From Bacteroides sp. (GTDB taxonomy: Bacteria; Bacteroidota; Bacteroidia; Bacteroidales; GCA-2748055), in contig DSEO01000153.1 of NCBI GenBank assembly GCA_011056635.1, forward strand, positions 7,563 through 71,562: a stretch of DNA of 64,000 bases, written 5' to 3'. Of the stretch, positions 1 to 64,000 are shown piece by piece. The position numbers were made by a program, and so were the translations under genes. The stretch's first letter is position 1. Each line of letters starts with the position of its first letter. Under the pieces are notes generated by a model. It saw nothing but the letters and a program-made list of their open reading frames with translations, had not been told where the DNA came from and ran no database searches.

Positions 1-611
1 TGTCAGATTTTCCAACCCGGCCGTTCGGAACAGGCACGGTCAGGGAGATCATGGGTTTCATCGGGGAACCTGTGATCGCCCTGCTGATAGGAGTTCTCCT
101 CGCTTTCACGCTTCCCAGGAAGCTGGACAAAGAAATGCTGTCATCATCGGGATGGGTGGGGAAAGCGCTTCAGAATGCAGCCATTATCATCCTGATCACC
201 GGCGCCGGCGGAGCCTTCGGTATGGTGCTCAGGAATTCCGAGATAGCCACAGTGCTGGGAGAAACCCTTTCCGATGCAAGGATCGGGATCTTCCTCCCGT
301 TCCTGATTGCAGCGGGCATTAAAAGTGCACAGGGATCCTCCACCGTGGCGCTGATCACGGCAGCTTCGCTCATTGCCCCCATGATGGACCCGCTGGGATT
401 CAATACGGATACGGCCAGGGCCCTGGTGGTGCTGGCCATCGGTGCCGGATCGCTGGTGGTTTCCCATGCCAATGACAGTTTTTTCTGGATCTTTACGCAG
501 ATGACGGGAATGGCAGTGAAGACCGGGTACAGGATCCATACAGTGGGCACCCTGATCCTCGGGATTTCTGCAGCGCTGGTCATCTGGGTCCTGGGTTTAT
601 TCCTGCTGTAG
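1..611 (+). CDS. GntP-family (gluconate:H+ symporter-like) permease, C-terminal part; 5' end outside window
   Basis: The frame stays open from nt 3 to the TAG at 609-611. The translation is almost all hydrophobic helices with a GntP-type C-terminal pattern (ITGAGGAFG...AAGIKSAQGSSTVALITAASL...SHANDSFFW). Confidence 0.75.
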   Translation, partial: SDFPTRPFGTGTVREIMGFIGEPVIALLIGVLLAFTLPRKLDKEMLSSSGWVGKALQNAAIIILITGAGGAFGMVLRNSEIATVLGETLSDARIGIFLPFLIAAGIKSAQGSSTVALITAASLIAPMMDPLGFNTDTARALVVLAIGAGSLVVSHANDSFFWIFTQMTGMAVKTGYRIHTVGTLILGISAALVIWVLGLFLL

Positions 612-654
612 GCATATTGACTTATTGGTAAGAATCCATTAAATTTACTTAATC

Positions 655-1518
655 ATGGAAAAAATGAAGACCATCTGGGCGCTGATCAATGAACCGGGCA
701 ATGCCATGGAATTTATCAGGTATACGGTCCGGCTGGCAAAAGATATTCATGCAGGTGTGCAACTGCTGTATGTCCAGAATCCTGCCGCTTTTCCCCTGGG
801 TACACCCGATTCCATCGGGGATGAGGTGGTGGAGGTGCAGCAAAACCTGCTTGAGATCGCCGGGGCAGCAGAAAAGACCCTGGATAAGATGATCCGTGAA
901 ATAGAAGCAGAGATACCCCTGGATAATCCTGTGGAATTTCATTCCGAACTGGGGAATGCCGCTTCTGTGCTGGAAGATAAAGTTTCAAAGGGAGCGGCGG
1001 ACATGGTGATGCTTCAGGGGCAGTCGGACGAGTCCTTCTGGGCGCGAACCTCCACCAATATGGATATAATCCGTAATGTACACTGTCCCATCTGGGTTGT
1101 GGCACCCCATACGGAATACAGGCCGCTGAAACAGATCATTTATGCAACCGATTACCAGGAAGAGGATATCCCCACCCTCAAAAGGCTGGTTGCCCTGACC
1201 GCACCATTTTCCCCCGAAATCACCGCTCTGCACATCGTGGATGATAAAGATTTTAAAGACAAGGTACAGGAAACAGGATTCGATGAGATCATCCGGCAGA
1301 AAACCGGATCGGACAAGATCGTGATGAAGACGATTCAAGAGAAGAAAGACCTGGATATGCCCGACATCATCAACGATCTGGCTGCCAGAATCGATGCTGA
1401 CCTGGTAGTGGTGCTGAAAGAAAACAGGCATTTCCTGGAAAGGATTTTCAAGAGAAGCTTTACCAGGAAATTAATCAGGCAGGCAAAACTCTCCGTACTG
1501 GTCTTTCATGAAAAATAA
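655..1518 (+). CDS. Universal stress protein family, tandem USP domains
   Basis: 287 aa made of two ~140-aa halves. Each half ends in the USP pattern (ADMVMLQGQS...NVHCPIWVV and ADLVVVLKEN...AKLSVLVF). No signal peptide. Confidence 0.65.
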   Translation: MEKMKTIWALINEPGNAMEFIRYTVRLAKDIHAGVQLLYVQNPAAFPLGTPDSIGDEVVEVQQNLLEIAGAAEKTLDKMIREIEAEIPLDNPVEFHSELGNAASVLEDKVSKGAADMVMLQGQSDESFWARTSTNMDIIRNVHCPIWVVAPHTEYRPLKQIIYATDYQEEDIPTLKRLVALTAPFSPEITALHIVDDKDFKDKVQETGFDEIIRQKTGSDKIVMKTIQEKKDLDMPDIINDLAARIDADLVVVLKENRHFLERIFKRSFTRKLIRQAKLSVLVFHEK

Positions 1519-1538
1519 TACCAAACAAAAAAACCATT

Positions 1539-1844
1539 ATGAGCTTAAAAAAAACGTATTCGGAAAAAAAACCGTCATGCAGGGTGACCTTTAAAGTGTC
1601 CAAAGCAGACGCCGGCTATGCCAGCCGGGTGAATCTGGCAGGTGATTTCAATGACTGGGACAGGGAAAGCATTCCGATGAAAATGCTGAAGAATGGTGAT
1701 TTTTCTGTTTCCCTGGACCTGGAAAAGGGGAAGGAATACGAATTCAGATATCTTATTGACGGTTCCACCTGGATCAACGATAATGAAGCGGATACATACG
1801 TGCTGAATGAATTTCACAGTGAGAATTCAGTCGTGGCGGTTTAA
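1539..1844 (+). CDS. Stand-alone CBM48 / AMPK-beta-type glycogen-binding domain protein
   Basis: 101 aa with VTFKV...VNLAGDFNDWD...MKMLKNGDFSVSLDLEKGKEYEFRYLIDGSTWIND, the E-set/CBM48 signature. No signal peptide and no catalytic domain. Confidence 0.7.
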   Translation: MSLKKTYSEKKPSCRVTFKVSKADAGYASRVNLAGDFNDWDRESIPMKMLKNGDFSVSLDLEKGKEYEFRYLIDGSTWINDNEADTYVLNEFHSENSVVAV

Positions 1845-1990
1845 ATGATATGACACCAAAATACTGCGGCACTGCGAACAATGAACCTGTTTCTTCCGGG
1901 CTTGTTGTCCCTCACCCTGGCAGGCTGTAAATACCCAGAATAGGCTGAACACTATTTTACCGGAACGAAAGCCCGGCTGGCAGGGGAACT

Positions 1991-3781
1991 TTACGCTTGT
2001 TTCATTACCAGCGCGATAATCGTATGCCCTGCTTTGGGCAAAATCTCATCCTCTGAGGTAAAGGGTACCAGGTGTTTATTCTGGTTGATGAGGAATAGCG
2101 GGATCATCGATTGCCCTTGCCGGGCCCTGAAATCCTGAAAGCTGAATTCTCCGGTCAGCCGGGTGGACTTCACCACGGCCCCCTCGGAAAACTTCCGTGA
2201 GAGAGCGGTAAAGGTGATATCCTTGCCGAAAAGGAACCTGCCCCGCAGGTGCTGGGGGGAGAACTCCCGCTCATCCTCCTTGATATCCGGGCGAAGCTGA
2301 TACAGATTCTCGTTGTCAAAGATTTCTGAAAACCGCAGTACACCCATCGCATTCACCTCATCATTCGAGGTGAGGGCCAGCAATTTGCCGATCCCCTCCA
2401 GGTTCAGTCTGTCGATCGCCTTCTCCGAAATAATACTTTCCTGGAAAGCCTGAATCCCCATCATTTTGGCCTGATTGACATGATACCTGTTGGTATCCAC
2501 CACCACCACCCTGAAGTCCTTCTCCTGCAAGACAAGGGCAATCTCCAGGGCCCACTTATGAGCCCCTGCAATGATCACCCCCCTGGGATCAGACTGCGAA
2601 ACTTTCAATACCCTGGCAAGGGGGGGGGAAGCAAACCCGTAAATGATCACTGTGCCGATGATCACCATGAAAGTAATGGGTACCAGGTATTCTATCTGAG
2701 GGAGCCCTCTTTCTGCAAGCTTCAGGGCAAAAACCGAAGATACGGCTGCAGCCACGATCCCCCGCGGCGCCACCGCGGAAATGAAAAATCTTTCGCGAAG
2801 CGTTAATTTGGATTGAATTGTGGAGATGAAAACCGACAGCGGGCGACCGATGAATACCAGGATCAACAGGAAAACGATCCCTGAATAGCTCATCAGCTGC
2901 ATATCGCTTTTTGACAGGCGGGCGGACAGAAGAATAAACAATACGGGAATCATCAGTACAGTCAGGTTCTCTTTGAAATCCTTGATCTTCTTTACCGGGA
3001 CGAATTTCTGATTGGCCATCACGATTCCCATGACCGTGGCCGAGAAAAGTCCCGATTCTTCCTGAATTTGATTCGAGATCAGGAACACTGCCACCACAAA
3101 GCTCAGGGTGGCAAACTCCTGGAGCATGTCCGGTATCAGATATTTTTTGATGAGCCAGGTGAGCAGCAAGGCAAATGCTCCCCCGATGATGGTGCCGAGT
3201 ATGATGGTCCGCAGTACGCTTAATATCACCACGGTGGCTGCCTGCTGGATCCCGCTGACCAGGATCACCTCAAAAACCAGGATGGCGAGCAACGCACCGA
3301 TGGGATCGATCAGGATGCCTTCCCACTTGAGTATACTGCCGACGGCTTGCCTGGGTCTGATACTTCGCAGGATGGGACCGATCACAGTGGGACCGGTGAC
3401 CGTCAGCACAGCTCCCAGCAAAACCGCCACCTGCATGTTCAGGCCGAAAATGAAGTGGGATGCCAGCGCTACCACTGCCCAGGTAATGATCACCCCCACC
3501 GATATCAATAAAATGACAACTTTCCCGATCTTCCTGAATTCGTCGAGTTTCAGGGTGAGTCCCCCGTCAAAAAGTATAATGGCCACCGATATGGAAACAA
3601 AAGGGATCAGCACGTCACCCAGCATCTCGTCCGGATCCAGGTAACCCAGGACCGGTCCGGCCACAATGCCGAAAAGCAGCAACAACAAGATGGAAGGGAT
3701 CCGCAGCCGCCAGGAGATCCATTGTGCGGCGAATCCGAGCAGGACGATGATCCCGAGACTGATTAAGACCTGTTCCGACAT
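1991..3781 (-). CDS. Cation:proton antiporter (CPA1/NhaP-type) with C-terminal RCK/TrkA-like domain
   Basis: 596 aa. The N-terminal ~400 aa form about 11-12 hydrophobic helices typical of Na+/H+ exchangers. The C-terminal part is a soluble Rossmann-like segment (GVIIAGAHKWALEIALVLQEKDFRVVVVD). Confidence 0.8.
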   Translation of the reverse strand: MSEQVLISLGIIVLLGFAAQWISWRLRIPSILLLLLFGIVAGPVLGYLDPDEMLGDVLIPFVSISVAIILFDGGLTLKLDEFRKIGKVVILLISVGVIITWAVVALASHFIFGLNMQVAVLLGAVLTVTGPTVIGPILRSIRPRQAVGSILKWEGILIDPIGALLAILVFEVILVSGIQQAATVVILSVLRTIILGTIIGGAFALLLTWLIKKYLIPDMLQEFATLSFVVAVFLISNQIQEESGLFSATVMGIVMANQKFVPVKKIKDFKENLTVLMIPVLFILLSARLSKSDMQLMSYSGIVFLLILVFIGRPLSVFISTIQSKLTLRERFFISAVAPRGIVAAAVSSVFALKLAERGLPQIEYLVPITFMVIIGTVIIYGFASPPLARVLKVSQSDPRGVIIAGAHKWALEIALVLQEKDFRVVVVDTNRYHVNQAKMMGIQAFQESIISEKAIDRLNLEGIGKLLALTSNDEVNAMGVLRFSEIFDNENLYQLRPDIKEDEREFSPQHLRGRFLFGKDITFTALSRKFSEGAVVKSTRLTGEFSFQDFRARQGQSMIPLFLINQNKHLVPFTSEDEILPKAGHTIIALVMKQA

Positions 3782-3847
3782 GATCCAGTACTTACGTCCA
3801 TACCTTCCATTTTTTTCTTATTTTTATATACCTGAAAAGTAAGAATA

Positions 3848-4864
3848 ATGCAAAGAAATATCAAACCCGCCGCAGCGATCATGCTTCTCATGATCCTCTT
3901 CTCCCTGTCCGCTTTCTCCCGGTTTCCCGGAACTACCGAATGGATCCTGACAGACGGGAACCGTTTTGTGAATGAGTCCGGCGAAACAGTCATTTTCCGG
4001 GGCGTCAATATCCGCGATCCCCACAACCTGGAAAGCGAGGGGCACTGGACCAGGGCGCATTTCGAAGAAGCAAGCAGGTGGGGAGCGAATGTGATCAGGC
4101 TTCCGGTGCATCCTGGTGCCTGGCGGGCCAGGGGCGCCGAAGCTTATCTTCAACTGGTGGACCAGGCGGTCCGGTGGGCACGCGAGCTCGGGCTTTACCT
4201 GATCATTGACTGGCATTCCATCGGGAACCTGAAAGAAGAAAAATTCCAGCATAGCATGTACGTGACCACATTCGGGGAAACGAAGGAGTTCTGGGATATC
4301 GTTTCCGGTCGCTATGCCGGGGAACCGGTTGTCGCCATGTATGAGCTGTTCAATGAACCGACCGTATCGGGAGAGCGGTTCGGGGAGATGACCTGGGCAG
4401 AATGGAAGGCGATGAATGAGGAAATGATCCGCATCATCAGGGAGAACCATCCCCGGTCGGTCATCCTGGTTGCGGGATTCGACTGGGCCTATGACCTCAC
4501 CCCGGTAAAGGAGGATCCCATCGATAAGCAGGGCATTGCTTATGTGAGTCACCCTTACCCCCAGAAACGCAGCGCACCGTGGGAGGACAAATGGGAGCAT
4601 GACTGGGGTTTTGTGGCGGACACCCACCCGGTGATCCTGACGGAGATCGGTTTTGCCCTCCCGGAAGAAAAAGGAGTGCATATGCCGGTCCAGGGAGACG
4701 AAACCTACGGGAAAGCCCTGGTGGATTATGCCTCGGACAGGGGCATCTCCTGGGTGGTATGGTGCTTCGACCCCGAATGGTCCCCTTACATGTTCACCGA
4801 CTGGGATTATACCCCCACCCGGCAGGGCGCATTTTTCAAGAAAGTGATGACAGGCGTGGAATAG
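3848..4864 (+). CDS. Glycoside hydrolase family 5 (cellulase-type), secreted
   Basis: Has a signal peptide. GH5 landmarks are present: VIRLPV, IIDWH, acid/base ELFNEP and nucleophile region VILTEIGF. Starts at an ATG with an intact frame. Confidence 0.8.
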   Translation: MQRNIKPAAAIMLLMILFSLSAFSRFPGTTEWILTDGNRFVNESGETVIFRGVNIRDPHNLESEGHWTRAHFEEASRWGANVIRLPVHPGAWRARGAEAYLQLVDQAVRWARELGLYLIIDWHSIGNLKEEKFQHSMYVTTFGETKEFWDIVSGRYAGEPVVAMYELFNEPTVSGERFGEMTWAEWKAMNEEMIRIIRENHPRSVILVAGFDWAYDLTPVKEDPIDKQGIAYVSHPYPQKRSAPWEDKWEHDWGFVADTHPVILTEIGFALPEEKGVHMPVQGDETYGKALVDYASDRGISWVVWCFDPEWSPYMFTDWDYTPTRQGAFFKKVMTGVE

Positions 4865-4872
4865 CGCCGCAA

Positions 4873-5739
4873 TTAGAGCGACTTCCTCAGCTTTTCCAGT
4901 CCTTCCAGGTTTCGTTCCAGCACATCGCGGATGTCTTCCCCTTCCGTGTGGCCGATGATCCCCACGGGCCCCCTGTAACCGGATTCCCTGACGATCCGCA
5001 TCATCTCCAGCTCCCGGTCACCCGCTCCCAGTGTGATGATCTTGGGCCCCTCCGCGCTCATTCCGTTGATGTTCACGGCCGAAAGGTACGGCAGCATCAG
5101 CGGGAAGAGCTGTCCGAACCGGTCCATGTGGTGATGGCCGTGGTGGAAGTTATAGACCATCTTTAACTTTCCGGAACCGATCGCCCCGATGATCCGCAAC
5201 TGGTTGACCGGTTCTCCGAACCAGTCCCCGTGGTTATACAGCGACACAGTGCAACCGATTGCATCAGCCCTGCGGAGAACCTCTCCGACCAGATGGACGG
5301 CGGTCCGGATGTTATCCGCATCGGAACCATCGAAAACCCATGCAGGGAAACTTAGCCAGAGTTCTGTTTCCGTTCCCGTCCTTTCCAGGATCTTCAGCAC
5401 GGTTTCGTTTGCGCTGTTCAGCAGGGTATCTCCAGCGGGCTCCACCCAGAGCCAGACCGCCTGCAATCTGATCCCGTGTTCCTTCAGCGTCCGGATCTCC
5501 TCCTCGAATGAGGCCAGGTGCCTGTCCCGGTAGTCGTATGCCAGTCTGGAAATGCCCAGTTCGTTCAGCATTTGCGCCCGCTGCTCCGGGGTCCTTTCCC
5601 TGGCATCGAAAGGCACGATGCACCACGCCACCAGGTTCTCCCTGTCCAACAGATCCTTATCCAATGGTTTCCCGGCGGACCGGCAGCCGGATACAGCGAT
5701 CATCATCATTGCAGTCAGCAAAATCATGACTTGTTTCAT
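4873..5739 (-). CDS. Xylose-isomerase-like TIM-barrel protein (sugar phosphate isomerase/epimerase family), lipoprotein
   Basis: The likely start is MKQVMILLTAMMMIAVSGC (lipobox), at the cat at 5737-5739; the ORF track begins 12 codons further upstream. The body has the AP-endonuclease-2/XI-like TIM pattern (LAYDYR...LWLSFP...VSLYNHGDWF...NFHHGHHH). Confidence 0.65.
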   Translation of the reverse strand: MKQVMILLTAMMMIAVSGCRSAGKPLDKDLLDRENLVAWCIVPFDARERTPEQRAQMLNELGISRLAYDYRDRHLASFEEEIRTLKEHGIRLQAVWLWVEPAGDTLLNSANETVLKILERTGTETELWLSFPAWVFDGSDADNIRTAVHLVGEVLRRADAIGCTVSLYNHGDWFGEPVNQLRIIGAIGSGKLKMVYNFHHGHHHMDRFGQLFPLMLPYLSAVNINGMSAEGPKIITLGAGDRELEMMRIVRESGYRGPVGIIGHTEGEDIRDVLERNLEGLEKLRKSL

Positions 5740-5810
5740 GATTCTATCAGTCATCTTAAGAATAAATGGGTCCATGCTTTGCCGTGTTGGTTCCGTGGCA
5801 GCCGGTTGCG

Positions 5811-6944
5811 TTACCGGTCATCCGCATAATACCTTCCCAGCCGGCCGATGATGACCTTTCTCACCGCAAGGGGGTCAATGATCCCGGCATGCCTGTAGAT
5901 CACCTCCCCGCCCGGGGCCACCAGCATGGTATAGGGGAGGTTCCCCTGCCACTCCGGGTCGATGAGCTCGATAAGCCCGTACCGGTCATCCGACCTGTAC
6001 ATGTAATTGTCAAATGCGGCATATTTTTCTTCCAAAAATGAACGCACTTTGTCCGCAAGGGAAGGATCATCCGTGGTGACGGTGAGCACCTCGAAATCCC
6101 GCTGACCGTACATGCGCTGAAGCATGACCAGTTCCGGGAATTCAATGATGCAGGGTCCGCACCAGGTAGCCCAGACATTGATCAGCCGCAGCTTGTTACC
6201 TGGGTTTCTGACCAGATCCTTCAATTCCTCCTCCCCGATCAGTTTCAACTCCACGGGCTTTTCTTTCCACTGCGCATCCAGCCTTTTGCGCCACTCCGCC
6301 TTGGAAGCCCACTTCATGGAACATCCGAAGGCTTTGGTGGTTTCCACGGGCACCGGCTTTCCGGCCAGCAGGGCATCGATGGCGTTCCGCGCATCCTGGC
6401 TTGCCGGCGTTTCATAAGGGTTTTCCATGTCATCGATCCGTCCCCTGTAGCGGAGCAGCCTTTCCTCATCGAAAATGAACACATGGGGTGTGGCGGTGGG
6501 GCCGTATGCCAGTGCCACCGCCTGGTCATCTCCGTCATACAGGTAAGGAAAATTGAATTCCAGGTCGGATGCCCGGACCTTCATTTCTTCAAAGCTGTCC
6601 CCCAGGTCCGAATAGCCCAGTTCCTCCGGGCAAACCGCTTCCGGATGGTTGGAGGAAATTGCCGCCACCTGCACCTGATCCGGCGGGTAGTCGAGACTCA
6701 TCTGTTTGATCCTTTCCTCGTAGGCCTGGGCGGTGGGACAATGATTGGCTGTAAAAATGACAGCCAGGACTTTCGCCTCCCGGAAACTTTCCAGGGAGTA
6801 CGTTCTGCCGTCAACTCCCTGAAGCTCGAAGCCCGGAGCTTCTTCTCCTATTTCCAGGATCCGCGGATCCTGGGCATCACTGAAAGCAACGGCAACCAGG
6901 AGCCCCAGGGCTCCCACGATCGTTCTCTTATTGAAAAATGCCAT
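5811..6944 (-). CDS. Two-domain secreted redoxin (PRX-like1 domain with NHCP motif + TlpA-like thioredoxin domain with WCGPC)
   Basis: The signal peptide MAFFNKRTIVGALGLLVAVAFSDAQ sets the start at 6944. The first domain reads VIFTANHCPTAQAY and the second reads NVWATWCGPC. Confidence 0.7.
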   Translation of the reverse strand: MAFFNKRTIVGALGLLVAVAFSDAQDPRILEIGEEAPGFELQGVDGRTYSLESFREAKVLAVIFTANHCPTAQAYEERIKQMSLDYPPDQVQVAAISSNHPEAVCPEELGYSDLGDSFEEMKVRASDLEFNFPYLYDGDDQAVALAYGPTATPHVFIFDEERLLRYRGRIDDMENPYETPASQDARNAIDALLAGKPVPVETTKAFGCSMKWASKAEWRKRLDAQWKEKPVELKLIGEEELKDLVRNPGNKLRLINVWATWCGPCIIEFPELVMLQRMYGQRDFEVLTVTTDDPSLADKVRSFLEEKYAAFDNYMYRSDDRYGLIELIDPEWQGNLPYTMLVAPGGEVIYRHAGIIDPLAVRKVIIGRLGRYYADDR

Positions 6945-7014
6945 ATATTTCTTTTTTATATGTAAACCTGCCAACTGTCTGCTTCAGTATGAACGACCCG
7001 GCGCCTGAATCTGT

Positions 7015-7842
7015 TCATTCCACGGTCTGATCAAACGGGATTCCCAGCTTTTCATAGAGACTTCTGCGGCCCGCCTTATCCCCTTCCAGTACCTTTTGTG
7101 CATATTCGGCCACCTCCACGGCAACTTTGCGGGGGACCACGATCACCCCGTCCCCGTCAGCCACCACCACATCCCCGGGGCATACCAGCACACCCCCGAT
7201 GGATACGGGCCGGTTCACCGACTCCAGTTCATTCCTGCCGGGACGGATCCCCCTTCCCTTTTCACGGAGGTAGAGGGGGACTTTTTCCAGTGCCACTTCG
7301 TCGGTGTCACGGGATGAAGCATCGGTCACCACCCCCACGGCGCCGCGGTCCTTCCATCCCAGAATGTTGTTGGAACCAATGGAGCCGATGTCTTTCTCTT
7401 CCACATCGTCGATCACGATCACCACCCCCTGATGAATGAGCGGGACAAAAGCCTCCGAGGAATAATTCCCGTAAAAATCTCCCTCCCACTGACGGAAATC
7501 CGCACCCGGAACGGGACGGTCGGACCGCTGGGTGGGCACATAGCGGACCGTCAGGGCGATCCCGCGGAAGATGTGGGAAAGATCCTCATAATCCACCCAT
7601 GAGGGATGGATGGCCGGATCCACCAGGCCTGTGTTGGGAAGTCCGGCCATGTCCATTCCGTCAGATACATCGGCCACCCTCAGTCCTTCGTAAAGCTCCA
7701 GCAGTGCGAGGTCCTCCGCCTCGGTGTACCAGGTGCTTTCAATGAAATTGTACCCGAACATCATTTCCGAAACTTCCGCCTGCTGTGCCTGGCAATGGAG
7801 GCCTGCAGCCGCGACGATCATTGTGATAATTTTTGTCTTCAT
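7015..7842 (-). CDS. RraA-family protein (HMG/oxaloacetate aldolase-decarboxylase fold) with N-terminal signal peptide
   Basis: Starts MKTKIITMIVAAAGLHCQAQQ. The RraA core motifs are GSNNILGWKDRGAVGVVTDASSRDTDE and VCPGDVVVADGDGVIVVP. Confidence 0.65.
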   Translation of the reverse strand: MKTKIITMIVAAAGLHCQAQQAEVSEMMFGYNFIESTWYTEAEDLALLELYEGLRVADVSDGMDMAGLPNTGLVDPAIHPSWVDYEDLSHIFRGIALTVRYVPTQRSDRPVPGADFRQWEGDFYGNYSSEAFVPLIHQGVVIVIDDVEEKDIGSIGSNNILGWKDRGAVGVVTDASSRDTDEVALEKVPLYLREKGRGIRPGRNELESVNRPVSIGGVLVCPGDVVVADGDGVIVVPRKVAVEVAEYAQKVLEGDKAGRRSLYEKLGIPFDQTVE

Positions 7843-7864
7843 TGGTTGTGGATTAAATACATAA

Positions 7865-10800
7865 TTATAAGATGATCATTTTCTCCCTGCTGACCATGTC
7901 CCGGCCCATGATCACCAGCAGGTAGGTTCCCGCCGGTAATCCTGCCGTGTCAATAAGCACATTCCCGGTAAACTTTCTTTCCCGCACCAGTCTCCCGTCC
8001 AGGTCCAGCATCTTCAGATCGAAGGGCATGCCGGGATCGCACTCCACGTTCAGGATGTCTTTTCCCGGATTGGGATACACCCTGACCCCGGAGGGGTGCT
8101 GTCCGTGCCCGGTCCCGTTCTCCCCCGTGACGTTTATATTCCTGGAAAAAGAAACGGCCGGATTGTCCGAACTGAAGGCCGTCAGCCGGATCACACCTGC
8201 CTCCAGGGCCACCAGGTCCCCCGTGACGGGATCATACCGCACAGAACCGGTGTCCCCGGATACTTCAACAGAATACCGCCGGTCCTGTGCATTGGCCGGC
8301 GCCACCAGTACTGCTGTAGTGACGGTATCCCCCACGGTCATGGTGGTGATGTCCGGCGACAGGTAGATCCCCGAAACCTCAACGGTCCCACCGCTGAAAA
8401 AGGAAGGCGGCCTTTGGGCCGTCCGCATGAGGCTGTACGGGTGGTCCGCCATCATGTCGGCAGCATAGGGCGTGCGCCAATTCCCGAAGATCCCGTCCTG
8501 TGTGTGGTCAAAATTGGGCACGCAGTGCCCGTTGGCAACTCCTCCCCAGGACCAGGAGAGCCAGCCGATCTCATTCGTGCCGGTCACCTCCAGACCGGTC
8601 CCGTAATCCAGGATGGTGCAATCCGGGTATTTTGTGGGTGAGGGACCCTCCCCGATGATGACCGGGAGCCCCCCGTTCACCGATTCCGTGGCCACGCGGT
8701 TGTAGTTGTGGGTGTCCGGCCAGTAGGAATGGACCGAGAAAAGAATGTTGTGCAGGGGATCGTGCTCCAGGATCTCCTTCCAGGTGGCAAAGATCATGTC
8801 CACATCCTGTCCCCAGTTGCTGGCATCGATCACGAGGGGTACCGTGTAGCCCCATTCCCTCAGGGAATCGACAGCGTCCATGTACCCTGTTTTGAACTGT
8901 TCCCCGGTCACACTCCCGTCCCCCACCTCGTTCCCGATATTCAACAGGGTCCAGGTGCGGTTCCGCTGAATGCCCTCAAGGAGTGCCGGATGCTTCCAGA
9001 AGCTGACACAGGTCCCCAAATTGCTCCAGTCGCCGGTGGCAGAATGGCATTCGGGCATGGCGATCATTTTATGCGCGATGCACCTTTCCATCAGCTCCAC
9101 CAGTGTGCTTTCATTCCCCGCTTCCGCGGTCCATACAAGCCTTACACAGTTGGCCCCCGTCTTTGCGATCTCCGGCAGCAGGCGACTGCCGTCCGGGTCA
9201 TCCGACCACACGAACATCTCATTTACTCCGCGCAGTATGACCTTCTCCCCTTCCGAAGCATACAGGTATCTCCCTTCCACATACATGGTATCGCCCTTTG
9301 GTGGGGCCGGCGAGCCGTTGCACTGACCGGGATCCAGCGACGGGATGATCCCGATGCTGCCGCCCGCACATACGCCGCATGAATCGATGAATGCACCGCC
9401 GTTGACTTCACCGTGGCAATCCATGCCCGCGGTGACAAATTTGGAGAGCAGGCGGATGTACCGGACCTGGTACCCGCAGCTGTTCTCCGTGACCGACCAG
9501 GAATTAAGGGGCCAGCTGGTGTTGAAATCCTTGTAAGACTTCTGAGGGGGCTGGTCTTTGGGAGGGGATATGGATTCGGAAAAACACCTGGCATTGTTGG
9601 CCGAAGAGCCGCAACCCGAGGGACAGCAGCCATCCCAGTCATACTGCGGGTTCGGACCCCCCGTCAGGTAACCCGGCGGTGGCCCGTACAGCGAGGTTCC
9701 CACCCGGTCCCACAGGGTGCTCCCGTCCGTAAACCAGGAATGGTAGAATTCATTCACCCCGTGCTCCGCACCATGATCGTACATGTTGGAGAGGTAGACG
9801 AGATTCAGGGGATTCACCCCGTGGAGGTTATGCAGGTAAGCTTCGGCCGCTTCCACGGCCAGGGAGGTGATCCCCTGGTCCATGCCAAAGGTGACCAGGT
9901 TGTAGTTCATGCTGCCCTGGGAGGATTTCACCCCGTTGCTGCCCCAGGTATAGGTGGCCGTATGGGCCAGGTAGGGATCTTTCTTCCCGGTATAGGCCGC
10001 CAGGTTGTCCGCTCCGTTCACCACCGCATCCCTGTATACATCTTTGATATGGTCCTGCACCGAAGGTGTTCCCCCGGGCAATGTGGTGTAGTACAGCATC
10101 ACTTCCTGGTTCAGCGCTTCAAAGGGATAAGCAAAGTGCCACTGGAAGAGATGTGCCTGCTGGTAATGGTTATCAAAGAAATCCCTGAACCCGGGATCAC
10201 CGGTCTCCCCGAACAGATAACAGGCCGCTTCCATTTTTGCCATGAACCGCCCGTAATCATCCGTCTCCTGTCCCCCGGCTCCCAGTCCCCCTGAATTGTA
10301 AGCATCATCGTTGTTGTTGAACAGGGAATCGGGATAAAGCTGCGCCCAGTCCCATGCCCTCAGTGCACGGGCCAGAAGTGTGTCTGCATAATCCTGCTCT
10401 CCCAGGGTGCTGTACACCCCGGAAGCAATGGCAAATGCGGCGGCGGTGTTGAGTGCAGCCGAGGTGTTGGGCGGACCGTAATAACTGGGTCCGGTCGCCG
10501 AAGAGGGCGGGCTCCCGTGGGCTTCTCCCACGATGCTCAGCACACTCCCGTTTCCCTGCTGCATGCGAATCAGGTGGTCGATCCCCCACCTGGCTTCATC
10601 CAGGATGTCCGGGAACCCGTTGCCCGATTCGGGGATGTTGCAGTCATCCCCCCACGCATCGGGTTTTTCACAGTAAGCTTTCATCAGCTCCACAACGTAG
10701 CCGGCGGTCCAGCTGGTATACTTGTTGTAATCGCCCGCATCGTACCAGCCCCCGCTCAAATCCCTTTCCGTGTCGGGGTTGTCCTTGTCAAAAAAGGACC

Positions 10801-11320
10801 TGCAACCGGGATCCTGCATCGGTCCCAGGTGACTGGCCCCGTCGGCCCACGCCTCCCCTGCATATTGCGCATCTTTCGGGAATCCTGCCCGCTGGTAAAA
10901 GAAAGTGCGCATGGCCTGTTCCAGCACCTCGTTGTACACGTTATGAGCAATGAGAAATTCGTGGGAACGCACATTCCGCTCCTCATCCAGCACAAAATAG
11001 GTCCCGGGCTCCTCCACCGCCGTGAAATCAAAATGCCAGGCACGGTCTCCCGACGAAACATCGGTCTCTCCGTTCTTCCAGACGGTTCGCTCACCCCTGA
11101 ACACTTTTTCACCCGATATGGCGTGGACCACCGCGTAGTAAGTACCCGGAGCGAAGGACTCCTCCGCATCGAATCCAACCTGAGGATCCCTGATCACTGC
11201 CACTTTCCCGGAGGATGGCAGGTATCCGAACTGGTCCACGGTGATGTATTTGGATACATCCTGGGCGGGGATGCTGCTGGATAACAAAAAATAGCAGATA
11301 ATCAGAATTGTGTTTTTCAT
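7865..11320 (-). CDS. Multidomain secreted glycoside hydrolase: Ig-like N-domain + GH9 endoglucanase + GH5 (cellulase/mannanase-like) + Big_2 + T9SS C-terminal sorting domain
   Basis: GH9 signatures DLSGGWYDAGDYNKY and PPGYLTGGPN. A Cys-rich linker (CGVCAGG). A GH5-like block (VILRGVNE...LLNIGNEVGD...SVHSYW...VIIGEG). A Big_2-like segment. The terminal VRVYPNPGKDILNV...GTYLLVI sequence is a T9SS CTD. Confidence 0.8.
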   Translation of the reverse strand: MKNTILIICYFLLSSSIPAQDVSKYITVDQFGYLPSSGKVAVIRDPQVGFDAEESFAPGTYYAVVHAISGEKVFRGERTVWKNGETDVSSGDRAWHFDFTAVEEPGTYFVLDEERNVRSHEFLIAHNVYNEVLEQAMRTFFYQRAGFPKDAQYAGEAWADGASHLGPMQDPGCRSFFDKDNPDTERDLSGGWYDAGDYNKYTSWTAGYVVELMKAYCEKPDAWGDDCNIPESGNGFPDILDEARWGIDHLIRMQQGNGSVLSIVGEAHGSPPSSATGPSYYGPPNTSAALNTAAAFAIASGVYSTLGEQDYADTLLARALRAWDWAQLYPDSLFNNNDDAYNSGGLGAGGQETDDYGRFMAKMEAACYLFGETGDPGFRDFFDNHYQQAHLFQWHFAYPFEALNQEVMLYYTTLPGGTPSVQDHIKDVYRDAVVNGADNLAAYTGKKDPYLAHTATYTWGSNGVKSSQGSMNYNLVTFGMDQGITSLAVEAAEAYLHNLHGVNPLNLVYLSNMYDHGAEHGVNEFYHSWFTDGSTLWDRVGTSLYGPPPGYLTGGPNPQYDWDGCCPSGCGSSANNARCFSESISPPKDQPPQKSYKDFNTSWPLNSWSVTENSCGYQVRYIRLLSKFVTAGMDCHGEVNGGAFIDSCGVCAGGSIGIIPSLDPGQCNGSPAPPKGDTMYVEGRYLYASEGEKVILRGVNEMFVWSDDPDGSRLLPEIAKTGANCVRLVWTAEAGNESTLVELMERCIAHKMIAMPECHSATGDWSNLGTCVSFWKHPALLEGIQRNRTWTLLNIGNEVGDGSVTGEQFKTGYMDAVDSLREWGYTVPLVIDASNWGQDVDMIFATWKEILEHDPLHNILFSVHSYWPDTHNYNRVATESVNGGLPVIIGEGPSPTKYPDCTILDYGTGLEVTGTNEIGWLSWSWGGVANGHCVPNFDHTQDGIFGNWRTPYAADMMADHPYSLMRTAQRPPSFFSGGTVEVSGIYLSPDITTMTVGDTVTTAVLVAPANAQDRRYSVEVSGDTGSVRYDPVTGDLVALEAGVIRLTAFSSDNPAVSFSRNINVTGENGTGHGQHPSGVRVYPNPGKDILNVECDPGMPFDLKMLDLDGRLVRERKFTGNVLIDTAGLPAGTYLLVIMGRDMVSREKMIIL

Positions 11321-11326
11321 AGAAAA

Positions 11327-11438
11327 GTTAATGGAGTTAATAGAGTTAGTAGAGTTAATAGAGAGTCGTTAGTTAGTCGTTAGTCGTAAGAAGGGGGTTA
11401 AGTCCTAACTCCATTAACTCCCCTAACTCCCCTAACTC
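11327..11438. repeat. Inverted array of 9-nt-periodic hexamer repeats filling the oxidoreductase/GH9 intergenic space
   Basis: GAGTTA at 11334, 11343 and 11352. The complement TAACTC at 11406, 11415, 11424 and 11433. A 13-nt perfect inverted repeat GTTAATGGAGTTA (11327-11339) / TAACTCCATTAAC (11406-11418). A central TCGTTAG-type repeat run at 11366-11390. Confidence 0.85.
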
Positions 11439-11442
11439 TTCC

Positions 11443-12954
11443 CTACATTTCCCATCCCGGACGGTACTCCCTGTAAAGGAACCGGTTGGCTTCCGGGAGA
11501 TTGGTGATTTCCATCTTATCCCGGTCATACACGATCCTGCTCCCGGCCCTCAGTGCCACCGCGCCCAGCAGGATGGTCTCGGTGACCGCCTGCGCCCTGC
11601 CAAAATGTCCCGGTGAAGGTTCTCCGCTTCTGAATGCATCGATCCAGATGCGTTCATTGCGGGTTACCGTTGTCTCCGGCGGTTCGGCCGAGCCGGCGAA
11701 TTCCACCATTCTTTTTTCCGGAAGGATCCTGGGCCTGTCTCCGTGAAAACTCCCCAGGATCTTCCCCCGATCACCCACGAACATCATCCCTTCACGGGGA
11801 AGCTCCTCACCGGTTGCTTCCAGCTCAGGGGGCGTGACCGGTTTCATGCCGCCGTCATACCAGAAGAGCCTGAACGGGGGCAGTTGTTCCTGTTCCGGGA
11901 ATTCGTAGTTCACCATGCAGGAATGGGGGAAAGCCACATCATTTTGCACCCCCATGCTCACCCCGTCCTCGATCCTGCAGGTGGTCGTGCCGTATGCTGT
12001 GGCACTCAGGGGAGCCGTATGGATCCCGAATTCCAGGAAGAGTGGCCAGAGGCTGTAATGCCCCATGTCGGCGATGCTGCCCCCTCCGAAATCGTACCAG
12101 CCACGAAAAACGGCATGGGTATAGTTTGGATGGTAGGGACGGTCGGGGACAGGCCCCAGCCAGAGCGGCCAGTCGAATCCTTCCGGGACCGGTGGCGCTT
12201 CTTCCGGGTTGGAGTCCCATTGCGGCCAGACCGGGCGGTTGGACCAGTTGTGGATCTCTCTCAGCGTACCAATGGCGCCTTCCCTGATCCATGCAAGGGT
12301 GGTCATGAGGCCGCTCCGCTCACTCCAGGCCAGCAGGTGTGTGTTAACACCCGTCCTTTGTGCCGTGTCGATGGTCAGCCTGGCCTCATGCATCCGGTTG
12401 GCAATGGGCTTGTGGATCACCACATGTTTCCCCTTTTTCATGGCGGCGATGGAGACCGCTGCATGCAGGTGGTCCGGGGTCATCACTTTCACCGCATCGA
12501 TCTTTGTCTCTTTTTCAAGCAGCTCCCTGAAATCGCTGTAAGCCGCACACCCCCTATAGCGGCCTGATGAACGTTCTCTGGCATAATATTTTTCCACCAG
12601 TTCCTGCCCCAGGTCCCTCCCGCCGGGTATGCCGTCCAGCCCGGCTCCCCAGTCAGGATCCTTCAGTGCTTCACGAACCGTGTTCCGGATGCCATGGCGC
12701 GACCAGTCCACATAATCGGTGGTGAACCTGTTCGGGTCACAGACGGAAGTGACCTGCACGTCGGGGAATTGCAATAAATCAGCCAGTTCACGGATGCCCT
12801 GTGTTCCGCATCCGATATAGGCAACGTTCAGCCTGTCACTGGGAGCGGTCCGGCCCGGTCTGCCGAGCACATGGCCGGGCACCATGGTGAATGCCGCAGC
12901 GGCTGCTGAGGTGCCGACAAACTCCCTGCGTGTGATCTGCTTTTTGGGTTTCAT
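11443..12954 (-). CDS. Gfo/Idh/MocA-family oxidoreductase, twin-arginine (TAT) exported
   Basis: N-terminus MKPKKQITRREFVGTSAAAAAF (RR motif plus hydrophobic region). Rossmann start LNVAYIGCGTQG. 503 aa, the length typical of the periplasmic glycoside-dehydrogenase-like subgroup. Confidence 0.8.
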   Translation of the reverse strand: MKPKKQITRREFVGTSAAAAAFTMVPGHVLGRPGRTAPSDRLNVAYIGCGTQGIRELADLLQFPDVQVTSVCDPNRFTTDYVDWSRHGIRNTVREALKDPDWGAGLDGIPGGRDLGQELVEKYYARERSSGRYRGCAAYSDFRELLEKETKIDAVKVMTPDHLHAAVSIAAMKKGKHVVIHKPIANRMHEARLTIDTAQRTGVNTHLLAWSERSGLMTTLAWIREGAIGTLREIHNWSNRPVWPQWDSNPEEAPPVPEGFDWPLWLGPVPDRPYHPNYTHAVFRGWYDFGGGSIADMGHYSLWPLFLEFGIHTAPLSATAYGTTTCRIEDGVSMGVQNDVAFPHSCMVNYEFPEQEQLPPFRLFWYDGGMKPVTPPELEATGEELPREGMMFVGDRGKILGSFHGDRPRILPEKRMVEFAGSAEPPETTVTRNERIWIDAFRSGEPSPGHFGRAQAVTETILLGAVALRAGSRIVYDRDKMEITNLPEANRFLYREYRPGWEM

Positions 12955-13062
12955 TGCTCGAGGATTTTATGAGAGATTAAGATAGGAAATATATCATTTG
13001 CCGGGCCGGTCTGGTAGCTAAAACCTCAAAAATAAAACGGTGACCGATATGCTTTCTATGGC

Positions 13063-13078
13063 ATGCAACAGATTGCAT
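13063..13078. promoter_or_regulatory. Degenerate copy of the same palindrome (ATGCAACAGATTGCAT) upstream of the LTD gene
   Basis: 14 of 16 nt match 49734-49749, but the central CG is changed to AG. It lies ~210 nt upstream of ATG 13287. Confidence 0.3.
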
Positions 13079-13286
13079 AAGCGTGCAGCATGTGTTGCTG
13101 ATCACGCAAGATGCTCTTGCCCTGCTATTTAAGTAAAATATATCCGTGCGGGCAGGTTTATATTCATTAAAAATATGACGCCGCGTATCAATCTTGCAGG
13201 TATTTTCCTCTTCTGCATTGAAAAAAATTTATATCTTGGTATTCAGCATTCTTTTCACATTTTATAACCTATGTTTAACTAAACTT

Positions 13287-16200
13287 ATGATTATGAGGCT
13301 AAAACTACTACTTGTGACTTTGCTTGTATCCTCGGGCATGCTGATTGCCCAGGATACAATCAGAACGCTGATCATCTCGGAGGCAAGGTATGATCGTGCA
13401 GACATGGCATACCTTGAACTGACCAATGTGGGCTCCGAAGCTATCAACCTTGCTGAATTTGAGGTTTCCAGCATGGATCCCTGGACTACATTCCCCGATG
13501 ATCGCAGATGGCCCACAGAACCACCCCACATAGACGGAAGGCATGTGATGTTGCCAGACCGCGTGCTGGAACCCGGTGAATCTTTTGTGATCTCCGCATT
13601 CCATGACTGGGTTGAGGAGGAATATGCAAGGGACATAGCCAAGCTGGGCTGGTCCGAAAAAGAAGCGCACAGGACCAAACCCGAGCTCAAGAAGTTAACC
13701 GATCTTCCGGTTCACAGGCCTGAATCTCCCACGGGAGATCCTACTGATAGTGTCTCCACCTTTAGATCTTTGCTGGAAAGCTGGGGAGGCAGGGATGCGA
13801 TCTTTGTGAGGCATTATCCTCCGGGAGCAGACTCCTGCGTAATTGATCAGGTGGGCGGTCTCTTTACGGACGAGAACGGCTCAAACCCCGATGGTGGAAG
13901 GCATGATGTGGCCGGTGTTGCCCAGGCTACCAATGAATGCATCCTGGTGAGACGTTATGTTGTAGAAGAGGGAAACCTGACTTTTGTCAGGGGGAATGAC
14001 CTGTCAGAGTCAGAGTGGATCCCGATCCCTATCCTGAGAGAAGGAGGTGATAAGTATGAGCCGTGGAGGGCAGTTTTCTGGACCGTAGGGAACCATGGTG
14101 ATTTCAACCTGGATGAAACAACCCTCACTTCCTCCACCATTGACATCGACTGGACCAACCATGTACTGACTGTTCCCTGGGGCGTGAGGAACGATGATTC
14201 CATCATGTACCAATTTGACAGGGTTCCCGGCCTGGCATGGCACTACCAGTACAACACAGGTGAAACGGCAAGTGCAGACTCGGCTTACGCTTCCGTCCGA
14301 ACCGGGGATTCACTGACCATTTATGCATGCGGGAATGACATGGATATGATCAAATGGCACATCGAGGCAGCCCCCCCCACAGTTGATGCCAACTGGGTGA
14401 TCCCCATGAGAATAAGAAGCACCAATCCACCTTATGAATATGGGTTGAATACAGAGGTTTACGAAGTGAGCCATATGATGAAGGAAGGGATTTTGGATAC
14501 GATCAGCGAGATCCCTTTTGCCACACGTACAGACTCGCTTCTCAAATACCTGGAAAAGGCACCCAATGCCAGCTGGGAATTCGTATGGGTGGATGGTAAT
14601 GTCCGTACGGACCTGAAAGACGGGGACCTGCTGCGGGTTACCGCTGAGGATGGTTCGGTCAAGGACTATTATCTCAAGGTCTGGGAGTACCGCAACGATG
14701 ACAACGCTTACTTATCGGCCATCACCTGGCCCGATATTCCGGAAGATTACAGGGATTTCTATGACTGGACCGGCGACACCATCCCGTTCTTTGACAGGGG
14801 TGTTTTTTCCTATAAAGTAATGGTCCCTCTGGATGTGGAAGGGATCCCTGCACTCGTTGCCAAGAACGAAGATGACAATGCCTCCCATCAGGTAACACGT
14901 GCCACCAACCTTTTTGGCAGCAAGGAGGACCGTACGGTAACATTTACCTCAACGGCGGAGGACGACTCAACTGTATATAAGTACAGCGTTTTGCTGGATA
15001 AAGAAAAGGATCCGGCTAATGTACAGCCCTGGGCCGGTGAACCCTTTATCTCTCAGTATACCTGGAAAACAGAATTTAACCATTCTCTTCTGGAAATTGT
15101 GAACCCGGGTAACCAGGTGCTGGACCTGAGTGACTATATGTTCTTCAATGCTTATGAGAATGATCCTGTCAATGCCATTGCTGGATGGGATGATTGGGCG
15201 CAAAGGTATATTAAGTACATCCCGGGGTACAAATGGCAGAGCGAAGCGGAATGGGGTGTCCAGCGTCATATTGCAGTCCAGGATATCAACACAAACACCT
15301 TCATCCAGCCGGGAGATGTATTTGTGATGTCAGAGGTCAATCTTGATCAGGCAGGTTTCGAAAATTACGTATTCTATAATCAGATTGATATAGACTTCCG
15401 CCATCTTCCCTGGGGCGAGGCATACACCGGAAATACAATTCCATTCAGTTCCTGGAATGGTGCAAACCTCTATATGTGGAAGATCCTGAATGACTCTATC
15501 AAGCTTGGTTTGAAACCGGCCACCGATCCCGATGACTTTCTCCTGATTGAAACATGGGGAATGGGTGACGGAAGCGCCTTTGCCCCGGTTGGTGATCCAT
15601 CAGGACAGGTTAGCAGCTATACCCGGAAACCAGAGGTGTACCAGGGTAATCCAGAGTTTCAGGGCTCTTTCGGTGCTACCCCGGAAGAGAGTGAGTGGAT
15701 CCTGGTCAACGAGAACACCCTTCAGACGCGTGGTTACCCGTGGCCACAATGGAGAACACTTGTTCCGGAAGGAACAGGAAGCCACTTCATGAATGATGTG
15801 ACCATATACCGCTCCACAGTTGGCTCGCTGGTCTATAAAGTCAGCCTGGGATACAGTATGGAAGAGGATATCAGGGGAGTGATCACCGGTACCACTGTTG
15901 AAGAATTATTCGGGAATCTGATCCTTGCTGATCCCGGCCAGGCGCTTCAGGTGCTGTCATCTGTTGATGGAACGGCCATTGATTCCGCTGCAGCAGTTGT
16001 TAACGGTGATACACTGATGGTTACATCTGCGGATTCCACAAATGTTTCCAAGTACATACTGGAAGTGACAGATGATGGTCTCAGCGATGATGCCGTTCTT
16101 ACCTCCGCGACCTATACGATCACTGTGGACGGGGAGACCGGGACTGTTGGCGGATATGACTACGGGGTCAGTGTAAAGAGTGTGCTGGAAGGAGTGGATG

Positions 16201-17147
16201 TGCCGGCCGGTGCCACACTTACCGTAGTGGATGAAAATGATGCCTACGTACCGTTGCAACGTGTGAATTTCGATACCACCTACGTAGATGTTATGGTCAA
16301 TGATCATATATTCTTCGAGGTAATGGCCGAAGACGGCAAGACCAAGATTCTTTACCAGCTGACGCCAAACGCTTCTGAATCGGATGCGTTTGTCACGTCT
16401 GATGTGTATTTGGTAGACCAGGAAGCCGTGTTGATCAGCCTGGTACCGCAGGGCATCAGTGTCGAGTCATTCCTTGGTAACCTTGTCCCGGCTCCGGGTG
16501 CTACCTGGCAGCTGTATGACAAACTGGGTTATGAAAGGGATGAGGGAATTGTTGCCATGGACGACCGGTTGGTTGTCACAGCAGCCGACGGGGTAACCAC
16601 CAATACGTATTACCTGATCTTATTGAATGAATTGGCCAATTACCTTGCTTATGTGGTTTCTGATGTTTACGTCGTGTCCCAGGAGGAATTGACCATTTCA
16701 GGGGTAAGGGCGTCTCATTCAGTTGCCGACTTTATGAACAATGTGGAGCCTGCTGAAGGTGCCACCCTGGAAGTTCAGACCTCAACCGGAACAACCAAGA
16801 CGGATTCAGATATGATGGCCGAAGAGGACATACTGATAGTGACTGCCGGGAATGGTGTCAATACCGTGATATACGTCATCACGCTGGATTATACCGGTGT
16901 GGAAGACTATACCGGCGCAGGCATCAGTATTTATCCGAACCCGACGAGGGAAGCGCTCTATATAGCGGGGGCCGAAGTTGGAAGCAGGATTCGGGTATAC
17001 AATGCTGTGGGCATGGTCATATGTGATGTGGCTGTTCATAATAACATTGAAAAGATCTCGCTGGATGACCAGTCCAGAGGACTCTTCTTTGTTACTGTCA
17101 GTCAGAATAATGTCGTGATTGGCCGGTACAAGGTCGTCAAGAATTAA
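13287..17147 (+). CDS. Large non-catalytic secreted protein: two lamin-tail-like (LTD) domains, ~5 copies of an ~85-90-aa beta-rich repeat, T9SS C-terminal sorting domain
   Basis: Likely start MIMRLKLLLVTLLVSSGMLIAQ; the track starts at an upstream TTG at 13194. LTD-like patterns LIISEARYD..AYLELTNVGSEAINL and LLEIVNPGNQVLDLSDY. Repeats of the form Y.V....I.G......F...L....GA...V......(D/N)G......Y.I lie between ~15830 and 16900. The tail is ISIYPNPTREALYI...GLFFVTV. Confidence 0.6.
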   Translation: MIMRLKLLLVTLLVSSGMLIAQDTIRTLIISEARYDRADMAYLELTNVGSEAINLAEFEVSSMDPWTTFPDDRRWPTEPPHIDGRHVMLPDRVLEPGESFVISAFHDWVEEEYARDIAKLGWSEKEAHRTKPELKKLTDLPVHRPESPTGDPTDSVSTFRSLLESWGGRDAIFVRHYPPGADSCVIDQVGGLFTDENGSNPDGGRHDVAGVAQATNECILVRRYVVEEGNLTFVRGNDLSESEWIPIPILREGGDKYEPWRAVFWTVGNHGDFNLDETTLTSSTIDIDWTNHVLTVPWGVRNDDSIMYQFDRVPGLAWHYQYNTGETASADSAYASVRTGDSLTIYACGNDMDMIKWHIEAAPPTVDANWVIPMRIRSTNPPYEYGLNTEVYEVSHMMKEGILDTISEIPFATRTDSLLKYLEKAPNASWEFVWVDGNVRTDLKDGDLLRVTAEDGSVKDYYLKVWEYRNDDNAYLSAITWPDIPEDYRDFYDWTGDTIPFFDRGVFSYKVMVPLDVEGIPALVAKNEDDNASHQVTRATNLFGSKEDRTVTFTSTAEDDSTVYKYSVLLDKEKDPANVQPWAGEPFISQYTWKTEFNHSLLEIVNPGNQVLDLSDYMFFNAYENDPVNAIAGWDDWAQRYIKYIPGYKWQSEAEWGVQRHIAVQDINTNTFIQPGDVFVMSEVNLDQAGFENYVFYNQIDIDFRHLPWGEAYTGNTIPFSSWNGANLYMWKILNDSIKLGLKPATDPDDFLLIETWGMGDGSAFAPVGDPSGQVSSYTRKPEVYQGNPEFQGSFGATPEESEWILVNENTLQTRGYPWPQWRTLVPEGTGSHFMNDVTIYRSTVGSLVYKVSLGYSMEEDIRGVITGTTVEELFGNLILADPGQALQVLSSVDGTAIDSAAAVVNGDTLMVTSADSTNVSKYILEVTDDGLSDDAVLTSATYTITVDGETGTVGGYDYGVSVKSVLEGVDVPAGATLTVVDENDAYVPLQRVNFDTTYVDVMVNDHIFFEVMAEDGKTKILYQLTPNASESDAFVTSDVYLVDQEAVLISLVPQGISVESFLGNLVPAPGATWQLYDKLGYERDEGIVAMDDRLVVTAADGVTTNTYYLILLNELANYLAYVVSDVYVVSQEELTISGVRASHSVADFMNNVEPAEGATLEVQTSTGTTKTDSDMMAEEDILIVTAGNGVNTVIYVITLDYTGVEDYTGAGISIYPNPTREALYIAGAEVGSRIRVYNAVGMVICDVAVHNNIEKISLDDQSRGLFFVTVSQNNVVIGRYKVVKN

Positions 17148-17172
17148 TTCTGCTGACTGAACCCTTTTAATG

Positions 17173-17207
17173 AGGGGATGTTTCGCAAGGAGCATCCCCT
17201 TATTTTT
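17173..17207 (+). terminator. Intrinsic terminator after the LTD gene
   Basis: AGGGGATGTTTC-GCAA-GGAGCATCCCCT forms a 12-bp stem (two G-U pairs) with a GNRA loop, followed by TATTTTTCTTT. It lies 26 nt after the stop at 17147. Confidence 0.8.
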
Positions 17208-17224
17208 CTTTAAGCAATGAATTG

Positions 17225-19216
17225 ATGAAAGTACATATCCTGAAAGGATTGATCGTATTGGGGTGTTGTGCCACAGGATTCCTGAAGGTTACCGCACAAC
17301 TGAGTCCGCAGGATGCAGTTGCCCAGATGAAAAGGGGTATTAACCTGGGAAATACCCTCGAGCCTCCGTATGAGAACGCGTGGAACAATCCTCCTGCCGA
17401 AGAGATCTATTTTGATCTATATAAAGAAGCCGGTTTTGATGTGGTGCGAATCCCGGTTAAATGGGATACCCACACCGGTGAGAATTCCCCGTACAAGGTG
17501 GATGAAACATGGATGGACCGCGTGGAAGAAGTGGTGGACTGGGGGCTTTCCCGGGATCTTTTTGTGGTGATGAATGCCCACCATGAGGAGTGGATCAAAG
17601 AGGATTATGAGAATCCCGCCAAAAGGGACCGGTTCGACAGTATCTGGTCCCAGATCTCCACGAGATTCAGTAATAAGCCGGAGAAACTTATTTTTGAGAT
17701 CATCAATGAACCCTACGGCTTGACCAGGATCCAGAATGATGAGCTGCATGAACGGGTGCTCTCCATCATCAGGAAGACCAATCCTGTCCGGAACGTGATC
17801 ATCCAGGGTCACAACTGGGGTGGTTCGGAAGAGTTGATCCAAATGCGCATCCCGGAGGATAACCATCTGATCGGATCTTTTCATTCCTATGATCCCTGGC
17901 CTTTCGGACTTGAAGGAACGGGGAGCTTCGGATCAGACTACCAGCTGCAGGTACTGGACCAGAAATTTGCCGGGGTGAAAGCATGGTCCGGGGAACACTC
18001 CATCCCAATCTTCCTGGGAGAGTTTGGATGTAACAGATCTGCTGAATATAACTCCAGAATGAAACATTACAGGGCCTATGTAGACCTTTCGCTCTCCTAT
18101 GGATTTACTTTCTGTGCCTGGGACGATGGAGGATCCTTTCGCATCCTGCTGCGATCTTTACGGGCATGGGATGAGGTAAAGGATATCCTGATCCACAGCG
18201 GACCGGATGCGCCCACGATCACCATGCTTTCAGTAGTGCAGGACACCCTGATCAGCATTCAATGGCATACAGGCGCGTACATACATGACAGTACTTCCGT
18301 AGAAAGGAGATCCATGACAGGGACTTTCACTCCCATTGCCGTACTGCCTGCCGACAGCAGCATTTACCTGGATCACACCGCCCTGCAGGGACAATATAAC
18401 TACTATCGAATCATTTCCCATCTGCCGAATGGTGAAATGTGGCAGTCCCATCCTTTAAGGGTCTACTTAGCTGAATATCAGCCAAAAATAAGAGCTTATT
18501 TTCTGGGGGAACCGATCCATGTACCGGGTATTGTGGAAGCTGAGGATTTTGATAAAGGCGGAGAGGGACTGACCTACCACGATATGGATCCCCAGAACAT
18601 CGCAGGTGCTTACAGACCCGATGAGGGGGTGGATATATATGAGCGCAACGGAACTGGATATCATGTAGGGAATGCGCTTCCCGGAGAGTGGTGCGAATAC
18701 AGCCTCCAGGTGGAACAGGAGGGAATCTACACGCTGGATGTACAGGCCGCATCCATGGAAGGAGGGGGACAGCTTGCCATTCAGATCGGAGAAAATCCTC
18801 CGGATACCATCACCCTTCCGGCAACCTACAGCTGGCTTGAGACCGGTATCACTTCCCTGACCCTTTCCCTGAGTTCGGGAGAACAGATCATGAGAATTAC
18901 CGTGGTGGACCTTCCCCTTTTTAACCTCGACAAAATTGTATTTACGTTGAACACCATGGAGATACCAGCCTCATCAGAGCGGATTCAGGACCTGTGTGTG
19001 ATGCAGGACCCGTCAGGGGACCTGTTGGTCATGCATGCCCGCAGTTCCACATTCCGCCGGGTAGCATTGATCAGCATGTCTGGGTCCATTGTCGCCTCCT
19101 TCGCAAAGCCCGATGCAGTAGTCCGTATACCGTCGACTATGTTTTTCCCTGGCATTTACCTGGTCCGGGCCGAATGTGGTTCATTGATACACCATAAAAA
19201 AATAATGATCCACTAA
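17225..19216 (+). CDS. GH5 endoglucanase + CBM6/35-like module + T9SS C-terminal sorting domain
   Basis: GH5 motifs GINLGNTLE, VRIPVKW, acid/base FEIINEP and nucleophile FLGEFG. The CBM6-like segment reads VEAEDFDKGGEGLTYHD...GEWCEYSL. The C-terminal ~80 aa are CTD-like (FFPGIYLVRA). Confidence 0.8.
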   Translation: MKVHILKGLIVLGCCATGFLKVTAQLSPQDAVAQMKRGINLGNTLEPPYENAWNNPPAEEIYFDLYKEAGFDVVRIPVKWDTHTGENSPYKVDETWMDRVEEVVDWGLSRDLFVVMNAHHEEWIKEDYENPAKRDRFDSIWSQISTRFSNKPEKLIFEIINEPYGLTRIQNDELHERVLSIIRKTNPVRNVIIQGHNWGGSEELIQMRIPEDNHLIGSFHSYDPWPFGLEGTGSFGSDYQLQVLDQKFAGVKAWSGEHSIPIFLGEFGCNRSAEYNSRMKHYRAYVDLSLSYGFTFCAWDDGGSFRILLRSLRAWDEVKDILIHSGPDAPTITMLSVVQDTLISIQWHTGAYIHDSTSVERRSMTGTFTPIAVLPADSSIYLDHTALQGQYNYYRIISHLPNGEMWQSHPLRVYLAEYQPKIRAYFLGEPIHVPGIVEAEDFDKGGEGLTYHDMDPQNIAGAYRPDEGVDIYERNGTGYHVGNALPGEWCEYSLQVEQEGIYTLDVQAASMEGGGQLAIQIGENPPDTITLPATYSWLETGITSLTLSLSSGEQIMRITVVDLPLFNLDKIVFTLNTMEIPASSERIQDLCVMQDPSGDLLVMHARSSTFRRVALISMSGSIVASFAKPDAVVRIPSTMFFPGIYLVRAECGSLIHHKKIMIH

Positions 19217-19230
19217 CTCCATGGTGGTCT

Positions 19231-21102
19231 TTATTCCTCAAAATATTGGATGTACCAGTTATTCTCGTCCATCAGCAGGTCGTAGATTGCCTCTCTCTGT
19301 CCGGACGGGAATTTCGCCGATACCCTGCTGGCCAGGTAGGATGGGTCGTTTCTTCGTTCTGCCACGCGCATAAGGTCATAAAACCTTTCCCCCTCAAAAG
19401 CGAGTTCACGCACCCTTTCCTCCAAGATAAGATCTTCCAGATATTTTTGCTTAGCCGGGAAATTTCCTGAATAATCTTTATATCCTGTGATCGCGTTGGT
19501 AAAAGGATGGTGTAGATAGATGATATTACCTACATAGATACCATCGCGTGTGCTGCCTAATCCAACGCGACCCCTCACTCCCTGCTGGGGCCTGCTGGGC
19601 AAAACTGAATAATTGGAGCCGTCATTGACCAGGTTAACAGCTTCGGCTGTGCTGGTTCTGACAAGCCCACCCCTGAGTGCTGCCCAGTATGTGTAAACCT
19701 CTGCCAGGTAGAGGTGAATCCCGGCAGCCCGGTAAAGGATATAAAATGCATCCTGATCAAACAGCTCCCGGCCGATGGAATATTTAAATATGATCGTATC
19801 CATTCCCTCCATGATCACCCTTGAACTGTGTTCGTCCCCTTTGGCTCTCAGGGTAAACATATTCTCATAATCCTCTTCTGTGATCGGAATCCCGTTCCGT
19901 ACATAGAGATATGATGATCCAAAACCTCTATAGAAATCGGTCGGGGTGCCAGGAAATATCATCCTGGTTTTGCTGGGAAAGCTGAGGTCCTCGTCCATTA
20001 CCTGTCCGCGCCAAACGGATTCCCAGTTAAATACAGCTTTATAGCTGGGTTTCAGCATATACTGATGCGGGGTCCATGGTTCAAAGAATTGCTGAAATTG
20101 GTTTTGTTGAAAGTCTGCCTTGTTGAACCATATGGTATAGATATGTTCCCTGCTGTCCACCGAAGTAAAAATATTTCGCCAGCCCATAGAACTGAAGCTG
20201 TTGTCAAGCTGATACCTGTAATTCTCTGTGGTATTGTAAATAATCTGTTCAAAATGTTCCGCCGCCCTGACCAGGTCACCCTGGGTCAGGTACATGTGTC
20301 CGAGCAATGCATGCCTGGCCCATTCACTCCAGATGGTTACCTCCCACGAAATATCATTGTTTTCTACATAATGATTCACTCCCACTGCTTTCAGATGCTC
20401 CATCTCGTAGGTGAATCGATCAACGACCATCTCCAGGTCGTAATACTGTTTTTCCAGTTCAATGGGCTTATTCTCAATGGTATCGTTATAATAACCGTCC
20501 TTGGCAAAATCGATGTAGATGCTATCCGTATACGTACCCGATGAGTTCACATAATCTTTAATCTCATCATAGGTGGCCAGGGATTCATGAATGTAAGGCA
20601 CCTTTCCATAGATCCTTACCGCGTTAAAGTAGGTCCATGCCCTCATGCATACTGCCTCACCGTACAGCCTGTCATAGTTTGTAACCTGGCTCTCGGGATC
20701 AATTACCTCCGGATGCTCTCTTAAAATCACCCGGATAAAATTGTTACAGGCTGCAATGAGTTTAAACATATTGGTTGGATCAGCGTATTTGTTGGTCTTG
20801 GATACATTGAATTCATAAACCTCTATCATGTCCGTGCTGGCCCTGGGAGTTATGTTGACCAGATCCCCCCTCAGTTCACCAAGGATAAATAACTGTTCCA
20901 CGAGCTTTTGCTGCAGGCCGTACAGTCCCATCTCCACAGATCGATACTCATACCAGTCATCGTACAGCTGTTCCTCGGTAATATATAGTTCCTGCTCCGG
21001 ATTCAGGAACTTTTCACAGGAAGCAAACAGGAACAGGGAAATGATAGTTATCCCCAGACAAATGCTGTATTTCCTTCTCACTCTAAATCCATTTTTCACC
21101 AT
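19231..21102 (-). CDS. SusD/RagB-family outer-membrane lipoprotein
   Basis: Lipobox LFLFASC. TPR-like SusD body, including a C-terminal RVRELAFEGERFYDLMR motif. It immediately follows a SusC-like gene. Confidence 0.85.
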   Translation of the reverse strand: MVKNGFRVRRKYSICLGITIISLFLFASCEKFLNPEQELYITEEQLYDDWYEYRSVEMGLYGLQQKLVEQLFILGELRGDLVNITPRASTDMIEVYEFNVSKTNKYADPTNMFKLIAACNNFIRVILREHPEVIDPESQVTNYDRLYGEAVCMRAWTYFNAVRIYGKVPYIHESLATYDEIKDYVNSSGTYTDSIYIDFAKDGYYNDTIENKPIELEKQYYDLEMVVDRFTYEMEHLKAVGVNHYVENNDISWEVTIWSEWARHALLGHMYLTQGDLVRAAEHFEQIIYNTTENYRYQLDNSFSSMGWRNIFTSVDSREHIYTIWFNKADFQQNQFQQFFEPWTPHQYMLKPSYKAVFNWESVWRGQVMDEDLSFPSKTRMIFPGTPTDFYRGFGSSYLYVRNGIPITEEDYENMFTLRAKGDEHSSRVIMEGMDTIIFKYSIGRELFDQDAFYILYRAAGIHLYLAEVYTYWAALRGGLVRTSTAEAVNLVNDGSNYSVLPSRPQQGVRGRVGLGSTRDGIYVGNIIYLHHPFTNAITGYKDYSGNFPAKQKYLEDLILEERVRELAFEGERFYDLMRVAERRNDPSYLASRVSAKFPSGQREAIYDLLMDENNWYIQYFEE

Positions 21103-21110
21103 GATTATCC

Positions 21111-24100
21111 TTATAAACCAATTTTAATACCTGCAATGAACTGTCGTGGCTGCGGTGTTAACCCATAGTCTATCCCCAGAAAGAGTGGGGAGCTTGAATA
21201 TGCAAATTCCGGGTCATAACCCAGGTAACTTTTTTGCGTAAATATATTGCTGACCGAAATATAGAATTCTGCACTTTTAAACAGGAGGAATTGATCGGGA
21301 ACCCTGTAATAAAGCGAAATATTCTTCACCCTGAAATAGGATCCATCCTCGATCCATCTTGTAGAAAAATCGGCATTCCCCATGGGATCATTCCAGGAAG
21401 CCCTGGGTACATCTGTTTCCATGCCTTCATATTGCCACCTGTTCAACACATGAATGCTTTGATTGGACAGTCCCGACATTTCCTCATTTTTATATCGTAA
21501 ATAATTGAATATTTCATTTCCAAAGGTATAATACAAAGTAGTACTCAGCGTCCACCTTTTAAAGGACCAGACATTGGTCAGTCCCCCGAAATGATCGGGT
21601 TCAGGGGACCCGATCACCGTCTTGTCATATTCGTTGATAAAACCGTCGGGAGTCCCGTATGGTCCTGAGAGGTCCTCATACATCGCATCACCCGCGCCAT
21701 AGGGGATCCCCTTGTAATTTTTGAGATTTGCACCAGAGGCCTGTTCTGATGAAGAAAATACACCTTGATACACATAACCATAAAAACTGTTGGCCGGAAA
21801 ACCTTCCTGGATGATCTTCTGCCCGCCAGGTACATCGTATATGAGTTTATTTCCCTTGACCTCAGCTACTTCATTGCTCATCTTAGTGAAGTTGGCCTGA
21901 ATATCCCAGTGAAAAGAGGGATGATCGATGATACGCATAAAGGTACTCAGTTCAACTCCGTGGTTCAGGATCTGGCCCCCGTTCTCTATGATAAAATCAT
22001 ACCCGAAATAGGCATCTATGGGGGTGAATATGATCATGTTATCTGTTTTGGATGTAAAATAGTCCGCAGTAACCATGAACCGGTTACCCAGTAATGAAAC
22101 ATCGATACCCCCGTTAATTTGTCCAACGGTCTCGTAAGTAAGCTCATGATTGGTAAGGAGGGCGGGAAAAAGTCCGGTGGTCTGTCTGAACTTGACTACT
22201 TCATAATACTCTTTCGCACTGATTTCTCCAATATCATCATTCCCGGTTTTTCCTGCCGCGATCCTCAATTTCAGGTTTTCGATCCAGGGTAAATTTCTCA
22301 GGAATGGCTCATTGGACAACCTCCAGGCCAATCCGGCCGAATAAAACAGGCCGAACGGTTGGCCTCCGATCATGATCGTGCTGACCGCTTCATCTCCAAG
22401 CCTGGAAGAACCATCCAGGGACAGACTTGCCGATAGCAGGTATTTGTCCCTGAAGGAATAGGAAACGTTCTCATAAAAAGACACCCAGTTCCAGTTCCGG
22501 TTGTTGCCTCCAATTTCACGAAGGTTATTTTGTCCGTCCTGCAAGGCCCGGTATTCATCATTCTCATGTGCATTCTTGGTCAGGCCCCAGTCAAACTGAT
22601 ATTTGTTGGAGAGGATATTGACGCCTGTATTGGATGAGATGGAGTGGTCCGTCCCAAGCACCCTGCTGAAAAGCAGAGATGTATTGTTATACAGGGAATT
22701 CAGATCATTATTGGATGCCTTGGATACATTGAAAGCTTCCTGGTTATAATAGCGTTCCATACCCTTGTTCGGAAGAAACTGCAGCTCTTTCAGTACATCA
22801 TAATTGAGGCTGAATTTACTGATCACTCTCATGTACCTGTTAATGGTCCCTTCAATCCCAAGGGTTGCGATAAAATTATAATTGGTATTGCTTGCAGTGT
22901 AGTTTTCTATCACAGCCAGAGGATTACTGATCCCGATATCATCAACCTCGGATAGTTCAGAAATCTCTTTACCCTCTATATCATATTGGTAAGGATTAAG
23001 GAGCGGGGATTTGGCAAGGCTCGCCAGAATGGGACTGGTTTCAGCCCCCAGGGCTGATTCTTTCAATGAAGCGGAATTGTAGTTAAGTGATACACCCGCA
23101 TTCATTTTCAACCAGGTAAAAATATTCAGAAGACTGACAAACCGGAGGTTATATCCATTGAATCCGGTGTTCTGGATAATGCCGTCCCCACTCATGTATC
23201 CGAAGGAAAGTCCGTATCTTGCGATCTCATCCCCTCCTTTTACCTTCAGGTTCATACCATAGAATGAGGAATTTTGAAATATCAGCCTTTGCCAGTCCGT
23301 GTTATGCAGATAATCAATATAACGATCATCATCCTCTTCCAGGAAAAGACTGGGGTAATTTTCACGAATATCCTCCTCCCACATTCCCGAGGAAAAGAGT
23401 ATCTCATTCATCAGTGTTTTATGCTGACTTGCATTCATCTGCGGGATCAGGTTATCTGGAGACAGGGAATATCCTGCCCTGGCATTCACTTCAATACTGG
23501 TCTGGGTGACGCTGGGATCCAGCGTTTCTATGAAGATGATCCCGTTGGAGCCCTTGGAGCCGTATGCTGCACCGTATACGGGATCTTTAATAATGTTTAT
23601 ACTGGAGATGTCAAAAGGATTGACAGACAGCAGGGGATTATATTCAAACCCGCTTAAGTTGGATTCAAACAATCCCGGCGAGCTGAGCGGTATTCCGTCG
23701 ATGATGTACAGTGGCTGGTTGGTGGCGTAAATCGATCTGATCCCCCTCAGCTTGGTCACTGCCCCGCTTCCGATGTCACCAGACCGGTTAATCACTTCCA
23801 TCCCCGGAACCCGGCCCTGCATATACTGGTCAATGGTAACGGCGGAGGAATGCGGAAAATTATCGCTATTCAATTCAGTATGAGATGTGACAAGGTCCCT
23901 CCTTATTCGCATGAGAGAGAGAATGATCAGCGGATCATCGCCTGAGACCATTTCCTGATTGGAGAGAAATATGGTAATCTCCTTTCTGTTATTCAGATAA
24001 ATCCTTCTTTGTTTGTAATCCCCGGTGGGGGATATTAAAAGCCATGCCTTCCCTGAGGGGACAGTAAGGGTAAACTCTCCTGATACATCGGTAATGACCG

Positions 24101-24278
24101 GTGGCATGGTGGATCCGTCAATGGAAATGGAGACATTTTGTACAGGATCACCCCCGGAGGATTTGACAATCCCATGCAGATGAAGTGTATCCTGTCCATT
24201 CAGGCCGATCAGGGTTTGAATCAACAGGCACCCTGTAATCCACAGATATCTAGTGATTCTCATGCTGTTATTCATCAT
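21111..24278 (-). CDS. SusC-like TonB-dependent transporter
   Basis: Carboxypeptidase-regulatory-like N-domain (GIVKSSGGDPVQNVSISI...DVSGEFTL). Plug region (IIDGIPLS...GSKGSNGIIFIET). Beta-barrel ending in AGIKIGL. No STN domain. Confidence 0.9.
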   Translation of the reverse strand: MMNNSMRITRYLWITGCLLIQTLIGLNGQDTLHLHGIVKSSGGDPVQNVSISIDGSTMPPVITDVSGEFTLTVPSGKAWLLISPTGDYKQRRIYLNNRKEITIFLSNQEMVSGDDPLIILSLMRIRRDLVTSHTELNSDNFPHSSAVTIDQYMQGRVPGMEVINRSGDIGSGAVTKLRGIRSIYATNQPLYIIDGIPLSSPGLFESNLSGFEYNPLLSVNPFDISSINIIKDPVYGAAYGSKGSNGIIFIETLDPSVTQTSIEVNARAGYSLSPDNLIPQMNASQHKTLMNEILFSSGMWEEDIRENYPSLFLEEDDDRYIDYLHNTDWQRLIFQNSSFYGMNLKVKGGDEIARYGLSFGYMSGDGIIQNTGFNGYNLRFVSLLNIFTWLKMNAGVSLNYNSASLKESALGAETSPILASLAKSPLLNPYQYDIEGKEISELSEVDDIGISNPLAVIENYTASNTNYNFIATLGIEGTINRYMRVISKFSLNYDVLKELQFLPNKGMERYYNQEAFNVSKASNNDLNSLYNNTSLLFSRVLGTDHSISSNTGVNILSNKYQFDWGLTKNAHENDEYRALQDGQNNLREIGGNNRNWNWVSFYENVSYSFRDKYLLSASLSLDGSSRLGDEAVSTIMIGGQPFGLFYSAGLAWRLSNEPFLRNLPWIENLKLRIAAGKTGNDDIGEISAKEYYEVVKFRQTTGLFPALLTNHELTYETVGQINGGIDVSLLGNRFMVTADYFTSKTDNMIIFTPIDAYFGYDFIIENGGQILNHGVELSTFMRIIDHPSFHWDIQANFTKMSNEVAEVKGNKLIYDVPGGQKIIQEGFPANSFYGYVYQGVFSSSEQASGANLKNYKGIPYGAGDAMYEDLSGPYGTPDGFINEYDKTVIGSPEPDHFGGLTNVWSFKRWTLSTTLYYTFGNEIFNYLRYKNEEMSGLSNQSIHVLNRWQYEGMETDVPRASWNDPMGNADFSTRWIEDGSYFRVKNISLYYRVPDQFLLFKSAEFYISVSNIFTQKSYLGYDPEFAYSSSPLFLGIDYGLTPQPRQFIAGIKIGL

Positions 24279-25803
24279 AAGGAATAAAGTCTATATAATC
24301 AATGACCAGGCCATTGGAGGTTACCTGCCCCGGTCCCACGTAAACAAATTTCACTGTCAGGTCTCCGTATTCGTTCTTGTTGTCAACCCAGCAATCCCAT
24401 CGGTTAAAACTACCCTCCGGTCTGTATCTTATCCCTGTCACACTTCTCCAGAGCTCCCTGTTAATGACATAATCGAAGTAATCGATTTCAGCGACAAGTT
24501 CATTATTCACATACACCTCATAGATCCCTCCCACGTACATATGGGTTCTGACAACCATCAGGTATTTTCTTGGAAAGAGGGTTTTAATATTGAACTCCAG
24601 AGAGAAATTCCCATTGTATCCCTTTGTAAAGCTTACTCTCATCAGGGAATCATTGGAAGAAGTGGCTCCATACTCTTTCAGTGGTGCGAACGAAACGTCA
24701 CTTGTCACGGTAACCTCCTCTCTCCAGGCATATCTGTTTATTCCAATTTCCTGGAGCAGCCATTCCCCTTCCATCCTGTTAGCACCTTTAAATAATGTAT
24801 CAGGAACCACAAAATCCTCATAGTTATAAGCATATCCATTGCTGCAAAGGACTTTATCGGCAGGTGTATAATAAATGTACACGCTGTCTCCCAGGATATT
24901 CTTCATCTTCAGGGTATCAGGTAAGGGGGGTGGAATAAATACTTCCGGTTCAAGCATATTATCAAATACCCCGCGATCCAGCAAGTACGGTATAAGCACA
25001 TCATATTGCCAGGTTAACGGAATATCCGAATAATCCTGATACAGACTCCCGAGAGACTGTGCCATATCAGTCAGCGCTGCATTGTAATCATCCTCTCTGG
25101 GGAAAACGATTGTTGCCGTCTTGTTCCGGAATTCCTTGCTTACCGGGAAAAATTCATACTCAAACATATTGAAGATCTCAGCAACCGTATCGTATATGGT
25201 GTTGCCAAATTCATCAAAACCTATCGCCCGGCTCAGCTCTTTGTCAATGATGACAGAATCGTGACTATCGATATAGGCGGTCAATATGGGATTTTCTGAT
25301 GCAAAAAATTCGTAAAGATTGGGCCTGGGCACGGCTACCCGTTCCATTACATAATATTTGCCATTTTTGTAAAGCGGACTCTCCAGCGCAACAGGAATTC
25401 CGTCGAAGTAAATAGCTCCACCTGTATTTTCAAAAAGGGCATACTTTTCAGAAAGGGTCTGGACCATCTTTTTACCCGAAATGCTCCTGGACTGGATCAA
25501 GTGACGTGAAATTTGATAGCCTAAAATGAACGGTGACACTGATCCCGTATCCGTAAAATTAGTTATCGCCTGGTTATCCGGAATAAACAGCGTATAGGGG
25601 TCATCTTTCAGGAATAATGTATCATACCTGAACTCCTTCATGTATTGTACATAAAGTGATAGATCCGGATGCTGCTTTATCGCCTCCCAGATATTCATAT
25701 CTACCGTTTCAGATTGTTTCTGGTAATGCTCATTCCACCTATCTTCGCAGGAGTAAAGGAAGAAAAGGAGCATTCCCACAGCTGAATATTTGATCAAATT
25801 CAT
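24268..25803 (-). CDS. Fasciclin (FAS1) domain lipoprotein
   Basis: Lipobox LFFLYSC. FAS1 signature YTLFIPDNQAITNF. Confidence 0.65.
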   Translation of the reverse strand: MNLIKYSAVGMLLFFLYSCEDRWNEHYQKQSETVDMNIWEAIKQHPDLSLYVQYMKEFRYDTLFLKDDPYTLFIPDNQAITNFTDTGSVSPFILGYQISRHLIQSRSISGKKMVQTLSEKYALFENTGGAIYFDGIPVALESPLYKNGKYYVMERVAVPRPNLYEFFASENPILTAYIDSHDSVIIDKELSRAIGFDEFGNTIYDTVAEIFNMFEYEFFPVSKEFRNKTATIVFPREDDYNAALTDMAQSLGSLYQDYSDIPLTWQYDVLIPYLLDRGVFDNMLEPEVFIPPPLPDTLKMKNILGDSVYIYYTPADKVLCSNGYAYNYEDFVVPDTLFKGANRMEGEWLLQEIGINRYAWREEVTVTSDVSFAPLKEYGATSSNDSLMRVSFTKGYNGNFSLEFNIKTLFPRKYLMVVRTHMYVGGIYEVYVNNELVAEIDYFDYVINRELWRSVTGIRYRPEGSFNRWDCWVDNKNEYGDLTVKFVYVGPGQVTSNGLVIDYIDFIPYDE

Positions 25804-25809
25804 AGCCAG

Positions 25810-27384
25810 TTATTCCTTATATGGTTCAAATCTGATGAGATCCCAGCTGAATTTTCCCGGGATCAACGATTTTATCTGAATGGTATGTCCTTCATACTGA
25901 AGAAAATTTATGACTCCCAGATTCTTCATCGCAAAAGGATTATTTGCGGACCCGCCCGAAGATAAATCCACCAGTCCGCCCACATATTTACCATCCAGTA
26001 AAACTTCTACCACCGCATTATTCTGGTCCAATGACTCAGCGCGCAAAAACATCGAATACAAACCCTGCACAATTTTTGGGATCCTGTATGTAATGGTGAA
26101 GTCCCCATCCAAATATAGGTAATCTCCGCCCCAGGCAGGATGCTCCGGATCCCCCGTTTCAATAAAATAGAGATCTGTTCCGCCCCACGTAAAATTATTC
26201 AGTGCCGCTGTATCTTCAATCAGATATTCTCCAGGTTCTTCACGATATTCATTGAGAAGGGGTTCATCGTAGAATTCATAGGTCAGAATTGCACGGGAAG
26301 GTGGTTGCTGACGGAGAACCTGGTTAATAAAATGTATTGCTCCGCTCTGGGTCAAAACATTGGAATGATCATAGTAAAATCCTATGAAATCGATGATTGT
26401 GGTATCCACACCGTTGATAATGGTGTCGAAGTTTTCCTTCCCTTTATTAATCATTATGTCCAGGCCTGTTCCATTTATATTCAAAGGAATATCCGAAAAA
26501 GTCGAATAATTGGTGGCCAGGTCCACAAAATCGTCCATAAATATGCTCCCCTCCAGCATATGGTAGCTCACATACTGGTAGAGTGGGTTGCTGGGTACCT
26601 CATAATTATCATCTTCCGGACTGACAGCGGAGACCAATGCATTAAATGAACCGATCCCACTTCTCTGATATACAGAATCAGGCTCGGCCAGCAGGGTAAA
26701 TGGACGGGCATCCGTTACTTCCCTGAGATTTATATCCATTTGCTCGCTTAATCCCGTTGCATCTGCTGCAGATCTGAAAATAGAGAAACCGTCATTCGAC
26801 TCGAGCCAGTCATAGGTGGTTCTGGTGACAGGCACAAGCGCATTCCCGATCAGGTGAATATAACCGTTTGAGACTTCAATGTTCGTGTAAATAACAGGAG
26901 CCTGGTTGTTGATTTTATAATAGGAGGAATCAGGTTCAATTGCAAAACTGACCGTAAGGATATCACCAGAAAGTGTTCGCTCGGGAAATGCTCCAAAGGG
27001 AAAATCATCTGTATGTATGGCCATATTCACCACATGGTACCTGCTCAGTGCGCGCACATACTCTGAGTCGTTCAACAAACCATCCAGGGAATTGAACTGA
27101 TCGTTCCCCGCAATAAATTGATCGATTGCTTCATTGTCAGGCAAAAACAATGTGTACCCTATTCCATTGGGATTGTATGCACTGAGTGTCTTATCAATGC
27201 CCCCCTTTTCAAGAATGGCAAGAAAACTCGAGTATGCTGAATCGTTCTCTACAATGTAATCATAGATGGTCATATCGAGCATATCCTCGAAACCTGCATC
27301 AATAATATCATGATCACAGGAAAATAATCCGGCTGCCACTATCAGTAAAATACCTGCAATACCTGTGTATATTCTTTTCTTCAT
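25810..27384 (-). CDS. Fasciclin (FAS1) domain lipoprotein
   Basis: Lipobox AAGLFSC. FAS1 signature GYTLFLPDNEAIDQF, followed by HVV...G.I.L. Confidence 0.7.
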   Translation of the reverse strand: MKKRIYTGIAGILLIVAAGLFSCDHDIIDAGFEDMLDMTIYDYIVENDSAYSSFLAILEKGGIDKTLSAYNPNGIGYTLFLPDNEAIDQFIAGNDQFNSLDGLLNDSEYVRALSRYHVVNMAIHTDDFPFGAFPERTLSGDILTVSFAIEPDSSYYKINNQAPVIYTNIEVSNGYIHLIGNALVPVTRTTYDWLESNDGFSIFRSAADATGLSEQMDINLREVTDARPFTLLAEPDSVYQRSGIGSFNALVSAVSPEDDNYEVPSNPLYQYVSYHMLEGSIFMDDFVDLATNYSTFSDIPLNINGTGLDIMINKGKENFDTIINGVDTTIIDFIGFYYDHSNVLTQSGAIHFINQVLRQQPPSRAILTYEFYDEPLLNEYREEPGEYLIEDTAALNNFTWGGTDLYFIETGDPEHPAWGGDYLYLDGDFTITYRIPKIVQGLYSMFLRAESLDQNNAVVEVLLDGKYVGGLVDLSSGGSANNPFAMKNLGVINFLQYEGHTIQIKSLIPGKFSWDLIRFEPYKE

Positions 27385-27392
27385 CTTCTTGC

Positions 27393-28874
27393 CTAATTAT
27401 CATAATACGGGTTCTGGACCAAATTCTTGTTTCGTTCAATTTCCGATTCAGCGATGGGGAGATACCAGCCGAGCGGATTGGTGAGTTTGGCGGCCAGGAT
27501 CCGTTTCTGTGTTGCCGGAACATTGCTTACAATGATCTCGATAAGTATGGTTTTCCTGGCATAATTGTTTCGTCTTCCCATCCTCACCAGATCAAACCAT
27601 CGTTTCCCTTCAAAAGCAAGCTCGAGTGCCCGCTCCTGCATGATGGCATCCTCATATGCCGCTGCCGAAGCAGGCAGACTGAGCGGCGGAACATCGGCGC
27701 GGAAGCGGATCTCGTTGAGTATATCAAGGGCTTCCTGGAAACGGCCCAGCTGAGAGAGTGCTTCAGCTTTCATTAACATTACATCAGCGAGTCTGTATAC
27801 CACCCAGTTACAACTTCGCTGTTCCGAACCAGGCCGGGTAGTGTTGCCATCCGGGGCCCGGCCCACATATTTCCAGATGGTGAAATCATTTTCACCGTGT
27901 TTTCTGACAGAGGCATCCTCACCCCGGTACAATTCCCTGGTAAACTCCTTGGCAAATACTTCAATGGCTTTCTGGCTGGGATCGTATTGATGGCTGTTAT
28001 ATTCGGTGGTCCCATACATCCCGTTAGGTTGGTTCAGACTTTCATCAAACTGAAATTCGAAGATCGACTCGAGGGAGTTTCCGGGATAATAGATCTCAAA
28101 CCATTTTGCACTTGGCTGAAGTACAATATCCTCATTGCTTTCAATATTTGCCACATGTCTCAAAACAGCTTCATAATCAAACATCCAGAGCGCGATATCT
28201 GCCAGCAGTGCGTCTATTGCGGCCTTGGTCGCTCTTCCCTTGATTTCCTCCTGGGTCGGGTAACCATCTTTGGTGGCATATTTGCGATACGCTTCCAGAT
28301 CTTCAATCAGGTATCCCAGAATTTCTTCCTCCTCAGTCTTGGCTGGATAAAAATCGGCATTATCAGTTTCGGTAGGTTCAGTGATATAAGGAACATCTTT
28401 GAAGATACGCACCAGGTAGAAATAACTGAGACTCCTGAGAAAATAGGCTTCTGAAAGATACCTCTGAAGCAGATAATCTGAGAATGTATCATCTTTGTCC
28501 TGCACAATAGGCGCATTCTTTATCACTTCATTGCAATAATTGATAATTTCATAAAAACTTGACCAGTTACACATATAGTTATCAGAGTAAATATTGCCCT
28601 CGGCAATCCTTTGTTCCTGCCAGTCTTGACTGTAATCCCCGGTCACCATATCAGCCCGGATCTCCCCGTATTTAAATAGCATCTCATCCATCTCGGCGAA
28701 TGTTTCATAGGCTCCCATGATCACTGCATGAACATCTTCTTTTGTTTGCCAGAATTCTTCTCTGATCAATCCCTGCGGGGGGATAAGCTCCATCCACTGC
28801 TCACAGGAAAAAGGTACAGTCAGGATCAAACACACAAGGAAATATTTCATCGCCATTCTCATACCGTATGTCAT
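27393..28874 (-). CDS. SusD/RagB-family outer-membrane lipoprotein
   Basis: Lipobox TVPFSC. SusD motifs include ERALELAFEGKRWFDLVR. Directly downstream of a SusC-like gene. Confidence 0.85.
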   Translation of the reverse strand: MTYGMRMAMKYFLVCLILTVPFSCEQWMELIPPQGLIREEFWQTKEDVHAVIMGAYETFAEMDEMLFKYGEIRADMVTGDYSQDWQEQRIAEGNIYSDNYMCNWSSFYEIINYCNEVIKNAPIVQDKDDTFSDYLLQRYLSEAYFLRSLSYFYLVRIFKDVPYITEPTETDNADFYPAKTEEEEILGYLIEDLEAYRKYATKDGYPTQEEIKGRATKAAIDALLADIALWMFDYEAVLRHVANIESNEDIVLQPSAKWFEIYYPGNSLESIFEFQFDESLNQPNGMYGTTEYNSHQYDPSQKAIEVFAKEFTRELYRGEDASVRKHGENDFTIWKYVGRAPDGNTTRPGSEQRSCNWVVYRLADVMLMKAEALSQLGRFQEALDILNEIRFRADVPPLSLPASAAAYEDAIMQERALELAFEGKRWFDLVRMGRRNNYARKTILIEIIVSNVPATQKRILAAKLTNPLGWYLPIAESEIERNKNLVQNPYYDN

Positions 28875-28883
28875 TTCATCAGT

Positions 28884-31800
28884 TTAAAAACCCACTAAAA
28901 CACTGAGTGTCAACATTTTTGGAGGAGGAGTATTGGCCCGGTCCACACCGATCCAGAATGGATTACTGGCATCCTGTCCCACTTCAGGATCCTGACCGCT
29001 GTACCTGGTAAAGGTAAACAGTTTCCTGGCGCTGACTGCAAAGCTCATGGATCTTACCCTCAACCTCTCACACAGGTCCCTCCGCAACCTGTATCCCAGT
29101 TTCATATTGATCAACCTTAAATAATCACCCGGTTCAACGTAGCGGTCAGACCCCAGGTTATTGGCGGGATGGTTTAGGTAGGCTCTGGGCAACATGCCTT
29201 CCTCGTCCTGTCCCTGCACCCGCCAGCGGCTCAAAACTGCCTTACTCTGGTTGTTCCTGTCGAGCATCCCCTCGGTTTCGATGGCCACACCGTTGATGAT
29301 ATCGAATCCAAGCCGGTAATGGAATGCCACCGAGAAATCAAAGTCCTTGTAGTCAAACTGTGTCCCGAATCCGCCTGTTAGATCGGGGTTCGAATCACCA
29401 ATATATACCACATCGTTCAGATCAATGATCCCGTCCTTGTTAATATCCTCATAGATGGCATCACCACCTCTGAAGATATAGGTACCCTCATAGGTCATAG
29501 GGATAGGGACACCATTCTCATCTAAAATCAAATTCCCATTGGCATCCCTGGCCAGGGCATCTTTATCGGTAGGATAAACTCCCAGGTACCTGAATCCAAA
29601 AAAGGACCCGATAGGCTCGCCCTCGATGACACGCTGGGGGTACTCGCCATTGTTGATGGAAGTCGATCTTTCCGTATTGAAGTTGTCGGGAAGGTCCACA
29701 AATGAGTTCACATTCTGCGCAGTGTTGAAATTGACTGACCATTTGAAATTGTCCCGCTGCAGCACCTCGTAATCCAACATTAATTCCCATCCTTTGTTCT
29801 GCAGAGCACCTCCATTGAAGTACCTGAGCGTACCATACCCGGACGATGTGGGTATATTATAATTATCAAAAAGCAGATCCGAGGTGGTCTTCAGGTATAC
29901 ATCGGCTTCCACATAAAGGGAATAATCAAACAGATTCAATTCAATACCCACATCGTAGGATTCGATATTTTCCCATTGCAGATTATTGAGCTGTATCTGC
30001 CTGGGAATAATGGCCGGATTTTTTATATAGTTCCCGTCATTGGACGATTCATAGGTAGCAAAACGGGCGTAAGTATCTGAGGGTTGCCTCCCCGCCACTC
30101 CCCAGCTTGCCCTGAGCATGCTTTCACCGAGCACCTGAAACCTTTGCATGAAGGATTCACTCGAGAATCTCCACCCCAGTGATACCCCTTTGAATAATCC
30201 CCACCGGTTGTTGATCCCAAATGCAGAATGAGCGTCTGCCCGCAGTATGGTCTGGACCATGTAGCGATCCTTAAATTTATAGTTAATATTGGCCAGGGCT
30301 CCGAGAGAGCGCGTTTCGCCCGAGCCTGTTCCTATCCAGTTGATCTGTGCGTTGATTGACGGATCCTGGACATCTGTGCTGGGCACCTTATTGCTCTGAA
30401 TATTCATCCACTCGTAACTGGACTGATTCGTAATCCAGCTGATGGCTCCGGTAAGGACATGCTTCTCATCCTTAAAGGGGGAATTAAATGCCAACTGGCT
30501 TTCCGTTCTTATCTGCATGTCAAAATTATTCCCTTCATCTGCCTTGTTGACATTCCACGCCAACCAATCGGCGCCAAAAGCGTTGTAAGGGAGAAAGGCT
30601 GATTCCTTTCTCCCCTGGTACTGGACGGATATTGTTTCCCTCAGGGTAAGCCACTCAAGAAGATTATACCTCAAGCGAAAGGTGTTTTGTAACTGGTTGC
30701 TGACCTGATCGTTTCTCCCCAGGTTCGAAATAGCTACGGGATTGTAGTAAGTGCTCCCTGACCCCTGGTAACTGTTGATCGGAGTAAAATACTCCCCAGT
30801 GAGTTCTCCCTTGTTGTCATACTCCCATATACTCATATTGGGGGCTTTGATATAAGCCATGTTCCTTATATTTCTTCCGGCCAGTGATAGATTCCCCTCC
30901 GTATTATTCCTCGAATAACTGAACTGAATGCTAAATAGCAGTTTCCTTGAGAGATAATAGTCCAGATTTACTCTGGTCGAAAATCTTTTCGAACTTGTGT
31001 TGATGGTGGTCCCTCCTTCGTCTATATAACTGAATGAGGTGAAATACCTGGTTTTCTGCCCTCCTCCGGAAATTTTAAAATAATGGTCGTTCGTCATTGA
31101 ATTCTGAGTGATAGCTCCTAACCAATCTGTGTTCGCCGAATAGTTATAGAAATCGCTATAATCCCTGTCATATGCTATCTCGGGGGGTATTTCGAAAATA
31201 CCCCTGGCATTATGCCACTCCTCAAGCTGCAACATGATATATTCATCACCATTGAGCATGGGGATAGCCGGCGGCTGGAAATTCAGACTGTTCTTATACT
31301 GATAATCAAATTGAACTTTCCCCAGTTTCCCGGAATGAGTCTCGATCAATAGAACTCCGTCGGCTCCTCTTGATCCATATACAGCAGTGGATCCCGCATC
31401 CTTCAGTATTTCAATTGACTTAATATCCTGAACAGCAATATTTATCAGTTCACTGATGTCTTCGCTATCTGCTGAACTCAGGTCAAAATCCTGGGATACA
31501 CGAAATTGAGGAATACCGTCGACAACAATAAGAGGCTGGTTGTTCCCCATTGAGCTAAGCCCCCTGATCACCAGCTGAGAACCTGATCCCGGATCACCGG
31601 AGGCAGAGATGATGTCCAATCCACTCACTTTACCCTGAAGCGCATCGGCAGCAGAGAGAGCCCCTGCTTCCTGCATCTCTATCAGGTCCACCTTTACAGA
31701 GGATGAAGCTTTATCCCTTTCGTCAATGTTGGTCAGGTTGAAATTGGACTTGGCCACTGCGGTTACAGTTACTTCCTCCAGCTCCACATTGGAAGTTTCA

Positions 31801-32105
31801 AGCTCAATCATCAGGGGTCCCGAAACCCTGTGGTCTATTTCTTTGGTGTTATACCCAATGACACTGATCCTGATCACATTTTCAACATTCCTCATCTCCA
31901 GGATAAAATCGCCGTTCACATCGGAGATGGTCCCGTTGATAATGCGGTTTTCTTTATCAAATTCAATGATATTGGCGCCAATGACCGGTGTATTTTCATT
32001 CTTATCCATGACTCTTCCCCTGATGATTTTGCTTTGCTGAGAGAAAGCCGGGAACGCACATCCCAGCGCCAACAGTAAGATAAACGCTTTTTTCCCCATG
32101 TTCAT
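28884..32105 (-). CDS. SusC-like TonB-dependent transporter
   Basis: Probable start MNMGKKAFILLLALGCAFPAFSQQ; the ORF track starts 13 codons earlier and overlaps the upstream gene. CarbopepD_reg-like N-domain (IIRGRVMDKNENTPVIGANI), a plug (VVDGIP...GSRGADGVLLIET), and a barrel ending in LSVLVGF. Confidence 0.9.
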   Translation of the reverse strand: MNMGKKAFILLLALGCAFPAFSQQSKIIRGRVMDKNENTPVIGANIIEFDKENRIINGTISDVNGDFILEMRNVENVIRISVIGYNTKEIDHRVSGPLMIELETSNVELEEVTVTAVAKSNFNLTNIDERDKASSSVKVDLIEMQEAGALSAADALQGKVSGLDIISASGDPGSGSQLVIRGLSSMGNNQPLIVVDGIPQFRVSQDFDLSSADSEDISELINIAVQDIKSIEILKDAGSTAVYGSRGADGVLLIETHSGKLGKVQFDYQYKNSLNFQPPAIPMLNGDEYIMLQLEEWHNARGIFEIPPEIAYDRDYSDFYNYSANTDWLGAITQNSMTNDHYFKISGGGQKTRYFTSFSYIDEGGTTINTSSKRFSTRVNLDYYLSRKLLFSIQFSYSRNNTEGNLSLAGRNIRNMAYIKAPNMSIWEYDNKGELTGEYFTPINSYQGSGSTYYNPVAISNLGRNDQVSNQLQNTFRLRYNLLEWLTLRETISVQYQGRKESAFLPYNAFGADWLAWNVNKADEGNNFDMQIRTESQLAFNSPFKDEKHVLTGAISWITNQSSYEWMNIQSNKVPSTDVQDPSINAQINWIGTGSGETRSLGALANINYKFKDRYMVQTILRADAHSAFGINNRWGLFKGVSLGWRFSSESFMQRFQVLGESMLRASWGVAGRQPSDTYARFATYESSNDGNYIKNPAIIPRQIQLNNLQWENIESYDVGIELNLFDYSLYVEADVYLKTTSDLLFDNYNIPTSSGYGTLRYFNGGALQNKGWELMLDYEVLQRDNFKWSVNFNTAQNVNSFVDLPDNFNTERSTSINNGEYPQRVIEGEPIGSFFGFRYLGVYPTDKDALARDANGNLILDENGVPIPMTYEGTYIFRGGDAIYEDINKDGIIDLNDVVYIGDSNPDLTGGFGTQFDYKDFDFSVAFHYRLGFDIINGVAIETEGMLDRNNQSKAVLSRWRVQGQDEEGMLPRAYLNHPANNLGSDRYVEPGDYLRLINMKLGYRLRRDLCERLRVRSMSFAVSARKLFTFTRYSGQDPEVGQDASNPFWIGVDRANTPPPKMLTLSVLVGF

Positions 32106-32115
32106 GTATGAATGA

Positions 32116-34425
32116 TTATTTGGAATCAAGTTGTTCAATGTCAAGTACCCTGTCCGTTTGGTGAATCACGCTGTTAATAATGACAACCGGAAAGACTTCC
32201 GTCCCTTCGCCTAAATTACGCCCGGTCATCAGGTTGGTAGTTTCCGCTTCCTCAACATTTAAGAATGCGTTCCCCGCCCTGTCGGGGATCGTGATGATAT
32301 CTATTCCGGGATTGATATAGATGCTGGAGAATACCACAGAGAATTCTGTGGAAGATTCATCAATCCTTGTTGTCTTATAATATCCCGGGCTTGTACTCCC
32401 GTCGGTAAAAATAAGATTGCCCTGAACAAAATGAAGCATCAGCAGATTGCGCAGGTCTGCGATTGAAAGTGTATCGGCACGATAGGCAGTCATGACCGAA
32501 TCGTTTGGCACAAAAACCGTGTAATTTTCTGTTTCGGACAAGAACGTATAACGGTTCTGTGAATCAATTGTCAGACCTGCCTTCCTGAGTAAATTGTGAA
32601 ATACGGGATAATTACTTGAAATCTGGACGAAGAGATTTGAAGCAGAGAAACTTAACCAGTTCCTGATCCTGTAGGTGATCCCGTTATCTGCATCTGTGCT
32701 GATCTGCTCAGGAAATTCGGGTACAACACTCTCTCCCCGGTACCCTTCAGTGGTGGGTGCCGTTCCAGCAACTTCGCCAGTTAAATTATTCACAACCAAA
32801 TAGTTTCCCGCCAGATTCTGAATGAATTCTTTCCGGGCTATCCCGAAGGGAGTCCTTTTGCCGACATGATTCAGGATCAGCGTCCGTAATTCGTTGACAT
32901 TTAAATTATAACGTTGTGATGTTGCCGCATGGCCCTGGTACAGATGAAAACTCTCCGTGGAATAATCATACCAGAGCGAAGAGTCTTGCTGACAATCAAC
33001 GTCATTCTCGACAAACAGCATGTACTGTTCATTTTCTCTCTTAAGGGCAGGCAGCAACCCTGATTTTTCAATTGCATACATGGAATATGAATATCCCCTG
33101 AGAAGATATACAGGACCGGATACGCTACTGAAGGCTCTTGGTATCAGGGCTTTGCCAAGACCAATGAACGTGGCATTGCTTCCATATTGTTTGTCCAGTA
33201 TGTCATCCTGATCAATGTAGACCCTGTCATCCTCCCCGTTGATAAATCCTTCCGTAAAATCTGAGGGATAGATCGGATTCGTTGAAAGATGCGTGTTGGC
33301 AATGATTCGTTTGATATGCAGGGGAGCACTCTCCAGGTTACCCCATCGGCCCGTACCTGCAAGAAAATCGTTTATTAGCTGATTAAGTGCCTGATCAGCA
33401 GGAGCAGCAACTCCATGATGGTACCTGATGGATACATTTCCCGGTAAACCGAAAGTACCCCTGGGAGCAGTGGTTCTCTCGTTCAGGATGTCAAAGGCCA
33501 GATCAGGATAAGTAACATCAAACAGCGAATCCACAACATAACCTTCCCTGGCCCCGGGCTGATCGAACGTAGCCTCTTCATTATAACGAAATTCCGGAAA
33601 CCTGTTGAGAAGACCAAGGAATGCAGCATAAGATTGACCGTTTCGGTCCGACTCCAGGATCTCGTATGCATTATCCAGTGGGTCAACCACCCTGTCGATG
33701 TTGTAAACAAATCCATTTTCAGCGAAGATCTCATCTCCCACGATCCTGGCGCCTGCATAATATATATCCTTTGAACTCTCGAATGGACGATCAAAATAAA
33801 AAGTGTAGTCGTCTGAGTTGAGATCGTAAATTTCAAAGTAATCCCTGAAAAATACAGGAGCATACTTTCGGGAGTCAGTAAGGTGAACCCTGTACAAATT
33901 GGACTGAAGCGTATCAACAATCCGAATGGATTTATCCACTTCACTGTAACCTATACCGAGTTTCCGGTTCTTATTAAGAAGCAGAGTCTCCCTTTTATAC
34001 CCCCGTGGCTTGTCATTGTTAATGTCAAGGGTATCGATCCACCCCCAGACATCAAGTTGCTGAAGCTGGCTCTTACTCCATGGATTCTGGACAATATGGT
34101 ATTTTACAAGCCGCTGAAGTGCGTCATCGGGTAAATCCTCAGGGCTGTTATAAAGGGGATGCTGCTGGAACCAATTGCTAAATGCTTCATTGTTGGGTGC
34201 AAAAACTGTGTAACTGCCCGATCTGTTTATGATCGTATCATACCCGGATAACTCAACGCATCTAGTAAAGGTTGAAAGATCCGGCTGATCCAGCAATTGC
34301 GTGTAGACCTTGCCTGCAAGCCAATCCGGACGGCTGTACTTATCCTCACCTTTCCAATCGGGGTTACAACCTCTGAAGATCAAAAACCCCAGGCCCATTA
34401 ACATGATTATCCTTGCCTTAGTCAT
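32116..34425 (-). CDS. Multi-FAS1 (fasciclin) domain lipoprotein, first gene of the locus
   Basis: Lipobox FLIFRGC. At least two FAS1 signatures (GSYTVFAPNNEAFSNW and ENYTVFVPNDSVMTAY). 769 aa. Confidence 0.7.
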   Translation of the reverse strand: MTKARIIMLMGLGFLIFRGCNPDWKGEDKYSRPDWLAGKVYTQLLDQPDLSTFTRCVELSGYDTIINRSGSYTVFAPNNEAFSNWFQQHPLYNSPEDLPDDALQRLVKYHIVQNPWSKSQLQQLDVWGWIDTLDINNDKPRGYKRETLLLNKNRKLGIGYSEVDKSIRIVDTLQSNLYRVHLTDSRKYAPVFFRDYFEIYDLNSDDYTFYFDRPFESSKDIYYAGARIVGDEIFAENGFVYNIDRVVDPLDNAYEILESDRNGQSYAAFLGLLNRFPEFRYNEEATFDQPGAREGYVVDSLFDVTYPDLAFDILNERTTAPRGTFGLPGNVSIRYHHGVAAPADQALNQLINDFLAGTGRWGNLESAPLHIKRIIANTHLSTNPIYPSDFTEGFINGEDDRVYIDQDDILDKQYGSNATFIGLGKALIPRAFSSVSGPVYLLRGYSYSMYAIEKSGLLPALKRENEQYMLFVENDVDCQQDSSLWYDYSTESFHLYQGHAATSQRYNLNVNELRTLILNHVGKRTPFGIARKEFIQNLAGNYLVVNNLTGEVAGTAPTTEGYRGESVVPEFPEQISTDADNGITYRIRNWLSFSASNLFVQISSNYPVFHNLLRKAGLTIDSQNRYTFLSETENYTVFVPNDSVMTAYRADTLSIADLRNLLMLHFVQGNLIFTDGSTSPGYYKTTRIDESSTEFSVVFSSIYINPGIDIITIPDRAGNAFLNVEEAETTNLMTGRNLGEGTEVFPVVIINSVIHQTDRVLDIEQLDSK

Positions 34426-34696
34426 TACAGCGGTTATCTTAAACAGTTATTATATTTGTCAATCCACATTCTAAAATTCAAGTCGCTCACCAATCCATCA
34501 ACTTCCCCAAATGCATTCGATTGTCTATCTTTGATCTACGCATTTTTTAAAGCCTGGCCATTGGCTAAATTTAAAAAAAAAAATAATTATCTCTGCTATG
34601 ATGGTTGTTTGGTGTTTTTTTACAGCAATATTTGCTTTCCTTCTTCATCCTTATGTTTTCATTGGCTATTATTGTTCAATCAATTATGATAGACCA

Positions 34697-35875
34697 ATGC
34701 ATCAACCACACATGTTCCCGGTTGCATCGATTGTTGCTTTTTTTCTTTTTCTGAATGCGTGCCAATACGATACATCCCGTTCTCAGTTCTACCATCCAGC
34801 TGAGTTTGAATCTTGCGAATCGACCGGTTTTGTATGGTCTGAAGACTACTATGAGATAGTACCAAAACTAATAGGAATCATATCAAAAAAGGACAAAGTA
34901 ACCCTTTTTGTAGGCAATATAAAGAAGGATACGATCCACATCAGGAATGTTTTGGATAATTACGGTTCCCTGCCCCAAAACGTCCGGTTCGTAATCATGG
35001 ATATGCCGCTGGATAATATATGGATCAGAGATTACGGTCCTGCTTTCCTCGTCAATCGGTCAGGTGAGAAGAAGATGGTTCAATTCACATACTTTTGGAC
35101 CGATCCTGAATTTATTAAAAATTATTCCACCATTACAGGGATCCCTGTGATAGTGAGCGCGTTTCAAAGCACTGGTGGTTCCAGGGAAGTAAATGGGAAA
35201 GGAACAATGATATTGTGTGAAGCACATGAAATGGAGGTAAACCAAAACAGATCCAAAAATGAGATTGAACAGGAGATGTTCAGTAAACTTGGCCAAAAAA
35301 AGATCATCTGGTTAAAAAAGGGAATTCCACAGGATGATAATTTTCGTTCCGGTCCCATTTATGACCAGATTTATCCAAAAGGGGTAAACGGTCATGTGGA
35401 TGAATTCTGCCGGTTCGCTAATGCAAACACCATATTCATCAGTAGTGTTTCGGAAGTTGAAGCAAACCGTCACCCAATACTTGCAGAAGCAAAGCAGAGA
35501 ATGGATGAAAATCTGGAAATTCTGAATCATAGTACAGATCAGGATGGTAATAAATTTAAAGTGATCGAGGTGCCTTTTGCCCCGTTGATCATTTCTGACC
35601 GAAGGTCAGGGCCAGAGGGAAAACTCGTCACCCTGGTTACCAGTTACATGAATTTTATAATTACCGATTCACTGATCATATTGCCATCCTATGTTTCGGA
35701 TACCTCAGAAGACAAAGTTCTGATAAATAAAGAACAAAAAGTACTGGATATATTTAAACAGACCTTTCCGGAAAGGCAGATTATCAAAGTACGGGCTGAT
35801 ACGCTCAACTATTACAGCGGGGGATTCCATTGCATCAGCATCCATGAACCATCGGCCGGTTCGGCAATAAAATAA
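34697..35875 (+). CDS. Agmatine deiminase / Porphyromonas-type peptidylarginine deiminase family (PF04371-like) lipoprotein
   Basis: Likely start MHQPHMFPVASIVAFFLFLNAC (lipobox). Family motifs NIWIRDYGP, GKGTMILCE and the C-terminal catalytic-Cys context YYSGGFHCISIHEP. Confidence 0.7.
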   Translation: MHQPHMFPVASIVAFFLFLNACQYDTSRSQFYHPAEFESCESTGFVWSEDYYEIVPKLIGIISKKDKVTLFVGNIKKDTIHIRNVLDNYGSLPQNVRFVIMDMPLDNIWIRDYGPAFLVNRSGEKKMVQFTYFWTDPEFIKNYSTITGIPVIVSAFQSTGGSREVNGKGTMILCEAHEMEVNQNRSKNEIEQEMFSKLGQKKIIWLKKGIPQDDNFRSGPIYDQIYPKGVNGHVDEFCRFANANTIFISSVSEVEANRHPILAEAKQRMDENLEILNHSTDQDGNKFKVIEVPFAPLIISDRRSGPEGKLVTLVTSYMNFIITDSLIILPSYVSDTSEDKVLINKEQKVLDIFKQTFPERQIIKVRADTLNYYSGGFHCISIHEPSAGSAIK

Positions 35876-36013
35876 GTCTTTGTCCATCCAGACATTTGAA
35901 TAGATGAATTTCAACTATTGATTTTTATTATTAAATTGTGAGGCGATAACTGATCCTTGTGAAACGTGCGATAACTTTCCACAAAACGAAATCTAACTAA
36001 ATTCTTAGGTATT

Positions 36014-37498
36014 ATGAGCAAAGAAAACGGAAGCGGTATTTCCAGAAGAAGATTTCTCGGAACCACGGCCGCTGCAACTGCAGGATTCACCATCATCCCA
36101 AGTCACGTTGTCAGCGGACTGGGATACACTCCTCCCAGTGATAAGCTGAACATCGCCGGGGTCGGCGTCGGGGGAATGGGACGCAGCAATCTCAGGGCCA
36201 TCAGGGACCAGAACATTGTAGCCCTGTGTGACGTGGACTGGAAATACGCCAAAACCTGTTTTGATGATTACCCGAATGCAAAAAAGTACTGGGACTGGAG
36301 GAAGATGTATGACGAAATGGGTAAATCCATCGATGCCGTGGTGGTGGCTACGGCCGACCATACCCATGCACTCGTGGCATCCCACGGGATGACCATGGGC
36401 ATGCACATGTATGTGCAGAAGCCCCTCACCCACTCGGTTTACGAATCCAGGCTGCTGACCAGGCTGGCCGATAAATACCAGGTGGCCACTTCCATGGGCA
36501 ACCAGGGTTCTTCCGGGGAAGGGGTCAACCTGATCGTGGAATGGATCCTGAACGGTGAGATCGGCGAAGTGAGGAAGGTGGAAGCATTCACCGACCGTCC
36601 CATCTGGCCGCAGGGACTGAATGTGCCCAAGGAGAAAATGAAGGTGCCCAAAACCCTGGACTGGGACCTGTTTACCGGTCCCGCCGTCATGAACGACTAC
36701 CATGAGATTTATACCCCCTGGAACTGGCGCGGATGGTGGGATTACGGAACCGGGGCACTCGGCGACATGGCCTGTCATATTCTGCACCCCGTTTTCGTAG
36801 GGCTGCAGCTGAAGTATCCCACCAAAGTACAGGGAAGCTCCACGCTGCTGCTGACCAAATGCGCACCCAATGCACAGATGGTCAGACTGACTTACCCCGA
36901 ACGCAAGCCTGCTCCCAGGGTGAAGTTCCCCGAAGTGGAGGTCACATGGTATGACGGCGGACTGCAGCCTATGAAGCCCAAGTGGTGGCCCGAAGGAAGG
37001 GATATGAATGATGCCGGCGGCGGTGTGCTTTTCCACGGATCCAAAGACACCCTTATCTGCGGATGTTACGGGAAAGACCCGTGGCTGCTTTCAGGCAGGG
37101 TCCCCGATGCCCCGAAGGTAAGGCGCCGCGTGGAAACCAGTCATGAGATGGACTGGGTCAGGGCCTGCAAGGAGAGTCCCGAAAACCGGGTCCAGACGGC
37201 ATCTCCCTTCAGTGAAGCGGGACCTTTCAATGAAATGGTGGTGATGGGGGTCAACGCGGTCCGTCTCCAGGGCCTGAACAAGGAACTGGAATGGGACGGC
37301 GAGAAGATGGAGTTCACCAATATCTCCGGCAGTGAAGAATTGCGCGTCTGCGTGGAGGATGGATTCTACATTGAAGATGGTAATCCCACCTTCGATAAAA
37401 CCTGGACCGAGCCTTTTTCGGCCAAAGCATTCGCCGAGGAACTGGTCAGGCATACACCGAGAGAAGGCAACTGGGAACTTCCCGGCATGCCTGCCTGA
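36014..37498 (+). CDS. Gfo/Idh/MocA-family oxidoreductase, TAT exported
   Basis: N-terminus MSKENGSGISRRRFLGTTAAATAGF. Rossmann start LNIAGVGVGGMG. It appears to be a paralogue of 11443-12954 (similar length and N-terminal layout). Confidence 0.8.
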   Translation: MSKENGSGISRRRFLGTTAAATAGFTIIPSHVVSGLGYTPPSDKLNIAGVGVGGMGRSNLRAIRDQNIVALCDVDWKYAKTCFDDYPNAKKYWDWRKMYDEMGKSIDAVVVATADHTHALVASHGMTMGMHMYVQKPLTHSVYESRLLTRLADKYQVATSMGNQGSSGEGVNLIVEWILNGEIGEVRKVEAFTDRPIWPQGLNVPKEKMKVPKTLDWDLFTGPAVMNDYHEIYTPWNWRGWWDYGTGALGDMACHILHPVFVGLQLKYPTKVQGSSTLLLTKCAPNAQMVRLTYPERKPAPRVKFPEVEVTWYDGGLQPMKPKWWPEGRDMNDAGGGVLFHGSKDTLICGCYGKDPWLLSGRVPDAPKVRRRVETSHEMDWVRACKESPENRVQTASPFSEAGPFNEMVVMGVNAVRLQGLNKELEWDGEKMEFTNISGSEELRVCVEDGFYIEDGNPTFDKTWTEPFSAKAFAEELVRHTPREGNWELPGMPA

Positions 37499-37532
37499 TG
37501 GGACCGCAAAAAAAGTTGAACCTTAAATACGC

Positions 37533-38327
37533 ATGAAAATGAAGCAAAAGAATATTCTGATTTTTATCTCAGCACTGCTGATCGGCGGTCTTGCCGCCTG
37601 TACTTCTTCGGGAAAAAAGGACAGTGAAGCCGAATCGGCCGAAGAGGTGAAGGCAACTCCCAATACCCTGAGCGACCAGGAAAAGGAAGAGGGCTGGATG
37701 TTGCTTTTCGACGGGGAAACCACCGAAGGCTGGCGGGGTTATAACATGGAAGCATTTCCCGACACAGGCTGGGCCATCGAGAACGGGGCCATCAAGTGCT
37801 CTGAGTCGGGCATGGGGGAAGCCGGATTCGGAGGTGATATCATCTATGACAAAAAGTTTACCAATTTCCATCTGAAACTTGACTGGATGATCTCGGAGGG
37901 TGGCAACTCGGGCATTTTTTTCCTGGTGCAGGAGATCCCGGACAAAAATATCTGGTACACCGCCCCGGAGTACCAGATCCTGGACAACTGCAGCAACCAC
38001 ATTGACAATACGCTGGGTGTGAACGGTAACCGGAGGGCCGGCAGCCTGTATGACCTGATCCCGCCGGAGCCCCAGAATGCAAAATGTGCCGATGAGTGGA
38101 ACCAATCGGAGATCATCGTTTACGAAGGAACCGTCGTTTTCCGGATGAATGGTGAAAATACCATGGAGTTCCACCTCTGGACCGACGAGTGGAACAAGAT
38201 GATCGAAGAAAGTAAGTTCCCGGATTTCAACCCAGATTTTGCCCGTGTGGCCAAAACCGGCTACATCGGCCTCCAGGACCACGGGCATGCCGTGTGGTTC
38301 CAAAACATCAAGATCAAGGAGCTCTGA
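37533..38327 (+). CDS. DUF1080 (3-keto-disaccharide hydrolase-like, PF06439) lipoprotein
   Basis: Lipobox LIGGLAAC. Typical motifs LFDGETTEGWRGY, GNSGIFF and the C-terminal GYIGLQDHGHAVWFQNIKIKEL. Confidence 0.8.
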   Translation: MKMKQKNILIFISALLIGGLAACTSSGKKDSEAESAEEVKATPNTLSDQEKEEGWMLLFDGETTEGWRGYNMEAFPDTGWAIENGAIKCSESGMGEAGFGGDIIYDKKFTNFHLKLDWMISEGGNSGIFFLVQEIPDKNIWYTAPEYQILDNCSNHIDNTLGVNGNRRAGSLYDLIPPEPQNAKCADEWNQSEIIVYEGTVVFRMNGENTMEFHLWTDEWNKMIEESKFPDFNPDFARVAKTGYIGLQDHGHAVWFQNIKIKEL

Positions 38328-38358
38328 CAAGGGATTGCGGTTCGGGAAACCATAACTC

Positions 38359-38435
38359 CCGGAGGCATCTCCAACCGCTGCTGAAATTCTTTTCTGCGAA
38401 AATAATTGTAGGCAGCTTATCGGAGATGCCTCCGG
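38359..38435. other. 77-nt rod-like hairpin (14-bp perfect outer stem) in a 431-bp non-coding gap
   Basis: CCGGAGGCATCTCC (38359-38372) pairs with GGAGATGCCTCCGG (38422-38435). Inner pairings are GCTGC/GCAGC (38377-81 / 38412-16) and ATTCTTTTC/GAAAATAAT. Confidence 0.7.
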
Positions 38436-38691
38436 AAGCAATATCCTGACGCAGATGCGGGCATCGCTGCCTGAACTGGTGCGAAGCAGCAGGTTTCGCA
38501 GCGATACCGTATACTGCGGAAGGCACGGCCACCAGGACATGAACGGCTTTCAGGTCGGGACCATATAACTCCTTTCAGTCCGTGATATAGTGTCCCTTCC
38601 CCTGAAATCCGTTCCTGTAGAATCCATCCGCAATGAAAGGTACAGGCCCATCTGAGAGGGGTTTATCCTGTGCGGAACCGGGAATAAGCCG

Positions 38692-38746
38692 CCTGACGGG
38701 CCGGACCGAAGGGAGGTTCGTAGCGGCGGTTACCGGTTCCGTCAGG
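38692..38746 (-). terminator. Possible terminator hairpin 13 nt downstream of the nagB-like stop
   Basis: CCTGACGG (38692-99) / CCGTCAGG (38739-46), with inner CCGG/CCGG and ACCG/CGGT pairings. The U-tract on the minus-sense RNA is weak (CUUAUU). Confidence 0.4.
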
Positions 38747-38758
38747 AACAATACCAGC

Positions 38759-41080
38759 TCAGAGGACCACGCCTTCCATGGACTTCTCCAGTGCACGCGC
38801 GTGGGTAAGGAATTCTTCCAGGGTCATCTCTTTGTAGAAAAGCAGCCCGTGGGTGGTCCTGACGCGGGGACTTTCATGTTGGTAGAAATAGTTCTTGCCC
38901 AGGAGCAGCTGCATCATTTTCAGCTGTTCCACCCAGATCCTTTTGGTAAGATCGCTGAATTTCCCGTCATGCTGGTAACTGGGGAAGGAAGCATCCACCT
39001 GGCTCAGGTAACTGTTTGTGAAAGCATCGTCCATCACTCCCATGGCATTCAGTGATACCGGTACAATGCGGTTGGCCTCTGCCGGATGGAACCGGTACCA
39101 TACATTCCTGTAGCCCCAGATCCTCAGGCCTGAGAGATCTTTTTCCCTGCTCCACAGCTTCAGGGCCTCGGCAATGACCTGGAGGACTTTGTAATGGGTA
39201 TCCGGACCGCTGCCTTCCGGGTCAAAAGCCAGGCTGACAATGGTGGGACTGATCTCGCGCAGCTGTGCCAGAATGGGCTGCACATCCCTTTCACGGTTCG
39301 GCTGCTCCGTAAAAACATCTCCCGTATAGAAACCCAGACGCATGTGGTGCACATTGCGGGACTGGATCCCGAAGCAGGCCCATACCAGTTCTTCCTCGAA
39401 TTCACGCACCATGCCTTTCAGCTTCTGGATATCAGGCAGGTTGATCTCGCCGTCATAGCTTTTTTTCAGGATCATCAGGATGTTGTTGATCTCATCCCTC
39501 AGCTGGTCCGCATTCTTCACCCCGTACAGGCCGACAATATCGCGCACCAGCCTGTGGGCCAGGCCGCGCCTGAGCTCATAATCCTCCCCCGAGGCCACTT
39601 TGAGAAGGTAATGGTTTACATCTTTGTCCCGTTTATACTTGTACCCGGTTTCAAAAAAATCCGGGTACCGGGTCATCTGGATCAGTCCCACATCCAGAAA
39701 ATGCCTGGTATCTTCCAGGGCTTCGATGATGAATTTGTTGGTCACCGCCGTAAATCCCGAAGTGAGGATCGAGAAAAAATTCGCGTTGGTCTCATTCCGC
39801 ATGAGCCGGTGGATATGCGGAAGCAGCCCCAGCATGATGTCGTCATGGTGGGGCCCCGTGTGGTAAAGAACCTGGCTTGTTTCGGTAAACATACCCTTCT
39901 CGAACCTTTCAATAGCGGACCGGATCACGGAAGGAACCGTATGCTCATCCAGTCCGGGGATCATCCTGCAGTACCGGTCCTCTTTCAAATCGCTCATGGT
40001 CAGATGGTGGCCGTATTTGGCCAGCTTCACACACAGATCGATGACAGCCCGGTCTGTTTTTTCCTGGGACCATTCTCCCTGGCTGTAGTAAGCATCCACG
40101 GATGACTGAAGGGATGAAGCGGCACCGGTGGTCAGGTAAAACCTTGCATGATCCAGCTTTGAAAGCGCACTGGCAGGATACAGGTTGGAAGGATTTTTCT
40201 CCAGCGCATCCCTCACCATGGGCGCCTTGGCCTCACCTGCAGCAAAAATAATGGCCACGGCTTCCGGATTGCAGGTAATGGTCTCCAGCCCGATGGTGAT
40301 CACCAGCCTGTTCCTGGAAACCTCGATGCCCCCCAGATCGGAGGCAGCCACCGCCTGGGTCTCGAAATTGGTCTCCGTCAACCTGGTGGTTGAAAAATGA
40401 TCCGATCCCCGGACATTGAAGGCAATATGGCCATCGGGACCAATGCCGCCCAGAAAAAAACCGATCCCTCCAAGCTCCCTGATCTTTTTCTCGTAATCGA
40501 CACACCAGTTATCGATGGAAAAGATGGAAGCCTGTTGCACTTTCTCAAACTGGCTTTTGGGCTCCCTGTACCTGAGGGTGAGGTCCACCCGGTTATCGGG
40601 GAACACCTCGGTAAAGTGACGGCCTTCAGCCAGGGGGATCTCATCTGAATTGATCAACAGTGCCCTTCGGGGATCCAGCCCGAACCCCCTGATATAATAT
40701 TTCATCACGTAATTGCAGAAACTGTTGTGCTGGCGGGAACTGATGGGATAAAATTCATCGATCTGTACAAACCGGAGCTTTCCCAGGGAAGGCTTGCCCA
40801 TCCGGCCAATCCCGTATTTGCTCCTCAGATCCCTGATCTTTCGGCTATCCCAGTGCTCCATCAGATAGGATGTCCATTTGATGAAATATTCGGGTGTTTT
40901 TCCGGTGGGCAGACTGATGATCCCTTCGGGATGCTCCCTGACCCACTCAAGGAACCTCAGGGCGGTAAAAAGTCCCAGCAGCGGAAAATTCTCCACCACG
41001 ATGTAAGGAATGCGGGTGTGCATAGCCTGTGAACCGGAAGTTTTATAGAACGCTGATTCTACTTTTGATATGAATTGCAT
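38759..41080 (-). CDS. nagB: Glucosamine-6-phosphate deaminase-like domain fused to an LmbE/PIG-L-type deacetylase-like domain (long Bacteroidota NagB form)
   Basis: NagB motif GIGPDGHIAFN in the N-terminal third. LmbE-type motif GPHHDDIMLG in the middle. The start could be 41080 or the Met at 41023. Confidence 0.7.
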   Translation of the reverse strand: MQFISKVESAFYKTSGSQAMHTRIPYIVVENFPLLGLFTALRFLEWVREHPEGIISLPTGKTPEYFIKWTSYLMEHWDSRKIRDLRSKYGIGRMGKPSLGKLRFVQIDEFYPISSRQHNSFCNYVMKYYIRGFGLDPRRALLINSDEIPLAEGRHFTEVFPDNRVDLTLRYREPKSQFEKVQQASIFSIDNWCVDYEKKIRELGGIGFFLGGIGPDGHIAFNVRGSDHFSTTRLTETNFETQAVAASDLGGIEVSRNRLVITIGLETITCNPEAVAIIFAAGEAKAPMVRDALEKNPSNLYPASALSKLDHARFYLTTGAASSLQSSVDAYYSQGEWSQEKTDRAVIDLCVKLAKYGHHLTMSDLKEDRYCRMIPGLDEHTVPSVIRSAIERFEKGMFTETSQVLYHTGPHHDDIMLGLLPHIHRLMRNETNANFFSILTSGFTAVTNKFIIEALEDTRHFLDVGLIQMTRYPDFFETGYKYKRDKDVNHYLLKVASGEDYELRRGLAHRLVRDIVGLYGVKNADQLRDEINNILMILKKSYDGEINLPDIQKLKGMVREFEEELVWACFGIQSRNVHHMRLGFYTGDVFTEQPNRERDVQPILAQLREISPTIVSLAFDPEGSGPDTHYKVLQVIAEALKLWSREKDLSGLRIWGYRNVWYRFHPAEANRIVPVSLNAMGVMDDAFTNSYLSQVDASFPSYQHDGKFSDLTKRIWVEQLKMMQLLLGKNYFYQHESPRVRTTHGLLFYKEMTLEEFLTHARALEKSMEGVVL

Positions 41081-41104
41081 ACGGCGGGTTTGTATCTGAT
41101 CTGT

Positions 41105-41866
41105 TCACATATAAAGCTCATCCAATTCTGTCATGGCAAGTTCCACCATCAGATCGGCAAGCTTGGCGGTCACCTCCTCAAAACATTTCCGGCCCTTTTC
41201 CCCGGTAGCCTTTCGGGGATCTCCGACCCCTGTATCATTCGTAGTACTGCTCCACTTCCTCTCGGCCCATGCCCAGGACTCATTCAGTGCCCGGACCCTG
41301 AATTTTTTCGCGGCTCCGCTCCCAGCCTCGGAAAGAGGCCGTACCAGGTCGGGCCGGATATGGAGCATCAGGCTGGTTTCCATTTCATCGGCATGGTCTC
41401 CTTCATGCTCGAACCACTCCTGCTTGTTCACCGACCGGAACCAGTTGCAGGTGGAGATGAACATCTCCGGGAACAGTCTCCCCACTTCCCTGATCATCTG
41501 CCTGAAATCATTGCCCCCGTGTCCGTTCACCACCAGCAGTTTATCAATGCCGTGACCGGCCAGGCTTTCCGCCAGATCGCCCAGGATGGCCATCTGCGTG
41601 CTCGGGTAAAGGTTCAGGGTCATTGCGATATCGGTCTGACCGGTGTTCACCCCCACCGGTATGGTGGGAAGGACAACCACCTTTGCGCCCCGCTCCCAGG
41701 CCACTTTTGCAGATTCGTACACAATGGCCTCCGATTCATAATTATCGGTGCCATACGGAAGGTGATAATTATGCGCCTCGGTGGCCCCCCAGGGCAGGAC
41801 CGCAAGCCGGTAATGCTCATCTTTTACTGTTTGCCAGCTGGTTTCAGCAAGAATATAAGGCCTCAT
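41105..41866 (-). CDS. Creatininase-family amidohydrolase
   Basis: 253 aa with WGATEAHNYHLPYGTD and VVNGHGGN, the metal-ligand motifs of the creatininase fold. No signal peptide. Confidence 0.75.
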   Translation of the reverse strand: MRPYILAETSWQTVKDEHYRLAVLPWGATEAHNYHLPYGTDNYESEAIVYESAKVAWERGAKVVVLPTIPVGVNTGQTDIAMTLNLYPSTQMAILGDLAESLAGHGIDKLLVVNGHGGNDFRQMIREVGRLFPEMFISTCNWFRSVNKQEWFEHEGDHADEMETSLMLHIRPDLVRPLSEAGSGAAKKFRVRALNESWAWAERKWSSTTNDTGVGDPRKATGEKGRKCFEEVTAKLADLMVELAMTELDELYM

Positions 41867-41950
41867 TTTTCTCGTGGAGTATGATAATCCGGTGAATAAC
41901 GGGTAAAATTAAAAAAAAACGGCACAAATAATGGGAAGACCGCCGGAGAA

Positions 41951-43114
41951 TCAATCCTGACGGAGGATCCGGCAGCGGGCATGGTATCTGTCCAGGATCT
42001 CCAGGGTCTCCCCTACGGGCAGGGCATCCATGCTTCTTCCGGACCGGCCCTCCATCGGGCCGGCCATGAACAGGGAATTGTAAATCGCTTCTTCGGTGGC
42101 TTCCACCACGGCCAGGAAGAGGGGTGACATGCGGTCGTTGCGGAGCCGCGGTCCCGACTGCTCGGCCTCACCCGACTGGTGGGGGATCCGCAACGCAGGA
42201 TGGGTACTGAACGCTATGGCATAATCGCCGCTCCCGTTGGAGGAAAATCCTCCGACCCTCCCGAAGGCCAGGAACGAGCGATCGCCCAGTCTTTCCAGGT
42301 TCCGGGATGAGAGCGGCGCATCGGTGGCGATGACGATCATGCATGAGCCGTCCACCTGGTATGGCACCCGTCCGGCCATGTAGTGATTTCCAAGCTCCTC
42401 TCCCACCGGTGCACCGTTGATGGTCAGGATCCCCCCGAAATTGGTCTGCACCAGCACCCCCACCGTATACCCTCCCATTTCCCCGGGCAGCACCCTGGAC
42501 GCGGTCCCTATCCCCCCTTTGAATCCCATACAGATCGTGCCTGTCCCTGCGCCCACGCAACCTTCAGTCACCGGTCCGGATCCGGCCGATGCAATGGCTT
42601 CGCGCACATGGGAAATGCGCACATGTCCCCCGCGAATATCATGCAACCACCCGTCGTTGGTCTCTCCTGCCAAAGGGTTGACCGACCGGACCTCTTCATT
42701 TCCGGGCAATGCAAGCATATACTGCACGAGTCCCTCTGCTGCCGTGAACACATCCAGTGTATTGGTCAGTGCAACCGGGGTTTCCAGGTTGCCCAGTTCC
42801 TTCACCTGGGTGAATCCGACAGCTTTCCCGAAACCATTTCCCACACTTACAGCCGCCGGCACCTTCTCCTGGAACAGGTTGCCATCGTGTGGGATGATCA
42901 CAGTCACCCCCGTCCTGACCGAATCACCTTCGATCAATGTCCGGTGACCCACCCTGACTCCCGCCACATCCGTAATGGCATTCCACTGACCGGGGGTTAG
43001 GATCCCCGGCTCGATCCCCAGTTCCCTGGCTCGTTGCCGGTCCTGGGAGAAGCATGTCAGGCTGCCAACCAGAAGGACCGGCCAGAAAACGGCCAGGAAT
43101 GGATGCATGTACAT
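41951..43114 (-). CDS. P1/S58 (DmpA/BapA-type) aminopeptidase family, with signal peptide
   Basis: N-terminal hydrophobic leader (FLAVFWPVLLVGSLTCFSQ). Family motifs NAITDVAGVRVGH and GAGTGTICMGFKGGIGTAS. Confidence 0.75.
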   Translation of the reverse strand: MYMHPFLAVFWPVLLVGSLTCFSQDRQRARELGIEPGILTPGQWNAITDVAGVRVGHRTLIEGDSVRTGVTVIIPHDGNLFQEKVPAAVSVGNGFGKAVGFTQVKELGNLETPVALTNTLDVFTAAEGLVQYMLALPGNEEVRSVNPLAGETNDGWLHDIRGGHVRISHVREAIASAGSGPVTEGCVGAGTGTICMGFKGGIGTASRVLPGEMGGYTVGVLVQTNFGGILTINGAPVGEELGNHYMAGRVPYQVDGSCMIVIATDAPLSSRNLERLGDRSFLAFGRVGGFSSNGSGDYAIAFSTHPALRIPHQSGEAEQSGPRLRNDRMSPLFLAVVEATEEAIYNSLFMAGPMEGRSGRSMDALPVGETLEILDRYHARCRILRQD

Positions 43115-43118
43115 TTTT

Positions 43119-43877
43119 TCAGTTTTCAGGTTTCAGTTTTGAAGGATCGATACTGCGGATCAGTGCCCTGGCAAGGACCCTGGTCGGGTCGATAACCATC
43201 AGGCTTCCGGCTTCCTCCGCACTCACCGCCATGGGGATCTCGGTACATCCCAGAATCACCGCCTCCGCCCCATGCTTTTCGAGGTAAGCGATCCCGCTGA
43301 GAAGATTTTCCCTGGCCCTGGGGTGGACGGGATCCGGGCAGGATTTGATCCCGTATTCCGGATCGTATATGGCGGGATGGATCAATCTTTCCTGCAACTC
43401 AGGAGCAGGCAGAACGACCTGGTATCCCATATTCTCCAGTGCTTTCGCGTACACCCCGCTCCGATAGGTCCCGGTAGTGGAAAGCACACCGATGCTGGAA
43501 AGCCCGGGGTAAGTTTTTGCCAGGTAAACAATGGTTTCGTCGATCATATGAAGCAGCCTGATGCGGCTGGCGCTTGCCTGCAGCCTGTCAAGGATCACCC
43601 CGAAGATCTTTTCTGCATGTGCGGTGTTGCAGGGGATGCCCGCAACCGTTGCACCGGCCGCTTCCAACCGGATCAGTACCTCTGCAATGACCACACCGGG
43701 ATTTACCCCGGTCTTTCCCAGCAAATATGCGGTACGGTCCGGGATCCCGGAAGGCAGGGAGAAAAGCAGGGTGTCCAGATGCTCCTGGTCGTTTCCCGCC
43801 ACGGTATTGTCAAGCACTTTGCGCAACAGGTCAAGTCCGGCATAAGGCCCTGTGCCCCCCACAATCCCGATCATCAT
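43119..43877 (-). CDS. Aspartate/glutamate-type amino-acid racemase family
   Basis: IGIVGGTGPYAG at the N-terminus and both catalytic-Cys contexts (IPCNTAH and LGCTEIP). The start overlaps the lacI stop by 4 nt (ATGA). Confidence 0.8.
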   Translation of the reverse strand: MMIGIVGGTGPYAGLDLLRKVLDNTVAGNDQEHLDTLLFSLPSGIPDRTAYLLGKTGVNPGVVIAEVLIRLEAAGATVAGIPCNTAHAEKIFGVILDRLQASASRIRLLHMIDETIVYLAKTYPGLSSIGVLSTTGTYRSGVYAKALENMGYQVVLPAPELQERLIHPAIYDPEYGIKSCPDPVHPRARENLLSGIAYLEKHGAEAVILGCTEIPMAVSAEEAGSLMVIDPTRVLARALIRSIDPSKLKPEN

Positions 43878-44923
43878 CCAGCAACAGGTAAGGGTTTTTT
43901 CTTCATGGAGGATTCCCTGACGACCAGCTGATGATCCAGTACAATGGTTTTTGTCAGTACCGGATAGTCCTGGCCGAGTATTTCGATGAGCGTGGATGCG
44001 GCCACCTCCCCCATTTCCCTGCCGGGGTAGTGGATGGTTGTCAGCCCGGGTTCGATCACCCTGGAGAGATGCACATTGTTGAACCCGACCACGGCGATAT
44101 CCTCCGGGACCCGGATCCCGTGCTGTTTCAGTTCACATATCACGGAAACAGCCGAAGAATCATTGGCGGCAAATATCCCGTCCGGTGGAGAATCCATCTT
44201 CAGTATCTTTTCTACCGCAAACGTGCCGGTCTCCTCGTTCAGGATATCGATGAATGTCAGCTGTTTATCATCGGAGATCCCGTGTTCTGCTAGCGCTTTC
44301 CTGTAACCCGCGAACCGTTCCTTGTACACATTACAGACCAGGTTCCCCCCGATGAACATGATCCTGCGGCATCCCTGTTCGATGAGGTGTGATGTCGCAT
44401 CATATCCCGCTTTTTTGTTATCGATCACCACACTTGTGCATTTGTAATGAGAATCCACCTTGACCCGGTCAAACAGGACCACCGGGATCCCTTTCCCGAA
44501 AAACATGTCCAGGTGGTTCAGATCCCTGGTATCACAGGCCAGGGAGATCAGCAGTCCCTCCACCCGGCTGTTGTACATGGTGGATATGTTGACCTTTTCT
44601 TTTTCCACAGATTCATGCGACTGACTGATGATCAGGTTATAGCCCTTCTGATTCACTTTCTTTTCAATACCGGCCACGACCGAAGACTGGAAGCTGCTGT
44701 CAAGCCTGGGCAGGATCACTCCCAGCGTGTTGGACCTGTTCTTTCTCAGGTTCCGGGCAAAGGTATTCTGCTGATACCCCATGGCCCGGGCCTTATCGAT
44801 GATCTTCCTGGTGGTCTCTTTGCGGATGGCGGGATGATTTCTCAATCCCCTGCTCACCGTGGAAGCTGAAAGGTTCAGTGCCTTGGCAATATCATATATG
44901 GTAACCTCTTTTTTCTGGTTCAT
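43874..44923 (-). CDS. LacI-family transcriptional regulator
   Basis: N-terminal HTH VTIYDIAKALNLSASTVSRGLRNHP followed by a periplasmic-binding-protein-like sugar-binding core. 349 aa. Confidence 0.9.
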   Translation of the reverse strand: MNQKKEVTIYDIAKALNLSASTVSRGLRNHPAIRKETTRKIIDKARAMGYQQNTFARNLRKNRSNTLGVILPRLDSSFQSSVVAGIEKKVNQKGYNLIISQSHESVEKEKVNISTMYNSRVEGLLISLACDTRDLNHLDMFFGKGIPVVLFDRVKVDSHYKCTSVVIDNKKAGYDATSHLIEQGCRRIMFIGGNLVCNVYKERFAGYRKALAEHGISDDKQLTFIDILNEETGTFAVEKILKMDSPPDGIFAANDSSAVSVICELKQHGIRVPEDIAVVGFNNVHLSRVIEPGLTTIHYPGREMGEVAASTLIEILGQDYPVLTKTIVLDHQLVVRESSMKKKPLPVAG

Positions 44924-44984
44924 GGGATAAAATCCCGGTTAACCGGATTGTGGTATTAAATGTAAAAAAAATCCGCCATTTTCA

Positions 44985-45000
44985 TTGCAATCGGTTGCAA
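44985..45000. promoter_or_regulatory. LacI-family-type operator candidate TTGCAATCGGTTGCAA in the divergent lacI / UROD-like promoter region
   Basis: 16-nt near-palindrome (7 of 8 pairs) with a central CG. It lies 33 nt upstream of the GTG at 45033 and 62 nt upstream of the lacI start. Its reverse complement recurs at 49734-49749. Confidence 0.65.
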
Positions 45001-45032
45001 TTTTTCTACATTTATGATGAAAAAATTGACAA

Positions 45033-46064
45033 GTGACCGAAGCTCAATGGAATAAACTCCGGGATGTCATTGACGGAAAAGCATTTAATCCCATTCCCAC
45101 CGGATTCATCGTGGACAGTCCCTGGTTGCCCAACTGGTACGGAGTAAATATTCTCGATTATTTTACAAATGACGAAATCTGGCTGAATGCAAACCTGCAT
45201 GTGGCGGATACATTCCCCGGTGTCATGTTCCTTCCCGGTTTCTGGTCTGAATTCGGAATGTGTACGGAACCATCGGCATTCGGTTCAAAATGCGCCCTCC
45301 CGAAGAATGAGTTTCCCAACACACACAGGGTGATCCATTCCATGGAAGAAATACCGAAAATGAAAAAGCCGGATCCCAAGACGGACGGTTTTGCCCCCTT
45401 CATGCTCAACCGCCTGCTGCTTAACAGGCAAAAAATCGAGGACAGCGGTCACCGGATCTGCTTTTCGGTATCCAGGGGTCCGCTCAATATCGCCTCTTTC
45501 CTGATGGGGATGACCGAATTCATGACCGCGATGATCACGAATCCGGAAGAGGTCCATCAGCTCCTCGATCTGATCAATGAATACCTGCTCGAATGGCATG
45601 AACTGCAGGCAGCGTCCATCCCCACCATCGACGGAATCTTCGTCCTGGATGACATCATCGGCTTTATCGGGGAAGAAGAATTCAGGGAATTCGGTTTGCC
45701 CTATTTCAAAAAGCTTTTCAGCAGGGAGGCATCGGTGAAGTTCCTGCATAACGATGCCACCTGCAAGTCTTCCATCAAATACATGAACGAGATGGGCGTC
45801 AACCTTTTCAATATGGGTTTTGAATCAGATCTCAATGAATTGAAAACGCTCACGATGGACCGTGTCACCATGATGGGGAACATCCCTCCCAGGGATGTAC
45901 TGGCCAACGGCACCGGCGAAGAGATTGAAAAAGCGGTGAAGGCTCTGATCGGGGGACTGAAGCAGAAAAGCAGGGTCATCATGTCCTGCGGCGGAGGAAT
46001 GCCCCCGGATGTGACCTCGGAACAGATCCGGGCTTTCACGGACGCGGTCGCAAAGTACAGCTGA
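45033..46064 (+). CDS. Uroporphyrinogen-decarboxylase (URO-D/MtaA-like) family protein, cytoplasmic
   Basis: 343 aa with a GTG start; no in-frame ATG lies upstream. The overall URO-D-family pattern includes GPLNIASFLMG, DGIFVLDD..G.I..EEF.EFGLPYFKKL, FLHNDA and MMGNIPPRDVL. No signal peptide. Confidence 0.7.
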   Translation: MTEAQWNKLRDVIDGKAFNPIPTGFIVDSPWLPNWYGVNILDYFTNDEIWLNANLHVADTFPGVMFLPGFWSEFGMCTEPSAFGSKCALPKNEFPNTHRVIHSMEEIPKMKKPDPKTDGFAPFMLNRLLLNRQKIEDSGHRICFSVSRGPLNIASFLMGMTEFMTAMITNPEEVHQLLDLINEYLLEWHELQAASIPTIDGIFVLDDIIGFIGEEEFREFGLPYFKKLFSREASVKFLHNDATCKSSIKYMNEMGVNLFNMGFESDLNELKTLTMDRVTMMGNIPPRDVLANGTGEEIEKAVKALIGGLKQKSRVIMSCGGGMPPDVTSEQIRAFTDAVAKYS

Positions 46065-46090
46065 AACAGATGATATAATATATATATGGT

Positions 46091-47347
46091 ATGAAACGAA
46101 CACTAACAATCACACTGCTGCTGGTCGCCCTGCAAATATCAGCCCAGGAAATCGCAAGTTTGAATGTTTCTGCAGGTGACGTTGGCCGCCTGGATTGCCC
46201 GGTTTGCGTAAACCTGGACCAGATCAACCATAATGAGGACAGCGGCAGCCTGCTGCTCTTTGAGGTTGTCGGTAACAAGCAAGTTCCTGTTCCCTGTCAG
46301 CTGGAGACCGGACACTCCACCAGGCTGTGGTTTATACTTGCCGGCGAAACCGCCAAAGGGGAAAGCCGGCGGTTCGTTCTTCTCAGGCAGGAGGGGAACC
46401 CGGCATCCACTCCTGTCAGGTTGCATAAAAAGCATCAGAGCCTCAACCTGAGTTACCAGGATCATCCTGTACTGGATTACCAGTTCGAAACGATGTACCC
46501 GCCCGAGGGAGTTCCGGTCCTGTTCAAGCGTTCAGGCTTCATTCATCCCCTGTGGTCCCCCGACGGACAGGTCCTTTCGAGGATCCAGGCACCGGACCAC
46601 TATCACCATTACGGGATCTGGGGTCCCTGGACGAAAACCCATATCAACGGCCGGGAGGTGGACTTTTGGAACCTGATGAAAGGAGAAGGAACCGTCAGAT
46701 TCAGCGGTTTCCTCTCTGAAATAGAAGGACCTGTCTACAGCGGTTTTAAAGCCTTACAGGAGCATATTGATTTCGGCGGACGGGGAGAAGACCGGGTGGC
46801 CATGAACGAGGTGCTGGACGTCCGGGCCTGGAATGTGGGGAAAGGCGATGCATGGCTGATCGATTACACCACCACGCTGAATACCCCGCTCGATTCAGGG
46901 ATCATGCTGGATGCCTACCGGTATGGCGGCGGGATCGGATACCGGGCCACCGGGGACTGGCACAAGGATAACTGCACCGTCCTCACCTCCGAAGGCAAAG
47001 ACAGGTTGACTGCGGACGGCAGCAAAGCGAAGTGGTGCATTGTGGAAGGAGCGTCTGTCTCGGAAAAAGGCAGAAGCGGCATCCTGTTCATGGGGCACAC
47101 TTCCAACCGGGATTTCCCGGAACCCATGCGGGTATGGCCCGTGGACCAGAACCGGGGTCGGGGGGACATGTACTTCGAGTTCTGCCCCATCCGGCACAAG
47201 GACTGGAAACTGGATGAGGGCAGGGATTATACCCTGAAGTACCGCCTGCTGGTGTTCGACGGAAATGTTTCCGCGGAAGAGGCGGAGATGTACTGGCAGG
47301 GATTCGCCAATCCTCCCAGGGTTGAGATCCTGGGACCTGACAAATAA
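46091..47347 (+). CDS. PmoA-like / DUF6807 family protein, secreted (long form)
   Basis: Signal peptide MKRTLTITLLLVALQISAQE. Family core PDHYHHYGIWGPWTKTHINGREVDFWN. Confidence 0.65.
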   Translation: MKRTLTITLLLVALQISAQEIASLNVSAGDVGRLDCPVCVNLDQINHNEDSGSLLLFEVVGNKQVPVPCQLETGHSTRLWFILAGETAKGESRRFVLLRQEGNPASTPVRLHKKHQSLNLSYQDHPVLDYQFETMYPPEGVPVLFKRSGFIHPLWSPDGQVLSRIQAPDHYHHYGIWGPWTKTHINGREVDFWNLMKGEGTVRFSGFLSEIEGPVYSGFKALQEHIDFGGRGEDRVAMNEVLDVRAWNVGKGDAWLIDYTTTLNTPLDSGIMLDAYRYGGGIGYRATGDWHKDNCTVLTSEGKDRLTADGSKAKWCIVEGASVSEKGRSGILFMGHTSNRDFPEPMRVWPVDQNRGRGDMYFEFCPIRHKDWKLDEGRDYTLKYRLLVFDGNVSAEEAEMYWQGFANPPRVEILGPDK

Positions 47348-47359
47348 CACATTGCACAG

Positions 47360-48262
47360 ATGATGAATAGAAAGAGCGCATTGTATATCATCCCGGTGCT
47401 TTGCCTGATCGCAATACAGGGCCCGGCACAGAAGAAAGTAACAGCCGAAAAGCTGGGCGATAAGATCGAGATCAGGATCAACGGGGACCTGCTGACAAAT
47501 TACATCCTTTCCACATACGAGAAATATCCTTTCTTTTTCCCGGTGAACGGTCCCTCGAAGGCAAGTGTAACCTCCATGAGGAATGCCAATTACCCCCATC
47601 ACAGTTCCCTTTTCTTCGGGTGTGACCGGGTAAACGGGGGCAATTACTGGCAGGAGGGACTGGACGAGGGACAGATCATTCCCCTGAGGGCCGATATCCT
47701 GGAATCGGGAAGTGACAGGGTGGTCATTGAGAATGAAAATATCTGGAAACGGCCAGGGGCCATGGCACCCATCAGGGATGTGCGGACCATCAAGGTTACT
47801 GCTCCTTCCGATGCGATGTACCAGATCGACTTTGAGATCATCATGGAAATGTTGATGGATGTGACCATCGAAAAAACGAACCACTCGCTCCTGAGCGTAA
47901 GGATGGACCCTGACCTGGCCGTCACCAACGGGGGAACCATGGTGAATGCGGAAGGCGAGACCGGGGAGAAGGACACCTTCGGGAAACGCTCTCCGTGGAT
48001 GGACTATCACGGAGCCCGGATGGGTACCAAAGAAGGCATTGCCATTCTTCAGCACCCGTCCAATGAATGGTTCCCGGCACCCTGGTTCACCCGGGATTAC
48101 GGTTTTTTTTCTCCCACACCCATGTACTGGCCTGAAAACGGGAAGAATACGGTACTGCAAAAAGGCCGGCTGCTGAAACTGCGGTACAGGGTCCTGGTAC
48201 ATACCGGCGATCATCAGGAAGCCGGCATTGCGGCCCAGTTTGAAAAGTACAGCGGCGAATAG
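47360..48262 (+). CDS. PmoA-like / DUF6807 family protein, secreted (short form)
   Basis: Signal peptide MMNRKSALYIIPVLCLIAIQGPAQ. Family core YPHHSSLFFGCDRVNGGNYWQ. Confidence 0.65.
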   Translation: MMNRKSALYIIPVLCLIAIQGPAQKKVTAEKLGDKIEIRINGDLLTNYILSTYEKYPFFFPVNGPSKASVTSMRNANYPHHSSLFFGCDRVNGGNYWQEGLDEGQIIPLRADILESGSDRVVIENENIWKRPGAMAPIRDVRTIKVTAPSDAMYQIDFEIIMEMLMDVTIEKTNHSLLSVRMDPDLAVTNGGTMVNAEGETGEKDTFGKRSPWMDYHGARMGTKEGIAILQHPSNEWFPAPWFTRDYGFFSPTPMYWPENGKNTVLQKGRLLKLRYRVLVHTGDHQEAGIAAQFEKYSGE

Positions 48263-48310
48263 GCCGGATCATCATGAATGCATGTTCAATCCTATAAAAA
48301 CCATAAACCC

Positions 48311-49687
48311 ATGAAACGAAGAAATTTCTTAAAAACCACATCTGCGGCAGCAGCCAGTGCCATGGTAATACCCACCGTGGTACCCTCGTCGGTATTCGGT
48401 AAAAGCGCACCCAGCAACAAGATCCAGATCGGACAGATCGGGTGCGGCCGGATCGCCAGGGGCCATGACCTTCCAGGAACGATGCGATGGGATGTCTCCC
48501 GGGTGATTGCCGTAAGTGATGTGGACAAAAACCGCATGCTGGACGGCAAAAAGTTCGTGGAAAACTTTTATGCCAGGAAAGAGAACAGCGACAATGCCAT
48601 CGAGGTAAAAATGTATGATGATTACAAGGAGATGTTGCTGAACCCGGCAATCGATGCGGTGATCATCAGTACACCCGACCACTGGCATTCACAACCGGCC
48701 ATTGAAGCCTGCCTGGCAGGGAAGGACATTTACCTGCAGAAGCCTACTTCACTGACGATCACCGAGGGCCGGTTGCTGAGTGACATCGCCAGGAGACAGG
48801 GGACCATCCTGCAGCTGGGCACACAACAGCGCTCTTCCGAACAGTTCAGGATCGCCGCAGAACTGGTCAGGAACGGCAGGATCGGCAAACTGCATACGGT
48901 GAAAGTTGGTTTGCCGGGTGATCCGGCAGGTCCGGAAGCAGGTCCGGAGCCCATCCCTGACAACCTCAATTACGATATGTGGCTGGGTTCCACCCCTTAT
49001 GTGTATTATACGGAAATGGGCGTGCACCCGAAAGAGGGATACGACCGGCCGGGATGGTTGCGGAGGGAACAGTTCGGCGCCGGGATGATCACCGGCTGGG
49101 GCCAGCATCATTTCGATTCAGCCGCATGGGGAATGGACACGGAATTTACCGGTCCGGTATCCCTCGAGGCGGTCGCTGAATTCCCCAAATCCGGATTGTG
49201 GGATGTCCATGGTGATTTCATGGTGAAGGCCGAATACGAGAACGGCATCACCATGTATACCAGCGGCGGCTTCCCCAACGGGATCAGGTATGAAGGGTCG
49301 GACGGATGGATATTTGTATCCAGGGGAAATTACCAGGCCACGGCCAGTGATCCGGTATCCCAGGAGAGAAGCAGCAGGGCCTTGAATGCCAGCGATCCTG
49401 AGATCCTGAAATCGGTGATCGGGGAGGATGAGATCCATCTTTACAGGAGCGAGGAGCAGCATAAGAACTGGCTGGATTGCATCATCAGCAGGAAAGAGCC
49501 GATTTCCCCCGCAGAGATCGGTCACCGTACCTGCAGCGTCTGCCTGCTGAGCCATATCGCCATGAAACTGCCCAGGAAACTTTACTGGGACCCTGTGGTG
49601 GAGAGATTCCTCAATGATGAGGAGGCCAATGCCATGCTGAGCAGGCCGCAACGCGCACCATACGGTACAAACTACATCAGAATCTAA
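48311..49687 (+). CDS. Gfo/Idh/MocA-family oxidoreductase, TAT exported
   Basis: Probable start MKRRNFLKTTSAAAASAMV (ATG 48311; the track starts at 48278). Rossmann start IQIGQIGCGRIA. Also VIISTPDHWH. Confidence 0.8.
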   Translation: MKRRNFLKTTSAAAASAMVIPTVVPSSVFGKSAPSNKIQIGQIGCGRIARGHDLPGTMRWDVSRVIAVSDVDKNRMLDGKKFVENFYARKENSDNAIEVKMYDDYKEMLLNPAIDAVIISTPDHWHSQPAIEACLAGKDIYLQKPTSLTITEGRLLSDIARRQGTILQLGTQQRSSEQFRIAAELVRNGRIGKLHTVKVGLPGDPAGPEAGPEPIPDNLNYDMWLGSTPYVYYTEMGVHPKEGYDRPGWLRREQFGAGMITGWGQHHFDSAAWGMDTEFTGPVSLEAVAEFPKSGLWDVHGDFMVKAEYENGITMYTSGGFPNGIRYEGSDGWIFVSRGNYQATASDPVSQERSSRALNASDPEILKSVIGEDEIHLYRSEEQHKNWLDCIISRKEPISPAEIGHRTCSVCLLSHIAMKLPRKLYWDPVVERFLNDEEANAMLSRPQRAPYGTNYIRI

Positions 49688-49733
49688 ATTTATGAAGTTA
49701 TCTCTTGGCCAATTAAAAAGTTTTTGTAACTTG

Positions 49734-49749
49734 TTGCAACCGATTGCAT
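49734..49749. promoter_or_regulatory. LacI-family-type operator candidate TTGCAACCGATTGCAT upstream of SusC
   Basis: 15 of 16 nt are identical to the reverse complement of 44985-45000. It lies 54 nt upstream of the SusC ATG (49803). Confidence 0.65.
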
Positions 49750-49802
49750 AAGCAAATCAAATAAACCAACCCAATTTACCTAACTAATCTAAAACTAATT
49801 CT

Positions 49803-52739
49803 ATGAAAAAAAATCTTCTATTCTTTTTCTTCGGAATCACCTGCAGCCTATTCTGCATGCAATCATTTGCGCAGGTAAGGACTGTGACAGGTGTGGTCAC
49901 AGATGCTGCCACCGGAGAGCCCCTCATCGGGGTGAACATCGTGGTCGAAGGGACCACCATCGGAACGATCTCGGATTTGAGTGGAAACTATTCAATCTCT
50001 GTGCCGTCGGCCGAATCGATCCTTGATTTCTCTTTTGTGGGTTACACCACCCAGCAGGTTCCGGTGGGAAACCAGACTGAGATCAACGTGGCGCTTGAAC
50101 CCGGGGCCGTCGGCCTGGACGAGCTGGTGGTTATCGGATACGGTACCCAGCGCAGGGGAAGCATCACAGGGTCCGTTAGCTCGGTATCTTCCGACGACAT
50201 CCAGGAGCGGCCCGTTCTGAATGCGGGCCAGGCGCTCCAGGGAAGGGCTCCCGGCGTGGTTGCCCTGTCTAACGGGGGAAGCACACCCGGAACCGATGTG
50301 ACCATCCGGATCCGTGGCCGCAGATCGCTGACCGCCACCAACGAACCGCTGTACGTAGTGGACGGAATTCCGTGGCAGGGAAGCATTACAGGGCTCAACC
50401 CCAGGGATATCAAATCCATGGAGGTCCTGAAAGATGCTTCAGCCACCGCCATCTACGGATCCAGGGGCGCCAACGGGGTGATATTGATCACCACCTACCG
50501 GGGCGGGAACATGCCCACCACCGTATCCTATTCGGGACACTATGGCGTCTCCAGTGTGCTGGCTGTGCCCGATCTGATGAACGGTGAAGAGTACTACAGG
50601 CTGAAAGAGGTGGGAGGACGCGCTTTCACCCAGGCAGAACTGGATGCCTATGCAGCCGGAGTATCCACCGACTGGGTGGACCTGGTGCTGGGTAACGGCT
50701 ACCAGACCAACAACCAGCTGAGCATCCGGGGAGGCAATGAAAATACTGCCTATGCCATGTCGGCAAACTTTTTCAAAGAGGGCGGTGTGATCGAATTGCA
50801 GGACTACACCCGGAAAACCTTCCGCGTGAACCTGGACCACCAGGCCAACAAGTGGCTCAAAGTGGGGACATCCACCCAGGTGCTGAAAGGACTGCAGAAT
50901 GTAGGCCCCAACACCTACGGGGGCGCCTGCAACATTTCACCGCTGGCCGAACCCTATGATGCCGAAGGGAACCTGATCTTCCGTCCGGGTGCCGACCCGC
51001 TGCTCTGGAACCCGCTGGCCGATTACGAAGAGAACATCAGCCTCGATGAACGGGAATCTTTCAGGGTGTTCAGCAATATCTTCGCTGAGGCCGACATCCT
51101 GAAGAACCTGAGTTACAGGATGAACTTCGGACCCAGTCTCCGGGAGTACAGGAGGGGCGTTTTCCGGGGGAGCAATTCCAGCTCCCGCCAGGGAGGAACC
51201 CCACTGGTCCGCAAGGAACACCAGCGGATTTACGAGTACACATTCGAGAACATCCTGACCTACGACCTGGTAACGGACAATCACAACCTGAATTTCACCG
51301 GTCTTTACAGTATCCAGGAGTCCAATGCGGAAGAGACATTCATAGAAGTGGAGAACATCCCCTATGAAACACAGCAGTACCACAACCTGGGAACGGCCGA
51401 GACGGTGAACGATATGGGAAGTGACCTTTCCGAGTGGGGGATCATGTCTGTCATGGGCCGTGTGAACTACGAGCTGATGGGCAAGTATATGCTGACCCTG
51501 ACCGGCCGCTGGGACGGTTCGTCCAGGCTGGCAGAAGGCAACAAATGGGGATTCTTCCCCTCCGTGGCCGCCATGTGGCGGATCAGCAGCGAAAGTTTCA
51601 TGTCAGGACAGGACCTGTTCAACGACCTGCGCCTGAGGGCCAGTTACGGGATCACCGGTAATACGGGGATCGACCCCTACCAGACCCGGGGATCACTCAG
51701 CAGGAGTTTTTACAATTTCGGCGACAATGCGGGACTGGGCTTCAGGCCGGGAACCCTGGCCAACCCCGATCTGCGCTGGGAATCCTCTGCCACGACCAAC
51801 ATCGGACTGGATTTCGGGCTGATGCAGGGCCGCATCGTGGGTACCTTCGAGGTATACAACACCCATACATCCGACCTGCTGCTGGAAAGGCAGCTGCCCA
51901 TCACTTCCGGCTTTAACTCGGTGTTCGAGAATGTCGGTGAGACCCGCAACAGGGGCTGGGAACTGGGCCTGACCACCCGGAACATTGCCACCGGTGATTT
52001 CAGCTGGGAGACCAACCTGAACCTGTTCGGCAACAAGGAAGAGATCCTGGAGCTGTACGGAACGGGAGAGGATGATGTCGGCAACGAGTGGTTCATCGGT
52101 GAGCCGCTTACAGTCTGGTATGATTACGAGAAAATAGGGATCTGGCAGCTCGGTGAAGAAGATGCTGCTTCCGTCTATGCACAGTATCCGGGTGAGATCA
52201 AGATCAAGGACCAGGATGACAACGGTGTCCTGAACCAGGACGACAGGATCATCCTCGGCTCGGACATGCCCAGCCTGACCGTCAGTCTGGGATCCCGCCT
52301 GGAGTATAAGGGAGTCGACTTTTCTTTCATGCTGCTGGGTGTTTTCGGCCATACGGTGTACAACCGTTACCTCAGAGACAGGAGCACGCTGCAGGGAAGG
52401 TACAACAACCTGAATGTGGACTACTGGACCGAGACCAATCCCACCAATGAGCATCCCAAACCCGATGGTTCAAGGGAATACCCGCTTTACGAGACCACAA
52501 GGTGTTATTACCCGGGCGACTTCTTCAAGATCAAGAATGTGCAGCTGGGTTACAATATTCCGCGCACCGTGCTGTCCAATGTGGGTGTCAAGAAGCTGAG
52601 ACTCTATCTGAACCTGGATACATTCTTCATCTGGTCGCACCTGCAGAAGGGACTGGACCCGGAGAAATACGGAGGTGACATATCAGCCGATGTTCCATCG
52701 ACCCGCATGTATTCATTCGGGCTAATGGTTGATTTTTAA
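49803..52739 (+). CDS. SusC-like TonB-dependent transporter
   Basis: Signal peptide. CarbopepD_reg-like domain (VTGVVTDAATGEPLIGVNIVVEG). Plug (VVDGIPWQG...GSRGANGVILITT). Barrel ending in SFGLMVDF. Confidence 0.9.
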   Translation: MKKNLLFFFFGITCSLFCMQSFAQVRTVTGVVTDAATGEPLIGVNIVVEGTTIGTISDLSGNYSISVPSAESILDFSFVGYTTQQVPVGNQTEINVALEPGAVGLDELVVIGYGTQRRGSITGSVSSVSSDDIQERPVLNAGQALQGRAPGVVALSNGGSTPGTDVTIRIRGRRSLTATNEPLYVVDGIPWQGSITGLNPRDIKSMEVLKDASATAIYGSRGANGVILITTYRGGNMPTTVSYSGHYGVSSVLAVPDLMNGEEYYRLKEVGGRAFTQAELDAYAAGVSTDWVDLVLGNGYQTNNQLSIRGGNENTAYAMSANFFKEGGVIELQDYTRKTFRVNLDHQANKWLKVGTSTQVLKGLQNVGPNTYGGACNISPLAEPYDAEGNLIFRPGADPLLWNPLADYEENISLDERESFRVFSNIFAEADILKNLSYRMNFGPSLREYRRGVFRGSNSSSRQGGTPLVRKEHQRIYEYTFENILTYDLVTDNHNLNFTGLYSIQESNAEETFIEVENIPYETQQYHNLGTAETVNDMGSDLSEWGIMSVMGRVNYELMGKYMLTLTGRWDGSSRLAEGNKWGFFPSVAAMWRISSESFMSGQDLFNDLRLRASYGITGNTGIDPYQTRGSLSRSFYNFGDNAGLGFRPGTLANPDLRWESSATTNIGLDFGLMQGRIVGTFEVYNTHTSDLLLERQLPITSGFNSVFENVGETRNRGWELGLTTRNIATGDFSWETNLNLFGNKEEILELYGTGEDDVGNEWFIGEPLTVWYDYEKIGIWQLGEEDAASVYAQYPGEIKIKDQDDNGVLNQDDRIILGSDMPSLTVSLGSRLEYKGVDFSFMLLGVFGHTVYNRYLRDRSTLQGRYNNLNVDYWTETNPTNEHPKPDGSREYPLYETTRCYYPGDFFKIKNVQLGYNIPRTVLSNVGVKKLRLYLNLDTFFIWSHLQKGLDPEKYGGDISADVPSTRMYSFGLMVDF

Positions 52740-52759
52740 TTGATAACGGATGCTAAAAC

Positions 52760-54490
52760 ATGAGAAAAATGAAAAAAATTAAATATCTAATTTTAGTAGT
52801 TTCCGTCGCATTGGTGTCCGGTGTCTCCTGTGATGTCCTGGAAGAAGAGATCATTTCGGGAATCACCGTGGATACCCATTACAGCACACCGGATGGATTC
52901 GAAGATGCGGTGAATGCCGCTTATGAAAGGTTCCGGTATTTCTACGGCAATGAAGACGGAGGAGAGATCACGGTATTCGGAACCGATGAATACACCAACG
53001 GAGGACATGGCGGGGCCCAGTTCATCAACAAGTATATCGCGGGCCTTGACGGGTCATCCGGTACTTTCTGGAATCCCTGGCAACACTTCTACATCGGGAT
53101 CAACACCTGCAATGCGGTGATCGGCCGCGCCCCGGATGCAGATATTCCGGAAGCGGAAAAGGCCGTCATGGTGGGCGAGGTTAAATTCCTCAGGGCCCAG
53201 TATTACTTTCACCTGGTCCAGTTCTGGGGCCCGGTCCACCTGACCCTGGAAGAGACGATCGGGGTGGAGACCGAGGCCCGAAGGGACCCCGAAAGCGATA
53301 TCTATGATGCCATCATTGCGGACCTGGAGGATGCCATTGATGTGCTTCCCATGAAACAGGCTGAATGGGGCAGGATCACCAAACCGGCAGCACAGCACGC
53401 GCTTGCACATGTGTACCTGACCAGGGCCTACCAGCCTTTCGGAGAGGGAACGCAGGATTTCAGCCGGGCAGCCGACCTGGCCGTGGATGTGATCAATAAT
53501 TCGGACCGTGAACTGCTGGATGATTTCCAGCGGGTCTACAATTCGGATGACGGCAGCGGGGGACTGGTCCACAATGCCGAGAGTGAACAGAACAACGAGA
53601 TCATCTGGTCCATCCAGTTTTCCAGTGATATGATGCTGAACGGTGACGGGAACCAGTCCCATCTCCACTTCAGACCTTGGTACGAGACATTCAATGACGG
53701 ACTGGACCGGGCCCTGGGTCACGGCTACGGCCGTCCCTGGATCCGTTTCAGGCCGACCCCCTGGATGCTGGAAAATTTCAGGCCGCTGGATGTGGATTCC
53801 AGGTTCGAGAAATCTTTCCAGATCGTATGGCTGTACAACACGGAAAATAACATTCCGGAAGGTGCTTCGGTAGGAGACACCGCCATCTGGATCACGGACA
53901 AGACCGCGGCCGAGTTTGACACAGCCGCCGTCCGTGCACGCCTTCCCGGTGTCAACCTGTTCACCTGGAACCTGGAGGAAATTGACCGCGACTGGTGCCT
54001 CTGGAGAACCGATGTTTCTGTGAACGCGCCCCACATCAACATCTTCCCGTGCCCCTGGAAGATCGATGACAACCTGCGGCCTTCGCTGAATGAGCAGAGA
54101 GGTTCACGCGACTACATCGTTTACAGGCTGGGCGAAACCTACCTGATTGCCGCCGAGGCCATGCTGGGCAGGGATGGCAACGGGAGCGCTGCCATGCAGT
54201 ACATCAATGCCCTCAGGGAAAGAGCTGCCTATCCGGGCAAAGAAGCCCAGATGCATGTTGGTGCAGGAGACATTGACCTGGATTTCATCCTGGACGAGTG
54301 GTCCAGGGAGTGCTTCGGGGAACAGAGCAGATGGCTTGATCTCAAACGGACAGGGAAACTGCTGGAGCGCGTCCGGGCATACAATCCCGATGCGGCACCC
54401 AACATCAAGGATTTCCACGTGTTGCGTCCAATCCCTGAGAATCAGATTACCCGGACTACCAACGATTACGGACAGAATCCGGGATACTAG
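52760..54490 (+). CDS. SusD/RagB-family outer-membrane lipoprotein
   Basis: Lipobox ALVSGVSC. SusD features include ECFGEQSRWLDLKR near the C-terminus. Directly downstream of SusC. Confidence 0.85.
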   Translation: MRKMKKIKYLILVVSVALVSGVSCDVLEEEIISGITVDTHYSTPDGFEDAVNAAYERFRYFYGNEDGGEITVFGTDEYTNGGHGGAQFINKYIAGLDGSSGTFWNPWQHFYIGINTCNAVIGRAPDADIPEAEKAVMVGEVKFLRAQYYFHLVQFWGPVHLTLEETIGVETEARRDPESDIYDAIIADLEDAIDVLPMKQAEWGRITKPAAQHALAHVYLTRAYQPFGEGTQDFSRAADLAVDVINNSDRELLDDFQRVYNSDDGSGGLVHNAESEQNNEIIWSIQFSSDMMLNGDGNQSHLHFRPWYETFNDGLDRALGHGYGRPWIRFRPTPWMLENFRPLDVDSRFEKSFQIVWLYNTENNIPEGASVGDTAIWITDKTAAEFDTAAVRARLPGVNLFTWNLEEIDRDWCLWRTDVSVNAPHINIFPCPWKIDDNLRPSLNEQRGSRDYIVYRLGETYLIAAEAMLGRDGNGSAAMQYINALRERAAYPGKEAQMHVGAGDIDLDFILDEWSRECFGEQSRWLDLKRTGKLLERVRAYNPDAAPNIKDFHVLRPIPENQITRTTNDYGQNPGY

Positions 54491-54512
54491 TGAGGTTTTA
54501 GGTTAGAGCAAT

Positions 54513-54555
54513 GCTGCCTTCCGGGAATATGAGGTGCCCCGGAAGGCAGCTTTTT
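54513..54555. terminator. Bidirectional hairpin terminator between convergent SusD and ampG-like genes
   Basis: Perfect 13-bp stem GCTGCCTTCCGGG / CCCGGAAGGCAGC with a 12-nt loop, followed by TTTTT on the + strand. It lies 23 nt after the SusD stop and 4 nt after the ampG-like stop. Confidence 0.75.
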
Positions 54556-56360
54556 CATTTCTTCTCCCTCCGGCCGAAGGAGGGATCGATCCTCAAAAAG
54601 GGGACGATGATGAAACCGGGGATGGTGCAGAGAACGACCCAGATAAAGAAATGCCGGTAACCCAACATCTCCTGGAGCCATCCGCTGATCATTCCAGGCA
54701 GCATCATGCCCAGCGCCATGAATCCGGTGGTGATGGCAAAATGGGCGGTTTTGTGTCTCCCTTCCGATACATAGATCATGTAGAGCATGTAGGCCGTGAA
54801 ACCGAAACCGTATCCGAACTGTTCCACGGCCACGGAAGCCCCCACGATCCAGAGCGATGAAGGCATGGTGAATGAAAGGAAGACATAGACCAGGTTGGGC
54901 AGGTTCATGGCAATGACCATCCACCAGAGCCAGTACTTCAGTCCCTTCCTGGACGCCGCGATCCCCCCGATGATCCCCCCCAGCGTAAGGGCGATGATCC
55001 CGATGGTCCCGTAAACCAGGCCCAGGTCACCCGTGGTCAGCCCCAGTCCCCCGTCTTCATTCGAATCCAGCAGGAAAGGTGATGCAAGTTTCACGAGCTG
55101 CGATTCTCCCAGCCGGTAGACCAGCAGGAAGAGCAGGATCACGGCAATGTGTTTTTTTCTGAAAAATTCCGCGAAGGTGGTGATGAATTCCCTGAAAAAT
55201 CCAGTTTCACCGCTTTCACCGGGTTTGTCCTCCTCCGGCCTTGGCAGGATGAAGCGGTGATAGAGAAAAAAACCGGCAAAGATGAGGGCGATGATGGCAA
55301 ACACGATGGACCAGGCCAACCGGATGTTGCCGCTGAGGCCTGTAAAGGTGGCTTCGGTGGAACGATCCAGCTTCGGATCCAGCTGGAAGAGTGCAAATGC
55401 GGGAAGGTTCCAGTTCATTTCGGTGAATTCGAACCGGTAACTTTTCACCAGTCCGATGCTTTTATCTCCCCTTTCAAAACTGAAATTAAGCACGATGCGT
55501 TCCCCTTCTTCCGGTTTTTTGCCCGGGCGAAACCAGGCCAATCCCATATTCCCTGTCCTGCCCCCGATATCCGGCTGCAGGGAAGGCTCATCCGCCCCCG
55601 AATAAAACAGGTGTTGCCTGTTCCATGCCTCCACGCGGGCCACCAGTTGTTTAGCCGAATCGACCGGGATCAGGTCCGTTCCGATCTCCACCGCTCCCAC
55701 TGTGAAGAATGCGTTGACCGCCGTATCGGCTCCCGTAACGATCTTCCCCGGATCAAAGGAGGGGATCCCTGTCTGTCCGGATGCGGTGACCGTCACCTCC
55801 ACCGGGGGGAGACCGGTCCTCGCTTCAAAATGACCGGCCAGGATCACCAGCAATCCCTGTCCGGTGAGCATGGCAATGCGATAGAACGTGCTGCGGATGC
55901 CCACGAAAAAAGCCTGGTCATGCCTGGAAAGCCCCAGCATGTAGAACCCGTCCGCTGCAATATCATGGGTTGCCGAGCTGAATGCCACCAGCCAGAAAAA
56001 GGCCAGCGTATACTGGAAAAACCTGGAAGCGGGGATGGTCAGTGCCACACCTGCCAGTCCCGCCCCCACGCAGAGCTGCATGACCAGGATCCAGAACCGC
56101 TTGGTCTTCAGCAGATCCACCACGGGACTCCAGAGCGGTTTGATCACCCAGGGCAGATAGAGCCAGCTGGTGTACAATGCAATATCGGCATTGGAAATGC
56201 CCATTCGTTTGTAGAAGATCACAGACAGGGTCATCACAAGCACATACGGGATCCCCTCCGCAAAATAGAGGGAGGGCACCCACAGCCAGGATCGTGCCCT
56301 GCCGGTTCCGGGTTTCTGTGTTTCGGGGGGATTATTCATAACATTTCCGGATGGTTGCAT
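54555..56360 (-). CDS. ampG: AmpG-family muropeptide MFS permease with a ~170-aa insertion in the central region
   Basis: AmpG-type N-terminus (WLWVPSLYFAEGIPYVLVMTLSVIFYKRMGISNADIALYTSWLYLPWVIKPLWSPVVD). Hydrophobic helices flank a hydrophilic block at about aa 178-345. Confidence 0.75.
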   Translation of the reverse strand: MQPSGNVMNNPPETQKPGTGRARSWLWVPSLYFAEGIPYVLVMTLSVIFYKRMGISNADIALYTSWLYLPWVIKPLWSPVVDLLKTKRFWILVMQLCVGAGLAGVALTIPASRFFQYTLAFFWLVAFSSATHDIAADGFYMLGLSRHDQAFFVGIRSTFYRIAMLTGQGLLVILAGHFEARTGLPPVEVTVTASGQTGIPSFDPGKIVTGADTAVNAFFTVGAVEIGTDLIPVDSAKQLVARVEAWNRQHLFYSGADEPSLQPDIGGRTGNMGLAWFRPGKKPEEGERIVLNFSFERGDKSIGLVKSYRFEFTEMNWNLPAFALFQLDPKLDRSTEATFTGLSGNIRLAWSIVFAIIALIFAGFFLYHRFILPRPEEDKPGESGETGFFREFITTFAEFFRKKHIAVILLFLLVYRLGESQLVKLASPFLLDSNEDGGLGLTTGDLGLVYGTIGIIALTLGGIIGGIAASRKGLKYWLWWMVIAMNLPNLVYVFLSFTMPSSLWIVGASVAVEQFGYGFGFTAYMLYMIYVSEGRHKTAHFAITTGFMALGMMLPGMISGWLQEMLGYRHFFIWVVLCTIPGFIIVPFLRIDPSFGRREKK

Positions 56361-57771
56361 TCCTGTAATAATGCAGGAGGATCTGGTGGTAGGTATACCC
56401 CCTGTCTGCCATCACCGCCGCACCGATCTGGCACAGTCCCACCCCGTGCCCCCAGCCGGCCCCGTGCAAGATGAATTTTCCAGGCACTCCCTCCCTGAAT
56501 CCTTCCTTTTGCACCGTGAATGCCGCACTGTAAAGGTGTGACCGGCTCAGCCAACGCCTGATCTCCAGTTCCTTCCCGATGGTGATGGTCTGCTGGGTTC
56601 CCACGATCTTCAACCGGACCAGCCTGGCCGATGCACCACGTTCCACCGGCACAAGGTCCAGGATCTTCCCGAAATCCCGCCCCGATTTCTCCCGGACCAG
56701 CGCTGCAAGTTCCTCCTGGCTGTAAGACACCTGCCAGCGAAAAAAATCCTTCGAAGCCAGGTCATAATCGTTGAGCACCATTCCGAGCAATTCCCTGTCG
56801 GATGTATTGCAGAATGCTTCCGGCCTGCTGCGGATGTATGCAACCGCGTTCCTTTCGACACGCAGGTCCGGGATCGCTCCTCCCGCGGTCTCCGGTCTGT
56901 CCGGCACGGGCTGCAGGTATGGATGCGGCACCTCCTCCCAGCAATGCTCATACCGTTCGGTGATTCCACCGCAGCATTTGGAAAACCGGGCATCGCAGAT
57001 CTCATCCCCGTAAAACAGCACTTCCCCGGCAGTGCTTTGCACCGCCCCGGCCACTTCGGGATGGTGTGCACGGGTAATCCCCTGGTAGCGCTGACAATGG
57101 TCATCGGCACACACATCGAATGTATCATGATCCTCCCGGTCGTACCACCGGATCAGCTCCTCCCCGGTTTCACGCATACTTTGCTTCCGGGGCCCGTTCC
57201 CGTCCAGGGCATTCTTTCTTTCCATCTGGGCCAGCAGCCAGCTCCGGGAAATGACCGCATGGGCTTTCAGAAATTCGGGCGGACTGCCGGCATTCATTTC
57301 CGAAGAAATGACACTGGCCAGGTAGCTTTCCACGGGGATCTCGTTGATCACCTGGATAAGGCCATCCAGGATCTCCAGCACCAGGGTCCCCCGAAATCTC
57401 TGGTCCTCCCTCCGCTCCCAGTGGAATCCGATCCCGATCACCACATCGAAGAGCTCAAAATACGCGGAATCCGGCTCACGGGGCTCGAACAGGATGGTTC
57501 CGGAAGGGGCGGCGCCACCGGGAGAAGCAGCGCCACCAGCAGTGGCAACACCGGGGGAGGTGATCCCGGGGGAGGTGATCAGCCGCGTTTCCTGCATGAC
57601 CTCCACGCGGCCGTTCCGGATGCCTGCCTCGCCGCTTCCCGACCATGGTTCGCCGCTCCCCGGTGTCAGGTATTGCCCGTTCAGCTGAAAACGGATGCTT
57701 GCGGCCCTGAGGATCCCCACCCGGACGCGGGGTGACCTGTCTCCCGTTATATGTCCTTCACCCCTAATCAT
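56332..57771 (-). CDS. SpoIID/LytB-domain protein (no recognisable signal peptide)
   Basis: SpoIID motifs PPEFLKAHAVISRSWLLAQ and DVCADDHCQRYQG. The N-terminus MIRGEGHITGDRSPRVRVG is hydrophilic. The start overlaps the upstream stop by 4 nt (ATGA). Confidence 0.75.
   Translation of the reverse strand: MIRGEGHITGDRSPRVRVGILRAASIRFQLNGQYLTPGSGEPWSGSGEAGIRNGRVEVMQETRLITSPGITSPGVATAGGAASPGGAAPSGTILFEPREPDSAYFELFDVVIGIGFHWERREDQRFRGTLVLEILDGLIQVINEIPVESYLASVISSEMNAGSPPEFLKAHAVISRSWLLAQMERKNALDGNGPRKQSMRETGEELIRWYDREDHDTFDVCADDHCQRYQGITRAHHPEVAGAVQSTAGEVLFYGDEICDARFSKCCGGITERYEHCWEEVPHPYLQPVPDRPETAGGAIPDLRVERNAVAYIRSRPEAFCNTSDRELLGMVLNDYDLASKDFFRWQVSYSQEELAALVREKSGRDFGKILDLVPVERGASARLVRLKIVGTQQTITIGKELEIRRWLSRSHLYSAAFTVQKEGFREGVPGKFILHGAGWGHGVGLCQIGAAVMADRGYTYHQILLHYYRNATIRKCYE
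57551..57580. repeat. Perfect 15-nt tandem duplication inside the SpoIID-like CDS
   Basis: CCGGGGGAGGTGATC occurs twice in a row. It encodes ITSPG-ITSPG within a Gly/Ala/Ser/Pro-rich linker. Confidence 0.9.
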
Positions 57772-58730
57772 TTTTTATGGCTCCATGCGGATACAAGGTG
57801 GTCGAGCAATGCCCCGAAGCGGTCCTCACGCATGGAAACCTGTGCGAAGATGTCCCTGATGTCATCCCCGGAGATCTGATTGAAATCCTTCTCAAGGGGC
57901 GTGATCAGCAGGCCTCCCAGGTCCACTGCGGCCGGACTGAGCAATATGTTCTTTTCTCCCTTTTCGAAAAATTGGCGGGGACGGTGCCTGTCCCGCGGAA
58001 AGACAAAAATCTGCCACCGGTCGCTGTAATATGCCAGGATATTGAGCATGGATTCGCCTCCCTCCCGAAGCTGCTTTGTAAAATCATCAATGGGGATGAA
58101 TGCATCCTTGATCCGTTCCTTCACATCCGATTCCAGCAGGATCATGCGCCTCAAGCCGTCATCCATGGCCACGGCTGTAAATCCCGGGGATTCTGCCACC
58201 GGTTTGCCATATCTTTTTACCAGGACCGGCAATTCCTCCTCGATGGGAAGGATCCCCCTGCTGCCCGCCTGGAAATGCATGTGGTCCGGTGCGGATGCCC
58301 CGCAATCCGGTCCGTTGTAAAATACCACCAGTCCGGGCAGGGCCCTGCTCAACTCAAGCAGCCATGTGACTTCGGTTCCGATGACCTGCGGGGTATGCAC
58401 GGTCCTGGCGATGGTGAGATGTTCCCTGAAAATGGGGAAGGGATTGCAGAGGATCTCGTAGGCATTGCCGAATTTCAGGGACTTTTGCTGCGGGGGACGG
58501 TTTTCGGCGCAGAGGAAACACTTCCTGTGTTTCACGGATACGGGATCGACCTTTGCCGCAGAAGAGGTGATCCGCGCGGGATTGAATTGCACCCGCATGG
58601 TGAAATCCCCGAATTGAATGGTCCTCAGGCGCACGTCCTCCAGCTTTGCATGGTTATACCCGAGCAGCGGCCAGGCCCTCAATTGCGATTCATAAAATGC
58701 ATTGACTCTTTCCTGGTATTCCATCACCAT
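57768..58730 (-). CDS. DUF4922-like protein with GalT/GDP-L-galactose-phosphorylase-type HIT motif
   Basis: 320 aa containing APDHMHFQAG (the H-x-H-x-Q motif of the GalT branch of the HIT superfamily). No signal peptide. It overlaps both neighbouring genes. Confidence 0.55.
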   Translation of the reverse strand: MVMEYQERVNAFYESQLRAWPLLGYNHAKLEDVRLRTIQFGDFTMRVQFNPARITSSAAKVDPVSVKHRKCFLCAENRPPQQKSLKFGNAYEILCNPFPIFREHLTIARTVHTPQVIGTEVTWLLELSRALPGLVVFYNGPDCGASAPDHMHFQAGSRGILPIEEELPVLVKRYGKPVAESPGFTAVAMDDGLRRMILLESDVKERIKDAFIPIDDFTKQLREGGESMLNILAYYSDRWQIFVFPRDRHRPRQFFEKGEKNILLSPAAVDLGGLLITPLEKDFNQISGDDIRDIFAQVSMREDRFGALLDHLVSAWSHKK

Positions 58731-60199
58731 TGCGCGCCTTTCTGATTGATCCGGATCCTTGCGTTCAGCTCGATGGTACGCAGGCGGTCCTTGTACGCAT
58801 CGTGCCTGTTCCTCGCTTCCGCGCTGAGGGTAGCATCCGTGTTATCTTCCCACCGCCTGCACAGGTACATGGGCCGGTAGATCCTTCCGATGCGGTAGTA
58901 TCTGCTGATGGCCAGCGCCACCCCGTAATCCTCCCCGTAACTTACATTGGGGATGTTGATCTGTCGCAGCACCGGTGTGAAAAAAGCCCGCGGAGCACCC
59001 AGTCCGTTGATGCGGAGTGCATTGTTCCTGCCGTTTTCCGGCGTCCACTCCCTGTGGTCCACGATCCCCGGCGGGATCTCCTCCAGGTCGAAGCTGGTCA
59101 CCCTGTAAGACCCGATCACCATGGCACACCGCTCCTCATAAAACGTCCGGACGATCTGTTCCAGGACCGAATCATCGTTGTACAGGTCATCGCTGTCCAG
59201 CTGGACCGCGAACCTGCCGCATGCGGCATGATGCACCGCTTCATTCCAGCAGCCCCCGATCCCCAGGTCCTTTCTCCCGGGAATGAGATGGACCAGGTTC
59301 GCATATTTTTCCCCGGCCTTTCTGACGATCTCCGTGGTCCGGTCGGTGGAGTGATTGTCCACAACGATCAGGTTGTATGCAAAGCCGGCCTTCTGGCGCA
59401 TGACCGATCCGATGGCATCGCCAATGGTCCTTTCCCGGTTCAGAACGGGAATGATCACGGAAGCTTCCGCTTCAAAGCTGCCTTCATCGAGGGACACCTC
59501 CCGGAAACGGGGTGACAGGTATGCCCCGGCATCCTGCAGATGGAGGGTGACGGCCCGCTCCATTTCCTGCTGTATTTCCCTGCCGGCAGGATCCAGGTAA
59601 TCGAAGATACTTTTCCCCGGATCTGCGACATCCGGCCGGTCCACCGTGTACAGATATTCCGGGATGCGTACCACCGGGCAATGGCGACTGATCTTCAGGC
59701 GCAGCATGTAGAGCCCTGCATGCCTGAAAGACTCGGGTATCCCTTCGGCGGCTTTTCGCAGCGCCGGGCTGCTGAAGAACAGGATGGGGCCGAAATCAAA
59801 ATCATCCCGCAGACTTCCCTGCTGGTAATCGATCACCGGATGGGGCGAAAGTTTCCCACCGGACAGGTCCAGGTGATCCGCATACACGATCCCCGCATCC
59901 ATGTCCCCCGCCACCGACAGGAACCGCTCGATGGCGAACTGTCCCAGCCGGATGGCAACCTGCCTGGTCACCACCATCGCATGGTCTGCCCCGGATGCAT
60001 ACCGGCTGATGGTACGGATGGTTTCCGTACCGAACAGTCCGTCTGTCCGGACAAACGTGCATTTTTCAACGGAAGGTCCCGTCTCTTCCTGTCCCAGCAG
60101 GAAAATCCGGCGTACATGGGGATGGGCCGAGAGCTCCTGCAGGAAGTCCGTCCGGGCCTCCGGTCCCTGCGCGGGTATGAAACAGTGAATTGTGCTCAT
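58724..60199 (-). CDS. Family-2 glycosyltransferase with ~230-aa N-terminal extension
   Basis: GT2 core ASVIIPVLNRERTIGDAIGSVMRQ...NLIVVDNHSTDRT...QLDSDD in the C-terminal half. No signal peptide or TM segment is seen. Confidence 0.75.
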   Translation of the reverse strand: MSTIHCFIPAQGPEARTDFLQELSAHPHVRRIFLLGQEETGPSVEKCTFVRTDGLFGTETIRTISRYASGADHAMVVTRQVAIRLGQFAIERFLSVAGDMDAGIVYADHLDLSGGKLSPHPVIDYQQGSLRDDFDFGPILFFSSPALRKAAEGIPESFRHAGLYMLRLKISRHCPVVRIPEYLYTVDRPDVADPGKSIFDYLDPAGREIQQEMERAVTLHLQDAGAYLSPRFREVSLDEGSFEAEASVIIPVLNRERTIGDAIGSVMRQKAGFAYNLIVVDNHSTDRTTEIVRKAGEKYANLVHLIPGRKDLGIGGCWNEAVHHAACGRFAVQLDSDDLYNDDSVLEQIVRTFYEERCAMVIGSYRVTSFDLEEIPPGIVDHREWTPENGRNNALRINGLGAPRAFFTPVLRQINIPNVSYGEDYGVALAISRYYRIGRIYRPMYLCRRWEDNTDATLSAEARNRHDAYKDRLRTIELNARIRINQKGAQW

Positions 60200-60206
60200 C
60201 GATTTT

Positions 60207-63191
60207 TCAGTTCAGCAGGTACTCCAGGATCCTGGCCATGATCATATCCCGCTCCCCGGGATCGATAATGGTCTCGAACGGGAACCCGAAGGCCACCACG
60301 TTCCAGGCTCCTTTCCAGGCCACCGCGGCGCTCATGTTATTCTCCGCATACCTTGCCAGGGTAAAGGCAGTGGAATCGGCAGGCTCCAGTGCATCGGCGC
60401 CTTCCACCACATAGATATCAGGATGATATGCCGTGTTGAAACTGTACCGGGTCTGCACCTCCGAAAAACCGGGGTCCATAAAATAGAACTTTCCCAGCCG
60501 GGAGGCGTTGCCGGTCCTCCATTTGTATTTCAGCAGCACTGCCACCAGGGAATCCTGCCCGAGGGAATGGGGATCGGATGCAATATGGGCCCCTGAAATG
60601 AACATGTTCCCGCCCCCCTCAAGGTATTTCGAAATGACCGTGAGAAGCGTGCCGGGAAAGACCTGAAACCAACCGACGGTGTCATTTTTGGGCATATGGG
60701 TGGTCTTCTCCTCGCCGGCGATAAAATCCACCGCGTCATACACTCCCAGTTCCGCCTCACCATCTTCCACCGTTTCATCGCTGACCGATACGAAGGAGTA
60801 GCCGGCTGCCCTGACGGAAACCCCGTGCACGTAGCAGAAGTCAAAACTGTTCCCGGGATACACATCCTGTTCAAGATCCGCGTACGAAGCTCCGTGTCCG
60901 GGTGAATCATCATCCAGCCAGGGTGAGCGCTCGCTGAAATCGAACTGGGCACCCACCGTATGGAGATCTTCCTGAAAAGGAACACCCTGATCCACCATAT
61001 GCAGGAACCCCGAATGCGCCTCGTCGTCGAACCAGGCCGGACCGCCGGTCCTGTCAAATGCGCTGATAAGCAGGATGGTCCTGTCCGATCCGGTCCTTTT
61101 GCACACGGAAAGGACCTCTGAAGGAAAGCTTTCACCTCCCCTGTTCAGGGCGGTGACCCTGAAGGAGTAAATGGAATCGGGAGCGCACTGCGGCAATGAA
61201 AAGGTGGTTCCCTCCACGCTGATCCCCTGGTCCCACCCTTCCCCGTTGATCCTGGTGTACACCCGGTAGCTATCCGGATCCGCTGTGGGCTCAAGGGGAT
61301 CGGCCCGGGGCTTCCAGTGCAGGTTGATCCCTCCCTGCCCGCTGAATTCAGAGCGAAAGGAGCGGACCGGAAGCGGCTGCACCACGGTCTCGAAATCGTA
61401 CAGCTCAGCCAGGAACCGCAACATTCCCTTGTAGATCGCCCGGCATACATCAAACCTGAAAGCGGGTTCACTGCCGAAACGCATATCCATGAGGTTCTGG
61501 TGGGAAAGCAGCTCAAGCAGCATGGAGGGGACATTGGGCCGGTAAGCCTCGCTGTAATCCCGGTCCCACATAGCCCTCCTTACCCAGTCAGGGTCATATT
61601 TGGCCCGGATATCCTCCACGATCTGGGTCTGGATCAGATCGGTCATATCCCGGGAAGCCATTCTGGAGAGCCCGCCAGGAAAAAATCCCCGGTTCGACCG
61701 GGTGCTGTAGATCCCCAGGGTACCGATGACCGTATCGCTGCCGCTGATCCCCGCATCCGTATGAAAGGCAAAAGAAAGATCGATGGGGATGCCCAGTCCC
61801 GTTACACCCCTCCCCTTCGCAGGACCCGATAAATTGCCTGCCAGGTAATTGACCCACTCACCCCGGCTCTGGTAATCGTCTGTATAATCGTTCACGGGTG
61901 TATTGAGCCTCCACACCAGGCTGTCTGGAAAACCTGCATATTGCAGGTAATAACGGGCCGATTCCTGGTAACGGGGACGGTTGCTGGTGAGTCCGTTCCT
62001 GGAAATATTGCCCGTACCTCCGCCGAACCTCACCGCATCGGCGGAAATGCTTGCGTTGCGGCGACTGCTTTTATTGGTAAGTACCACCTGGCCTTTCCCG
62101 GCATGGATCCCCCCGGGGAACCGGAACCTCCCCAGGTATACCCAGGTTCCCCCGCCCATCTGCTGATTCACGGAGAATTCCGTCCTCCCCCCTGCGTGAT
62201 ACACCGTATAACGTACATCGTCCGCATTGGCGGGGGATGCATGGTAGGACACGTAGACCGCGTAATACCCCTCTGCCGGAATATCGGGGATCCAGGTCAC
62301 CATCCCGGTACCGTTCCGGTCCGAACCCATCTCCTGGTAACTCCCCAGTGTGAATGGATTTTCATCCACATAGGGGGGATGCCCGATACCGAAACCCGTT
62401 CCGGGGACGGACTGTATGGCATTTTCCGTACTGAAGCAGATACTGTTCCCTGTGCTCCCGTCATTGTCCACCACCACCTCGTTCACCTGCCAGTCACGTT
62501 CCCGCGGAAGGAATACATTCGCTCCCGCATTTTCAAGCATGGGGACCAGCAACTGGAGGTTAAAAGCCATGGGAAACAGGTCCTCCACAGTCTGGAAGAT
62601 CCTGGCACGCTGCCATTCCCAGCGGTGCAGCGAAGGTTCGTAATACCAGCCGTGGCTGTGCCACAGTGCGATGTTCGTATGGTAGAGGGATGCATCGGAG
62701 AGATAAGGCCTGGAAAGGTTTTGCACCAGCGGCGGGGATTTCCTTTTCAGTCGCCCCACCACGCGGTCCCTGTCCTTGTCTCTTCTGTCCGTCCTGTAAT
62801 AATTGGGTATGTACTCCCGGATGTTCCTCCTGCAGGACCAGATCTCCAGGTCATATGTATTGAAAGGAAACGGAAGGTCTTCTTTCAGGCCATCTTCAAA
62901 AAACTGGATGGTCCGCTCCCTGAGCGGGGCATAGGCCAGTCTCGCATCCAGGTGAACCCGGATGTTACTTTTTCTTGCGTCAATGAGCACGTTATCGATC
63001 CGGATCGAGTCCTTTTGCTGATAACCGGTCAATTCGACGAACAGCCGTCCGTTGAAATATTTCTGCACATTCCTTTCCAGCTGCTCCATGACCAGGGAAT
63101 CCCCGGATGCATATATCGCACGGGCACCGAGGAATGGGGAGAGCATAAAAGAAAACAGCAGGGTGAAAACCCATCTTCGGAAAATAAACAT
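60207..63191 (-). CDS. Secreted ~1000-aa protein with MurNAc-L-Ala-amidase-like (Amidase_3-type) and golvesin-C/Xly-like regions
   Basis: Signal peptide MFIFRRWVFTLLFSFMLSPFLGARA. The block YAVYVSYHASPANADDVRYTVYHAGG...GGTWVYLGRF resembles the golvesin-C-like module. FAFHTDAG and MLLELLSHQN resemble amidase_3 metal and Glu motifs. The family assignment is tentative. Confidence 0.45.
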   Translation of the reverse strand: MFIFRRWVFTLLFSFMLSPFLGARAIYASGDSLVMEQLERNVQKYFNGRLFVELTGYQQKDSIRIDNVLIDARKSNIRVHLDARLAYAPLRERTIQFFEDGLKEDLPFPFNTYDLEIWSCRRNIREYIPNYYRTDRRDKDRDRVVGRLKRKSPPLVQNLSRPYLSDASLYHTNIALWHSHGWYYEPSLHRWEWQRARIFQTVEDLFPMAFNLQLLVPMLENAGANVFLPRERDWQVNEVVVDNDGSTGNSICFSTENAIQSVPGTGFGIGHPPYVDENPFTLGSYQEMGSDRNGTGMVTWIPDIPAEGYYAVYVSYHASPANADDVRYTVYHAGGRTEFSVNQQMGGGTWVYLGRFRFPGGIHAGKGQVVLTNKSSRRNASISADAVRFGGGTGNISRNGLTSNRPRYQESARYYLQYAGFPDSLVWRLNTPVNDYTDDYQSRGEWVNYLAGNLSGPAKGRGVTGLGIPIDLSFAFHTDAGISGSDTVIGTLGIYSTRSNRGFFPGGLSRMASRDMTDLIQTQIVEDIRAKYDPDWVRRAMWDRDYSEAYRPNVPSMLLELLSHQNLMDMRFGSEPAFRFDVCRAIYKGMLRFLAELYDFETVVQPLPVRSFRSEFSGQGGINLHWKPRADPLEPTADPDSYRVYTRINGEGWDQGISVEGTTFSLPQCAPDSIYSFRVTALNRGGESFPSEVLSVCKRTGSDRTILLISAFDRTGGPAWFDDEAHSGFLHMVDQGVPFQEDLHTVGAQFDFSERSPWLDDDSPGHGASYADLEQDVYPGNSFDFCYVHGVSVRAAGYSFVSVSDETVEDGEAELGVYDAVDFIAGEEKTTHMPKNDTVGWFQVFPGTLLTVISKYLEGGGNMFISGAHIASDPHSLGQDSLVAVLLKYKWRTGNASRLGKFYFMDPGFSEVQTRYSFNTAYHPDIYVVEGADALEPADSTAFTLARYAENNMSAAVAWKGAWNVVAFGFPFETIIDPGERDMIMARILEYLLN

Positions 63192-63272
63192 ATCAGGATA
63201 TCAACTTTACTTTACAGCACTACCATTCACACAGCATAAAACTAACATATATTCGGGTACCCTGTAATTTTT

Positions 63273-64000
63273 TTACCGACAGGGGTAAAGATAATATTTC
63301 CGGGCCTTCTTCATGAAATCCTCCCTTTCCCTGCTGTCGCCCCGCCAGATCTCCAGCGCTTTTTCAATATCCCCTTCCATGATCGATTGCCTTACCCGGT
63401 CTGTTCCGCACACCCGGTCGAACGAACCGTACTGCGCTTCCCTGCCCAAAAATACATCGAAGGCTGGGGCAACTTTCACCGCATCCTGGAGGAAACGGAA
63501 CTGGATTTCGGTGAGTACAGCCTGCTGAAGGTCGGTCAGGTAGATCTGCACCCCCTGCAGCGCTTCTCCCTTTTTTGCCATATAATAGGGCTTCAGGTAA
63601 ATTGGACGAAAAATAACGCCTTCCAGGCCCCTGTGGTTCATGGTATCCGCCAGGGCTTCCGCATCCATTTGAGCGGTGACAAGTGTCTGAAAAGGAAGGG
63701 TATAACCGATCCCGACCATGTTTGGATCCAGTTCCCCCAGAATGCCTGTGGCCGCATTGTAAAACACGGTCCGCTCATCCGGAATGTGGGGAGAAGTGGG
63801 CACCCACAGCAGCCCGGTCCTGTCAAAGGTCATCTCCCTTTCCCACCCTTCCATGGGCACCACCTGCAGGCTGCACCGCCTGCCTCCCTCGAGCATCCCC
63901 TCCCCGTTCAGCATCAGCGCCAGCTCACCGCAGGTCATTCCGTACAGATAAGGGATGGCGTACCGGCTTACAAAGGAACGGAATCCCTCCTCCGCCAGGC
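63273..64000 (-). CDS. namZ: DUF1343 / NamZ-type exo-beta-N-acetylmuramidase family, C-terminal part; 5' end outside window
   Basis: The frame stays open to the window edge (upstream codons ...SRYAIPYLYG precede MTCGELALMLNGE). WVPTSPHIP and the C-terminal DUF1343 layout are present. Confidence 0.65.
   Translation of the reverse strand, partial: LAEEGFRSFVSRYAIPYLYGMTCGELALMLNGEGMLEGGRRCSLQVVPMEGWEREMTFDRTGLLWVPTSPHIPDERTVFYNAATGILGELDPNMVGIGYTLPFQTLVTAQMDAEALADTMNHRGLEGVIFRPIYLKPYYMAKKGEALQGVQIYLTDLQQAVLTEIQFRFLQDAVKVAPAFDVFLGREAQYGSFDRVCGTDRVRQSIMEGDIEKALEIWRGDSREREDFMKKARKYYLYPCR

Follow-up and report, generated by a model that had tools for sequence, protein, structure and literature searches.

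In a 64,000-nt stretch of DNA from Bacteroides sp., an uncultured Bacteroidota bacterium (GCA_011056635.1 DSEO01000153.1:7563-71562), near-palindromes with a central CG occur in front of a lacI-type gene and in front of a SusC gene. We asked whether these palindromes, with the consensus TTGCAAyCGrTTGCAA, are operators of the LacI/GalR-family regulator encoded at 43874-44923, and whether the genes beside them belong to one local regulon. Judging from sequence comparison, we assign this reading a probability of about 0.82.

Palindromes in the window

Two palindromes are central to the question, and the positions of all sites are given without strand. The first, O1 (TTGCAATCGGTTGCAA, 44985-45000), is an even 16-bp palindrome with CG at its centre, perfect save for T/G at positions 7/10. 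It is located in the 109-nt divergent intergenic region between lacI (43874-44923, minus strand) and a UROD-like gene (45033-46064, plus strand), 32 nt from the GTG of the UROD-like gene and 61 nt from the ATG of lacI. The second, O2 (TTGCAACCGATTGCAT, 49734-49749), is the reverse complement of O1 except for one base, and it lies in the 115-nt gap between the stop codon of a GFO oxidoreductase gene (49687) and the ATG of SusC (49803). The distance from O2 to this ATG is 53 nt, one less than the earlier note had stated. The coordinates, sequences and central CG of both near-palindromes given in that note were confirmed, and the 15 contiguous nucleotides that they share in inverted orientation, TGCAATCGGTTGCAA (44986/49734), were found again in an independent listing of repeated 15-mers. 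The palindrome core is TGCAAyCGrTTGCA.

In a survey of LacI-family transcription factors, even palindromes were described for 1251 of 1303 members and a CG centre for 1173, the operator being defined as an even palindrome, 16-22 bp long and centred on CG; more than 75% of the sites were located 30-140 bp upstream, and autoregulation was assigned to more than three quarters of the local regulators (PMC4052901). O1 and O2 have this form and lie in non-coding DNA within about this range. The palindromic form, the central CG, the distances of 32-61 nt from the starts and the autoregulatory position are all typical of the family, and the palindrome is very probably the binding site of the adjacently encoded LacI-type repressor.

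Two further copies were found. A variant (ATGCAACAGATTGCAT, 13063-13078), located between a divergent GFO-like gene (11443-12954, minus strand) and an LTD/T9SS gene (13194-17147, plus strand), has a similar upstream position, 108 and 115 nt from the flanking starts, and has AG/CT in place of the central CG. The other copy (GTGCAACCGATTGCAT, 5249-5264), which the earlier note did not list, has a perfect 14-nt core and 15 contiguous bases in common with O2. It lies inside a TIM-barrel gene (4873-5775, minus strand), where it covers the codons D-A-I-G-C-T; the orthologues encode E-E-I-G-C-T (GAG GAG ATC GGT TGC ACG) and do not have the left half-site. Because it is inside a gene and absent from the orthologues, this copy is probably fortuitous and not part of the system.

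The regulator and its predicted targets

The presumed binder is a protein of 349 aa and the only LacI-family protein encoded in the window; no other transcription-factor domain was detected by Pfam in the ORFs scanned. It has a LacI-type HTH (PF00356, residues 8-53, 35.1 bits against a cut-off of 27) that aligns to those of CcpA and PurR, a hinge helix with a leucine, and a C-terminal effector domain of the type-I periplasmic-binding-protein kind (Peripla_BP_3, 6.9e-34; also Peripla_BP_1 and Peripla_BP_4), and is thus a member of the family. The match is full-length to both CcpA (1.9e-52, aligned through residue 339) and PurR (4e-45). The hinge, F-A-R-N-L59-R, aligns with V-A-R-G-L of CcpA, and its residues A56, L59 and R60 do not vary among 12 orthologues. 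Among the orthologues that share the motif, N53 and the recognition helix S-x-x-T-V-S-R are invariant as well.

From what is known of the family, a LacI dimer would sit on each operator, its two HTH heads reading the TGCAA half-sites in the major groove and its hinge helices (A56, L59) entering the minor groove at the central CpG. The hinge leucine would, by analogy, enter the central base step, a structural role taken from PurR and CcpA. We infer that the bound protein represses rather than activates.

Downstream of lacI on the minus strand, Pfam identified an Asp/Glu racemase (43119-43877), an S58/DmpA peptidase (41951-43114), a creatininase-family amidohydrolase (41105-41866) and a 773-aa protein with a weak NagB-like match (38759-41080). 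The lacI stop and the racemase start overlap by 4 nt, the other gaps in this string are 4-84 nt, and the gene order is the same in two related loci, L001 and L016, suggesting that these genes form an operon with lacI. On the plus strand, the UROD-like gene is followed by two DUF6807 genes (46091-47347 and 47360-48262) and a TAT-signal GFO/IDH/MocA oxidoreductase gene (48278-49687), with gaps of 12-26 nt. The gene calls of this second putative unit are the same in public records, and its synteny is kept in L016 and L001. Next on this strand are a SusC-like TonB-dependent transporter (49803-52739) and a SusD-like lipoprotein (52760-54490). Pfam reported CarboxypepD_reg, Plug and beta-barrel families in SusC and no N-terminal signalling domain. 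No terminator-like site was found between the GFO gene and SusC, and a promoter search in front of SusC yielded no convincing assignment.

Candidate Bacteroidota -7 boxes (TACATTTA) could be placed for the UROD-like operon (45007-45014, plus strand) and for lacI (44957-44964, minus strand); both are weak matches to the consensus TAnnTTTG, reading TAnnTTTA. The TTG of the left arm of O1 is 19 nt upstream of the former and, read on the minus strand, 23 nt upstream of the latter. A block in the UROD-like promoter region, TTTTTCTAnnTTTATG, is conserved in L001 and L016. O1 would thus lie between back-to-back promoters, with the candidate -7 boxes 6 nt (plus strand) and 20 nt (minus strand) away and its left arm supplying the TTG of the -33 region for both, so that one bound dimer would shut off two units: the lacI-racemase-DmpA-creatininase-NagB-like unit, by autoregulation, and the UROD-like-DUF6807-DUF6807-GFO unit. 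A dimer on O2 would block an internal promoter or read-through into SusC/SusD. Induction would come from a small molecule that releases the repressor, probably a sugar or sugar-acid derivative of whatever substrate SusC/D imports. A LacI-family regulon like this, local and autoregulated and with a SusC/D pair among its targets, would be an ordinary and well-understood kind of gene switch.

Conservation and distribution of the motif

Of 17 other Bacteroidota loci with a lacI orthologue (protein identity 46-84%), 15 have the palindrome 62-80 nt before that gene, from Bacteroidales to Cytophagales and with diverged or unrelated flanks. In L014 it is located 179 nt upstream of lacI, in L015 sites are found at neighbouring promoters, and the autoregulatory sites of L007 and L010 do not have the central C. 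O1 is conserved in L001 and in L016. The latter, the closest long relative, keeps both the lacI/UROD site and a site 55 nt before SusC, and there the O2 position falls inside a 19-nt invariant block. In the Cytophagales loci, lacI is preceded by one site and a divergent SusC by another, the latter at a distance of 85-106 nt. Phylogenetic footprinting, proposed by the earlier note as a check, thus found the motif upstream of the orthologous regulator and targets, for O1 as well as O2. Distant lacI orthologues are located beside glucuronate and glucuronoxylan genes (SDR, ManD-like, UxuA, GH115, CE15, GH10), so the content of the regulon and its effector may differ from those predicted here.

Could the shared 15-mer be a chance repeat without function? 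The earlier note had considered such a repeat very unlikely. That argument was flawed: because a 64-kb window has about 4e9 position pairs, repeated 15-mers are expected, and we counted 16 repeated pairs against a mean of 4 in shuffles. Moreover, the equally good copy at 5249 is intragenic and not conserved. The significance of O1 and O2 comes instead from their palindromic form with a central CG, their promoter positions and their conservation across species. Seven matches to the consensus TTGCAAYCGRTTGCAA with up to 3 mismatches occur in the window, where 0.89 are expected, and none of 100 shuffles reached 7. When the window was scored with a weight matrix built only from 14 distant orthologous sites, the window sites not being included, O2 ranked first (26.6 bits) and O1 second (21.0 bits), with about 0.005 matches of at least 20 bits expected per shuffle; the copy at 5249 scored 18.9 bits. 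Given these independent ranks and the conservation in L016, in L001 and at lacI orthologues across the phylum, a chance repeat is very improbable, and the orthologue comparison refutes it as far as evidence of this kind allows.

Nor is the motif scattered, a finding that the earlier note would have counted against its proposal. In 316 kb of related loci, where intergenic DNA makes up 12% of the sequence, 37 sites reach at least 14 bits and 35 of them lie between genes; further sites precede neighbouring operons, those of SusC, GH115 and MFS_2 among them. Within the 1.25 Mb of sequence retrieved, we counted 24 copies of the core TGCAA-N4-TTGCA, of which only 2-3 are not at the promoter sites described. 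That the palindromes act as RNA hairpins (terminator or attenuator), or belong to a dispersed REP/MITE-like repeat, is hardly credible. O1 can indeed form a 7-bp stem followed by UUUUU, but folding is weak (-5.1 to -5.7 kcal/mol, z -0.85 to -1.36), O2 has no terminator-like site, and the orthologous sites keep sequence rather than pairing, for example TGCAAGCGATTTCA and TGCAACCGATTGCT. A repeat is at odds with the tiny copy number, the unrelated flanks and a shared length of only 16 bp.

A global LacI-family regulator of the CcpA or PurR kind, encoded elsewhere, might also bind the palindromes, the adjacency of lacI being incidental. The core GCAAyCGrTTGC matches the PurR box GCAAACGTTTGC except at the two positions next to the CG, and it fits the cre consensus save for position 3. 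CcpA and PurR are also the best solved relatives of the window's LacI, and since the motif resembles generic LacI-family boxes, a paralogue elsewhere in the genome could share it. Against this, the site stays with the lacI orthologue, at a constant distance of 62-80 nt, in loci whose remaining genes are completely different, and the matches cluster no more than a few kb from lacI, with hardly any in 769 kb of other Bacteroidota loci. We consider a global regulator unlikely and retain the adjacent LacI protein as the predicted binder.

The variant palindrome and related systems

The earlier note had described the palindrome at 13063-13078 as a degenerate third copy that lost its central CG. It is indeed CG-less, but it has not decayed: the CG-less centre itself is kept in four further loci (L018, L102, L105/L106 and, nearly so, L019), and in an intergenic alignment of five sequences (63% mean column identity) the variant is the most conserved island and the longest invariant block. 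From this conservation we take it to be a genuine regulatory element.

Its possible targets lie on both sides. The GFO/IDH/MocA-like oxidoreductase gene (503 aa, 11443-12954, minus strand), 108 nt from the site, is the first of a string that continues with GH9/GH5-T9SS, RraA-like, AhpC/thioredoxin and TIM-barrel genes and is syntenic in L102, L105 and L019. On the plus strand are the LTD/T9SS gene (13194-17147), 115 nt from the site, and a GH5-CBM6 cellulase gene (17222-19216), all by Pfam. The site and the LTD start are separated by about 116 nt in the window and in L018 alike, the site and the GFO-like start by 108 nt in the window versus 73 nt in L018. The variant is absent upstream of GFO-like homologues of up to 72% identity.

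Most simply, the variant would be a lower-affinity operator of the same repressor, in which case the GFO-like/cellulase and LTD/GH5 units would join the regulon. Its half-sites and spacing are identical to those of the LacI operator, and it scored 18.2 bits (rank 4 in the window), a level for which the expectation is 0.025 matches in a shuffled window and about 0.08 in 64 kb of unrelated real loci. The two orthologous autoregulatory sites without the central C (L007, L010) and the proximity of GFO-like homologues to NagB-like and creatininase genes in L023 and L025 point the same way, and neither the window nor any of more than 80 homologous loci showed another LacI gene near the variant. Nevertheless, it is a serious possibility, somewhat short of an even chance, that only the two CG sites are true LacI operators and that the 13-kb palindrome belongs to a different regulator and lies outside the regulon; its binder could be a LacI-type paralogue, or an unrelated dimeric factor, with its gene elsewhere. 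The CT/AG centre, which lacks the CpG that hinge helices normally need, is conserved across five loci (nearly so in L019) rather than drifting, and 30 kb separate the site from lacI. For LacI-family sites, a CG centre is the rule (PMC4052901). Furthermore, an SpSt-1230-like relative has a CG-centred lacI/UROD site (L001) and a CT-centred GFO-like/LTD site (L105); these loci appear to come from the same species because L107 has both the TIM-barrel protein P0002 of L105 and the sample prefix Ga0116197 of L001.

The system predicted for O1 and O2 resembles E. coli PurR and Bacillus CcpA, whose DNA complexes are solved, in domain architecture, full-length alignment, the hinge leucine and the 16-bp even palindrome with a central CG. 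Unlike these global regulators, the window's regulator is local, lies beside its targets and is predicted to be autoregulated, and its host uses Bacteroidota-type promoters (-33/-7). DNA binding by PurR and CcpA involves a co-repressor; most local members of the family, by contrast, are released by an inducer.

Like SusR, hybrid two-component systems and ECF sigma/anti-sigma pairs, the predicted regulon would control a SusC/SusD pair together with cognate enzymes. None of these canonical PUL regulators was detected by Pfam in the window ORFs scanned, and control here is predicted to be exerted by a cytoplasmic LacI-type repressor instead. LacI-type control of PULs is less common but has been reported before. 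Examples of the ManR/KdgR type are described in two regulon studies (PMC3878776; PMC4052901). In these studies, the predicted Bacteroides regulons of KdgR (BT0487), UxaR (BT0824), UxmR (BT3613) and UxuR (BT1434) are local, mostly autoregulated and devoted to sugar-acid catabolism, some with periplasmic or outer-membrane components, and the analysis covers 11 Bacteroides genomes only; the orthologous group of the window's LacI (environmental Bacteroidales and Cytophagales) is not among them (PMC3878776; PMC4052901). Compared by these regulon descriptions, the four share phylum, family and comparative-genomics evidence with the present case. Their described targets differ from the UROD-like, two DUF6807, TAT-GFO, racemase, DmpA and creatininase genes found here, and the glucuronate and glucuronoxylan genes beside the distant orthologues of the window's LacI are a further likeness.

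Operator-like palindromes and their distribution

Four copies of the palindrome were located in the window. O1 (TTGCAATCGGTTGCAA, 44985-45000) sits between lacI (43874-44923, minus strand), which encodes a LacI/GalR-family regulator, and the UROD-like gene 109 nt from it, whose start is a GTG at 45033 that is identical in public gene calls. O2 (TTGCAACCGATTGCAT, 49734-49749) falls within the 115 nt that separate the stop codon of a GFO oxidoreductase gene (49687) from the ATG of SusC (49803), and the third copy (ATGCAACAGATTGCAT, 13063-13078) is flanked by a GFO-like gene (11443-12954, minus strand) and an LTD/T9SS gene (13194-17147, plus strand). These three sequences were found exactly at the positions reported in the earlier note, whose gene names were all borne out by Pfam. 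A fourth copy, absent from that note, is GTGCAACCGATTGCAT at 5249-5264, inside a gene at 4873-5775 (minus strand); it has a perfect 14-nt core and shares 15 contiguous bases with O2. With up to three mismatches allowed, the consensus matched 7 times in the window, against 0.89 expected.

The argument that a chance repeat of a 15-mer is very unlikely did not hold, because about 4e9 position pairs are compared and repeated 15-mers are to be expected; we counted 16 of them in the window, against a mean of 4 in shuffles. The O1/O2 pair is set apart by its form, position and conservation rather than by repetition. As to form, according to a survey of 1303 LacI-family regulators, 1251 have even palindromes and 1173 a CG centre, under 1% of their sites fall in coding regions, and more than three quarters of the local regulators are autoregulated (PMC4052901). 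Judged against these figures, the LacI-family operator form ascribed to the sites is canonical.

We scored the window with a weight matrix built from 14 distant autoregulatory sites, with the window and its two close relatives left out. O2 ranked highest (26.6 bits), followed by O1 (21.0), the copy at 5249 (18.9), the copy at 13063 (18.2) and a next match of 13.7 bits. Mononucleotide shuffles gave 0.025 matches of at least 18 bits per window, and 769 kb of unrelated Bacteroidota loci gave one, or about 0.08 per 64 kb.

Two matches were tried as operators and rejected. The copy at 5249-5264 spans the codons GAT GCA ATC GGT TGC ACT (D-A-I-G-C-T) of a xylose-isomerase-like TIM-barrel gene. Six orthologues of this gene (65-78% identity) all read E-E-I-G-C-T, with GAG/GAA GAG replacing GAT GCA, so the right half-site is forced by the conserved I-G-C-T peptide, and the left half, missing from all six, is lineage-specific. 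This match is probably fortuitous. The weak motif-like ATGCAATCATTTGCGC at 49857-49872, about 123 bp downstream of O2 in the SusC signal-peptide codons and also present in a close relative (L016, 2615-2630), scored 2.4 bits in the window and 9.8 bits in L016; its sequence is accounted for by the conserved CMQSFAQ peptide.

The regulator and the sites that accompany it

Scanning with the LacI protein, one genome per species, yielded 17 loci (46-84% identity), some in Bacteroidales MAGs and others in Cytophagales (Fibrella, Rudanella, Fibrivirga). The expected conservation upstream of orthologous genes was confirmed: 15 of the 17 loci carry, 62-80 nt before the lacI start, a palindrome that departs from TGCAAnCGnTTGCA at no more than two positions and is set in unrelated flanks. 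In L014 the palindrome is 179 nt upstream of lacI, and in L015 good sites are found at divergent promoters nearby. The closest long relative, L016, with 84% LacI identity and the gene order of the window, retains both sites, one in the lacI/UROD-like gap and the other 55 nt before SusC within a 19-nt invariant block. The gene content of the Cytophagales loci differs from that of the window while the site logic is alike, with a first site roughly 75 nt ahead of lacI and another 85-106 nt before a divergent SusC/D pair. Four Cytophagales loci (L007, L009, L011 and L017) carry a further good site (15-20 bits) just past the lacI stop codon, around 11077-11099 and 360-490 nt before a LuxR-type response regulator/histidine kinase pair.

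The LacI protein (349 aa) combines a LacI HTH with a type-I periplasmic-binding-protein fold according to Pfam. Its alignments to CcpA (1.9e-52) and PurR (4e-45) run over the full length and take in the hinge segment F-A-R-N-L-R. Among the 12 of 18 orthologues that were aligned, the recognition helix S-x-x-T-V-S-R and the hinge residues N53, A56, L59 and R60 were invariant, which fits a motif common to them. Since the protein ends at residue 349 without an obvious C-terminal heptad, we expect dimers, with no looping between O1 and O2 across 4.7 kb. Its gene is the only LacI-family gene within the window; Pfam detected no other transcription-factor domain among the window ORFs scanned, and its only matches in SusC were to CarboxypepD_reg, Plug and beta-barrel families; an N-terminal signalling domain as in ECF-coupled transporters was not among them.

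Other explanations of the palindromes fared poorly. We reject a chance repeat, against which both the conservation and the weight-matrix rank speak, and an RNA hairpin or terminator, for which the energies were weak and no covariation was seen. A dispersed repeat, raised in the earlier note as a possible refutation, is also rejected: a crude ORF call put 12% of the 316 kb of the 17 lacI loci in intergenic DNA, where 35 of their 37 sites scoring 14 bits or more lie, and 24 instances of the TGCAA-N4-TTGCA core alone were counted in the 1.25 Mb compared, all but 2-3 of them at the sites discussed here; therefore the motif is not dispersed, within this sample. Binding by a global LacI-type regulator encoded elsewhere fits poorly, because the site keeps its distance to the lacI orthologue even where the neighbouring genes are entirely different. 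On all features open to testing here, O1, O2 and LacI are a predicted repressor-operator system of the LacI/GalR family.

The Bacteroidota -7 consensus is TAnnTTTG. Boxes resembling it (TACATTTA) flank O1 at 45007-45014 (plus strand) and 44964-44957 (minus strand), and the plus-strand block is conserved in both close relatives, L001 and L016. The TTG of the left operator arm lies 19 nt (plus) and 23 nt (minus) upstream of these boxes, a spacing at which a single dimer bound at O1 could mask the -33 region of each of the two divergent promoters. The -7 box scan gave plausible boxes at O1 only, leaving the promoter before SusC unassignable, and a sigma-70 promoter scan performed no better than on shuffles, as expected for Bacteroidota. 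Given this, and given that no terminator-like site was found between the GFO oxidoreductase gene and SusC, O2 may target an internal promoter or may block read-through transcription.

The CG-less variant site

The copy at 13063-13078 had been called degenerate in the earlier note. The central CG is indeed absent, but the site has not decayed. A metagenome scan with the 503-aa GFO-like protein, together with look-ups of TIM-barrel orthologues, showed that L018, L102 and L105/L106 carry this 16-mer, CG-less centre included (…AATCTGTT…), between their GFO-like and LTD genes, with a near-copy in L019. It forms the longest invariant block of a five-sequence alignment with 63% mean column identity. 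The site lies about 116 nt from the LTD start in the window and in L018 alike, but its distance from the GFO-like start changes (108 versus 73 nt). In a related species, the centre is CG at lacI/UROD (L001) and CT at GFO-like/LTD (L105). Another locus, L107, shares its TIM-barrel protein with L105 and its sample prefix with L001, from which we infer that L001 and L105 come from one species; thus, the difference between the two sites looks maintained. Judged from these comparisons, the variant site is a real element.

Whether it belongs to the regulon of this LacI is about an even question. A second LacI gene as its owner was sought and rejected: the window has none, and no LacI paralogue lies near any of more than 80 GFO-like loci. 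The orthologous autoregulatory sites of L007 and L010 likewise lack the central C. The GFO-like gene has homologues a few kb downstream of NagB-like homologues in L023 (432-11509) and L025 (1185-11509), with a creatininase gene as well in L023, which hints at a functional tie between the 13-kb region and the presumed lacI operon (lacI-racemase-DmpA-creatininase-NagB-like) in the 44-kb region. Upstream of GFO-like homologues of 72% identity or less (about 75 metagenome loci), the variant site was absent.

One possible reading is that a single LacI-type repressor serves two selected classes of operator, a CG-centred, high-affinity class at its own and the SusC promoters and a CT/AG-centred class at the divergent GFO-like/LTD promoters. 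T9SS-secreted cellulases would in that case be tied, by graded occupancy, to a periplasmic pathway not yet characterised (the TAT-GFO oxidoreductase, two DUF6807 proteins, the UROD-like protein, and the racemase, DmpA and creatininase-type enzymes). We hold this tentatively, at a probability of roughly 0.3; if true, the regulon would point to the substrate and role of the DUF6807 and UROD-like enzymes. The conserved variant offers a small natural test of the weight of the central CpG for a LacI-family protein.

A second conserved near-palindrome, ATGCAATATATTTCAT (10.7 bits), was noted in L018 (9950-9975), L102 (1229-1244) and L105 (about 2750), about 25 nt ahead of the GFO-like start, where it overlaps a -7-like box, TATATTTC. 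Its counterpart in the window, AAATGATATATTTCCT at about 12985-13000, is degenerate, and a 40-nt insertion lies between it and the variant site.

Genes around the predicted regulon and a possible ligand type

In five loci (L003, L005, L007, L008 and L014; LacI 52-57% identical), distant lacI orthologues sit among glucuronoxylan/glucuronate genes, namely GH115, CE15 glucuronyl esterase, GH10, SASA esterase, MFS_2, SDR, ManD-like enolase and UxuA, and a UROD-like gene adjoins in L003 and L008. These neighbours suggest a sugar-acid-type ligand for the orthologue group as a whole; the target genes in the window differ, however. They also hint at a uronate-type substrate for the UROD-like protein, and 4-O-methyl-glucuronate as that substrate is speculation.

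Within the phylum, the nearest systems described are the KdgR, UxaR, UxmR and UxuR regulons predicted for Bacteroides, whose analyses took in only 11 Bacteroides genomes and which we liken to this one by regulon description. Our literature searches found nothing on DUF6807 or UROD-like proteins in PULs, and only irrelevant matches on LacI-regulated PULs. What goes beyond the routine is a SusC/D pair under a putative LacI-type repressor and a conserved CG-less form of the palindrome; the general picture of LacI-type regulation is unchanged. The predicted regulon ties genes of unknown role (two DUF6807, the UROD-like, the TAT-exported GFO and the racemase/DmpA/creatininase genes) to one SusC/D transporter and one sensor protein, and there are few ways other than co-regulation to approach such genes. 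The motif and the 14-locus weight matrix can be reused on related genomes, where this regulator family adjoins glucuronoxylan genes.

Elsewhere in the window, a GFO/IDH/MocA oxidoreductase gene (36014-37498, plus strand) is followed by a 3-keto-disaccharide hydrolase (DUF1080) gene (37533-38327, plus strand), with no operator-like site ahead of the pair, and the TIM-barrel gene at 4873-5775 and three more GFO-type genes are also present. We take these GFO-type, DUF1080 and TIM-barrel genes, in which the window is rich, to be parts of an oxidative 3-keto-glycoside route. Two more SusC/SusD pairs are interleaved with three fasciclin-domain proteins at 19231-34425 (minus strand), and a peptidyl-arginine-deiminase-type gene is at 34598-35875; no site above 12 bits was found upstream of any of these. 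Beside SusD lie MFS (AmpG/BT1-like), SpoIID-domain and DUF4922 genes (54555-58730, minus strand), and a NamZ exo-muramidase fragment is located at the window end (63273-63938, minus strand). No operator-like site was found at either place; these genes are of the peptidoglycan-recycling type and recall the racemase and DmpA of the lacI operon. The source is an uncultured Bacteroidota organism that is present in several metagenome assemblies.

Follow-up and report, generated by a model that had tools for sequence, protein, structure and literature searches.

A Bacteroidales operon for scavenging cell-wall sugars with a GT2/DUF4922/SpoIID-like core

A six-gene cluster from Bacteroides sp. is well supported as a Bacteroidales operon for scavenging cell-wall sugars from other bacteria or from turned-over peptidoglycan. 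The operon type is known; its core, which encodes a family 2 glycosyltransferase (GT2), a DUF4922 protein and a SpoIID-like protein, is uncharacterised yet testable. New here are the cross-phylum conservation, the natural fusions, a SpoIID subfamily without an export signal, the identity of the GT2 N-domain and the modelled fold of the DUF4922 protein. The following features lie in the window, the whole 64,000-nucleotide stretch of DNA that was analysed.

54555..56339, minus strand: AmpG-like MFS permease, 594 aa (MFS_1; best NCBIfam match, TIGR00901 AmpG family)
55329..55817, minus strand: AmpG insert of ~160 aa, placed in the central loop between TM6 and TM7 and splitting the AmpG model match; no recognisable family
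56332..57771, minus strand: SpoIID/LytB-domain protein, 479 aa (PF08486, 86 bits; TIGR02669, 174.6 bits against a cut-off of 83.3)
57768..58724 (first ATG at 58730), minus strand: DUF4922/GDPGP1_C protein, 318 aa (PF16269, 200 bits)
58724..60199, minus strand: GT2, 491 aa, soluble, with two predicted GT-A-like domains (PF00535 over residues 247-387 only)
60207..63191, minus strand: secreted protein, 994 aa (Golvesin_C and fn3, Pfam; signal-peptide-like N-terminus)
63273..64000 and past the window end, minus strand: NamZ-like exo-beta-N-acetylmuramidase (GH171), C-terminal 241 aa in the window (PF07075 NamZ_N and PF20732 NamZ_C, both above cut-off)

All six open reading frames claimed in an earlier note on this DNA (NamZ, the 994-aa Golvesin_C protein, GT2, DUF4922, SpoIID/LytB and AmpG) are present at the positions given there, and direct re-reading of the junctions from the sequence confirmed that overlapping start and stop codons join the last four. 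The GT2 stop codon TGA is overlapped by ATGGTGATG; counted from its first ATG, DUF4922 overlaps GT2 by 7 nt, and by 1 nt with the gene-caller ATG that gives the 318-aa product. DUF4922 and SpoIID overlap by 4 nt (ATGA), and SpoIID and ampG by 29 nt (first ATG, an alternative start at 56360 giving 601 aa) or 8 nt (gene-caller ATG, 594 aa), while a 7-nt spacer separates the 994-aa gene from GT2. No promoter- or terminator-like sites above shuffle expectation were found inside the cluster. In the source contig, the operon extends upstream past the window end, where the gene for a DUF2254 membrane protein and the start of NamZ share 4 nt, and a convergent SusC/D locus adjoins ampG.

Neighbourhood counts revealed that the gene order is conserved outside the source genome across Bacteroidota and partly in Ignavibacteriota. 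GT2 lies directly upstream of DUF4922 in 47 of 50 Bacteroidota and 16 of 16 Ignavibacteriota loci; SpoIID adjoins in 35 of the 47 Bacteroidota loci and AmpG is present in 42 of them. Start/stop codon overlaps occur at the locus under study and in most related loci. Natural fusions join GT2 to DUF4922 (P0387, P0471, P0490) and DUF4922 to SpoIID (P0282, P0311, P0356, P0454, P0466), and one fusion protein is located in the same Golvesin_C>GT2 context. This genomic coupling supports the view that GT2, DUF4922 and the SpoIID-like protein may constitute one physically or functionally coupled cytoplasmic module. GNAT-DUF4922 fusions also occur and GNAT genes are found inside the trio, which would suggest that the substrate is an amino sugar. 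In other Bacteroidota, extended loci carry MurQ (scoring above the TIGR00274 equivalog cut-off), a D-lactate-dehydrogenase-like FAD/FeS protein, GH3+beta-lactamase-fold, GH9+CE4, GH18, NagB/PIG-L and SusC/D. Within +/-10 kb, the loci encode no cytoplasmic glycosidase able to split the imported disaccharide and no cytoplasmic NagZ, AmpD or AnmK. Because neither AmpG nor SpoIID lies within 10 kb of the GT2-DUF4922 pair in most Ignavibacteriota loci, the role of the pair may be more general.

The DUF4922 protein had been noted for a HIT motif of the GalT/GDP-L-galactose-phosphorylase type (HMHFQ), and both the PF16269 match and the fold matches bear this out. It carries a PF26216 GDPGP1_C domain (precomputed annotation), and the residues of its HxHxQ motif (HMHFQ, 58269-58283) and CFLC motif (58509-58520) are invariant among homologues. 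The best fold matches of its model (pLDDT 85.7) are Apa2 Ap4A phosphorylase and GalT-type uridylyltransferases, and no sequence-level match to solved structures was found. The protein is predicted to be a nucleoside-diphosphate-sugar phosphorylase or nucleotidyltransferase of the GalT/Apa branch of the HIT superfamily. In the searched literature, DUF4922 appears only as a domain of eukaryotic GDP-L-galactose and GDP-D-glucose phosphorylases, and neither DUF4922 nor GT2 maps to a characterised pathway, in agreement with the earlier note.

GT2 was initially described as a cytoplasmic enzyme with a 230-aa N-terminal extension. The first part stands, no TM segment being found, whereas the extension is, by its AlphaFold model (pLDDT 85), a folded second GT-A-like domain. 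This N-domain (aa 1-187) has no Pfam match, a DxD or ED motif cannot be made out in it, and profile comparison shows no significant likeness to the C-domain (aa 245-450), in which alignment columns give the invariant motifs DSDD (59186-59197), GEDY (58925-58936) and the QxxRW-like CRRW (58850-58861). The best full-length Foldseek matches of the model are the two-GT-A-domain polymerases K4CP, PmHS2 and LARGE1, with TM-scores that are low (~0.4) because the domain orientation differs.

The SpoIID-like protein aligns to the SpoIID structures 4rwr and 5i1t and has invariant catalytic-Glu SSEM (57295-57306) and H-x5-C-x3-H-C (57085-57129) motifs; it scores below the SpoIID equivalog cut-off (124.9 vs 234.75). 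A low-complexity insert at about aa 60-95 is confined to close relatives. The claim that the protein is signal-less held: no signal peptide, TM helix or hydrophobic segment was found in it, and an in-frame TAA lies two codons 5' of its ATG at 57771, therefore a longer N-terminus is impossible. GT2 and DUF4922 likewise show neither a signal peptide nor a TM helix. A signal-peptide-like N-terminus is absent from all ~55 SpoIID-like homologues in other genomes but, judged in the same way, present in each predicted periplasmic neighbour. To our knowledge, every SpoIID protein characterised so far has an extracytoplasmic site of action.

The full-length NamZ in the source contig (L001) has 420 aa, with a signal peptide and a hydrophobic N-terminal segment. 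For the 994-aa protein, previously labelled amidase-like and secreted, the signal-peptide-like N-terminus agrees with secretion; the amidase label is weak and comes from a sub-threshold Amidase_3 match (E 0.003; 18 bits, with a cut-off of 27 bits) split over ~aa 170-250 and 460-600. Among solved structures, only Paenibacillus xanthan lyase (6f2p) gave a match, through its C-terminal domain. The 994-aa protein is a candidate for a stem-peptide amidase of the periplasm and could be the MurNAc-L-Ala amidase that is missing. The AmpG-like permease shows a profile of about 12 TM-like segments and matches TIGR00901 in two stretches, below cut-off. Its insert, without a match in the PDB, is present in ~30 related loci and absent from ~12. 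AmpG of Tannerella forsythia imports GlcNAc-MurNAc and GlcNAc-anhMurNAc (PMC7670621).

We tentatively favour a mechanism in which the coupled cytoplasmic module dismantles AmpG-imported GlcNAc-(anh)MurNAc by nucleotide-dependent phosphorolysis and handling of the anhydro bond. In its first part, which is well supported, NamZ and the 994-aa secreted protein yield peptide-free disaccharides in the periplasm, and AmpG brings in GlcNAc-MurNAc and GlcNAc-1,6-anhydroMurNAc; on these, GT2, DUF4922 and the SpoIID-like protein would act in the cytoplasm. The inverting GT2, running in reverse, would transfer the non-reducing beta-1,4-GlcNAc of the disaccharide to a nucleoside diphosphate, and the HIT enzyme would phosphorolyse the NDP-GlcNAc to GlcNAc-1-phosphate and regenerate the NDP. 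Together, they would constitute a two-protein disaccharide phosphorylase that keeps the bond energy and replaces cytoplasmic NagZ. The lytic-transglycosylase fold of the SpoIID-like protein may then act on the released anhMurNAc, opening or forming its 1,6-anhydro bond and giving usable MurNAc for MurK/MurQ or AmgK/MurU in organisms without AnmK. In favour of this inferred chemistry are the retained catalytic signatures (HxHxQ and CxxC in DUF4922; DSDD, GEDY and CRRW in GT2; the Glu and Cys/His motif in SpoIID), the fold matches of the DUF4922 model, the GNAT fusions and genes, the lack of a disaccharide-splitting cytoplasmic glycosidase in the loci and the growth of T. forsythia on GlcNAc-anhMurNAc. 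Against it, the reverse glycosyltransferase step is thermodynamically uphill, and the cellular UDP-GlcNAc pool would oppose it unless the reaction involves a different nucleotide or channelling of the intermediate. We know of no precedent for 1,6-anhydro ring opening by a lytic-transglycosylase fold, and a GT4 glycosyltransferase gene added to the cluster in two Ignavibacteriota loci (L024 and L060) looks biosynthetic.

That GT4 gene, the Ignavibacteriota pairs without AmpG, the resemblance of GT2 to two-GT-A-domain alternating-copolymer synthases and the true transferases in HIT branch III, such as GalT, are consistent with the synthetic direction, an unlikely alternative. DUF4922 would make an NDP-amino-sugar either from NDP and salvaged sugar-1-phosphate or in an exchange of the GalT type (such as UDP-GlcNAc + MurNAc-1-P -> UDP-MurNAc + GlcNAc-1-P, an alternative to MurU), GT2 would build a beta-linked di- or oligosaccharide and the SpoIID-like enzyme would trim it. 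However, the context is overwhelmingly catabolic and import-related (NamZ, AmpG, MurQ, D-lactate dehydrogenase-like, SusC/D), the locus context yielded no genes for a flippase, a lipid carrier or polymer export, and a glycan built and then cleaved in the cytoplasm would be futile. It is also improbable that GT2/DUF4922 phosphorolysis is joined to a forward cytoplasmic lytic transglycosylase, the SpoIID-like enzyme cutting imported peptide-free tetrasaccharides or longer chains to disaccharides. The intact catalytic Glu and SpoIID-type Cys/His motif agree with this, as does the action of SpoIID on denuded glycans; the unusual AmpG insert could change specificity, and a cytoplasmic SGNH esterase next to the SpoIID-like protein in L016 and L030, with a further copy after AmpG in L080, would agree with a requirement for MurNAc with a free C6-OH. 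On the other hand, disaccharides are the only demonstrated cargo of AmpG, and more anhMurNAc would be made in organisms reported to lack AnmK (PMC7670621).

Our preferred mechanism places the SpoIID-like protein in the cytoplasm. The extracytoplasmic location of characterised SpoIID proteins favours instead non-classical export, as a periplasmic lytic transglycosylase that makes GlcNAc-anhMurNAc, with GT2/DUF4922 an unrelated glycosylation pair on the transcript, and the T. forsythia operon was first labelled 'glycosylation related'. The authors of the T. forsythia work assume such a role for 'TfLytB'; extracts form GlcNAc-anhMurNAc from peptidoglycan, therefore lytic transglycosylase activity exists (PMC7670621). 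We nevertheless regard export as quite doubtful, given the homologues' N-termini set against those of periplasmic neighbours, the in-frame stop, several independent in-frame fusions in which the domain follows a cytoplasmic HIT enzyme C-terminally, and the co-localisation of GT2-DUF4922 with peptidoglycan genes in two phyla. Very improbable is a house-cleaning DUF4922 that clears aberrant nucleotide sugar from salvaged amino sugars, GT2 and SpoIID having separate roles: animal GDPGP1, described in a citing paper as quality control of the NDP-sugar pool, is a family precedent, but the invariant adjacency and fusions with the two-domain GT2 and SpoIID are left unexplained.

The likeness to T. 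forsythia drawn in the earlier note is borne out by the published domain content and gene order. The ampG operon Tanf_08345-08370 (xanthan-lyase-like, gtf, gtf, lytB, ampG, ybbC/namZ1) is transcribed as one unit under GppX regulation and continues into murTKQ; AmpG and NamZ1 are characterised, and the function of the 'two putative glycosyltransferases' and the 'xanthan lyase' is stated as unknown. Gene set and core order match, as judged from published annotations, domain content and order; the 'xanthan lyase' Tanf_08345 is the counterpart of the 994-aa protein and the second gtf is presumably the DUF4922 protein. In both, NamZ is on the same transcript as the core and the genes are co-directional and tightly packed. 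However, NamZ is upstream of the 994-aa gene here and downstream of ampG in T. forsythia, the convergent SusC/D locus stands where murTKQ follows ampG, and AmpG here carries the 160-aa insert. T. forsythia can use GlcNAc-anhMurNAc for growth through AmpG although it has no AnmK; this step, in the authors' words, 'remains to be explored' (PMC7670621). The E. coli AmpG-NagZ-AmpD-AnmK-MurQ recycling pathway has in common AmpG import of GlcNAc-anhMurNAc, cytoplasmic breakdown and, in related loci, MurQ, whereas here the trio stands in place of cytoplasmic NagZ, AmpD and AnmK. With the SpoIID/LytB lytic transglycosylases of B. subtilis, B. anthracis and C. difficile, the SpoIID-like protein shares the domain and the catalytic Glu in S-E-M, and its His/Cys cluster lies where C. 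difficile SpoIID has its zinc site. Unlike them, the subfamily lacks a signal peptide or membrane anchor throughout, has an additional conserved N-terminal domain of ~135 aa and, in several lineages, forms fusions with a cytoplasmic HIT enzyme. The tandem GT-A-like architecture of E. coli K4 chondroitin polymerase, Pasteurella heparosan synthase 2 and LARGE1 is predicted also in GT2, which aligns with them over its full length with scores far above single-domain matches but is much smaller. The DUF4922 protein shares DUF4922 and GDPGP1_C, HxHxQ, CxxC and an Apa2/GalT-like fold with VTC2/GDPGP1 and the GalT/Apa branch, but differs from VTC2/GDPGP1 in being bacterial, ~315 aa long and always paired with a specific GT2.

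Six consecutive open reading frames, annotated with Pfam and NCBIfam models, occupy the minus strand of positions 54555-64000. The earlier note had described this six-gene operon, and its reading frames, domains and overlapping junctions can all be read from the sequence. In gene order:

63273 to window end, minus strand: NamZ (NamZ_N + NamZ_C)
60207-63191, minus strand: 994-aa protein (Golvesin_C + fn3), N-terminus signal-peptide-like
58724-60199, minus strand: GT2, 491 aa, with the Pfam GT2 domain on residues 247-387 only
57768-58724/58730, minus strand: DUF4922 protein, 318-320 aa (PF16269)
56332-57771, minus strand: SpoIID/LytB-domain protein, 479 aa (PF08486, TIGR02669)
54555-56339/56360, minus strand: MFS permease, 594-601 aa, with AmpG as its best family match

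A 7-nt spacer separates the gene for the 994-aa protein from that for GT2. The TGA stop codon of GT2 lies inside ATGGTGATG of the DUF4922 gene, so that the overlap is 7 nt or 1 nt according to the start chosen. The DUF4922 and SpoIID-like genes overlap at ATGA, and the SpoIID/AmpG junction, ATGAATAA, is an 8-nt overlap, or 29 nt if the first ATG is used. Promoter- and terminator-like sites inside the cluster equal shuffle counts, a result that is uninformative because Bacteroidota promoters lie outside what the scan models. The same region is present, identical, on a 177-kb metagenome contig, where the operon reaches further upstream. The stop codon of a gene for a DUF2254 membrane protein (437 aa; 2880-4193 of L001, the locus on the source contig) shares 4 nt with the NamZ start, and GH97 and GH2 genes lie upstream of it on that contig. 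The transcription unit therefore probably starts outside the window. On its downstream side the AmpG gene borders directly on a SusC/SusD locus that runs convergently. Other features of the window are:

45033-54490, plus strand: polysaccharide-utilisation-type locus convergent on the AmpG gene (URO-D-like, two DUF6807, TAT-signal GFO/IDH/MocA oxidoreductase, SusC, SusD)
41105-44923, minus strand: four co-directional genes (creatininase-family amidohydrolase; peptidase S58, DmpA-like aminopeptidase; Asp/Glu racemase; LacI-type regulator), 10 kb from the salvage operon, which could serve D-amino-acid or stem-peptide catabolism
34598-35875: gene for a Porphyromonas-type peptidyl-arginine/agmatine deiminase
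21111-34425, minus strand: two SusC/SusD pairs, each with fasciclin-domain proteins

NamZ_N and NamZ_C score 81.3 and 87.5 bits, above cut-off, on the partial protein; the full 420-aa gene is present on L001. The permease matches TIGR00901 best, at 181 bits against a cut-off of 350 and with the match split by an insert; equivalog models are not reached, and an AmpG function is inferred from the Tannerella forsythia protein. The insert (about 160 aa in the central loop; 55329-55817, minus strand) matched nothing in Pfam or the PDB. About 30 related loci carry it and about 12 cleanly lack it (e.g., Bacteroides ihuae, Massilibacteroides and Labilibaculum); it may serve the cytoplasmic enzymes as a docking domain. 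The 994-aa protein had been called amidase-like. It reaches only 18 bits against 27 for Amidase_3 (PF01520; E 0.003), even with the Golvesin_C insert excised, and no solved structure matches it as an Amidase_3; with PF01520 below its gathering score, the label is dropped.

The SpoIID-like protein belongs to the SpoIID domain family (PF08486, 86.4 bits against a cut-off of 23; TIGR02669, 174.6 bits against 83.3) and stays below the SpoIID equivalog TIGR02870 (124.9 bits against 234.75). Glu158, in SSEM, aligns to the S-E-M motif of the SpoIID structures 4rwr and 5i1t. This residue and an H-x5-C-x3-H-C cluster (H215, C221, H225, C226) are invariant across 30 homologues; we take them to be the SpoIID catalytic glutamate and the zinc site of Clostridioides difficile SpoIID, respectively. 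Judged by these residues, the enzyme looks catalytically intact. An in-frame TAA two codons 5' of the ATG at 57771 makes a longer N-terminus impossible, and hydropathy shows no hydrophobic stretch in the protein. When the longest possible ORF of the gene was taken from about 55 other genomes, none of these homologues had a signal-peptide-like N-terminus, and all started a few residues ahead of a conserved P-x-I-x-V-G-I strand. By the same hydropathy measure, all neighbours predicted to be periplasmic have a clear signal peptide (GH9+CE4, GH3+beta-lactamase-fold, Metallophos+PQQ, 3-keto-disaccharide hydrolase and RlpA-like proteins). The absence of a signal peptide or TM helix, pointed out in the earlier note, thus holds for the homologues as well. 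The upstream stop, the missing hydrophobic segment, the homologues and the fusions behind a cytoplasmic enzyme set the protein apart from the extracytoplasmic location of SpoIID/LytB transglycosylases. The NCBI annotation of the gene (database protein P0241) begins at the internal Met59, giving 421 aa; the N-terminal strand conserved in homologues supports the 479-aa start. A Gly/Ala/Pro/Ser-rich insert at residues ~60-95 is confined to close relatives.

The DUF4922 protein matches PF16269 at 200.5 bits, and PF26216 (GDPGP1_C) is precomputed on an identical database protein. DUF4922 is a domain of the GDP-D-glucose phosphorylase GDPGP1/mcp-1 and of plant VTC2/GGP. C69-x-x-C72, H110 and H148-M-H150-F-Q152 (HxHxQ) are invariant in homologues, and presumably represent the residues that in GalT bind zinc and form the nucleotidyl-histidine motif. 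Sequence and profile searches of the PDB found no match, so the fold was taken from modelling. The AlphaFold model (pLDDT 85.7) has yeast Ap4A phosphorylase Apa2 as its top Foldseek match (E 1e-9, TM 0.56-0.61), followed by a DUF4931 protein and then GalT-type uridylyltransferases. From these matches the protein is assigned, at the level of a model, to the GalT/Apa branch of HIT enzymes (HIT branch III), in line with the GalT-type HIT motif HMHFQ named in the earlier note. Its predicted reaction is the transfer of an NMP from one phosphate or sugar-phosphate acceptor to another. The family comprises >7,000 clusters at 90 % identity and 1,974 representatives at 50 %, and is present in at least 592 species genomes. 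In the literature searched, no link of DUF4922 to bacteria or peptidoglycan was found. One representative, P0438, has an exosortase (EpsH)-like membrane domain ahead of DUF4922, either a true fusion or a gene-calling artefact.

GT2 scores 77.3 bits for PF00535 (cut-off 23.3). Its C-domain carries the invariant motifs DSDD335-338 and GEDY422-425, and its GT-A fold matches 6p61, TarS and TarP; a CRRW motif appears to recall the QxxRW of beta-1,4-HexNAc/hexose synthases. The model (pLDDT 85) consists of two alpha/beta domains linked by a long helix. The best full-length Foldseek matches are tandem-GT-A enzymes, namely K4 chondroitin polymerase (2z86/2z87; E 3.5e-20), heparosan synthase 2, LARGE1 and LH3; single-domain GT2 enzymes match far worse (8e-13). 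Hence the 230-aa N-terminal extension of the earlier note is modelled as a second GT-A-like domain rather than a mere extension; the protein, called cytoplasmic there, has no TM segment. Conservation of the N-domain is strong and extends to many invariant residues; the domain has neither a Pfam match nor a clear DxD. Comparison of the N- and C-domains by hhalign was not significant (a single 21-column segment, E 0.6), so that sequence gives no ground for claiming an internal duplication.

The six window proteins were mapped in one genome per species, and 80 loci were kept, T. forsythia not among them.

Table. Gene arrangement around DUF4922 in the compared loci.
GT2 directly upstream of DUF4922: Bacteroidota 47/50 (+3 nearby); Ignavibacteriota 16/16
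SpoIID-like directly downstream: Bacteroidota 35/47 (+3 nearby); Ignavibacteriota 0/16 (2 nearby)
AmpG within locus: Bacteroidota 42/47; Ignavibacteriota 1/16
994-aa homologue within locus: Bacteroidota 33/47; Ignavibacteriota not seen
NamZ within locus: Bacteroidota 18/47; Ignavibacteriota 1/16
MurQ-like gene within locus: Bacteroidota 24/47; Ignavibacteriota not seen
RlpA-like lytic transglycosylase gene: Bacteroidota 1/47; Ignavibacteriota 5/16

Gene order, left unverified in the earlier note, is largely kept across Bacteroidota, and the GT2-DUF4922 pair extends to every Ignavibacteriota locus. The pair also adjoins in single Acidobacteriota and Bacillota MAG contigs, and the order GT2, DUF4922, AmpG, NamZ without SpoIID occurs in a few Bacteroidota (Massilibacteroides, one Tannerellaceae MAG). 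At both trio junctions, 4-nt start/stop overlaps predominate across loci. Pfam-confirmed fusions join GT2 to DUF4922 (P0387, 806 aa; P0471, 785 aa; P0490, partial), DUF4922 to SpoIID (P0282, P0311, P0356/P0472, P0454, P0466; truncated P0383 and P0371) and an N-terminal GNAT to DUF4922 (P0427, P0495, P0503). Because the fusion proteins are mutually diverged and in frame, with differing linkers, and one (locus L084) lies in the usual Golvesin_C>GT2 context, they are not assembly artefacts. They tie GT2, DUF4922 and the SpoIID-like protein into one functional unit and provide an independent argument for a cytoplasmic SpoIID-like domain.

Genes for a GNAT, a cytoplasmic SGNH esterase or an AmiA-like amidase occasionally lie inside the trio. 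GNAT domains fused to DUF4922, or encoded between it and SpoIID, are also seen in L018, L069 and L080. In L016 and L030, a gene for an SGNH/GDSL esterase lacking a signal peptide is placed between DUF4922 and SpoIID; in L080 such a gene follows AmpG, and an AmiA-like amidase gene separates GT2 from DUF4922. In Bacteroidota, MurQ recurs as a neighbour at the level of the TIGR00274 equivalog cut-off; the 282-aa protein beside it is probably MurK, and a NagX/DUF5009-like membrane protein is possibly MurT. Further recurrent neighbours are an FAD/FeS D-lactate-dehydrogenase-like protein, NagB+PIG-L, an SSF symporter, a GntR regulator and SusC/SusD, together with periplasmic GH9+CE4, GH3+beta-lactamase-fold, GH18 and Metallophos+PQQ proteins. 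The GH9+CE4 (polysaccharide deacetylase) fusion is encoded between the SpoIID-like protein and AmpG in Rikenellaceae-type loci (L038, 5351-7822; L047, 12275-14746; 11 more), and suggests a route in which deacetylation precedes cleavage at glucosamine in the glycan strand. Neighbours of the Ignavibacteriota pair are mostly regulators or housekeeping genes (CorA, sigma-54 activator, histidine kinase, STAS, SpoIIE phosphatase), the RlpA-like gene, in divergent orientation, being the sole recurring one. Two Ignavibacteriota loci (L024, 5652-10927; L060, 5937-10948) have the order SpoIID-like, GT4, GT2, DUF4922, with a retaining GT4 unseen in Bacteroidota loci. No recurrent cluster in the locus neighbourhoods matched AmgK/MurU or AnmK/NagZ, and no cytoplasmic glycosidase able to split an imported disaccharide is encoded in these loci. 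Taken together, these neighbourhoods indicate that amino sugars of peptidoglycan are broken down and salvaged.

That the locus is a salvage operon is very probable. Periplasmic NamZ-type enzymes would release disaccharides from denuded glycans for import by AmpG, as shown elsewhere. With lesser assurance, we favour a single cytoplasmic module of GT2, DUF4922 and SpoIID-like proteins that, as genomic coupling suggests, would act on imported GlcNAc-(anh)MurNAc. The specific chemistry is tentative, and we would sooner doubt than assert it. An inverting GT2 and an NDP-sugar phosphorylase would have only the NDP-sugar/NDP pair in common. Acting in turn, they would convert glycoside and Pi to sugar-1-P and aglycone, with NDP catalytic; from GlcNAc-beta-1,4-(anh)MurNAc, the products would be free (anh)MurNAc and GlcNAc-1-P, on which GlmU acts. 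Run in reverse, the GT step would be uphill, and swamped by cellular UDP-GlcNAc unless another nucleotide or a channelled intermediate were used, which offers a rationale for tight coupling and fusions. The GNAT association would fit a GlcN/GlcNAc substrate, alongside GlcN-MurNAc release by TfNamZ1. The SpoIID-like enzyme may next handle the 1,6-anhydro bond, opening it with water or another nucleophile; in a variant, it would form this bond from imported longer oligomers.

Alternatively, the trio may run synthetically, replacing MurU or building a glycan, a direction favoured by the tandem GT-A domains of GT2 and by the GT4 gene that accompanies it in two loci, and opposed by the catabolic gene context. 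The SpoIID-like enzyme might also carry out the forward lytic-transglycosylase reaction on imported oligomers, or the DUF4922 protein might be a house-cleaning enzyme of the GDPGP1 kind. The fusions and the family-wide absence of signal peptides weigh against non-classical export of the SpoIID-like protein as a periplasmic lytic transglycosylase.

An improbable extension of the phosphorolytic reading makes the trio a hitherto undescribed, ATP-free route that turns the imported disaccharide wholly into two activated precursors, GlcNAc-1-P and MurNAc-alpha-1-P. The SpoIID-like enzyme would spend the energy of the 1,6-anhydroMurNAc bond in a reversed lytic-transglycosylase reaction, yielding a MurNAc-beta-1,4-GlcNAc glycoside. 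The two-domain GT2 would act in reverse on each of the two glycosidic bonds, a nucleoside diphosphate serving catalytically, and the HIT enzyme would phosphorolyse both NDP-sugars, making AnmK, NagZ and AmgK dispensable. If true, the trio would contain the first enzyme with a lytic-transglycosylase fold to work in the cytoplasm, and would provide the first glycoside phosphorylase made of a Leloir glycosyltransferase and a HIT phosphorylase. The phosphorolytic chemistry itself, if true, would be a new mode of glycoside phosphorolysis with the first cytoplasmic use of that fold.

Peptidoglycan salvage keeps alive bacteria that are auxotrophic for MurNAc, among them the periodontal pathogen T. 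forsythia, and shapes the feeding of gut and sediment Bacteroidota on dead bacteria. The trio coincides with three open steps of this salvage, namely the periplasmic stem-peptide amidase, disaccharide splitting after AmpG import, and the use of anhMurNAc without AnmK; this gives experiments a clearly delimited object, not a problem already solved. The locus and >590 species genomes with the same GT2-DUF4922 pair name concrete candidates for all three. Because the trio is fused, translationally overlapping and conserved over two phyla, these questions are directly testable.

In T. forsythia, Tanf_08345-08370 (xanthan lyase-like, gtf, gtf, lytB, ampG, ybbC/namZ1) is co-transcribed with murTKQ as a single transcript and activated by GppX (PMC5388701). 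TfAmpG imports GlcNAc-MurNAc and GlcNAc-anhMurNAc, and the latter is used although an AnmK orthologue is not predicted (PMC7670621). TfNamZ1 frees GlcNAc-MurNAc from peptide-free glycans, and also releases GlcN-MurNAc; these studies called the functions of Tanf_08345, 08350 and 08355 'unknown' and the stem-peptide amidase 'so far unidentified' (bioRxiv 10.1101/2021.12.02.470905; PMC7670621). In the literature searched, no paper brought GlcNAc-MurNAc, phosphorylase and AmpG together, and phosphorolysis of the imported disaccharide was not proposed. Set against these published descriptions rather than sequences, the domain content and order of the present operon match the T. forsythia-type AmpG/NamZ operon, in agreement with the likeness pointed out in the earlier note. 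The locus belongs to a published operon type and does not define a new class of system, and the description given in the earlier note stands; the novelty lies in the evidence on the trio as a conserved, sometimes fused, cytoplasmic unit in two phyla.
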